Shown: positions 1-35,353 of the stretch, piece by piece
How the letters are laid out: the number at the start of each line of letters is the position of its first letter
How positions within the stretch are numbered: position 1 is the first letter of the stretch
Assembly (NCBI GenBank): GCA_905178155.1
Contig: CAJINV010000004.1
Span: forward strand, 5,231,381-5,266,733
Direction: 5' to 3'
DNA: 35,353 nucleotides
From: Amoebophrya sp. A120
Taxonomy: Eukaryota > Protista > Dinoflagellata
The notes under the pieces: generated by a model
What the model was told of the DNA's origin: nothing
The model's database searches: none
What the model saw: only the letters and a program-made list of their open reading frames with translations
Made by a program: the position numbers and the translations under genes

Positions 1-120
1 AAATAAACTTCAACCCAGAACGGGAAGAGGCTCGCCCTCACAGTCATCAGGTCCCGGCTACCGGAAAAGGGCGAGGCTCGGACAGACATAAAATATCGCC
101 CGTCCAGCCTCAGCCTAGGC

Positions 121-2085
121 TCACAGGCTCGCTAGCCTGCTACTGCCCGGGCATGCATTTATTTTGTCCACCGCTCTCTTGTTTCTGAACATCTTGCGGT
201 TATTTCCCTTCTCCGTCTTTAATACTTCTTGTTCTTTGTCGTGGAGGACGTCGACATTGCTCGACCTAACATCATTTTTCTTCCCGTTGCTCGCGTCGTC
301 GTCGTTGTCCAGAGCAGGCTCTCTATTCCGTGTCGTTGCAGTCTCTAGTACTTGTTCCCGCGCACGCTTATTCGACGACGAAGAAGAAGAAGGGTGCGGT
401 TGTGAAATAGACGATTTCATTTGGCCATGAAGTTCTCTATGATCTCGCCCATCTTTGCCGTCGGCCAATTCCTTCTCCTTGTTGGGGCCGCGGTGGGCAG
501 TTTCGTCCTCTATGGTGCCGCGGGGACCAAGCGGACCCGCAGCAGGACCACGAACACTCGTCCTTTTCGAAGATTTTTTCATCTTCCGCAATATAATTGT
601 CTGCCCGTCCTTTACGAACCCGGGTTGCAACAGCCTCAAATTCCACAAAAACGACGGCTCCGTCCAGGACAAGCGGATGGTTTGTGGACCGTCGGGTTGT
701 AGTTCATGTTGTTCCGGTTCTTGTTCTTCCGCTTCTTCGTGTAGAAGTTCCTCTTCATCAGCTTGGCCTTGGTCAGCTGGTCCACGACCGCCCTGCTCCT
801 CGTCCTCCTCCTCGTCCTGCCCTCCTGCTGCCATGAGTGCTTGCACCATCCGGACCTGCTCCTCAAACACCCGTGCCCGGTGCTCTTGCGCGTTCACCCC
901 GGGTCTTGGGGGGGCTAAATTGGCACGCCCTGCGCCCAACCCAAGTTGCTGTAGGACGAACTCACCGTCGTGGTCTTCGTGCAAAACCCGGAGTCGCGGA
1001 CCACCACCTCCCGGTGGACGAAAAAGAGCACCACCTTCTAGTGCTTCCTCTTCACTATCATCTTCCTCTTCATCCGTCATGTAATCACCCGCTAGCTCGT
1101 AAAAATCACCAAGTAAATTATCGTCCTCGAAATCTACATCTTCTGAGTCGTCACCGTCAACGCTGTCATAGTTCTCTACATTTGCAGGTTCTCGTTGTTG
1201 TGCCAAATCTTGTTCTGGTGGGGGCACAACTTCAACTACGCGAGCCTCGTCCGCGGCCCTGGCAGCTGCATTTACTTCCCGTGCAGCTCTATCTTCCACA
1301 CCACCACGTGAACCACGAGGTGGTGCTGCCGGCGCCGCGTGCGCAACGAGCGGAACAGCTTCAGCTTGTTGGCCGAAATTGCAATTATCTTCGTTCTCGT
1401 TCAAATCTTCTACGTTCTCAGTCTCTCCCGCTGTCCGCGCTCCGGGCAGCCGCCCGGGGAGGTCTTCTATGTCCTCTGATGCTACACCAACGCCCGGTCC
1501 TCGCTCCACCTGGGCCTGATCCTCTGATTCTATATCCTCTGATGCTACACCAACGCCCGGTCCTCGCTCTTGGGCCTCTTGAAGATCGAGCGTGGTTGTG
1601 ATATTGTCCTGCGCTTGATGGCCTACATCTTCCGGGACAACTTCAGCAGGTTCAGCATCCTCCTCCAGCACAGCTCTGGTAGTTTCCTGGCCGTGCGGCA
1701 ATGGGCTCCTGCTGGTTTGTTCCCGACGTGGTCCTCTCCGTTGCGCTACCACTTCCACGTGCCGTTGCGTCGCTCTCAGTGGGAGTAGTTGGTGACCACC
1801 TCGTTGTTGTGAATTTCTCCTGCGTGGGTCCTGGGACGCCCGACGGCGCTCCGTCGCGTGAAGGACGGCGCGATTGTTATTCATGATCCGGGGCGGAGTG
1901 CCGCGACGACCATTCCTCGACCCAGTCGGCCGGGATGAGGAAGACGCGGAAGAAGACGCAGCCTCGCCGTGGTGCGCTCCTGAGCCCGCCGACATGATGT
2001 GCTGTGATGTCTGGGCGCTTTTCACTGTAGACTGCAGGCCAGATGAAGGAGATCTGCCATCTGCCACCTGACTTTGGGGGTTCAA
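121..2085 (-). CDS. Hypothetical low-complexity, acidic/disordered protein (~650 aa), no recognisable domain
   Basis: Uninterrupted 654-codon ORF, rich in S/R/E/D/G, with an internal peptide duplication. The start is uncertain (ORF opens at TTG; first ATG ~1995; an upstream exon is possible). Confidence 0.55.
   Translation of the reverse strand: MNPQSQVADGRSPSSGLQSTVKSAQTSQHIMSAGSGAHHGEAASSSASSSSRPTGSRNGRRGTPPRIMNNNRAVLHATERRRASQDPRRRNSQQRGGHQLLPLRATQRHVEVVAQRRGPRREQTSRSPLPHGQETTRAVLEEDAEPAEVVPEDVGHQAQDNITTTLDLQEAQERGPGVGVASEDIESEDQAQVERGPGVGVASEDIEDLPGRLPGARTAGETENVEDLNENEDNCNFGQQAEAVPLVAHAAPAAPPRGSRGGVEDRAAREVNAAARAADEARVVEVVPPPEQDLAQQREPANVENYDSVDGDDSEDVDFEDDNLLGDFYELAGDYMTDEEEDDSEEEALEGGALFRPPGGGGPRLRVLHEDHDGEFVLQQLGLGAGRANLAPPRPGVNAQEHRARVFEEQVRMVQALMAAGGQDEEEDEEQGGRGPADQGQADEEELLHEEAEEQEPEQHELQPDGPQTIRLSWTEPSFLWNLRLLQPGFVKDGQTIILRKMKKSSKRTSVRGPAAGPLGPRGTIEDETAHRGPNKEKELADGKDGRDHRELHGQMKSSISQPHPSSSSSSNKRAREQVLETATTRNREPALDNDDDASNGKKNDVRSSNVDVLHDKEQEVLKTEKGNNRKMFRNKRAVDKINACPGSSRLASL
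1465..1577. repeat. In-frame tandem duplication, 63-bp period (AQ.ERGPGVGVASEDIE x2)
   Basis: TTCTAT(G/A)TCCTCTGATGCTACACCAACGCCCGGTCCTCGCTC at 1465 and 1528. Confidence 0.9.
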
Positions 2086-3047
2086 ACGAACTTAGTACTT
2101 ACGTGAGGGTGTAATGGCGGGGGGTTTATTCGCACAAAATCAAAATTTTCCGTCTTTTGATATATAGCCAGGGGGACAAAGGGGGTACCTAGCCCGGAAC
2201 GCGTTAAAGTCGAAGTCGTTATGGATCACACGAGATGAGAATTGAGAAACAACTGAAAGTAATAAATTTAGCAGCGCGACGTGTAGCTAGTTTGTACTTA
2301 TGGGAAATAGCGCCGGTGCGTAAGTGATAGAGCTTTGGAGCCTGGTGCGAGGGCGTTGCGTCGAGGAATATCTTGTGACCTATCAAGGACATCCTGTCCT
2401 CTCAACGATGGCATGCCAAGCTTTGTTTGTGCCCGTCGGTTTTATCCGTTTTTAGTAGAAAAAAAGTCCGAAGATCTCCAGCACGGGTGAATGATATCAA
2501 ACGCCTGCGGTTGATCGCGTTTCTCGGGCTGTAGCACACCGCTGCACTTATTCATACAAACGAACACACCACTCCAAGGCGAATTCCTTTTTTCAGTAGT
2601 TTCTGCAGCACCCTTTTATCTCCAGGGATTTTGCAGTACATCAAGTTTCACTCTGTAAATTCGAAAAAAAGCACTGCTTTTATGCACAGCTTTTTCGTCT
2701 TTCGGGGCCTGTATTCTCGAAATGCAGTTTAATTGCGCTCGTAGCGTCGCTCTGTTGAGGACGCGACCTCGCCTGATAAGTACTGAAGTGCCTTTCGTTT
2801 TCATGGCCATTCACACAACCAACGCGCCCTCATAGTGAGGCAGAGATTTGTCTTCTTTTCCAAATACAAAGTGCTAGCCGCTTAGTTCTGCTAACAGGAC
2901 GAATCAAAATTTTTATCCGATTCACCAGTGATGGAAATGTCTGAATTAATTAATATTCTCGATGTTGATGTCACATGGAGCCGACTGGTTTCGAAGTCCT
3001 CCACGACCTCGACCGTGCGAAAATTGTAAAAATCAACTTCACTACTT

Positions 3048-6000
3048 TCACTCGTCCAGACCCTTTTTCAGAATCCCCATCCCCGTCACCTGGTCGCCCT
3101 TTTTCATACCGGCTATCTGCCCCCGCGCCCCCTGTTCCGAGAGCGGGCGGAAGGGTTCGATTTTCGCCGAGCTGGCCCGGTCGATACCCTTGTTGCGGTC
3201 CCCGCCCTCCCGGCTCACGATCGGCCGCGTGCCCTTTGTGGGGGAATTCTGCCATCTCGTGGTCGTCGTGTCGGGCTCGTAGTCGACTCGCACCTGGCTC
3301 AGTTTACTGCCTCCTCCACCAAAGCCGCTGGTCCGACTCGCGCCGAAACTATTCGCGCCAAAACTGCTGTCCCCGTAGTCTGGCGGAATCGCGGCAGCAG
3401 CGTAAGCGTTCGCCCGGTCCCGGGAGAAGGAGTTTTTGCGATGTCTTCGCGGGCTGCGCCGGGGGGAGGAGGACTGCTTGGGAGAGGCCGCACCGATAGG
3501 ATCTGTGGTAGTGGTTAGAAGATGGCAGTGGCACTTGTTGTCTTCATTCATTTGGACACACTAATTTCTTCGGTCGACGTCGTGACAACAAGTAGTTCGC
3601 TACAGGAAAAACATTTGCAGTCTGATGTTTCTAGAGCAAGAGCAGATGAACGATCAGCTACTGATTCGGAACAATGTTGACCATCATTCTCGCAACAAGA
3701 ACCATGATGAAAAAGATGAAAAACATAAACATACAGAACGAGAGCAACTTTATAGTAATAAGTACATGTCCCCAAGCTAATGAGTTTTCCTCGGATCGCC
3801 GCTGCTTGCCGTGCCCTCGGAGACTCCGCAACGAACTTCTGCACGCGCGACGCCATTTTGAAGTTGGATTCAATGTAAATCAGTACGTTCAAAGCGATAT
3901 GAATTGCAAAAATGTCTGGGTCTGGAAGATTTCTAGATTTGTCATGCATATTTTCCATGACCGATGACGTCTGTGATGCAAGCCGTAGCATCACAGGCTT
4001 TTAGAGACCCTCCTGATGCCTATTTCGCATGAGAAATGCCCTCTCTGCGTAACACAAATTGGACTCCTGTTGCTGGTCATGCAATACAGATTTTTTCGGA
4101 ATTCAAAAACAGCATTACAAGTTGCAAACTTCCAGACCCAGACATTTTTGCATTTGATAAGCGAGGAGAATGACGAGGAACACCCAGCCAAAGGTATCCT
4201 GAGTAAAAACGTACCCACACCAGAGTTGTAATGCAGATTTGCAAAGAGAGGAAGACTTGTAATGCGCATCTCCATGAGAGCCATTTCCAATCGTGTTTTG
4301 GAATTTGTGATGCTGTGAACAGGATGAGCAGATGAATCTGTGACGCGGCTGCACTTGCTAACCTGCACTACACTGCATAGTGCAACTTGTCATGCATGAC
4401 TCACAAAGCTCCTAGGTTTGTGTTGCAAAATCCCCATCCTGACTCTGGTGTGGGTACGTTTTTACTCAGGATAAAAGGTGATAAAACCCTTTGGAATCAC
4501 GGCTTTTTCGCCCTGTCGCGTGTGGTCCCCGTCGATTTCCGCTTGGTCAAACTGGTGCCAGATCACGAACACGAGAAACAGAATACCCCAGGACACGGTG
4601 ACGTAGCGAAGCCGTTTCACGGTGAAGACGCAGGTGTTGCGCTGCAGGCAACCGCCAAATCGCTCCTGATATTTATTTTTCGCGGTGTAGTAGTTGCACG
4701 GATAATGCGCACGATACGGATACGACCACGCCACGAAATAAAAAATGGGCACGAAGGCAGCTGCAAAGGAGACCTTTCTAGAAGAGAATCTGCCTCACCC
4801 TTTGCCAGAAGATATTAAACCGACCAAAACTCAGCAAAATAGTAAAATCTACCACGTTCTTCCAGCCGATAAAATTCAGCACGAAGATTCCGACCATCGA
4901 ACCGGTTACTATCGCCAACGGCACCAGCTCCACAATAATGCAGACAATGAAGGCGATCAGTGCCGCGAGGCCAATAGCGAGTTGGCACCACTGGGATCGT
5001 TCCTTTTTGGTCGACATCCTGTTTTTTTTTTCATGCAGCAGAATTCTGTGTTCAGTTTTCTCGTATGTAATAATGCAGACACGACGGCGCTACCTCTGGG
5101 GGCGGCGGGGGGGGGGTTATTATTCCATCAAAGTTGTCACGAAGATGCACATCTTGAAAAAAACTTATTGTACTGTTGTATTTTCTGCTTCATGTCGTCT
5201 TGGCTTTGGACTGCTTGAAAAAAACCCATGAATTCGTCGAGTTCAATGCGGTTGTTGTGGTTATCGTCGATCTGGAAAAACAGCTTCTCTGTATGCATTG
5301 CAAAAGTAATATCTTCGCAAAACCGCTAGCACTACCAATCGCAATGAAATTTGTCATGCTGCTTCAGGTAAGGAAGGAGATTTGTCATGCGTGATTGCAT
5401 TTAATACGAGTATGCTTAACTTTTGCACGGGATACTCTGCGACGTTCTCCGACATCCGCAGGTTGATGAAACGAATCTGAAAGTAATTTCAGATCATTGG
5501 CAATAAAATTTCTCATGCGGGATAACAATACGCAGGCAAAGCGTGTCATGCGAATATCGCAATACAACGAAGCAATAAAACTATACGATGTTCATCAGGT
5601 CATCCATGGTCAAAAACCCCCTCGCTGCGACGTCGAATTCTTCAAACAACGTTCGCAGATACGCGTCCTGCAAACACGCCCGCTTTTTCAGCCTCTCCCG
5701 GTGGGAGGCTTTTTTGAAAAACTCCTTCCATTCGTTTTCTTCGATCGTTCCCGACCGGTCCTTGTCGATCTGCTGGAAGAGATACGTCACGTCTTTCGTT
5801 GTCATATAGACCTCGAAGAACTCGAAAATCTCCACCACCGTTGGCTCCGACAAACAAGCCGGCCGCTCCGGGTCCGCCGTGCCCTTGTCGCCCGGACCTT
5901 TATTTCGGAGTGGAGAATTGTTGTAGGATTTGGATTTCTTTCTTTTCATGATGCTCGTATTAACTGTGCTAGTGCGACGTGGTGCACGACCCACCAGTGA

Positions 6001-8072
6001 ACGACATTTGTTGAAGATAGAACAAAAGAAGCAGGAGTTTCTTCATTGTTGAGAACGAAACTGTATGCGAGAAAGAAGAAGAACTCGTATCAAATTCAAA
6101 AAAATACGATGCAGTTTTTTGCTTGCGAACTCGCGAAAGACCCTCGTCATGATCTCTTCGCTCGGTGGGGCTTCCTTGTCCTGGTCTTGGAACATTTGCT
6201 TCAGCGCGTCTCTTTCGAGCAAACTTGGCACCATGGACACGAAGGCGTCGATGGAAACTAAAATGTTCTCCCTTTCCTCCTCTTCTTTCCTCGATTTTCG
6301 CTTCATGACGATTCGACTGTCATCGAGGATCTTGACCCCGCTGGTGGTTTCTATCAAATGCAAATATGTCTGGGTCTGGAAGAATGTGAGATCTGTCATG
6401 CAGGTTTTCCATGACCCATGAGGTCTGGCGTGCCATGACAGATTCTGTGAGATCTTTCTCATGCCTGGCCCGCATGAGAAACTTCCTCGCAAAGAAATTG
6501 GTCAAAAGTGGACAGATTTCTGTGGCAACCATGCAACACAGATTTTTTTACAATCCAGACTTAACATGACAAGTTGCAACCTTCCAGATCCAGACATATT
6601 TGCACTGCATAGTTTCCATGTGGATCTTATTCGTGTCCAGGACGCGCATCAAGTCGACGTCGCGCAGAGCGTATCAAGTGCAGAAGTGTGTGGGTCTGGA
6701 AGAGTGTAGACTTGTCATGCAGATTTTCCATGACCCATGAGGTCTGGAATGCCGGACTTAGCATGACAGACTCTGCGAGGTCTCTGCGTCTGCCACGCCT
6801 ATTCTGCATCGGAAACTCCGTTCCAACTTGGTCAAAAGTGGACAGCTGTTGGCACTCATGCAACACAGATTTTTGCATGCTTCAGATTTACCATGACAAG
6901 TTGTAATCTTCCAGACCCGGACATTTTTGCAATTCGTAGAGCGCGCAGGCGGAGGCCGTGCCGTGCGACCGTCTCGAACAGGGTGAAGGCTGATAGTGTT
7001 TTTTTATCAAGGTCGTGTGCAACTGCTGCAAGCTTTGTGAAGATGATGCATCAAGAAAGAGTATGGATATGGAATGGGAATGCAAAAAGCAAATGGAGGA
7101 AGCAGCTTTGTGAAGTAGATGCATAAACCACAATTATGAAAATCCAAAATTGTACTCATTCGTTGCATGTCCATATGCTCGCCTTCTTCCCACTGGACGT
7201 CTCGGTCGAACCATTGTATCAAAGCGCGCGCACTCTTCCGCACCGCGGCAGGATCGGGGCGGCCCCAACTCCCGTCCGACCCTTTTGGGTGCAGCACGGC
7301 CCGCCGATTTAAGTCCATTTTTCCGATCTCCCGCTTGGTAAAACCTTGATGTTCACATGCGTATATAGCATTACAGATTCATAGCTGAAGGAGAGTGATG
7401 ACAAATAATAGTTGATTTCCCATGCAGCCGCAGCGCGTCAGCCCGACAGGAAAACTCTTACAGGCTGTTTTTCGTTTAATCCAGCAAATAAATTGTACCA
7501 AGATCCAGCAAGTCGTCGATGATTTCTTGGTCCTCTATGAGAGATATGACAGTGCACAACTCCCCCTACCCCTCATTTGCCATGCAAAGTACCCAATCCA
7601 CCCCTTGCCCCTTGGCACTGTTTGCATGACAAGTTCTGGTAGCCCAAATAGGACTGCACTCAAGTCCAAATCTGTCATGCTGATGCTTGTACTGCCGTTC
7701 ATGCTATACCTGCAAAAAAGGGAGAGGGCGAGTTGTGCACTGTCATAAGAGCCATCTGCGCGTCGACCGTCTTGTCCTCTTTTGACTTGGTGCTTCCCGT
7801 ATGCACTGCAAAAGTATCGCACTCGTACTAATCTTTGCAGTCGTCATGCATTACAAATCTAGTTGGTTAGCTAAATCCGCATTGCAAATTTCATTTGTAA
7901 TCCTGAGCCAATTTGTATTGCGATTTATACTAGTACGATACTTTTGCGGTGCATATCCCGTGCTCTTGACCGAATTCCTTTTGCTCGCATTGTAGGGTTC
8001 GTCGTGTCTGGGGGGGCGACTGGGCGCGGACTTCGTGGAAGCCCGGCTGTGGTCTCCCGTTAGGGCCGGCAT
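3048..8072 (-). CDS. Multi-exon EF-hand calcium-binding protein with C-terminal transmembrane helices
   Basis: Manual assembly from ATG 8072 (MPALTGDHSR...). EF-hand loops: LFQQIDKDRSGTIEENEW, LFEEFDVAARGFLTMDDL, LFFQIDDNHNNRIELDEF. TM segments: LAIGLAALIAFIVCIIVELV, WGILFLVFVIW, ITFGWVFLVILLALNVLIYI. GT-AG introns 7465-7498, 6990-7155, 5477-5586, 5019-5164; GA-AG introns 7345-7419, 3503-3789; 7 introners. Junctions near 6120-5900 and 4850-4780 are unresolved, so a split into two genes is not excluded. Confidence 0.75.
3898..4159. mobile_element. Introner / MITE-like non-canonical intron, family A
   Basis: 30-bp TIR TATGAATTGCAAAAATGTCTGGGTCTGGAA / TTCCAGACCCAGACATTTTTGCATTTGATA; TSD AGCGA (3893-3897, 4160-4164). 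Removal gives ...VILLA-LNVLIYIES. Confidence 0.93.
4195..4473. mobile_element. Introner, family C
   Basis: Perfect 32-bp TIR TATCCTGAGTAAAAACGTACCCACACCAGAGT; TSD AAAGG (4190-4194, 4474-4478). Removal gives ...KGFITF-GWVFLV. Confidence 0.93.
5292..5434. mobile_element. Introner, diverged family-B-like
   Basis: Imperfect TIR TATGCATTGCAAAAGT / ACTTTTGCACGGGATA; TSD CTCTG (5287-5291, 5435-5439). Removal gives MSENVAE-KLFFQIDD. Confidence 0.85.
6352..6611. mobile_element. Introner, family A
   Basis: TIR TATCAAATGCAAATATGTCTGGGTCTGGAAG / CTTCCAGATCCAGACATATTTGCACTGCATA; TSD GTTTC. Removal gives KIHMET-TSGVK. Confidence 0.92.
6672..6938. mobile_element. Introner, family A
   Basis: TIR TATCAAGTGCAGAAGTGTGTGGGTCTGGAAG / CTTCCAGACCCGGACATTTTTGCAATTCGTA; TSD GAGCG. 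Removal gives GLRLRA-LRDVDL. Confidence 0.9.
7545..7747. mobile_element. Introner, family D
   Basis: 18-bp perfect TIR TATGACAGTGCACAACTC; imperfect TSD AGAGA / AGAGC. Removal gives DAQMAL-IEDQEII. Confidence 0.88.
7800..7955. mobile_element. Introner, family B
   Basis: TIR TATGCACTGCAAAAGTATCG / CGATACTTTTGCGGTGCATA; TSD TCCCG. Removal gives SVKSTG-STKSKED. Confidence 0.92.
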
Positions 8073-9154
8073 CGTGGTCAATTTTGAACTTTTATAACTT
8101 GTTCTTGTCCGCGGGCAGCACGCGAAATAAACGAAGATGCGAAGGAACGAGCACGGTAATTGCCGCAATCTCAATCTGGTTCGGGAGATGGATTCGGCCA
8201 CAAACTATCCGCCGCAAGTTCGAGTAGTTCTTGGATTTCTTAGTGAACCATACGGGGCAAGAGCAACAAGAGCTAGAGCATCCGCTTCTGCATTATACAA
8301 AAAACCAGTTCTACATAAAATCTTCTGTGGGAGGAGCTACATATAAACTAACATTGCTCTTTGATTTTGTGTGTGTGAAGAAGGCCAAAGCCCTAGGGTG
8401 GGACGCCAAAGACGATAGTAAGCCGACGACAGTGTGCAAGACGCCGAGCAAGAACCTCGAATCTCTCAACTAAACGAATAGATGGTAATTATTTTGACGA
8501 TGCAGCTCGAGGACACGAGAACGAAACGCAAAGAACCGGTTGTGCCTCCTCGTCTCTCACTGTCAGACATCATAAACTCTCATATTGCGATAATTTCGAA
8601 CCGTGGATGACGATGAGGCAACATCAACGCCTCCAAGTATTCGTTGTACTATTTGCCGCGACGATACTGTATGAACAACATGGTTAGGATTTATCGGTAT
8701 GGCCGCGCCCTCCCTTTGAGCGCCCCTTAGCCTTCGGAAGGGCCGAAAGAGGCGTTGGAGTAGTAGTAAATGGTAATCCTAAAAACAATTTGCGCACGCA
8801 ATGTCGTTAGATGCATAAATCGACGAATTCTGAAAAGGTACGAATTTCATTTCATCCCGCTGTTTCCAGTGGTACAAGTTCTTGTATCGCGGCTCCTACT
8901 TCTAGTTCTAAAAACGTAGAGTTGATGTACCCCAGCAGATTTATTGGCTCGTCCAGCACAAGATTTGCATTTCATCTTGCCGATTCGGTGATGTTGAAAT
9001 CCTTTCGTTTAATATAGTCAGTGTACTGCTATCCTTTTTCTGCGGTTGCTTGTGTGAAACCAAAACCGCTGGCCGTAGATGTGTCAAGTATTTGCAGCTG
9101 ATTCCACCACAATACTGCTCATCTTCAACATCGCACAAGAACTAGTATAATTTT

Positions 9155-10447
9155 TTAGTTCTGCAATTTTTCCATGACCGTCCTGACCTTGCTGTTGCCG
9201 TCCTTCGGGTCCTTGCTGATTTTCGCGTCCAACAAAAACAGCTTCGCGAACGTGTCCTGTGCGTGCTCATCCACCGTGGCGCAGTGGGCCTGGATTTGCT
9301 TGGTCAGGTTCAGGGTATCCACCGCTTTCGGCACCCGCTGCGTTTTCTGCTGCTTCTCCTTCTGCGCCCGCGTCAGCCGTTCGTACATCTGCATCTCCCG
9401 CTGCTGCTGGGACAGCTCTTCCAAAGATTCGAGCAAGAGCTGCAGGTTGCGGTCCATGGCCGGGCCCGCGGAGTCCAAATCAAACGCAGCGGTGGACTGG
9501 GCGTCCATTTGAAGCATCAAGGTTTCGACCAACGGGGAACAGTGGACGTAGACCGGGACCTCCTCCAAAAGGTCGGAAGACGGGAAGTCTGCGAAAGGGT
9601 CCGTGTCCTGTCGTGTTTCATAGGGATAGAAGTGAATTTAACATGAACATCGGATAATTGTAATTCTTATTTCGGGTCAATAATTTTTTATCATACACTA
9701 CTACTAGGCGCAAGACGCACAAAGTGGTGTCCAAGTCGTAGTAAATATTCATTCTGCATTCACTTTATCATGCCAAAAGATATCTTCAAAATCATCTTAA
9801 ACTAGTACCTCGTCGATGTTCATGGTGAGTTTTTTGTGCATCGCCGCGTCTGTGAGCCTGTAGGCCTTGAAGCCGCAGGTGCCCACCTTCTGCTTTGCTG
9901 GGTCGTATACCAGAACCACCGCGGACGGGACCTCCTTCTGAAACTGGTACTGGTTCTCAATGAATGCCTCCGTGAGGAAAATACCGTGGTGCGTTGACTC
10001 GTACCTTTGGATAATTTATCATATGATGAGCATCATTTTGTCATGCAGAGACGCGAACTGTAAAAAAGGATGTGATGGTGATAATGCAATACCAATAGAT
10101 ACGCACCACCTTGTAAAATAAATGCAAAAACCTCTATACCATCCAACAGCGTTTGCGTCCCCGCGCACCTCTTCGATAGCCTTCAGAACTCCGTACTGGT
10201 ACTCCAGAAAGTTGTCCGACGGCTCTCCGTCCTGCTTGGTTTTGTAGGAAAAGCAGTTGGTAACCCGCACGTTCTTCCCGTCGTCCAAGCCCAAAAGGGA
10301 TCCGGAAGCACTGTTTGGGTACGTCTGTTTTGCGTGCTTGGCGATTCGGAGGAAGACCTGGGCATCCACTTTCAGGGATAATTTCGTGGACTTCGTCAAC
10401 TGATCGCGCTTCGCGATCGCGGCTTGAGACATCGCGGGGGCCGGCAT
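9155..10447 (-). CDS. EIF3H: Eukaryotic translation initiation factor 3 subunit H (MPN domain)
   Basis: Exons 10447-10140, 10004-9809, 9607-9155 joined by GT-AG introns. Motifs VFLRIAKH...GSLLGLD...VTNCF, DANAVGWYES, IENQYQFQ...AVVLVYDP...FKAYRL, EEVPVYVH.SPLV and LNLTKQIQAHC...FAKLFL are typical of eIF3h. Confidence 0.9.
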
Positions 10448-11552
10448 TTTCAACGTCCTCACAAGGTGATTTTTTCTAGTATTGTAAATTCAAGAAGGCG
10501 CAACAGATAGAAATTTGCAGAAATAAATGAATCCAGAATCGCAATTCAACTTATTTCTCTGAGATGAAAAAAGAGGTGGTCTCTGGTATACAAACAGACA
10601 ACCACGAAAACACAGCACCTGTTTTATGAGAGATAGAGAAATGACAGAAACGTTTTTGCTAATTTGCGTTTGAGACGCTAAGAAATTCTCACCGATAAAA
10701 AATGAATTCGGCAAAGAAATTTACTTATCATCGTACGTATGAAGCATTCTTGGATCTTTCGCAAAAAAGATTGGTGCAACAGCTTATGCCACGAAAATTG
10801 GAATGAACTTGCAATAGCGTCAAATTTCTGATCAAAACAGAGTTTTCATTTTCAAGACCTCGCCAAAAGCTGTAGCTACAGTGCTGATGGCCAAGCCAGG
10901 ACGTAGTCGTTTGACGTCTGATTCTGATACTGATCTCCAGTTTTGCAAGAACCATACAAGCGCAATTTTTAAAAAAACCAATAATTCCGCGACGTGAAGT
11001 GCGCAATAAAAATGGATCTACAGAAGCACTGGCGTGAGTGTAGTACGGCCGAGCAACATACATGCAGGAACATCAATAGAGCGGCGCTTGCGTTCAGGAT
11101 GTTCATTTGCCGAGGCCAGAAATATTTCGCATTTTGGGTGGTATTGGTGTTATTTCCCAATATGTAGTAAGTATCCTGTTTGTTGTAAGTAACTGTTTCG
11201 TTACTCATTTCTTACTTCTTGTTTTGCACAAGATTCCATTCCATTTATTTCTCCTTCCTCATCTTCGATTCGCGACGATCTGCTCTGAGTGAAAATATTC
11301 TATCACTATCCTACAATAAATTCGTGTTTGGTACGACATGGCATATGCATACTTTCCCTTCGTCTCTGTGTGTGTGATTGTGAATACTCAGCACATTGAT
11401 TGACTTGTCTGCGTTCATCTTCTTCTAGCACTTTATCGTCTACTATCTTTGAAGCGGAACTTCAAATTGAAATTAGAATTACCGAAAGAATACAAACGAC
11501 ACTGTTGTTGAAAAAACTTAAACTTGATGAAAAAACCCAAAAATCCCCACCT

Positions 11553-14500
11553 TTACTCACTATCTAGACCCCTTCTACCAAGAAATCCAGGTTCCTGGTG
11601 GTGAAGCTCGGACAACATCGCACCAGGGTGTTGTCCACCTGCCGTGGCGCTAGCGTCTGGCATCATGCCACAAGCGAGAGCGGCCGTTGTGTTATTCATC
11701 CCACTAGCTCCCGCTGCACCAGCCCCGGCCCCTGCACCGGTCGGCGAAGTAGTCTGACCGGTATTGCCACTGCTATTGTTGTTCACGACAGCAATATTTG
11801 TTTTCTCCAGGCTATCGCTCAGCAGCGCAAACATGTCTCGCACATCGTTCACCAGATTTTTCCAGGCAGCCTGTCCTCGCTTGTTATGCGCCGATGAAGT
11901 AGCTGCAGCTCCACCCGCGCCTGCATTCGGACTAGCCAGGTTGCTGCTAATATCCTTGTTAGTACCAACTCCCCGATAATTATGCGCTCCGCCGCCCGGC
12001 GACGACAAGAGCCCTTGGTTATTTTGTCCTCCGACGAGGACAGTCGCGCGCCCGCGATACTCTGATTTCCTTTTCGCTAAGCCCTCTTTCGCCTTCCACA
12101 GGGAAAAATTTTTCAGCTCCGTCACGGTTTTGCGGTTCGCGTAGCTGGTGCCCGAGTTGTTCGGAGAGGTTGGGGGAGGAAAAGTGTCCAAATCGAGCGT
12201 CCCAGGACCGCCGCCGCCCTTGTGTTGATTCGCTTTCGCCAAATGAGACTTTTTATTGCTTCTCGAGTACGAGGTTTTGTTCTTATTGCTTCCATAATTT
12301 GTTCTACTGGCTGCTGCTGCTCCATCAGATTTCGCCTTGCGGATAGCGGAAAGTTTCTGCGAAGCTTGTTGCCCTTGTTCGCCGGGAGAGTGGTCTTCCG
12401 TTCCACCTCCAACCATCATCTGGGTCACGCGCGAGCGCGTGCTGGAGGAAGAAGAAACCGCTTCGGTGACGCGGCGGACCGCCTTCTGTATCTTCGATTT
12501 CCAGGGGGATGGCTTGGTGTTGCTTGGATCATGTCCGTCTGCATTTACAGTGGCTAATCCTGCTTCATGCTTATCCCCACCAGCATCCGAGTCATCGTCG
12601 TGGTCCACATCAATGTTCGCCAAATTGCCAAACCGCAGCGTCTTTTTTGGCTTGTAAACGACCTTCTCTTTATTTTCGTCAGAAGTACTGCGAGGCAGGA
12701 GGTCTTGTTCTCTTCCTGCGGTAGTAGTTGTAGTTGTCTCCCGATTTATTGTCTTCGATGAACTGTTAACACCTGCACTTCTACTGCTTCCATGAGCCTG
12801 CCCTGCATCAAAACCATCTGTAGCTTTTGTCTTCGATCCTTTGGCGCTGCAGCTTGTTGTGCCACCTAGTCCTCCGGTCGTTGTACTAGTAGTAGTTGCC
12901 CTCTTATTATTTCCACGAGCAGGACCTTCGATGACCTTTTCCCGGTCTAGCCGCAACAAATTTTCTTCCTCCGGCACGGGTGCAAAGTACAACACGGTAG
13001 CCTCGGAAAGCCCAGAACAGACCCACTCCGCCCGTTTGACCACGTCCATACGCACTTCGCGGGAATGCGCCACTTGCACGATCTCGCGAACGAGTCCCTG
13101 CTGGAGCAGAACTGTGCGTTTTGATGAATTTGATTTGAAATAAAAGCAATCAGAACTACACTTGCAATACCTTGCTACAACGCACTTGGCGAGAACATGG
13201 TATCTATCTGTATCTTATCACATGATTACAATTACACATAATTTGGAACAACATTTCTACCAGCAGGCAACAACCAATACCTGCCTCTCCCTCTTTGTCA
13301 TTCCCAGACAGGATGCCGATCATGAACAAGACCTCCAGCAAAAACTCGTACCCATGCGTATCCCACGCGAGATAGTAGAACTGCTTCGCGAGCGGCAAAC
13401 TCTTGGCACACAGAGCCCGCCTCGCGTCGCTGTTGAACCCGAGCGACTGCAGGATCTTGGTGAGAGAAAACTCCAGAGGCGGCAGGTCCGGGTCGTGGTG
13501 ATCGACGTTGTATTGCCCCTCGTCGTTACAATCATTTCTCGACATAATTCTTGTTCTTGACACCGCACGACCACCAGGTTCTGTAGTCTCGTCCTGAGTT
13601 TCCTGTGCAAGGAAAATTCCTCCACTAGTTGCATCTCCCTCCTGCGATTCAGGATTTTTCGTTTTCATGCCGGTAACATAGTTCGTAGAGTGCCCCAGAA
13701 CGTGTTGTTTTTTCGAAGATGTTCTTGGACTACTACTGCTCGCGCAATTCTTCCCTGAAAACCGAGGTGCAGGGCTTTTCATCGTAGCAAAATCGAAATC
13801 CCCCTCATCCGGTTTCAAATTTAATACGTGGTCGCCAAATTTTAAACTCGATCCGAACCGAACGAATTGCGCGACAATTCCCTCCGCCAGACAAAAGTCG
13901 GAAAGTTTTCCGCCGCAGCACAACAACCCGGCGAGTGCGTAGGAGGCGCCGGTGGGGAGGGAGCTTAGGAGTACGACCAAGGTTTTCACAAGCTTTTTCT
14001 CTACAACAAGAGCTCCTTCATCTGGGAGAGTTGTATTGTTCTTAGTGGACGAAGAGGACATTGCTCGCGTAGTAGATGGAGTGGTTGCTGCCGTAGTACC
14101 CGTAGATCTCAGCTTCATGGGCTGCAAAAAGTGCTTCGCCCACACGGGCGAGACTAGTTGACCTCCTGTTTTGTTCGGGCACGCGCTCCTGTGGGTGTTA
14201 TTCATTTGCTGCGAAAGCGCGAGGAGGTCTGTTGGCAACAAACTCCCAAGCGCAAAGCACAAACTGCTCGTGACGGTCTTCTTGGTCGTTTTATTTGTAG
14301 CACCAGTTGTCGTGGGGTCTTGGTTTCGTTCATCTTTACTGTTATTCTCAGAAGGCGAGGATGCGGTTGCGGAAGGATCAGAAGTCGTTATCGTTTGCAA
14401 CATATCGTCGAGAGAATTAGTTCCTTCTTCCTCCGTCACCAGGAGAAGCAATTCGACAACCAAACTTAATCCTCCTAGCTCCAGCACCTTCTCGCGAAAC

Positions 14501-17500
14501 CTCGGCGAAGCGCGACTGAACAAAGCCACCGCACGCGCCGCTTCCGCCAGAAGAAAAGACGAATTTTCCGAAGCGAGTGCAGTTAGGGCGAGTTCCGAAG
14601 GTAGTTGTGGTAGAGTACTATACTGCATCCCAGTTGTTCTTTCATCTCTCTCCGCTTTCACATTTATTTCTTCCGGAAGATTGCCTGCCGTGTCGTGGTC
14701 CTCTCGGCGTCCTTGCTTTTTTGCCATTGCCTCCTGCTCATCTCGGCTCGCCGAACTACACGCTAGGTTTGTAGTTTTGGTCATTATCTCCAAAACGCGA
14801 GAAGCTAGATCGTCGCACACACATTCCGCAAACAACGCAGCGTTGTGAATGGTTGCACGGCTGCTGTCCTCGGATTTGTAGTGGAGAAACACTTTTGTTA
14901 AGCAACGCAGCGCCGTTTGTGCCACGATCGGATTTGGATTTGCCTCGTCGGGGAGGTGATTTCTTGTTGTAGTCCCGACTTGCTCCACAAGGGCACGCAC
15001 CAAAACACGAAAGTGCTGCACTGCGTCGTGCAAGAGAGACCGGTAGTGCTTTGCTTCCGCGCCGTTGTTCTGCTGCGTGGTGTTGTTGACCTCTTGATTC
15101 ATTACGACTCCACCTAGAGCTTGTATGCGCACGTCCAAATAAAGTGCGGCCTCAACATCAAGTGTTGAAGTGCCTGAACAAGTTGAATGCGATGTATTAG
15201 TAGATGCCCTCGTTGTTCTGGTAGAAGCGGTCAGATCACTCGGTAAGTAGAAGTTCTCGGCAGAAGAAGATCTTCGCTTAGTGCCAAATCGCCCCAACGC
15301 TAAACACTTCTGGAGACTTCATAAAGACTTTGCAAAAACTTTCGGTGAGCAGGGAAATGCAACACACATCGCGCCCTTACTTGGGCCCGCCGCGCGGTCC
15401 GGAACGCCGCATGGCGTCGGGGCTGCCCGCGCCCCTTGCTTCTTTGGGTTTATGGCCGGGCGCATTTCGGCCAAGAATCCGCTCGGCGCGATTTTTCGCC
15501 GCATGCTACGGCGCGCGGATGTTCGCGCCTGTTTGAGTAGCTCCCAGCCGTCAGCCGTGGCCGGCCCCGTCTCAAGCCCTGCTCGCCCCCACAAGACCCC
15601 CGGCGGCGAAGCCTCACCGGGCGCAACCCCGAATCGGCCGGCTTCATCAGCAAGCGAAGGGCTTTCCAATGGCCAACGGATTCCGGGCCCGCCGCCCTCC
15701 CGGAAAACTTTCGCTGGGCCACGGATTTGGCCAACAACTGCTACCTCCAAAAACGCCAATTTCAGAGGCGGTATAGGAACTAATAAGTGGCCCTTTTTTT
15801 GTGCGGCGGGTCAGCGAAAGTCTTGCGAAAGTTCTCCGGAGACAATCAAGCCCCTCGGCACCGCGATAGGAAAAGCGCGCACTTTTTGCGCCGACCATAG
15901 CATGGGGCGAAAAATCGCGCCCAGCGGATTCTGGCTGTTTCGGAATGCGCGCCATACCATCGCGCGAAAAATCGCGCCCAACGGATTCTGAGGGTAGTTC
16001 TCATTTTTTACATAGTGGGGGCAGGTTTCTGCTGCCCGTTCTGCCTTGTTGTTCTGCCCTTTTGTGTGCTGGCCGTGTGGCCTTTTGTGTGATTTTGCAC
16101 CCGCTACGGAAGCTCTTTCGGAAAAAATTTACCATGCGCGCCGGAAGCCCGAAGTCCACGACCAGCAAAAGTTTTTAAAAAGTCTTTTTGAAGTTCTAGG
16201 GTGTTATAATAGCTGGGGCGATTTGGCAGTAATAGAAGCGGTCAGATCACTCGGTAAGTAGAAGTTCTCGGCAGAAGAAGATCTTCGCTCGGGAAATACT
16301 TTTTCAAAAAACTTTTTTTTTTCGCCACATATGATCTCACGGCACTCCATAGACATACAAGCGGGCACGCGCAGAGTAGATCTGTCTAAGCGAGTAGACG
16401 GCTCTTGGTACTTAGCTAGCTACCTGGGACGCAAAAGAGATGCGGCCGCCGGAGTAGCCGCGGCCTTGGATTCGGTCCGTGGCGCTCTGGCCTCAAGGTA
16501 CTTGACACACAATGCCCCCACCGCGGCCTTTGTGTATGGCGCGGAGGCTCACGGTAAGTCAGCGAAATTCTGAGTGGCTCGCTTAGATGCGGCTGTCTGA
16601 AACGCGCGTGTCCTCTAGGCGTCGCCCGCCCCAGCTTTCGAAGTGCCCCAGTAGACAAATACAGATCAGGCTGAGAACTTCGGCGTCTTTGGGTTTGTTC
16701 CGGGCCAGGTTGATGTACAGATCCCCGTCTTGGCCGAATTCGCGCTGTCACTGTTCCAGCCGCATTCTTGCGAAAGCCGCAAACTTGCGGAAACAAAAAG
16801 CGCGGCCGGGCCCCCCCTTGAGGGGGGGGGTTTGGGGGACCCCCCTTCGTGGAGATATCAATGGGGAGTAGCTCTCGGCAAAGGCCCCAAAAGGGGGGGG
16901 GTTGGGGGACCCCTCGGGGGGGCCCCCGAGGACTTCGACTTGCAGCCGAGGAGGGAACTCTGCTAGCCTCCTGGCAAAACAGGCTGGGGCGAAAAACCGC
17001 ACCCCGAGACCCAGACCCGGAGGAGCGCCGCGGCCCTGGCATCACTGTCGTCAGCGCTGCCGCGTATGGATTTGAATTATTTTGAAGTTGCGCGCGGGCG
17101 CCTGTTTCTCCTGCTGGGGCGTGGGCCTGCTGCTGGCTCCAACCCGCAGCACGTCCGGCCTTGGGCTGCCCGCGTATTGCTTTCATTAAAGCGGCAGCAC
17201 TGCAGGGGTTGGCCTTCCGACATTTACGCCGGCCACGCCGGACCCAAAGCCATGACGCAGTGAGCCCCGAGCGCGGTAATCTTCTTGCCGTCACGCTAGC
17301 GAGCTCAGGATACCACTGCAGACGCTGTTGCCACGCAGTCGATCTTTGCCGGCAAAAAGCCATCTACTCACCGCGACGGGTAATTTATATGTGGCAAAAA
17401 AAAAAAGTTTTCAGAGAAAGTGTTTCCCATTGCCATATACTCGGTATGTTGAAGTTTTCTACTGCAGAAGAAGATCTTCGTATCCAACAAAAAAGCATTA

Positions 17501-20500
17501 GCGTTAGCGTTTTGAAATTTGCTGGCGAAAGCCAAATTTTTCTTGATTCTAGTTAGAGGGGTAGCTCTGTGCAGTTCAGACAGATTCGCGCAAACTGGAA
17601 GCAGTGGAAGCAGTCTCTTCGGCTGCGGAGCGGATTGGAGATAATACCGCCAAAGATGTGGGCGACGGCTCGGCCGCGCGCATGTCTGGGGCTCCACGGA
17701 CTTCCGGCTACGCGACCGCCTGACCATGCGGCGGGCCGACAAGCCGTCCTTCCTGGAGTGCCTCAAGACCTGTATTTCCCTTGCGGCTTTTGCACTCGAG
17801 AAAAGTGATCAATTTTCCAAAAATCTGGCATTAGCGTTTTTGCCCTCGGAGGTCATTTTGACCCCCCGATCAGAGGCAAATTTGCGTGGTCGCAAAAAAA
17901 AACGCTAATAAACTCATGATAGCACCGGGGAAGCTTTCCATTTCTTGGATTCACAAAAAACGCTAATAAACTCATGATAGCACCGTGGAAGCTCTCGCGA
18001 AAAAAAAAAGCGAATTTTTATAAGCTCACCCTTTCTGCACGCTATCCAGAGTTTATTAGCGTTTTTTAGGTGTTGACATAAATTTACACTTTCTGCACGC
18101 TATCATGAGTTTATTAGCGTTTTTTTTGGCGACCACGCAAAGTCGCATGATTTTGACGAGAAATCTTGCCGTTTTTTGTTGGTCCTCCCGAGAACGCTAA
18201 TGAACGCCGGGCCTGAACTCAAACCCGCATTACAATCTGCCGCATTTTCCTTCAAATCAGGCAAAACACCGGCGACCTTGGTCGCGACTCTTTTGCGTGC
18301 CGAGAAGGGCGCGCCAGTTAGGCGCTGCGGAGCATGGAGCTGAAGGGCCTGGCTGTCACATACGGGACCGACGAGGGCTGCTCCGCCAAGCTGCTGCGGC
18401 GGGTGGGGCGCTTGTTTGAATGATATTGGATACTATTCCTTCGTCTGAACGGAAAGTAGCTAACGTGACATGCAAAATCAAAAAAAATTTCGTTTGTTCG
18501 AACAAATCTCAAAACGCTAACGCTAACGCTAACGCTAATAAGACTACTCGGTGAGTTGAAGTTCTCGGCAGAAGAAGATCTTCGCAAAATTTTCATCCGC
18601 GCCAGCATCTGCGCAAAATGTAGGAGCTCGAAGACAATTTGACCTGCTTGGGCTGATAAGCACGAAAAAGGCCTCGGAAGGGGTTGTTGCAGCAGGTTTT
18701 TGGAAGTTTGCTCCGATGCAATTCCCCGCCTCTCCGCATCAGGGCCACACAGAGCGAAAAACCTACCCGCCCTGAAGACATTGGCGCGCGCACTGATATC
18801 AGACACGAGGCTGCTCTGCTGCATTTGGAGAGAGGCCAAGCCGTCTTACAAAGAGCGAAGCAGTAACGAAGGCACTAGAGCAAGTTCGCTACTTTGCTTG
18901 CTCGAATCTCTGATCCGAAAAGCACACCCGTGCCTCCGTGAAGGAAAACCGTAGCGGAGCAAGTTTGCTGGTGATGCATTTTGCTCCGATGGAGACACGG
19001 ATGCGTTTTCCGGATCAGGGATCTGGGCGATGTTTTCCTCGATTTCGTCACCAAAGTTGGGAGCAATGCCCCCAGGCTCGCGTGAGTTGCCCTGATGGAC
19101 CTCTTCAGGTTGTTAGCGGTCCAAAGGCACTCAAGGCCCAGGGCTTCGATCCGAAAAACGCATCGCTGTCTCCATCAGAGCAGATTGGACGAGATCCAAT
19201 GTTGTCCATATACATCTAACAAGAACCTCGAAAAAAAACTGCTCCGATGCGTTTTTTTCTGAAGCGAATCACGATGGAAAAAAATGCATCGGAGCAAAAT
19301 GTCGGATACCCCATTCTTGAACCCCCAAGGACGACCCCCAAAGGCTATTTCCCGGAAGGCCGGCACTTGCCCTCATGGTTGCTCGGATGCAAATCCAAGA
19401 CCTTTGGCTGGCCGTCAACGCATCGGGGCTAGCCGCACTCAAACGGCGCGTGAGGCTCCAAGCAGAACGAAAGCGCCGCCGCCAGAAAGAGAGCCGGGCG
19501 GAGAATGTCAGAGAGGCACTGGGGCAAAACACACTGAAACCAAGCGTAAGAGAAAAACCGGGGCCAGGGTAAAACACAGCCCAGCGTAACGCGCTCTAAT
19601 TCTGGCGCCCAACCGCGAAGGCCACCAATGCCGGCCATAGCGCTAGACTCAGGCCGGTTGAGGTGTCTTGCGGTCAGCCGTCCGAGACGCGCCACAAAAA
19701 ACATTGCAAATTGGCATGCAACAACCCCTGCAGACACACCCTCGGACCCGGTCGGGCGACGGCGTGAGTACCATGCCCGCTGAGAAATTGGCATCGAAGC
19801 ACTCGAAGCTACGGACCGCCAGGGCCGGGGATTTCTATAAGCCAAGGTCCCGGAGGTCCGAAAACAGCCGCAGCATTTATGTGCCAGCCGTGCGTACTCT
19901 CAAGCGCTTCGGGAATCCGAGACACTACCTTTTGCGCAGATGCAGACAGGAATGCATTTTTCAGAGGATTAAACTCGGTAAGTAGAAGTTCTCGGCAGAA
20001 GAAGATCTTCGCGTGGTCCTGCTATGCTGCAGCAGTTTAGCGATCACCAGGTCGGTGTCCGGAGAAACAGGAAAAAAATTAGTATCATCCGGCGACGGTC
20101 GTGCTGGAATTATTGATCCGCATCCGATCGGACGTCGAGTGGGATTATTGATGAGAAGTACCCGCAGTGCGGAAACTACGGAGGCGAGAATTGTATCCGC
20201 TAAATGATCCTCTAGTTTCAACGTGTTCTCCAAGTTTTCAATCGCAAAAACACGGATGCTCGTGTTCATGGCTTGTTGTAGTTCATCTTCTTCGCCTGGA
20301 ATGGATTTTGGTAATTCGCCACTATCAAGAGCAGGACCTCCGTCAACATGTGGAGCTCGGACCACTACTGCGGCTAAAAGTTGCGACAGCAGTTGCGACA
20401 CTGTGCTGATAGAGTTGTTGCAACAGTGAAGAAAACGCTTTTTCATCTCCGCTGTTCTTGGTGTTCTTGCACCTCCTGCTTTCGACAACTCGAGGTCCTG

Positions 20501-23500
20501 CTCGTGCTCTCGCTTGGACTTGGAGGAATTTGAACTACGACCGGCTCCTGCTGGTTGAAAATAAAAATGTGCGCCAGCTTGACCATTTTTATCGCCGCTG
20601 CTCTCCCGCTTTATCGTTGTGCTAGTACTGCTCGTGGTGTAGTAGTCGTCGCGCTTGCCCCTTTCATCTCCTTCTACTTCCATGGCAGAAGTAGATGCTG
20701 CAGGCCCTCCTCCTGGAGCGGTACAGCCACTACTATTCATCGGCATCGGGTCGATATAATCCATTCGCGTTTCCAGTAGCCAGCAGTGCGCCGCACAGAG
20801 GAGTTGCAGAAGGATTGGTGAAGGGGATAAGAAGTGCGGTTGTAGTTCCGGTGCGCCGGACGAAGCTGCATTCAACGGACGAGGGTTGTGTGGCGACTGC
20901 ATCGCTGGTTGTTGTACACCAGCATTATCTGGCAGCTGCTCTAGTACTACTTCATGCGCACTATCTTGTTCAACACCTTGATGATTCGAACTCTTCTTCT
21001 TGACTACTGATTCTTGAACTGCACGGTAGTTTTCCGGTACCGGGCCAAAGCTTTCGAGAAACTCAAGCACGATTTGCAAGAACCAGGCCGGGTGTAGTGG
21101 GTCATTTTCCGTAAGGTAGAAAGGGCCTTTGTTATCGGGGACGGGGAGTTGTGTAGTGCTCTCGCGGGAGAATTCAAGATCACTCTCTGTTAAACGATTT
21201 GCCGCGGTGCTGCTTCTCGAAAATGAATAAATTCCCGGCATCATGGGATGGCTCGCAGTGCCAGATTTATTACTTTCCCGCCCGCTACTGTCGTTCATCC
21301 AGCCGCTGTCACCATTATACAGCGCAGAATTCACTTCATCGCTCCTTTCCTGTTGCAGGGACGAAGTTTCGCGGCTCCAATAGTATGTCTGGCACCGGTG
21401 CAGCGCAATCAGGAGTAGGTCCACCGGAAAGGGCTTCGTCGATGAATTAGTAGAGGCTTGAGTGCTCGAATTATTGCTCTTTCGAGTTGTTGGCAGCGTG
21501 GTTGACGACGAGGCAGATTTTCGCATGTCCTGGCCTGGCGGTCCAGGTCCTATACTACTTCCTTCTGGAGCAGGAGCTGCCAACATAATTTTTAACCCGT
21601 CGCACACCACTTGCTGCACGGCGTATCCAAACCTCCGTTGCAGCCGAGACAAAACGATCAGCAGCGACTGCAGGGCGCGCAGCACGTCTTTTGGGATGAA
21701 AAGATCCTGATTGTAGGATGAAGCCCCCACGCGGTGTTGATCCGGCACAGCGCTTTCGCGATTCGGGAGGGCAGAAGTTGTGCTAGGACCTGTAACAGCA
21801 GCACCGCAGCTCTTACGCTGCTGCTCGGTCAGCGTCAGGTTGCTAATGTTACAACTATTTACGTCGTAGTTCGCACTGGAACCAGAACCATCCATTTTCC
21901 TCGTGCTTCTGCCACTTTTAGAAGAAGTAGCTGTTGATGTTCCCGCTGCGACGATTTTGGAGTTACGTGTAGCTGTTCTACTTCCAATCGCTATCGACGA
22001 AGAGAGCCTCGCTGAAAAGCGCGTCTTCCTGTCGACAACATCAGACCTGTTGATAGTATTACGTTCTTTTTCATCATCGGCCCCGCCGTCGCACAGGAGT
22101 GCACCTAAGCTCACCTCCCCGGTGATTTCTTCCCGGAGCTTTAAAATTGCGACGCAAATCCCCCGGGCAAGCTCTACGGAGGTCGAAGCATCTAGCTGCG
22201 CGACGGCGTCCTCCAAGACGCAAGACGACAGGCGGAACAGCAGGTCGGGGTCGTTGGTCCGCGTTCCGTGGTGCAATAAGTCGGAAAACAGAGGGACGGA
22301 CAACTGCAGCAACTCAAAGTCGTTGCACTGCGCCGCCTTTTCCCACAACAGCAGCAGGGGGTCGCGCAGCGCGGACTCGCAGAGGATATCTGACTGGGCG
22401 AGGTACTCAATCAGGTGCACGAAGGTCTTTCGGTTTTCGGCCAAAAACGCCGTTCCAGACGAGCCCACACGTAGTAAAACGCACCACAGTTTTATCCCAA
22501 GAAAAAAACTTTGAGTCTTAGTGTAGGTCTTGAGGGAAAACATAAACAGCATCATGAAAACTGATTTGCATTTTCTGCATCACAGACTCACTTACACTTA
22601 CACAGTTTTTTTCCAACGATAAATTTCTCCTGCAAACGCAAACCCGAGAGCTGCTCCGCGGACGAAGAATTGTCGGAGTCGGAGGTAGTTTCGGAATCGC
22701 TAGTTTCGCCGAAATTGTTTTTCCTGTCGTTTTCTTCGGAGAAGCTGCTGATATTGTCCTGATCGTCGTGGTTTTGCTGTTTATTTTTGGTACTACTTTT
22801 ATTTGCGAATTCCGCCGCGAGTCTTGCCGGGTCGCGCTTGAAGTTTTGTGAGCTGGCTGCAGAAACTTCCTGCACATTTTGATCGCCATCACTAGAAGGA
22901 CATCCTCCAAAGGCTTCTAGCAACGTCGGAGCCGCTGCTCCTGCTGCAGCAGCTCCATCCATGTAATTGGAGTTCTTCCCTTCGGCTGAGTAGACTCCGT
23001 CCTGCTGCCCTGCGGTAGTTGCAGTAGTACTCATAATTCCAGCCAAAACCACAGAACCGGCACCTGCTCCGGTCGGCGACGTGGCAGGCGATTGCTGACT
23101 TGATGTTGTACCACCTCCTGCACTTTTCAGCGCCGCCACGGGCTGCGCTACGCTCAGGGTCGCCCGGAAGGTGCGCCGCCGCGCCAGGCTTTTGCCGAAC
23201 GCAGTCGTCGTGGCGCTGGCCACCGCGGTATTTTTGTCACCTCCAGCACTTTGCTGGTGTTCGTCGTCGCTGTTCAATTCTCCTTCTTGTTCTTGCCCGT
23301 GCAAGAAATAGTCGGCCGAGTGTTTCAAAAACCCCCGCACCACCTCGCAGAACTCCTTGACGTCCGAAAGAATCGCTGGTGTACGGAGAAACGCCGCGAC
23401 CGAGGGGATTTCGGCCAGCGTGCCCAGCACATGGACCGACTGAATCGCCAAGTCAATTCGGTCCAGCTCCTGCTCGTCGGAGCGAGCGGCGGCATCCTGC

Positions 23501-26500
23501 TCGTTCAGCTGCCTGCTCGTGGTTGATAGTTCTTGCACTACATCCGCGGCCCCACCTTCGTTCAACACCTTGTTCATCTTACAAACCGCCGGCACGAGCT
23601 GCGGAAATTTGCGGCGCAAGTAGCCCTGCGTTCCGCGAACGATTTCGATCAGCGTTTTGGCCGCTGCGCAGAAAAACGCCGGTTCTAGATGGTGCATTTC
23701 GGAATCTAGCAGGTCGAACAGTCGCTGCCAGCTGTCCTGCAAAGACAAGTGGATGTGCGGCAGCTCGGTGTGCTGGAGGGTCAACAGCGTCTCCAATATA
23801 GCGCAGCGAGAGAGAAAGGGCAGCTCTTGGAAGCGAACCGGTAGATTTTGTTCATGATCTCCCTGCACGGACGTGGACGCTGCTGCTGCACTTTGGGATG
23901 AATAAAATTCCTCGGTCAGGAACTTCCGGACCTGCAGAATACACTTCCCCTGCAGGCTCGGCGAGCTGTCGCGAGCCAAGGAGGCGAGGGCGAGCAGACC
24001 CGGCTCGGAGATAATTTTTGAAAACGAAGGTGCTTGTTGGATAAGTAGAGGATCATGTTCTACTTGTTGAACATCTTCAAATAAACCTCCTACGGAATCT
24101 TCGTCTAAATTTTCTTGCCCCCCCGCGGCCTCGGTCGAAGTGTGACGCGCCGCGGCGCCAACAACCAAAGCCTGCGACCCGGTTGGCACCGTCGCCCTGG
24201 ATGATGTTTTCAACAATGGATATGATTCTCGACCACCAGCATCTTCGTTCTCTTCGTCGGCCAGGAGGCTGCTGCGCGGGCTCTCCGACTCGTCACCTTC
24301 TCCGATGATCGACAAGTAGTCCCGAAACCGCGGCGAAGTTCCGTCGTCGGTGGTGCCATTATTGAATTGTTCATCCGCGGAAGAGCTACCTCCATGCGCG
24401 TAGTTGAAATTATTTCCGTCCGTTCGGCCAGCCGCTTTTTTATGCATCTCACCACCAGACACCGTAGAGTTGTTCTTCTCCTCGTGCAATAAGTGGTCTG
24501 ATTCCAGATGCGACTCTTGATCTTTGGCCAGCTGCACGAAGCCTTTGCTACCAGCTCCTCCGTACCTCTTTCGAAACGCGTCTATCCTGGGTGCCAATCG
24601 GCTCCAGAGGTGGTGCTCGATGTCCGCGGGAGGGACATGGGAGAAACAGGCCTTCGCCCAGTCGATGTGATTACCCCGGGCCAGGGTCCACAGCGCCAGG
24701 ACCGCCATTTTGCGGACCTGCGTGGTTGGGCTGTTTGTTAAGAGGAGAAGCACGGATATCGGCTCCAGGTGTCCGAGCCAATTTTCAAACAGCGATGAAG
24801 AAGATCCACTCGACCACGTGCCGACGACGTGGTGGGACGAAATCATTTGCGTCGAGGTAGGAGACATCTTCACGGGTCCTGAACAAGAAGATGTGCTGGA
24901 AGTCAGAAGTCCACTGTTATCCCACGAGGTCGTGGGACCTACGACACCGATGCTGTTCTTGTTTCCACTACATGATCCATTCGTCATGTGCTTGGTTCCA
25001 AAAACACCTCGCCGGGTCGTTCTTGTTCCACAAGCTCCTGGTCCTGCTGCGGTCGTAGTAGTCGTAGCAGCTGTTGAACTACCGTTGCTGCTCACCAGCG
25101 CCAGCTGCAGCAAACATTCCACACACAGTTGCTGCACCTCCGCGGTTATCCTGTGCAAAAGTATCGTACTCGTATAAATGCAGGTCTTGCATTACAAATT
25201 TCTTTGTCAAGGCAAATCAGCATTACAAATTTCATTTCTCATGCTGAGAAAATTTGTAATGCATTTATACGAGTACGATACTTTTGCAGTTCATAGCGGT
25301 GGCCGTGGGCGCGAGCAGAACCAGGGCGTCGACGCCGCGGTGCTGGACGCACTATTACATTGAAAAATGCCCCCACCCCCGACCTTGGGAGAATTTGTAT
25401 TGCAAACCTTTCCAAATGAAACCCTCACCCTCTTGCATCTATCAGCATCACAGGTTTCCAATCGTGAACAGCAAGAATGTATTGTATTACAAAAGACCCC
25501 AGCAAAAGCGGCGCTTGTCATGCAAGCGATGCGATACACGCCTAGACCCTGCATCGGAAAGATTCATACTCCTTTCATGCATGACAAAACGTCTTCATTT
25601 GGAAACTTCGCATCACAAATTTTTACAATTTAAGGGGTGGGGGGCATTTTTCACTGTAATACGCACTCCTGGTTATCCAGGAGGAACAGGGAATGCAACA
25701 GGAACAACGCGTCCCGCTGCTCTTCCTCGGTCCCGGTTGCGGCGGCGTGGAGCAAGGGCGGATACTTGTTCGCTGAGGGCGACAGGGACGGCGAAGCAGC
25801 AGTCTTGGTGACACTGCCGTCAACTGTTCCTGGTGATGTGGCTATACCTGCTGATGAGGATGCTGTAGTTGTACTGAGACTTTTTTTACTACTGCTCCTT
25901 CCAGCTGCCGTCTCGCTTGAAGTACTCCGTGGAGGTGCACCAGCAACGTGTTGCCCAGAATGGACGTCCCCATCAAGTCGGTGCAGAAACGTGTGCGTCG
26001 CGTGCTCGCGAATTTCGTTTCTGAGCAGAAATTGGCCGACAAAAGCCTCGAGCTCGCCGTCGTTTCGCCGGCTCGCGAAGGTGCCAGAACCTGTGCCCGC
26101 ATGATGATCCTGGGTACCCGCCCACTGCGAAAAGGCCAGATCGATGATGTTCGCGATTTCTGGATGGGGTTGGCTTAAAACAAAACTGGGGCTAGAAGTT
26201 CTTGATGTCGTACTGCTGTCGATGGCAACTACATCCTGTTGAGAATTATTGCCCCCTCCAGCTGCCTTGTTGCCCGCGCTGTTCCTGCTTGATGCTGTTC
26301 CAGAAGCTTTGGTTCCTCCTGAAGTACCATTTCCCCCGGTCGCATAACTTTCACCGGCGCTAGTTTCTGACGCAGGTGCACTTGATGATGATGTTGCTCC
26401 GGCACTACTATTGTTGAGGGCACTTCTAGTACCTCCGCTTGCTCGTGAAGTTGGTCCAGAAGAACTGCTACAAGAACCTCCTCCACTCGGAGCTCCTGCA

Positions 26501-29500
26501 GTATCCCCGACCACGCCCTTACGCTTGTTGAAGGCGACGAAGCTGACCGCCTTGCGCCACCGCCGGCTGGCCCCGCTGCGGGACTTTTGAAGATGAGTTC
26601 CTCCTTTTTCCCCTGCATGCAGCTGCATCTCGTCCTGCTCCTCCTCGCGCCGGGCGGCGCTGGAGCTCGCCAGCAACAGCAGGCTGGCCCGGACCAAGGG
26701 CAAGAGGCGGAGGCCCGCGGAGGAGGAAGTGCGCGCGACGTTCAGCAGCGTCCATGCACAGTTGCGAAACATCCGCCGCCGGAGCACCGGCGTTTCCCCT
26801 TCCAGGTCCGGCCGGGTCGGTTTTGTGATTGTACTCGTCATGTTGCTGGAAGCTTGCTGAAGATGTTGCGTCGCGTTGTTTATGTTTTCCCCACCTGGTT
26901 GCTCGTCTACAGCTCCGTCAAGATCCTGTTCGTGGTGCTCGCCAGGTGTAGTTGTAACACTCGCTGCTCCTTCCATCGTCGTTTGTGCATGAAGTGTTTG
27001 GCTGCCAACCCCTCCGTCTTGCGATGCACGCACAGAAGTGGAAGACATTGACATAATTCCAGCCCCCTGTAGTTGTTGTACCTGGTGTACCCCCCCGGCA
27101 CCATGATGAAAACTGGGTGGTAATTTGACGATTTCGTGCAGCCCCGCATGCACCGCGTTGGAATTCAGCATGGTTTTCACGTTCAGCTTGTCCTGCGCCA
27201 GGTTTGCCAAGCACCCGGTCAACCAGACTCGCGCGGGCAGCGTGCTCTCTCGCGCCAGGCAGTTCGCGATGATGACTAGCAGCGGAAGCTCGATTGTAGT
27301 GCCGCCCGGCTGGTGCCCTAGTTGTAAACTACCTGAGTTGCCGCTCGTGCCTGCCGTGCCAGATCCGGCTTGCAAAGAACTGCTCATACTTGCTTGGAGC
27401 TGCGGGCCGGACAGCTGCGCTTTCTGCCCGGCTACCAGTCCTCCTGCTCCCGGCTGATCATTCTGCAGCTGCACGTGCGACCCGGTCTTGTGGACGCACG
27501 CGGAGGTGGCGCTGGTGAGCGCACAAAGCCCTGCGGCCAGAAAACGCTGGCAGAACGGGTGGGTCCGCCCAGTGCGCCCGAGAAGCTCGCAGATCGGCTC
27601 CAGGTAATCTCCGAGCTTCTCGCTGGTTTCCGCAAAAAGAGACATTCGCGCGATCGCAGCCGCAATCGCGACCAGCAGGCCGTCCCAAGAGGCGCGACGC
27701 ATCATCATGTTATTGTTGGAGGTGCTGGACGAGGTTTCGCTGCTGTCGAGATTTATTTGAACTACGGAAGTCAAAGGAGTTCTTGCACTGTGACCAAGAT
27801 GTTGATCAACGGGCGTACTGTAGTAATTGTCAACACCGTAGTTTATTTTCGGAGTACCAGCACAGGCCGTTGGGTCCGTGACGACCTGGAGGTGATGGGG
27901 TGCTCCGATGGAGGTGGTCCCCGCGACGTTCATGCTATGATCCGAGAAGCAGATGACGCTGGCATTTCGGCTCTTCAGGTCTTCCACTACCTGGGCGACC
28001 AGTCTGAAAAAGGACACGAGAACACCCTTTTGCAGTAGCATTTGCCGTATGAACTGCAAAAGTGTCTGGGTCTGGAAGAGTGCAAGTTTGTCGCGCTTGT
28101 CTGGCATGACTCGAGAATCTGTGTTGCATAGGCGCGAAAAGGCCCTCTTGCCTGTCACGCGAAAACGCAGTTTGCCATGCGGAATACGTAAGACATGGCA
28201 GCCAAAAAATTTGTCATGCATAGCTGCGCACTGCAGTGCGTCTTCCATTTACTTTTAGCATTACAAGTTTCCAGACCCAGACATATTTGCAATCCATATG
28301 CCGTGCGAGGTCGCACGCACTCAGGGTCGCCAGCACCTGGGGCAAAAACGTACCGCTCGCGCTTCCTGGATGATGCGCTCCCACGTGGTCGACGCCAACG
28401 GTCGTATTGGTTGTACCTGCTCCACCGTCGCTCTTTACAAACCGCAGGAGCGGCTCACCGGCGACATGCATGAACATCTTGCCGTCGAGTGCATCCCGAA
28501 TGACCAACAGCAAGTATTTCGCGACCAGCGCCCGGTCGCGGTGCTTCCGCGAGCCCAGTCGGCGCGCCAGCTCCTCGAAAAACGCAACCCGCTTCACCGT
28601 CCAGCTGTGACTAGAATCAGAATTTGTATTGAGGTTGTTATGGTTTTGGTTAATATTGCTCGCACTCGTACCCAGCTGATACTCAGTGGTGCCAGAAAAC
28701 AGCTCCAAAAGGTCTGCTTGATGGAGGTTCAACATCTCCAACTGTTGATTTGTTCCCTTCATCACACTTGTTGCCCCGCCCGCGACGGCCCGGTTTAATA
28801 TACCAGGATTATCCACTGGCGATATTCCACCTAGCCCGGCGGCCTGACCTCCACCTAGTGGCAATCCTGCTACGCTCTGCCGCATCGAGCGGCGATGGTG
28901 GAAGGACTGCGACCGCTGGTAGCTGATCGCCGGCTTGGATGTTGAAGTAGACTTGGTACTAGTTGTACTTCCCGCCCCGGCTGTTGTTCCAAGCGGCTGG
29001 AACGAGCTGGAAGACGACAAAGGCGGGCCACCTGCTCCGGCTCCTATAGAGCCGGATGCTGCGTAAAAATGATGATCCCGCCCGACATCAGCACCCGCTG
29101 CGCCAGCACTTCCTCCCATGTTGAGGACATGATTGTACTGGTGCGCAGCCGTACCAGCATGCTGCGGCAGCCCCGAGGTGCGAAATACTAAATTGCTCCC
29201 CCGGGTGGTGGAGGACGTCGAAGAGATCGCAGTAGTTGCAGCATGATGTTGGTAGTCTGCAAGAATGCCGTCCCCAGGAGACGACGAGTCAGTTTTTGCG
29301 CGGAAGATTGCGAGCAGCTCTTCGTAGTCGTGGTCGACCGAGCCAAGCAGGTAGTCCAGGTAGGCTTCCTCCTCCGAAGTGCCGTCCCGTTCCCGTTTCC
29401 GGACCAAATTGCGGTCCAGATCTGCCATCGACGCGTTTTTCTGCGTCTGGAAGGAGTACCCCAAACCCAGTGCCCCTTTCCACTCGCCGGGGGGTAGGCT

Positions 29501-30648
29501 TGCCAAGCGTTGCTTCCAGGTCTGCCCGAGCAGCGAACTCGCCTTCCCCGCATCCCGGGCGGAGGGATAGGGAAAATCGTCCCCCAAGGCCTCGCTGACA
29601 TCCTCTTCCGTTTCCTCGGAGACGGGTGGGAGAAAGGGATTCAGCCGTGCGGGTCTTTATCGTGAGGAAAAATCCCCCCTCACCATACTCACAATGGAAA
29701 TTTGTGATGCTGCTCTGTGGCCACAAATCAGCTTTGTCTTGCATATGAGGCAAATGGGAGCCATGTGGTGCAGTCCACAGCCAAGTTGTCATGCGCTCTT
29801 GCCTACCGCAAAGCTGTCTGTCATGCCTGAGTGCTAGCCTTTTGCAGACCTAATCAGGCTTTGGAAGTGCCTGCAAGCGCTTGCTGCAATACAGCGCTGA
29901 TTTGTCGTGTACACAAATCCAGCAACAGAAATTTCCGTTTCACTATGTCTGTGCAGGAGGATTTTTCTGTTTGTTAGTCTTCGCTTGATGGTTATCAAAT
30001 GTAAAAATGTCTAGGTCTGGAAGAATGCATGTTTGTCATGCTTGTGTGGCATGACTCTTAAATCTGTCATGCAAGTTACCCAAGAGCTCCATTTTTCTCT
30101 GATGCAGAAACGCAGTTTGTCATGCAGAATAGGCAACACCTAGAAGCTCAGAAACTTGTGATGCTGAGCCAGCATGTCTGGCCTCATCATGATACGCCAC
30201 CCAGCATCACAAGTTTCCAGACCCAGACATTTTTACATTTGATAATGGTCTCGTCTCCGACCCGGTCCTCGTCCACGCTTTTGCGCTTCTTCGCGTTATA
30301 TCAAATGCAAATATGTCTGGGTCTGGAAATTTGTAATGCAAGAAAGGGAAGAGTGAGCGCACTGTAATGCGCTGCCCAGCATGACAAGTTTTTCCGTGGC
30401 TCAGAGTTGCGCTTGCGCGCTCCGCATGAGAAACTGCGTTTTTGCATGACAAACAAGAAGAGCTCTTCGCGGGCACGCAATACAGAGTTTAGAGTCATGC
30501 CAGACTAGCATGACAAATCTCGCAATCTCCCCGACCCAGACATTCTTGCACTTGTGCATACGCTAGAAGTACTTGCGGTGGCACTTGCGGTCGTGGAGGC
30601 TGCAGCGGTGGAGGCTGCAGCAGTTTCCCGGGGCTGCTTTTGCGACAT
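11553..30648 (-). CDS. Very large (~4,200 aa) ARM/HEAT-repeat-like protein with long low-complexity insertions
   Basis: Six large same-strand ORFs join in frame after removing 6 introners, the 4735-bp cassette array and GT-AG introns (13112-13280; ~22510-22591). ARM-like helices: LLAEAARAVALFSRASPRFREKVLELGGLSLVVELL, WLTGCLANLAQ, RNCAWTLLNVAR, VRKMAVLALWTLARG. Probable start MSQKQPRE at 30648. The 3' end may splice further (GTGAGT donor-like site at the stop). Confidence 0.7.
15278..16232. mobile_element. Cassette 1: non-autonomous TIR element flanked by a 56-bp direct duplication
   Basis: ~65-bp imperfect TIR TTAGTGCCAAATCGCCCC...AAAGACTTTGCAAAAACTTT / AAAAGTTTTTAAAAAGTCTTT...GGGGCGATTTGGCAGTAA, abutting the repeats exactly. 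Internal inverted/direct repeats GAAAAATCGCGCCCA(G/A)CGGATTC. Confidence 0.85.
16289..17438. mobile_element. Cassette 2: non-autonomous TIR element
   Basis: ~42-bp TIR GGGAAATACTTTTTCAAAAAAC(T)nCGCCACATAT (16291-16332) vs ATATGTGGC(A)nGTTTTCAGAGAAAGTGTTTCCC (17387-17428). Central G/C-run hairpins at 16800-16930. Confidence 0.8.
17481..18545. mobile_element. Cassette 3: non-autonomous TIR element
   Basis: TIR ATTAGCGTTAGCGTTTTGAAATTTG...TTTTTCTTGATT (from 17497) vs AATCAAAAAAAATTT...CAAATCTCAAAACGCTAACGCTAACGCTAACGCTAAT (to 18539). Internal 2 direct + 2 inverted copies of AAAAAACGCTAATAAACTC.TGATAGC. Confidence 0.8.
18586..19972. mobile_element. Cassette 4: non-autonomous TIR element
   Basis: Imperfect TIR ...GCATCTGCGCAAAATGTAGGAGCTCG vs CGAGACACTACCTTTTGCGCAGATGC...; dispersed internal TGCTCCGATG / CATCGGAGCA motifs. 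Confidence 0.75.
25147..25295. mobile_element. Introner, family B
   Basis: TIR core TGCAAAAGTATCGTACTCGTATAAATGCA perfectly inverted, TAT/ATA ends; TSD GCGGT; internally similar to 7800-7955. Removal gives LAPTATA-EVQQL. Confidence 0.93.
25353..25661. mobile_element. Introner, family E
   Basis: TIR TATTACATTGAAAAATGCCCCCACCCC / GGGGTGGGGGGCATTTTTCACTGTAATA; TSD CGCAC. Removal gives DNQEC-VQHRGVD. Confidence 0.92.
28048..28298. mobile_element. Introner, family A
   Basis: TIR TATGAACTGCAAAAGTGTCTGGGTCTGGAA / TTCCAGACCCAGACATATTTGCAATCCATA; TSD TGCCG. Removal gives CDLAR-QMLLQKG. Confidence 0.93.
29658..29976. mobile_element. Introner, family F (degenerate TIR)
   Basis: TATCGTGAGGAAAAATCCCCC / GGAGGATTTTTCTGTTTGTTA; TSD GTCTT. 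Removal gives TIKRR-PARLNPF in frame. Confidence 0.78.
29993..30244. mobile_element. Introner, family A
   Basis: TIR TATCAAATGTAAAAATGTCTAGGTCTGGAA / TTCCAGACCCAGACATTTTTACATTTGATA; TSD ATGGT. Confidence 0.92.
30299..30560. mobile_element. Introner, family A, inverted relative to its neighbours
   Basis: TIR TATCAAATGCAAATATGTCTGGGTCTGGAA / CCCCGACCCAGACATTCTTGCACTTGTGCATA; imperfect TSD CGTTA / CGCTA. Interior matches the reverse complement of 28048-28298. Confidence 0.88.
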
Positions 30649-31328
30649 GGCTCGATCATGCGGGGGAAACAAGAAGCGGGGAGGCGGCTAGTATCTTCTT
30701 TTGGGGCTCATCCTGCGCGGCGCAAGATGGCCAGTGGTTAAACGTCTTTCCTTTCGATTCTGATGGTGCCCAGCTCTTGCGGCATGTTGTGCATAATTAT
30801 GACTTTAGTATGTAATCACCCGCCATCGTCCCCAAAAAAGAACGCCCGCTTTTTGAAAAGAAAATAGGACAACTCAATCTCTCGACTGGTGACGAGCGTC
30901 GCGCTAATTTACAACCTACTTATACTTACCCCACTCTTGTTGCTCAAGGATACGATCCTGGTCGCGCTCACGACTTGTACTTTGGCCGCTTAGCAAGCAT
31001 GCAACCCTGCTTGCCGCCGCAGTCTTGCAGCTGCATGACCTGCAACAGTTTCGCACTTGTTCGATATGCCCAGTCTTCATCGAAATACTTTATTCACCTC
31101 GCACCTGTCGCGGAACTACTATAAAATGACAACTGTAGACGGCTTTTTAGCTTTTTCGCAGACAGAGACTGTGATGCTCATGCTGCTTCATACGCGAAAC
31201 TCATCAGATTCAATGTCGACGAAATTGCCGCTTTTATTCCGAAATCCTCTTTATCGGATAGCAAAAGTAAAAGCACAAGTGACATTTTTTGATATAAGTA
31301 ATAAAATCAGGCAAAGCAACTTTATCCC

Positions 31329-31856
31329 TGTTGGTCATGGAAATCGATCCCGCACACACGTAACACGATCGCCCCAAATGACGCCTGCTCCTCAATGAAA
31401 TGACAGTTCTGAATGACCTGAACTAGCTAGATCCTTAGGGAAATGGTCAGAATCTATCTAGATCCTGAAGGAAACTCGTCACCATGTTCCGCGAATCCCC
31501 CAAATACTACGAAGGCAAAGCCATCAGGATCGTAGTGAAATGAATGGACTCAGCTCGGTCCAGACGTTCGGAATGGTCGCCCTGGGGGACTTGACTCCCG
31601 CCAGGGTCGAGCACCAATCTGAGCAGGTTGAGGAGTGGACTCCCATGCTGTTTGGCCACTTGACTCTGACCAGGTTTGGTCCATATGAATGTGATGAATT
31701 TGGATGAATTGAACCTACAGGATGTAACGCAGCAAGAGACTTGCGTCACTTGCTTGCTTACTTGCAATTGAGAGAATTCGTCGAACTGCTGTTGATAACG
31801 AGCTCAGTGGAGCAAACGTGTGTAAGTGTGTGCGAGTGTTCTCAAGTCCACTAACA
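31329..31856 (+). repeat. Putative 5' LTR
   Basis: Begins TGTTGGT and ends ACTAACA (6/7 inverted match, TG...CA), 60 bp before the gag ATG. The 3' LTR is outside the window, so this is unverified; no clear TGG-type PBS. Confidence 0.45.
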
Positions 31857-31915
31857 CTACGTTACGCCTTGAGACTCAAACTGGCTCTTCTAGTCAGATA
31901 AGTTTATTTGAAATA

Positions 31916-33097
31916 ATGGGCCAAGAGGCAAAGCTGGTGGAGAAGTTGTCCAGCGCGCAGGACTGGCGCGTCTGGCATCGCGGAGTCACGAACGAGGTTT
32001 CTCGCCTCGGACTCCAGGAGTATTGGGATAATCGTCTTGCTGGTAACCCTCCGGGGATTCCGCAGGCGAACAATACTGCCAATAACGCGACCCGGGAGAA
32101 GTGGCGCGACCTGAGGGATGCCATCTACAAGTCGTGCACCGGGTCCGTGTCCACGTGGGTCAACAGTCAGCACTACATCAACGACGACGCTGCGCAGCTG
32201 TTCATGCGTATTCGTGATGTTGGTCGCTTCAATGTTGCCTCCCGTGACCAGCAGCACATCAAGACGTCCTCGATCGACGCCATGCATTTCGACAACCGCG
32301 ACGCGCCGAAGGATGCTCCGACGTTCCTGGCCCAGATCCACGACTTAATGGCGATGGCGCCGAGTGTCTACGTCCCGGAGCCCGGGCGTCCGGCTGAAGA
32401 TCAGCATGTCAAGAACATTCTGGACAAGTTGCCCAAGATGTTCGCGTCGGCCTTCCGCCAGACCATCGACCGCTGCGTGGACGAGTCCGATCACATCACC
32501 CCCCAGCAGATCGGCGACCGTCTCGAGAAGAAGCTCGCGCAGCTGGTCAAGGAAGGTTCGTACAAGATCGAGAATCCGTCCTTCGGCAAGGCCTTCCCGG
32601 TCGTCGAGGAAAAGACGAAGAAGAAGAAGGGAAACAAACGTCAGAAAGATGATGACGATGAGGAGCCGGACTCCGCTGATGATGGTCAAAATGCTGCTTC
32701 TGGCAAGGTGTTCTCGGCGAAAGCCTTGAAACGCATGAAAGCCAAATTGCGCAAGCAGACCGAAGCGAGTGTCTTGGCTGCCCATGGCCTGCCCCCGAAA
32801 GCTAACGCCAAGGGCGGAAGTGGCCAGAAAGGTGGCAAGACTGGTCGGAACCAGAGCACTCCCTACAACACTGTGACCAAACCCAAATGCTGGATCTGTA
32901 ACAAGGAAGGCCACAAGGCTGACCGTTGCTACTGGAATCCTAACAAAGGACAAGGGAAAGGTCAGTGGGGTGGTGTCTGGGGAAACCAGCATCCGCAGTG
33001 GTGTCCGCCGGTGAACCAGAACCAGACGAACAACCAGAATCAAGGGCAGGGAGCCGGTGGAAAGCAGGGTGGTTGGGTCTGGCAAGGACCAGCCTGA
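31916..33097 (+). CDS. gag: Copia Gag with CCHC zinc knuckle
   Basis: KLSSAQDWRVW N-terminus; CWICNKEGHKADRC (CX2CX4HX4C); ends at TGA 33095-33097. Confidence 0.85.
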   Translation: MGQEAKLVEKLSSAQDWRVWHRGVTNEVSRLGLQEYWDNRLAGNPPGIPQANNTANNATREKWRDLRDAIYKSCTGSVSTWVNSQHYINDDAAQLFMRIRDVGRFNVASRDQQHIKTSSIDAMHFDNRDAPKDAPTFLAQIHDLMAMAPSVYVPEPGRPAEDQHVKNILDKLPKMFASAFRQTIDRCVDESDHITPQQIGDRLEKKLAQLVKEGSYKIENPSFGKAFPVVEEKTKKKKGNKRQKDDDDEEPDSADDGQNAASGKVFSAKALKRMKAKLRKQTEASVLAAHGLPPKANAKGGSGQKGGKTGRNQSTPYNTVTKPKCWICNKEGHKADRCYWNPNKGQGKGQWGGVWGNQHPQWCPPVNQNQTNNQNQGQGAGGKQGGWVWQGPA

Positions 33098-35353
33098 CCA
33101 GATGAAAGAGGAGTATTTATCTCGGAGTATGGTAGCTGTATGCTGAATTTCGAGAATTTAGAAGATTTCGGCGTATATTATTCTAGCTGTTTTACTGCAC
33201 AGACCAAGGACGAAGTGAGCTTGGTCGATTCATGTGCAAGCAAGTATTTATCTAGACACAAATCGGATTTTATTGACATCTCGAGCAACGTCTGTCGAAT
33301 CAACGGCACGGCCGGGGCTCGTGATGGTTTTGTCGGAAAACTGAAGGAAAACGCTTTAGGTTTACCCTATGGCGTCTACTTTAAACATCTACCTAAAGAC
33401 ATTGATCGCATTCTTCCGTGGCTCGGTGAGGACAATCTCAGTGATCGTGGGAGGGATCTGAACTACAACAGCTCTGGCGGTTCCTTAGTCAACAGGGAAT
33501 CCGGTCAGATGCTACCAATCAAGAACCACGAGAGGTTGACCCTCCCAGTCCTTGGGTGTGGTCTTTTCGTGATGGGCCTCCGGGGTCAGGCGACTAGAGA
33601 CACCGCGGAGGATATTGCATGCATTACAATCGAAGAGAGTATTGCTAGTTGTCACCTTACGCGCCTAGAACAACATAGAAGATTCGGACACTTTCATGTA
33701 GATGGTCTGAATGTCCTGTGTCCCGAATGCGACAAAGCGAAAGGCGCGAGAAGCTCTCACGCAAAGGAGCGAGACACTAGTAATTACAAACCTGAACCAT
33801 TGAAACTACTTGCGATGGACTTCGCGGTAGGTATTAAACCTGTATCGATTCGGTCACGCACCTGCGTGCTGGGTGGTGGTCATCTGTGATGCCATCAAGA
33901 AGTGTTTCTGTGTCCCTCTTAAGCTGAAAAGTGACTGCGTTGAGGTTTTGGAAGAAGTAATAAAAGGCATTCGCCAGAACTACGCTTTGACCCTCGAGGA
34001 CAAAGCGGCATGGTTCGTCCGTCGGGACAATGAGCCAGCTCTGGGCAGTGACTCCATGACCAAGGTCATGCAATCGCTGCGGGTCGGTGATGCTCCTACG
34101 GTTCCCTACAACCCAGAGCAGAACGGAACCTGCGAACGCTTTAAGCGGACCATATTCGGCGCTGTGCGTGCGATGTTGGTGAACGTGGGCAAGCGTCTGT
34201 GGTGCTACTCGGTCGAGTACGCTGCAGCATGCTGGAACCGCCTTCCGCATAAGTATAGCAAAATGCCCGAGTACGACGGAGAGACTCCTGCAGAGATTCT
34301 AGATGAGAGAACTGGGAGAAACAGACAGTTCAAAAGTTGGCACAAGGATGCTGCGGCGTTTTGGTTGTCTCGTTTATTTTCGTGAACAAGTCAAGAAAGG
34401 CGAAGTTCATGAAGCTCCTGAGGGGGGAGTAAATGTGGTAGCTCCAAAGCTGTCCGCGCCATTTCGTCGCGGTGTATTTCTCGGCCTTTGTCCTAAGTCT
34501 TCGGGCTGGCGGGTTGGGACGTATGTCACGGATGGCCGGTCCGCCGCGGGACATCGTTGGATGGAATATTCTACCATCGACGTCAAGTTCCGTGAGGAGT
34601 ACCTCGCGAAGAATATTGAAGACCTAGTTCCTAACTCCAAAGGTATCTATGTCGAGTGTGACGCAATCGAGGCCCTACCCAGTGGAGCGTCGTGTGCGCC
34701 ATCTCTCCCGTGTGTCGGTCTGATCAAAAGGGCTGCGCACCGGCTGGGGGTGGATGTCTCGGAGTACACTGGTAGGCAGCCTGACGGTCCTGAAGAGACG
34801 TTAGTGGTGGAAAGTCTGGATAGGGAAGATGATCCGGGCCAGATACATCCCGAGCCTGAAGGTGTTAAACCTGAGGAGGGGAATCTGGACGATCACCCCA
34901 CTCACAGCAGCTTATCTAGTCCAAGAAAGGCGAGCCCGTCTCCGGCAAGGATTGTGGCTGGCAACCGCAACTCCAAGCCGCGAGGACGTGGACGACCCAA
35001 AGGGAGAAAGGACAAGAAAAAGCGCGAGAGACGTACAAAAAAAGAGCTCGAAGAAATAAAAAAAGACGCAAGTGCGTTTGCCGCAGCAATAGCAGCACAG
35101 GATGATCGAGAGGAAGGTGAGGAATTCCTCGACGTCCAGTGTTACTTGACTACATCGGCCAAGTTGGATCCAGCTCGTTGCAAAGACTCAGTCGAATGGA
35201 ACGCAGCAACCAACAAGGAAGATTGTAGACTTGAAGCCTATAAAGTGCGGGAGCCAGCTACTGACGAGGAGCTAGCGACCGCAAAGCAGGTTTTGCCTAT
35301 TGCTATCCTTCTTACCGAGAAGCGTGACGGTACGAAGAAAGCGCGAGCAGTAG
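33098..35353 (+). pseudogene. pol: Copia Pol (protease, integrase, SH3-like, start of RT) with two +1 frameshifts
   Basis: LVDSCAS (protease); HRRFGH...CPECDKAK (integrase Zn finger); FVRRDNE, PYNPEQNGTCER, LWCYSVEYAAACWNR (integrase core); RRFGCLVY...KLSAPFRRGVFLG; KRDGTKKARAV (RT start). Frame changes near 33871 and 34335. Confidence 0.85.

Follow-up and report, generated by a model that had tools for sequence, protein, structure and literature searches.

Four transposon-like elements at one exon position of an Amoebophrya sp. A120 gene, with target copies between them kept as micro-exons

The analysed window, a stretch of 35,353 nucleotides from Amoebophrya sp. A120, carries a host gene (11553..29656, minus strand) that is annotated in pieces and encodes a large low-complexity protein, weakly ARM/HEAT-like by Pfam matches below cut-off (ARM_ARMC5, E 0.044; HEAT, E 0.064). 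The gene contains an array in which five copies of a short coding sequence, R, alternate with four cassettes, C1 to C4; an earlier sequence-only reading had proposed this R-C1-R-C2-R-C3-R-C4-R layout, and our measurements of the five copies and four cassettes confirm it. R1 (15222..15277, minus strand), a 56-nt copy, opens the downstream exon; R2, starting at 16233, is identical to it over 56 nt, with one further base matching by chance; R5 (19973..20012, minus strand), identical to R1 over its 40 nt, closes the upstream exon. R3 (17439..17480) and R4 (18542..18585), both on the minus strand, are diverged, with three substitutions plus three inserted bases and with two substitutions within a 39-nt core, respectively, and have changes in common that R1, R2 and R5 lack. 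A 17-nt core (ends at 15276, 16287, 17480, 18584 and 20011) is exact in all five copies and has no further occurrence in the window, and each copy has a 10-bp palindrome, GAAGATCTTC (15266..15275, unstranded, and again at 16277, 17470, 18574 and 20001), lying 1–2 nt from the insertion point common to the cassettes. The duplicated length, formerly given as roughly 40 bp, varies (56, 42, 44 and 40 nt). The R region folded no better than shuffles (z −0.9).

The repeats are close to k-mer length and no one record spans the array, as might be expected had alternative alleles been chained through R in assembly. Such an artefact is hardly credible, as the R copies differ in sequence, a unitig of dataset X1 runs through R1-C1-R2 (15249–16262) with 0 differences at a depth of 43.1 versus 43 and 41.9 in the flanks, and one RNA-like contig of dataset X3 keeps R2-R3-R4-R5 in window order. 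Neither an empty allele nor an ortholog was found in protein searches and metagenome contigs: searches for longer proteins gave 0 matches, a representative protein search only P0001 (the host-gene piece upstream of C1) and an unrelated repeat protein at E 2.5e-5, a near-length search P0003 (the downstream piece) only, and the R pattern 0 matches in the metagenome contigs.

C1 (15278..16232, unstranded) is a 955-bp TIR element with TTA..TAA ends, while C2 measures 1150 bp, C3 1061 bp (17481–18541, with an internal palindrome at 17876–18146) and C4 1387 bp (18586–19972). They match one another only over 14–35 nt, at chance level, in agreement with the dissimilarity described before. That each has its own TIRs holds in part: the ends pair in all four (duplexes of −33 to −46 kcal/mol, as good in 0 of 500 shuffles for each), but only in C1 are both TIR ends clean and directly adjacent to R, and the tips of the two C3 ends do not match. 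On the left, C2 and C4 fall short of other family copies by ∼7–10 nt (C4 by ∼8–10 nt relative to L001, described below), so that scars lie at R/next-element joints, whereas R1/C1, presumably the newest joint, is without one. C2, C3 and C4 are repeated elsewhere in the genome, with summed depths of 85–459 versus 42–43 and many variant contigs; the interior of C1 is single-copy and only its end is shared. The claim that no enzyme is encoded was borne out for the cassettes: none of 50 frames had a Pfam match, with no transposase, including none of the IS1549/IS1634-type DDE class; a tyrosine or serine recombinase was likewise absent among the window frames scanned. An Rfam search returned five matches, all to hairpin miRNA families and far under gathering scores; the C4-end pattern had 0 matches in prokaryote genomes, and two 16-nt end motifs were not found in the 12 supplement files of PMC12130899 searched (of 14). 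The C1-end pattern had three matches in viral contigs, over 19 nt only and without further similarity, and these were taken as chance.

Splicing takes out C2, C3 and C4 at non-canonical sites and leaves the R copies in the mRNA as micro-exons. The X3 contig, a single contig classed as RNA by a program's guess and probably of common source with the public annotation, skips the three singly at joints 16290/17439, 17476/18542 and 18571/19972, all of them in frame (chance 1 in 27), and retains R copies as exons of 30–58 nt. The C2 intron (16291..17438, minus strand, 1148 nt) reads AT..CC in sense; the C3 intron (17477..18541, minus strand, 1065 nt) comprises the element plus 4 nt of R3 and reads TT..AA; the C4 intron (18572..19971, minus strand, 1400 nt) comprises the element plus 13–14 nt of R4, its joint being movable by 2. 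Between them lie the exons of R2 (16233..16290, minus strand, 58 nt by the X3 joint; 16233–16283, minus strand, 51 nt in the annotated-protein version), R3 (17439–17476) and R4 (18542–18571, 30 nt). The public annotation agrees with separate cassette splicing, probably not independently of X3, and differs from it at the C2 acceptor by 6 nt.

C1 is likely spliced out as well. Depth over 15355–16047 was 0 in both X3 and X5, and a 75-nt X3 record was reproduced by 3 of 42 splice models and by none of the retention models. Among the C1 models only the cut 15272/16233 preserves the frame while also agreeing with the X5 break points, so we infer an intron of 15273–16232, i.e. the element plus 5 nt of R1, with the acceptor of the downstream exon at 15272. 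The C1 intron, thus placed, and that of C3 then extend beyond the element by 5 and 4 nt of R, respectively, matching a 5-bp rule. Deleting 4735 bp does fuse the flanking frames, as the sequence-only reading had stated, into an open frame of 1546 codons, but the RNA differs from that fusion, with the cassettes spliced singly and R kept. That reading had overlooked that the cassettes are all introns and the inner R copies all exons. Through the retained copies the host protein is longer by about 52–54 residues in tandem repeat, of which P0001 shows four units at residues 1178–1230.

The tandem repeat in the mRNA might instead be the older feature, ordinary introners having later fallen between its units in a low-complexity protein of a genome full of introners (PMC7789003). 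We regard this as largely refuted and very improbable: the repeat borders coincide with the element ends, no separate 5-bp duplication was found flanking any single cassette, and units of 56, 44 and 40 nt, not being multiples of three, would break the frame without introns.

The cassette families occur elsewhere without R. None of the loose-end flanks listed, three at C2 or C4 left ends and one at a C1-like end, was R, contrary to the expectation that such copies always sit beside R-like sites. L001, from another assembly, is a C4-family copy inside a different gene, 99% identical over 856 bp; its left end is precise, its right side is truncated, and its flanks, without R, show a duplication of 76/79 bp, while a 23-nt stretch of flank is copied in inverted form at the joint. 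As C2–C4 are multicopy and the flanks of other copies unrelated, R is not an att site carried by the cassettes. Copies elsewhere with ordinary short duplications and no link to R had been named as refuting the earlier reading; the link is indeed missing, but the duplication at L001, for which alone among the other copies both flanks were seen, is long. Duplications were long and variable in all five insertions seen with both flanks, four of these being the array itself. A later accident could account for the L001 duplication, as this copy is incomplete and belongs to a different assembly.

These copies also bear on the proposal that cassettes are added at an att-like R by a dedicated recombinase or integrase, in the manner of CRISPR arrays or integrons. 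Four insertions at one point, the adjacent palindrome and the repeat-spacer look are as it predicts, but it is highly improbable, slightly more so even than a pre-existing repeat, given R-free copies of multicopy TIR elements that lack an enzyme, a repeat of variable length, and an R that is a single-locus coding sequence at single-copy depth. Of the iterative, site-specific integration formerly suggested, repeated insertion at one site with a long target copy each time stands, whereas R as an att-like repeat does not.

On balance we lean towards a history in which four unrelated non-coding TIR elements arrived successively at one exon point by break-and-repair that copied 40–56 bp of target, each being separately spliced in frame. 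New elements would have landed at the junction of R with the resident element's left end, probably in the order C4, C2, C3 (into the R adjoining C4) and finally C1. One element end may have joined at a fixed point and the other 40–56 bp off; alternatively, the second end may have been attached during gap-filling, which copied the target anew and nibbled the resident's end. The spliceosome would cut near the base of the end-to-end hairpin, normally taking out the element plus one 5-nt duplication; a long duplication would leave its remainder in the mRNA, so that only frame-keeping events would survive. The in-frame mini-exons are thus likely due to each insertion having duplicated far more than the usual five bases. 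Ten ordinary introners hand-picked in the window, by comparison, all had TAT..ATA ends between 5-bp repeats, eight of these exact and two with a single mismatch, and their flanks aligned with scores of 6–9 versus 26–56 for C1–C4. Repair is indicated by the C2 and C4 left-end scars and the filler at the L001 joint; against it, C1 is clean at both ends with a perfect duplication, for which a plain long-stagger transposase suffices. Further difficulties are that R1, R2 and R5 are identical while R3 and R4 differ by 5–15%, a pattern that a simple clock would not yield, and that the tests made do not account for the choice of one base position by four families.

A transposase staggering its target cuts by tens of bases, perhaps preferring AAGATCTT 3 nt from the cut, so that R regenerates its own target, strikes us as rather unlikely. 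Besides C1, with its clean ends and perfect 56-bp repeat, it could draw on the long L001 duplication and on the bacterial IS1549/IS1634 elements, whose repeats span 8–514 bp (PMC2266710). At a loose end in X1, which belongs to another copy of the C4 family, the flank has AAGATCTT 3 nt before the element end, spaced as in R if C4 formerly began where C1 does, and this 8-mer had 0 occurrences in 30,523 other bases. But it was noticed post hoc in one of three other C4 flanks and is absent from the X5 flank and L001; either a single enzyme would have to serve four unrelated end types or four enzymes would have to share the same oddity, and the C2/C4 scars and L001 filler indicate repair. Direct repeats favour unequal exchange, and the changes shared by R3 and R4 could mark a diverged allele, single R-C-R alleles of different lineages having been joined through R. 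This is improbable, 40–56 bp being short for homologous exchange and the inner-joint scars not predicted; as it still requires four long-duplication insertions at one base, it accounts for order, not origin.

The usual view of introners is that they do not alter the mRNA or add just a few codons to it. In this gene they build a five-unit coding repeat, with 30–58-nt exons between non-canonical introns of 1–1.4 kb, and the locus is a natural test of site choice by a U1-less spliceosome, as splice sites are shifted in two introns whose ends are shortened, and the same sequence is exonic in one copy but intronic in another. It is possible, though we hold it doubtful, that a class of ∼1-kb TIR introners routinely makes 40–80-bp target duplications, re-targets the recreated site and generates protein tandem repeats genome-wide through hairpin-guided splicing into micro-exons; if general, this would tie the gain of introns to the rapid evolution that has been reported for Amoebophrya proteins.

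CRISPR arrays and integron cassettes share the repeat-insert-repeat look and repeated addition at one site. CRISPR has a constant repeat and short unique spacers, whereas the array has 40–56-nt repeats around 1–1.4-kb multicopy transposon-like introns; unlike in either system its repeats are exons, and no integrase was found in the window frames scanned. With TIRs and no transposase the cassettes resemble non-autonomous (MITE-like) DNA transposons, but the short family-specific duplication of these is replaced by long, variable ones (4/4 in the array, 1/1 at L001). IS1549 and IS1634 share long target duplications of variable length beside TIR elements, by a mechanism not agreed upon, but are bacterial, autonomous and not introns, and the available part of their description reports no stacking (PMC2266710). 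Element ends also border flanking direct duplications in Ac/Ds alternative transposition and P hybrid element insertion, routes described as needing two nearby same-family ends and giving kb-scale duplications with an 8-bp target repeat (PMC3744419), whereas the array has tens of bases and unrelated families. Our literature search found no introners building coding repeats by long duplication. Introners of Aureococcus sp. likewise lengthen the protein in frame, adding 12 bp from an 8-bp duplication in the case described (Gozashti et al. 2022, PMC9860276), versus 27–57 nt per event, four times, here. For A120 introners, the 22 rows covered, out of 58 in one dataset, all give duplications of 2–5 bp or none (2025, PMC12130899). 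The Amoebophrya introners of Farhat et al. (2021, PMC7789003) are described as repeated, non-coding, non-canonical introns with pairing ends and splice sites near the hairpin base, from a set restricted to 40–1000 bp, a limit that three of the cassette introns exceed. The cassettes agree in being non-coding, with pairing ends (4/4), non-canonical splicing (C2–C4 by RNA, C1 indirectly), genomic repetition of C2–C4 and splice sites near the hairpin base; they differ in direct repeats of 40–56 nt versus 3–5 nt (in a search reaching up to 8 nt), in an mRNA that gains repeats rather than being restored, and in four elements standing at one site.

The array consists of five copies of the host coding sequence R on the minus strand (ending at 15276, 16287, 17480, 18584 and 20011, by sequence comparison), with no further copy elsewhere in the window, and four cassettes between them, C1 to C4, of 955, 1150, 1061 and 1387 bp. 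Compared with each other the cassettes displayed no relatedness; the ends of all four pair, and Pfam recognised coding in none of the 50 cassette frames scanned (≥60 codons). The target duplications were 56, 42, 44 and 40 nt for the four cassettes in order, and removal of the array plus one R left a single open minus-strand frame, bearing out both the layout and the in-frame fusion proposed by the sequence-only reading. In the DNA-like run X1, which may itself be the source of the assembly, the flanks had depths of 43 and 41.9, and a unitig from inside R1 through C1 into R2 had 43.1 with zero differences. The array is genuine and not an assembly artefact. C3 carries a 270-bp nested palindrome (17876-18146) whose 58-bp units are related to the ends of C3 itself, and a 6-bp unit is repeated in a run where the element finishes on the right (18513-18541). 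The ends of C1 (15278-16232) and C4 (18586-19972) begin with TTA, a motif reported for strain A25, whereas the ordinary introners (intron-making transposable elements) of the window begin with TAT, as reported for A120.

The upstream exon matched P0001 (CAD7945849.1, Amoebophrya sp. A120) at 99%, and the downstream portion carries a separate annotation, P0003; the frames suggest a single long gene whose limits would be about 29656 and 11553, with 2114 codons open after removal of three ordinary introners and about 1580 open across the array. The host protein is weakly ARM/HEAT-like, with scores below thresholds, and no ortholog of its gene was found. At about 21095-21120 (minus strand), P0001 lacks seven residues present in the open frame; either 21 nt are spliced out here as a micro-intron or the annotation is in error. 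Elsewhere, the window holds an eIF3h-like gene (9158-10489, minus strand, JAB and eIF3h_C), an EF-hand protein gene split by ordinary introners (5584-6501, minus strand), and a 656-codon frame with an in-frame 63-bp tandem duplication (1472-1570) free of any inserted element. Retrotransposon-like frames at 31826-35353 (plus strand), gag-like with a zinc-knuckle look and then pol-like, are interrupted by a stop and frameshifts; their sole Pfam match was SH3_retrovirus (E 0.0019), and they have no similarity to C1-C4.

One contig of X3, a run classed as RNA by an automatic guess, with exons covered and the C1 interior empty, skipped C2, C3 and C4 separately and retained R2, R3, R4 and R5 in genomic order. 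All three joints kept the frame, and none was present in X1 or among those listed for a further run, X5. The annotated protein contains the same four repeat units (residues 1178-1230), uses at C2 an acceptor 6 nt further in than the X3 joint, and then runs into C1 and stops; the annotation was probably built on those RNA data too. Among the joints listed, that of C1 was absent. In a k=31 simulation, a 75-nt X3 record was reproduced by 3 of 42 C1 splice models and not by C1 retention, and of the three the cut 15272/16233 alone keeps the frame and also agrees with the break points of the long X5 records. No C1 model reproduced a 52-nt X5 record, a failure ascribed to gaps in coverage. Splicing out all four introns leaves an mRNA that exceeds that of a single-R allele by 156-162 nt. 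The locus displays a novel variation on introner behaviour that directly alters the protein. At the X3 record 16180-16233, a C1-like end lies in a contig of depth 425 and continues into non-R sequence, pointing to a relative carried by a strongly expressed transcript.

In the window, ten ordinary introners picked by hand had TAT..ATA ends plus a 5-bp repeat (eight exact, two with one mismatch), in agreement with the A120 description in PMC7789003, and removing the introner plus one repeat restored the frame in 3/3 tested. The introns of C1 and C3, in which the element is removed together with 5 and 4 nt of R, respectively, would follow the same rule. Compared with its relatives, C4 is 8-10 nt short at its left end, and its splice site falls 13-14 nt inside R4, displaced by roughly the missing length. 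C2 fits less neatly, one acceptor lying at the hairpin base and the other 5-6 nt into R2. Because three of the four unit lengths are not multiples of 3, the repeat could not have served as coding sequence before the introns were present.

Summed X1 depths of C2-C4 reached 85-459 with many variant contigs, and the C1 interior was single-copy. Among the 9 of 39 X1 loose ends listed, left ends from other copies of C2 and C4, as well as one end resembling that of C1, had unrelated flanks. These observations support neither the CRISPR- or integron-like system nor the R-linked cassettes of the sequence-only reading. A scan of metagenome contigs yielded one locus with a C4 end, L001, from a separate assembly that shares the ordinary introner families of the window; over 856 bp its copy had 99% identity to C4, and it lay in a reading-frame context different from that of the host gene. 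The intact left end adjoins the end of a 76-nt stretch repeated as 79 nt across the element (73/76 matches, one 3-nt gap), so that, rather than the ordinary short duplication by which the array idea was to fall, a long one was found with no link to R. Lying at a non-R flank, it suggests from this one case that what brings the long duplication is the element or its insertion mode, not R. On the right the element is truncated, and short direct and inverted flank copies stand in for the missing part. Within L001 759-1740, an inverted 23-nt filler pairs with flank about 80-100 nt past the element, and a predicted cut at the filler hairpin plus 5 nt would excise element and second duplicate in frame (chance 1 in 3).

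The array probably grew by serial insertion at the joint of R and a resident element's left end, where a break would have one transposase-made end and gap-filling would recopy the target. We lean modestly towards this route; that a long-stagger enzyme made the duplications seems unlikely. A lead towards such an enzyme is a C4-family flank in which AAGATCTT stands as far from the element end as it does in R; that sequence occurs in one of three C4-family flanks and was noted after the fact. Neither reading accounts for four families choosing one base, or for R5 being equal to R1. At the X1 loose end at 18586, a 12-bp palindrome sharing its core AAGATCTT with R comes before a C4-family copy other than that of the array. 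Under the joint-break route, the R2/C2 and R4/C4 joints, which carry small deletions, would have been reopened by later events, and the clean R1/C1 joint would be the newest; changes common to R3 and R4 fit an entry of C3 into an already diverged inner copy.

Full-text searches of the literature outside subscription journals listed no report of stacked long-duplication introners making micro-exon repeats; published introner methods inspect short flanks, which long repeats could escape. Published introner repeats are 3-9 bp (PMC9860276; PMC11282704). Those of Polarella measure 3-8 nt (bioRxiv 2020.10.14.339549), and for A120 the 22 rows covered, out of 58, give 2-5 bp or no repeat (PMC12130899). 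Introners that add four codons are described in PMC9860276, long variable repeats of IS1549/IS1634, with no mechanism given, in PMC2266710, and duplications bounded by transposons for Ac and P in PMC3744419. The cassettes work in the same way as Amoebophrya introners, but do not have their short repeats.

Follow-up and report, generated by a model that had tools for sequence, protein, structure and literature searches.

How does one short piece of exon come to be repeated within a gene, with each copy parted from the next by an unrelated element? A locus of the marine parasitic dinoflagellate Amoebophrya sp. A120 raises this question. In the 35,353-nt stretch of DNA that we analysed (the window), four 1-1.4-kb elements alternate with 40-57-bp copies of one exon piece (Table 1). 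The elements, cassettes 1-4, have no blastn similarity to one another or to the rest of the window, and each carries its own inverted ends. The inserts are 955-1,387 bp long and the exon copies 56, ~42, ~45 and 40 bp; the shared 40-bp core recurs in degenerate form at 17439, with 2 mismatches at 18546 and exactly at 19973. All four left junctions fall within ~2 bp of one host position. The right junctions differ, lying 16, 0, ~5 and 0 bp to the left of the core. The exact 26-nt core was absent from the metagenome contigs searched.

Table 1 Features of the array and the adjoining host exons (positions in the window).
Feature	Position	Strand	Remarks
Downstream host exon	13281..15272	-	array left out of public model P0001, whose start is at 15102
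Duplication copy 1 (56 bp)	15222..15277	-	5' boundary of the large exon downstream; transcript continues from 15272
Cassette 1, 955-bp single-copy element, TTA...TAA ends	15278..16232	.	TIR, depth, long hairpin
Intron 1 as spliced, 960 nt (element + 5)	15273..16232, equally 15274-16233	-	non-GT-AG
Duplication copy 2, 58-nt micro-exon	16233..16290 (16233-16288 = copy 1)	-	sequence identity, splice joints
Cassette 2 / intron 2, 1,148 nt, multi-copy TIR family	16291..17438	-	left end ~8-9 bp short
Copy 3, degenerate, in-frame 3-bp insertion	17439..17480	-	38-nt micro-exon 17439-17476
Cassette 3, 1,060-bp TA...TA, asymmetric ends	17481..18540	.	intron 3 = 17477-18541 (element + 5)
Copy 4, 2 core mismatches	18541..18585	-	30-nt micro-exon 18542-18571
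Cassette 4, multi-copy TIR family	18586..19972	.	left end ~8-10 bp short
Intron 4, 1,400 nt	18572-19971, may slide 2	-	splice joint
Copy 5, 40 bp = core of copy 1	19973..20012	-	3' edge of large upstream exon
Upstream host exon	19972..22492	-	in frame with downstream exon over all four splices

The host gene lies on the minus strand. P0001, a model labelled Amoebophrya sp. A120, is matched at 100% by the exon adjoining the array on its left and by the exon that follows. By its open reading frames, the stretch from 11556 to 29587 reads as one very long gene, with ORF blocks of 457-865 aa that stay in frame through the array. This gene appears to be split in the public annotation, P0001 being the part from 15102 down. 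Its sole Pfam signal is a sub-threshold ARM-type match; no Pfam family above the cut-off, and no transposase or Cas1 family, was found in the 11 window ORFs. A search among longer proteins returned no match for the upstream exon or for the exon at 10.1-10.4 kb (weak evidence). The tested exon of the minus-strand gene at 9162-10448, which we take to resemble eIF3 subunit H, had no Pfam or homolog match. By eye, 31826-35353 is retrotransposon-like, with a CCHC knuckle frame followed by broken protease/integrase-like frames; the two frames tested there had no Pfam match.

Cassette 1 is the clearest case. The first-pass annotation had described identical 56-bp flanks abutting its TIR ends and including 16 bp of host exon beyond the core. 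Letter-by-letter comparison agrees: 15222-15277 and 16233-16288 are the same at 56/56 bp, the first 16 of which are host exon outside the core. The identity has no leftward extension and extends rightward by 1 base (T at 15278/16289), giving 57 bp on that reading. Within the TIR, 17/18 inverted positions match, a level at which 0/200,000 random window pairs reached even 16, and the inverted match runs for ~65 bp at 80% (E 9e-9). Intron 1 is predicted to fold into a long hairpin closed by its ends, with the stem present in both MFE and centroid structures (z -6.17, 20 shuffles). The cassette begins with TTA at both ends, without two purines next, and across 49 boundary pairs the best 5-bp direct-repeat match is 2/5. 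The 236-aa frame inside it has no Pfam match, and no Rfam match came near its gathering score; the Rfam matches that we discarded were hairpin-driven and far under their gathering scores.

Read depth in X1, a public DNA run that may be the source of the assembly, speaks to copy number. A single 1,014-bp contig (15249-16262) spans both cassette 1 junctions at a depth of 43.1, and the flanking exons stand at 43.0 and 41.9. The shared duplicate has a depth of 95-99 (~2x) and the 40-bp core one of 142 (~3x). Depth inside cassette 1 is flat at 43.1 with 80% likeness allowed, so the element has no sibling; elsewhere in the contigs, its only matches are 54 bp (terminal) and 36 bp (internal). Because the 56-mer stands at about twice flank depth and the element is single-copy, the 56-mer is host-derived and present twice; it does not belong to the element, nor is it artefactual. 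These depths bear out the earlier proposal that the duplicate originates at this locus. Likewise, X1 gave no sign of the 56-mer as an element part in other copies: the lone related TIR end, 54 bp in one other contig, has an unrelated flank. Cassette 1 is fixed in the X1 sample. A relative of its right TIR end (16180-16233) occurs in a single-copy 612-bp contig of X1, X3 and X4 (DNA depth 45.9). In two RNA-type runs from one sample this contig reaches a depth of ~420, and it is absent from X5; it may represent an element that is expressed, or a transcript whose end lies at a TIR.

The families of cassettes 2 and 4 are multi-copy and include relatives at 97-98%. The unique parts of cassette 3 and the contig at the copy-4 junction are single-copy (depth 38-46 versus 42-43). 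Inside cassette 3, positions 17881-18141 form a 261-bp foldback with tandem 42-48-bp motifs, and at its right end there is a 6-bp unit repeated 4.3 times. The right ends look whole in 4/4 cassettes. The left ends of cassettes 2 and 4 are without ~8-10 bp present in other family copies, a truncation defined by the consensus of loose ends from 2-3 contigs; for cassette 2 the agreement is 0.69, and the shortfall is measured against its own right end and other copies. At the cassette 4 junction there is a 2-bp GC overlap. We had considered trimmed left ends in all three older cassettes and dropped this for cassette 3, whose left end matches the A120 start motif and may be intact. Another copy of the cassette 4 family, at a loose end in X1, is preceded by the same 8-mer as at 18586, at the same 3-bp distance; this match was found post hoc in 1/3 flanks. 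The small introners show no such 8-mer preference (1/146).

Transcripts cross the whole array. The runs X3, X4 and X5, from two samples of one study and labelled RNA-type by a software guess, have contigs that join across other introns and provide no cover inside cassette 1. The joint 15272->16233 was found in X3 and X5, and the same join in X4 (960 nt skipped, 1 base ambiguous); this copy-to-copy join, present in all three runs, requires both copies. Three joints, 16290->17439, 17476->18542 and 18571->19972, occur in one 131-bp X3 contig; the lengths of its four pieces add up to 131, which leaves no letters between them. No splice joint was seen in the DNA contigs. GT-AG ends are absent at all four introns, with either placement of intron 1, for which 954 nt had been expected from sequence and 960 nt were observed. 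An assembly artefact, in which different alleles were strung together, is scarcely credible: X1 may be the assembly source and no listed piece covers the whole array, but single-copy depth holds for cassette 1, for the unique sequence within cassette 3 and for the contig at the copy-4 junction, and one RNA-type contig passes copies 2, 3, 4 and 5 in order. The array is real and functional at the RNA level.

Splicing of cassette 1 removes the element plus 5 nt and retains 51 nt (17 codons) of the duplicate. The net gains for cassettes 1-4 are 51, 42, 42 and 27 nt, all multiples of three, an outcome expected by chance in 1 of 81 cases. After splicing, an open frame of 1,592 codons runs across all four joints, and the protein is predicted to carry five copies of an RRSSSAENFYLPS-like peptide. 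Joining copy 5 directly to copy 1 yields one open frame with a single RRSSSAENFYLPS, presumably the empty allele. Among the matches listed from 150 wild-relative loci, none is a homolog of cassettes 1-4 or of 13.0-22.6 kb, so these loci hold no empty ortholog. Transcript contigs drop rare forms, and out-of-frame splicing may thus also occur. In cassettes 1 and 3, whose left ends appear whole, the intron is exactly element + 5, and both fit cuts placed 1 nt beyond the 5' end and 4 nt beyond the 3' end; cassettes 2 and 4 depart from this. Within each of the four cassettes the two ends pair, and the direct repeat is dispensable for splicing. What is new here is that the spliced cassettes leave most of each exon copy in the transcript, in frame.

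To place these duplications, we compared them with ordinary introners. The window holds eleven small TA...TA introners of 149-309 bp (3898-7955 and 25147-30560), 9/11 of which have exact 5-bp duplications, and their families are shared with a wild relative at ~70-94%. Their motif was absent from the viral contigs searched. A terminal-motif scan covered at least 161 stretches from 150 wild-relative loci, merged into 137 sequences (605,536 nt). Among the matches listed, 141/194 de-duplicated elements had an exact 5-bp repeat, 29 matched at 4 of 5 bp, 23 at less, and 1 had a long flush duplication; boundaries were picked to maximise the 5-bp match, which favours the class of 5-bp repeats. Published A120 TSD calls are 2-11 bp in 56/58 rows of the table consulted (PMC12130899), and in 12/14 supplement files of that paper neither the gene id nor any of three short element motifs occurs. 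In a flank-overlap null of 400 mismatched pairs, the 99th percentile was 4 and the maximum 83, the latter probably reflecting neighbouring elements with a common exon between them.

The single long case (L067:11681-12146) is a 312-bp introner between 77-bp copies (70/75 aligned positions match) in a coding frame. Both of its ends are intact, the last 2 bp mismatch, and removal of element + 5 would leave 72 nt in frame, with the frame open in 3/4 cut placements. Most of its 13 listed relatives have, by eye, matching 5-bp repeats, so the family is a normal one in which this long duplication stands out; a 72-bp tandem repeat with a decayed TSD is a weaker alternative. A long duplication is thus a rare introner outcome (~0.5% among the matches listed) yet occurs in 4/4 cassettes of the array, and four rare events at one site point to a hotspot. 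Several other candidates were set aside: two (L054:5090-5720 and L007:13216-13820) are ordinary introners inside 170-180-bp coding tandem duplications, and six (L003, L052, L059, L062, L066 and L067:4159) lack a flush TIR. A further wild-relative locus (L064:10631-12130) has three 46-50-bp copies with two unrelated inserts (516 and 838 bp) between them; local fragments are scrambled at one of the junctions, and clear TIRs are lacking. It looks like a repair-made insertion with a long duplication.

Cassette 1 had been proposed as the most recent addition. Its exactly matching flanks and undamaged ends make this plausible, but copy 5 matches just as exactly over 40 bp. Copies 3 and 4 have a common A>T change that is absent from copies 1, 2 and 5, and cassette 1 is without a close relative, whereas cassettes 2 and 4 have relatives at 97-98%; these points weigh against cassette 1 as the last arrival. 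The suggestion of Cas1-type integration fared worse, as the 11 ORFs hold no Cas1 family and both copy and insert lengths vary. Nor is there a polar age gradient along the array: copies 1, 2 and 5 are identical, and 3 and 4 have diverged.

How, then, did the duplications arise? The reading that we rank first, and on which we are evenly poised, is that a transposase joined one end of each element, and host copy-and-repair, acting at a site used before, joined the other. Cassette 1 is a non-coding TIR element that is removed as a non-canonical intron; its opposite ends would have been joined in these two ways, leaving the 56-bp exon duplicate. Repair synthesis may have run through 40-57 bp a second time until it met a break or target site, itself used again, where the resident element begins or ends. 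The terminal hairpin, rather than a direct repeat, would set the cut sites; the element + 5 that is spliced out is the length that erases an ordinary 5-bp duplication. The survivors would be events that left a multiple of three in a low-complexity, Ser/Thr-rich stretch, and the array may have persisted under selection because of in-frame splicing. By analogy, the combination of one clean end, one truncated end and a long duplication in cassettes 2 and 4 would fit one-ended integration. Homology-dependent repair, also put forward at first pass, fits these trimmed cassettes too, but does not discriminate at cassette 1, which is intact. There, both ends are intact with an overlap of at most 1 bp, so two distant transposase cuts or recombination fit equally well, and the truncation of cassettes 2 and 4 could have occurred after insertion rather than during it.

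If the transposase made both junctions in one event, its strand transfers lying ~56 bp apart and the gaps being filled afterwards, one would expect intact ends that directly abut the duplication, as in cassette 1 and in the 77-bp case. There are bacterial precedents in IS1549 and IS1634, which make variable repeats of 8-514 bp by a route left unexplained in the account cited (PMC2266710), and the cassette 4 relative with the same 8-mer at the same offset hints at a target preference. We nevertheless consider such a wide stagger unlikely, given the exactly 5-bp repeats of most ordinary introners among the matches listed, the short published A120 TSDs, the shortening of cassettes 2 and 4 on the left, which it does not predict, and the lack of a transposase or Cas1 family in the 11 window ORFs. 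Recombination would act differently. An exchange within same-family insertions D bp apart, arising by a local hop or in two alleles with a 5-bp TSD each, would connect one insertion's left flank to the other's right flank and create a duplication of D+5, and unequal exchange between repeat copies would join the array. Both ends would then stay intact, and the element + 5 splice would leave a net gain of D, as in cassettes 1 and 3; the A>T change common to copies 3 and 4 fits the joining of two two-element alleles better than it fits strictly one-sided growth, and alternative transposition gives tandem duplications in maize in the work cited (PMC3744419). It is still doubtful in our view, as it requires repeated local hops of four unrelated families at one 60-bp site and leaves the trimmed ends unaccounted for, and no partial allele is visible, cassette 1 depth being equal to flank depth.

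A coding tandem repeat might instead have come first, with ordinary introners landing later at its junctions. The wild relative does have ordinary 5-bp insertions in coding tandem repeats (L054 and L007), and one of the 49 boundary pairs tried at cassette 2 gives a 5/5 repeat, but such a match is expected in ~1/5 of four-cassette scans, and cassette 1 reaches no more than the 2/5 given above. The five bases removed with cassette 1 continue the host sequence, so its duplication is 56 bp and not 51 plus a TSD. Four landings precisely on four junctions are also very unlikely, and we regard this order of events as highly improbable. None of the models alone accounts for four rare events at one site. 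More speculatively, and with less confidence than any mechanism above save a pre-existing repeat, array-building may be anchored to the site: a short target motif, or else the end of the element already in place, would steer different families to one position, and with every insertion 40-57 bp of exon would be copied anew, the copies becoming in-frame micro-exons through hairpin-measured splicing.

These results bear on how tens of thousands of non-GT-AG introns are removed in Amoebophrya. Published intron borders are blurred because a direct repeat of 3-5 nt makes the cut ambiguous. In long-duplication insertions the two sides differ in sequence, which lets the cut be located with nearly single-base precision, and a genome-wide set of them would serve as a direct ruler for the splicing machinery. 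Introners may also create exons and tandem peptide repeats instead of restoring the gene. Insertions that likely went wrong at one end would add a repeated peptide rather than destroy the gene, a route relevant to the fast protein evolution of these parasites.

Among known systems, the closest are the introners of Amoebophrya strains A25 and A120, described in the published sections consulted as having TTA or TAT inverted-repeat ends, a hairpin, no GT-AG and no transposase inside, and as being spliced. Their direct repeats are 3-5 nt (survey range 3-8), and they were called by an inverted repeat of 8-20 nt starting with TAT (A120) or TTA plus two purines (A25) (PMC7789003). Cassette 1 resembles them as an RNA-supported non-GT-AG intron whose ends are joined by a TIR hairpin. 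It differs in being single-copy and ~4x the mean A120 length, and the array differs in its 40-57-bp repeats, mostly kept in the mRNA, and its four unrelated stacked elements. As cassette 1 lacks both the 3-5-nt repeat and a repeated family, we class it as an introner-like variant and not as a member. A120 elements with TA ends and a 5-bp TSD have been likened to integrase-related Ginger elements in the text consulted (PMC12130899). In the literature searched (titles and abstract openings, mostly outside subscription journals), we found no long-duplication introners or stacked introner arrays.

In other lineages, again from the published portions consulted, Aureococcus sp. introners add codons (+12 bp; PMC9860276), Polarella ILE classes have 3-8-nt TSDs (10.1101/2020.10.14.339549), and Euglena non-conventional introns follow hairpin-adjacent spacing rules (PMC12501133). 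As in Aureococcus and Polarella, part of the target duplication ends in the protein; the gains there are of few codons, family-fixed and at canonical sites, whereas those of the array are of 9-17 codons, event-specific, non-canonical and made four times. Aberrant one-ended retroviral integration is described as leaving one clean end, another that is often truncated, and a duplication far longer than the normal 5 bp; unlike the array, the cases reported are experimental, drug- or mutation-induced, usually hundreds to thousands of bp long, not site-recurrent and unspliced (PMC5041404). IS1549 and IS1634 share with cassette 1 a TIR element flush with a long, variable duplication (PMC2266710, in the part consulted), but they are bacterial and autonomous and long repeats are their rule, whereas 5 bp is the rule for the countable introners here. 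Like a MITE, cassette 1 is without coding capacity; unlike one, it has no short TSD and no high copy number.

CRISPR arrays, which are grown by Cas1-Cas2, have repeats of constant length and short, uniform spacers. The array described here departs from them in its 1-1.4-kb TIR inserts, variable repeats and coding micro-exons, and no leader or cas gene was found in it. It resembles them in alternating host-sequence copies with unrelated inserts and in having one fixed edge. If array-building were indeed anchored to the site, the locus would represent a eukaryotic, CRISPR-like record of sequential insertion that also grows protein repeats.

What the first reader, a model, noticed from the sequence alone, without database searches (positions are those of the whole stretch)
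15278..20012. The whole array must be removed as a 4.7-kb non-canonical intron, or the gene is broken
Seen: the host ORFs on both sides (864 and 697 codons) have no stops or frameshifts, and the two outer R copies are identical while inner copies 3 and 4 differ. Inference: the gene is still functional and the array is removed by the same 'element plus one direct repeat' rule as the small introners, in one step or cassette by cassette, at RNA level or by DNA excision.
Basis: inference. Interest (0 to 1): 0.75.

Follow-up and report, generated by a model that had tools for sequence, protein, structure and literature searches.

The report
Transposon introns that duplicate tiny exons
In a parasite of marine algae, four unrelated mobile elements sit side by side in one gene; RNA-like assemblies show them cut out one by one, while the roughly 40-base gene copies between them, likely made by the insertions themselves, stay in the message as tiny exons that would add a repeated peptide to the protein.

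Summary
The array is real, but the single 4.7-kb intron is not what the RNA shows. The genome is Amoebophrya sp. A120. Four unrelated elements with inverted ends (about 0.95-1.4 kb) are separated by five copies of a 40-bp coding stretch, R. RNA-like contigs (2 samples, 1 study) show four separate non-GT-AG introns of 960, 1148, 1065 and 1400 nt. R2, R3 and R4 stay as micro-exons of 58, 38 and 30 nt. Each intron leaves a multiple of 3 (51, 42, 42, 27 nt), so the frame stays open and gains 54 codons. One junction is seen in 3 runs and implied in the fourth; the other three are in 1 of 4 runs, and the public model P0002 has two of them plus a variant of the third. A second copy of cassette 4 (L001) has one intact end, one truncated end and its own 79-bp coding duplication. 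Long target duplication therefore recurs in this family, against 5 bp for the small introners. Likely origin: serial one-ended insertions finished by repair synthesis. Contigs cannot exclude a minor fully skipped isoform. Verdict: new variant of known introners.

The parts
13281..15272 (-). Host exon downstream of the array; its 5' end is the retained part of R1
   Evidence: RNA-like contigs X3, X5, X6; public model P0001 covers 15102-13282
15222..15277 (.). Left copy of the 56-bp duplication around cassette 1 (16 bp plus R1, 15238-15277)
   Evidence: identical to 16233-16288
15273..16232 (-). Intron 1, 960 nt, TT..AA (slides by 1 to AT..GA)
15278..16232 (.). Cassette 1: inverted ends matching to the last base (18 of 19; about 80% over 65 bp), internal inverted repeats
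   Evidence: single-copy depth in X1
16233..16290 (-). Micro-exon with R2, 58 nt (52 nt with the acceptor used in the public model)
   Evidence: X4 record 7; P0002
16291..17438 (-). Intron 2, 1148 nt, AT..CC = cassette 2 (42-bp inverted ends 16291-16332 and 17387-17428, 10 extra nt at the right end)
   Evidence: joint 16290 to 17439; diverged copies elsewhere in the genome
17439..17476 (-). Micro-exon with R3, 38 nt (4 substitutions and one extra codon)
   Evidence: X4 record 7; P0002
17477..18541 (-). Intron 3, 1065 nt, TT..AA; cassette 3 is 17481-18540 with TAT..ATA ends and a central hairpin
   Evidence: joint 17476 to 18542
18542..18571 (-). Micro-exon with part of R4, 30 nt; the last 14 nt of R4 are intronic
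   Evidence: X4 record 7; P0002
18572..19971 (-). Intron 4, 1400 nt, TA..TT (slides by up to 2); cassette 4 is about 18584-19972, right end intact (TTAA), left end lacking its outer 8 nt
   Evidence: joint 18571 to 19972; intact end seen in X5 record 16 and L001
19972..22492 (-). Host exon upstream of the array, ending with R5 (19973-20012)
   Evidence: X4 and X5 contigs run from R into it; P0002
11553..30700 (-). Whole host gene, predicted about 4200 aa, no family assigned; split at intron 1 in the public annotation (P0002, P0001)
   Evidence: only sub-threshold HEAT/ARM hints; the start exon is a guess

Best explanation
The array is four separate non-canonical introns, each an unrelated inverted-repeat element, and the R copies between them are kept in the RNA as in-frame micro-exons; each R copy was likely made by the insertion beside it, which duplicated 40-56 bp of coding DNA. 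Shown: the four junctions, the open frame, unrelated cassettes, and a second cassette-4 copy with its own 79-bp duplication (my confidence in this splicing pattern as the main form: about 0.85). Inferred (about 0.55): a transposase acting in trans joined one element end to the target; the free host end copied 40-80 bp of target and was then joined to the other, often trimmed, element end with microhomology or filler. Splicing near the base of the element's hairpin removes the element plus only 0-20 nt, so 27-51 nt of each duplicate remain in the message; only insertions leaving a multiple of 3 would survive. Four rounds at one spot, perhaps helped by unequal exchange between R copies, would give the five-fold peptide repeat (54 extra residues).
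For:: X4 record 7 (131 nt, depth 8.3, above the neighbouring exon's 5.1) joins 16290>17439, 17476>18542 and 18571>19972; X3, X5 and X6 show 15272 followed by the start of the 56-bp repeat; simulated 31-mer contigs of the four-intron message have lengths 36, 34, 131, 59 and 46, matching X4 records 6, 10, 7 and 5 (75 = 29 + 46) and X5 record 14; the frame is open over 1569 codons. All four introns leave multiples of 3; the public model P0002 has introns 4 and 3 and a 6-nt variant of intron 2; best match between different cassettes is 20 bp (E 0.012). L001 holds a cassette-4 copy (847 of 856 identical) with one intact TTAA end, the other end cut 530 bp short, a 79-bp direct repeat and 42 nt of filler, 24 nt of it an inverted copy of the adjacent flank; the two repeat copies differ by 3 synonymous changes and one codon-sized gap; a third copy has a non-R flank, so R is host DNA. 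(passages of PMC5041404): one-ended retroviral integrations have one normal end, an often truncated second end and long host duplications.
Against: Junctions 2-4 come from one contig in 1 of 4 runs; the four runs are 2 samples of 1 study, are only guessed to be RNA, and P0002 is probably built on related data. The junction-1 contigs have 29-30 letters on the short side, under the tool's 31-letter bar (expected from 31-mer assembly). X5 covers both sides yet lacks the R3-R4 loop, which fits dropout or an isoform without R3 and R4. A truncated end is shown only for cassette 4; cassette 1 looks intact at both ends; cassettes 2 and 3 have no second full copy to compare. The model does not explain why all four left junctions fall at R position 38-42, why R1, R2 and R5 are identical while R3 and R4 differ and share one change, or why the duplicates differ more than the element copies (6 of 117 against 9 of 856, Fisher p 0.005; small numbers). 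No empty allele or ortholog was found.
Confidence: 0.7

Rival explanations
1. One reading: the whole array plus one R is removed (one intron, or cassette by cassette down to one R), restoring the original message.
For: The fused frame is open. R is longer than the 31-letter assembly word, so a path that skips all loops is compatible with the contig graph. X5 lacks the R3-R4 loop.
Against: Alone it predicts one unbroken contig, seen in 0 of 4 runs. Splice-specific junctions that keep R copies are present at depths like the exons. P0002 keeps R4, R3 and R2.
Confidence: 0.08
2. Same splicing, other origin: the insertions arose one at a time in different alleles at a break-prone site and were strung together by unequal crossing-over within R, or one old R-element-R unit was multiplied and its elements replaced.
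For: Explains shared boundaries and R3/R4 looking like diverged alleles with a common change. Parallel intron gains at one site are frequent in Daphnia (passages), and multimers by unequal crossover are proposed for KolobokP (abstract).
Against: Still needs long duplications at insertion; cassettes share no ends that could guide replacement; the duplication around cassette 1 is 16 bp longer than the others.
Confidence: 0.2
3. A coding minisatellite existed first and four elements later inserted at its unit junctions.
For: Low-complexity, fast-evolving protein; cassette boundaries can be drawn so that three of four leftovers are multiples of 3.
Against: R continues into the introns (5, 4 and 14 nt in introns 1, 3, 4); no 5-bp duplications flank the cassettes; L001 shows the same element-in-long-repeat pattern at an unrelated gene.
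Confidence: 0.07
4. The gene is broken into two transcripts, or the array is excised from DNA.
For: The public annotation splits the gene, with P0002 ending 9 residues into cassette 1. Upstream exons have lower contig depth than downstream ones.
Against: The intron-1 junction is in the RNA-like contigs; cassette depth equals flank depth in X1; contig depth cannot rank parts of a gene.
Confidence: 0.05

Closest known systems
Amoebophrya A120 introner elements and non-canonical introns (Farhat et al. 2021, PMC7789003; abstract, sections 11-12, passages and supplement search read)
   Same: Inverted-repeat ends that pair in the RNA, non-GT-AG sites at variable distance from the hairpin, no transposase, dispersed copies.
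   Different: Direct repeats there are 3-5 nt (surveyed to 8); here 40-56 bp and 79 bp, mostly kept in the message. Three of the four introns exceed the 40-1000 bp window that paper analysed.
Polarella and Symbiodinium introner-like elements (Roy et al., bioRxiv 10.1101/2020.10.14.339549; parts 1-2 of 4 read)
   Same: Transposon insertion makes an intron; splice sites are recruited flexibly from the element or the duplication.
   Different: Duplications of 3-8 nt and GT/GC/GA-AG sites; no micro-exons from the duplication in the parts read.
Aberrant one-ended retroviral integration (PMC5041404, passages read)
   Same: One normal end, one often truncated end, host duplication much longer than the normal 5 bp.
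   Different: Induced by drugs or mutants, scattered single events, not spliced out; here a natural non-coding element, repeated at one site.
IS1549 and IS1634 (PMC2266710, passages read)
   Same: Inverted-repeat DNA elements making long, variable direct repeats (8-514 bp), mechanism unexplained.
   Different: Bacterial, encode their own transposase, not introns.
CRISPR repeat-spacer arrays (recalled) and KolobokP multimers (PMC9587614, abstract read)
   Same: Serial units between direct repeats at one site.
   Different: R is host coding DNA; the 'spacers' are 1-1.4-kb elements; KolobokP repeats are 450-660-bp parts of the element itself.

Membership tests
Amoebophrya introner elements (Farhat 2021) | Removed from RNA at non-GT-AG sites | tested here: met
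   4 of 4 junctions non-canonical at every slide position; thin support for introns 2-4
Amoebophrya introner elements (Farhat 2021) | Inverted repeats pairing the two intron ends | tested here: met
   end duplexes of -50 to -62 kcal/mol in 4 of 4, no shuffle control; repeats
Amoebophrya introner elements (Farhat 2021) | Direct repeat of 3-5 nt at the exon-intron borders | tested here: not met
   40-56 bp here, 79 bp in L001; small introners in the window have 5 bp
Amoebophrya introner elements (Farhat 2021) | Repeated in the genome | tested here: inconclusive
   met for cassettes 2 and 4 (depth 148-320 against about 45, diverged contigs; L001), partly for 3, not seen for 1 at 90% identity
Amoebophrya introner elements (Farhat 2021) | A120 end motif TAT + 7 nt + A run | tested here: inconclusive
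   cassette 3 left end fits; cassette 4 ends TTAA; cassette 1 ends TTA; cassette 2 unclear
Amoebophrya introner elements (Farhat 2021) | No transposase gene inside | tested here: met
   no Pfam match above cut-off in the 5 cassette frames scanned, not all frames
One-ended (aberrant) integration | One intact end, other end truncated, long host duplication | tested here: inconclusive
   met for cassette 4 at two loci, with opposite ends intact; suggested for 2 and 3; not seen for 1
IS1549/IS1634 | Prokaryotic element encoding a DDE transposase | tested here: not met
   eukaryote; no transposase hit
CRISPR array | Short uniform spacers, non-coding repeat, cas genes | tested here: not met
   units 1011-1427 bp; R is exonic; no cas or CRISPR family hit
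KolobokP | 450-660-bp terminal direct repeats belonging to the element; transposase and His-Me nuclease | tested here: not met
   repeats are 40-79 bp of host DNA that differ between loci

The most novel reading that the evidence does not exclude
Amoebophrya has a class of kilobase introners whose normal insertion route duplicates 40-80 bp of target and tends to re-use the duplicated site, so that arrays grow like CRISPR arrays. With a spliceosome that cuts near any hairpin base, this would be a genome-wide machine that makes micro-exons and tandem protein repeats, and one cause of this parasite's very fast protein evolution.
Probability: 0.3. Interest if true: 0.8.

Novelty: new variant of a known kind. 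Interest (0 to 1): 0.58.

Why it matters
Introners are usually seen as leaving the protein nearly unchanged. Here each insertion appears to have added 9-17 codons copied from the gene itself, four times at one spot, and once more at a second gene. If general, it links transposition, intron gain and the birth of protein repeats in one step. The four introns, with splice sites 0-20 nt from their hairpins and micro-exons of 30-58 nt, are also a natural test set for the unknown splicing rule of a parasite reported to lack U1 snRNA. Practically, the public annotation splits this gene at intron 1.

Tried and rejected
No whole genome was available and L001's record could not be searched, so cassette copies were not surveyed genome-wide. 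X9, a raw-read RNA run with the same species label, gave 0 reads at 90%: no test. No listed holder is on record as RNA; X3 and X5 are treated as RNA because they skip the GT-AG intron 13112-13280. The near-empty depth over the cassettes in X3-X6 is not used as evidence by itself. In one search the joint table was filled by a high-copy small introner (53 rows hidden), so joined forms in the DNA-like run X1 were not checked. R had no exact match in metagenome or viral contigs; cassette patterns found nothing; the 3 hits match only over the 19-base pattern and are taken as chance. Homolog searches returned only the A120 models or nothing: no ortholog. The deeper protein search and the atlas never ran, so orthologs and the protein's family stay open. 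Rfam gave only sub-threshold hairpin matches. My guessed 41-nt GT-AG intron at 22562-22602, used, was wrong: P0002 and X3 point to a 134-nt introner; the array result is unaffected. A first whole-gene model had wrong boundaries and was redone. Literature searches listed no report of introners with long exonised duplications; subscription journals, including the published Roy 2023 paper, were not searched, and bioRxiv supplements and supplement figures could not be seen. Searches of earlier scan notes by place, words and sequence gave nothing for this genome.
Full report
Observation. The array lies at 15238-20012 in a minus-strand gene. Five copies of a 40-bp stretch R start at 15238, 16249, 17439, 18546 and 19973. 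R1, R2 and R5 are identical, R4 has 2 substitutions, and R3 has 4 substitutions and a 3-nt insertion. R1 and R2 share 16 more bases on the left. The units are 1011, 1190, 1107 and 1427 bp long. Each cassette has its own inverted ends, and the best match between two cassettes is 20 bp at E 0.012.

Organism. Both flanking exons match unnamed proteins labelled Amoebophrya sp. A120 at 99-100% and nothing else. Farhat et al. (PMC7789003; abstract, sections 11-12, passages, supplement search) describe over 60% non-canonical introns there, with 8-20-nt inverted repeats and 3-5-nt direct repeats, analysed only for introns of 40-1000 bp. The small elements in this window fit that: TAT..ATA ends and 5-bp repeats, and removing element plus 5 nt keeps one frame of about 4200 codons through the gene.

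DNA check. In X1 the flanks have depth 41.9-43, cassette 1 has 43.1 and the cassette 3 core 41.9-46.4, with no differences from the window; contig ends at 15251, 15249-16262 and 19983 are those predicted for the unspliced sequence. So the array is in essentially all genomes of that sample. X1 may be the sample behind the assembly. Cassettes 2 and 4, and part of 3, have diverged copies elsewhere.

RNA check. X3 and X5 skip the GT-AG intron 13112-13280, so I treat X3-X6 as RNA; the tool marks this as a guess, and they are 2 samples of 1 study. In one search, X3, X5 and X6 have contigs in which 15272 is followed by the start of the 56-bp repeat: intron 1 (960 nt) is removed and both copies remain. 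X4 record 5 has the length this predicts. X4 record 7 joins 16290 to 17439, 17476 to 18542 and 18571 to 19972. A simulated 31-mer assembly of the four-intron message gives pieces of 36, 34, 131, 59 and 46 nt, matching those records; the single-intron message gives one unbroken piece, seen in 0 of 4 runs. The four-intron frame is open. The introns leave 51, 42, 42 and 27 nt, 54 codons in all. None has GT-AG ends at any slide position.

Public model. P0002 carries the R4, R3 and R2 micro-exons, with the intron-2 acceptor 6 nt further on, and then reads into cassette 1 and stops; P0001 starts downstream. So three of the four introns were already in an automatic model, and the gene was split at intron 1. 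This model is probably not independent of the runs above.

Limits of the RNA evidence. Junctions 2-4 rest on one contig. The junction-1 contigs have 29-30 letters on the short side. X5 covers both flanks but lacks the R3-R4 loop; this may be dropout or a real isoform. Because R is longer than the assembly word, a skipped isoform may co-exist. In X4 the loop depth (8.3) is not below the exon depth (5.1), which argues against skipping being the main form there, though contig depth is crude.

Origin. R is host DNA: another cassette-4 copy in X5 has a different flank. A metagenome scan found L001, a cassette-4 copy 98.9% identical over 856 bp. It has one intact TTAA end, the other end cut about 530 bp short, a 79-bp direct repeat of coding DNA and 42 nt of filler, including a 24-bp inverted copy of the adjacent flank. 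The two repeat copies differ by three synonymous changes and one codon-sized gap, which suggests both are translated; its splicing was not tested. In the window the opposite end of cassette 4 is intact and the left end lacks 8 nt, with a 2-nt overlap with R4. This anatomy matches one-ended integration finished by host repair, as described for retroviruses (PMC5041404, passages). Long variable duplications are also known for bacterial IS1549 and IS1634 (PMC2266710, passages). I infer the same route for cassettes 2 and 3, whose ends are asymmetric; cassette 1 shows no truncation.

Unexplained. All four left junctions fall at R position 38-42, just after a 10-bp palindrome, and three acceptors (introns 1, 3 and the model's intron 2) use the same position in R. 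Selection for a usable in-frame acceptor could cause this, or assembly by unequal exchange. R3 and R4 share a change that R1, R2 and R5 lack. Duplicates are more diverged than element copies, which might reflect error-prone repair.

Comparison. It works like an Amoebophrya introner but fails the short-direct-repeat feature, so I file it as a variant, not a plain member. Dinoflagellate introners in Roy et al. have 3-8-nt duplications (parts 1-2). Daphnia parallel gains have 4-12-bp repeats (PMC4202315, passages). Gozashti 2025 (PMC12130899), the review PMC11282704 and PMC5801840 were read as passages and did not describe this pattern there. Searches listed no report of it; closed journals were not searched.

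Verdict. Observation confirmed; interpretation partly supported. Four individually spliced element-introns with exonised long duplications; likely serial one-ended insertions. Interest 0.58.

Noticed in passing
L001 814-1873: Second cassette-4 insertion with a 79-bp coding duplication, truncated end and inverted filler; the filler could pair with the downstream exon in place of the lost inverted end.
   Followed up: partly
window 16284-16290: Two in-frame acceptors 6 nt apart for intron 2: one in the X4 contig, one in public model P0002.
   Followed up: partly
window about 21060-21085: P0002 lacks 7 residues that the window's open frame encodes here, as if a 21-nt piece were removed; X1 and X3 contigs shown did not test it clearly.
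   Followed up: no
window 22493-22626: A 129-bp introner with a 4-of-5 target repeat also contains an in-frame-looking 41-nt GT-AG stretch (22562-22602) that the public model does not use.
   Followed up: partly
window 25147-25295: Small introner family of extremely high copy number: summed contig depth about 226,000 against 45 for unique DNA in X1.
   Followed up: no
window 31826-35353: Gag-pol-like frames (weak zinc-knuckle and retroviral SH3 hits, below cut-off) broken by stops and frameshifts: likely a decayed Copia-type retrotransposon (type recalled, not tested).
   Followed up: partly
window 29977-29992 and 30250-30296: Ordinary small introners also leave very short exons (about 11-16 and 47 nt) between them near the gene's 5' end.
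   Followed up: no
window 17880-18142: Cassette 3 has a central hairpin built of four 58-bp-spaced repeat units that share a motif with its ends.
   Followed up: no
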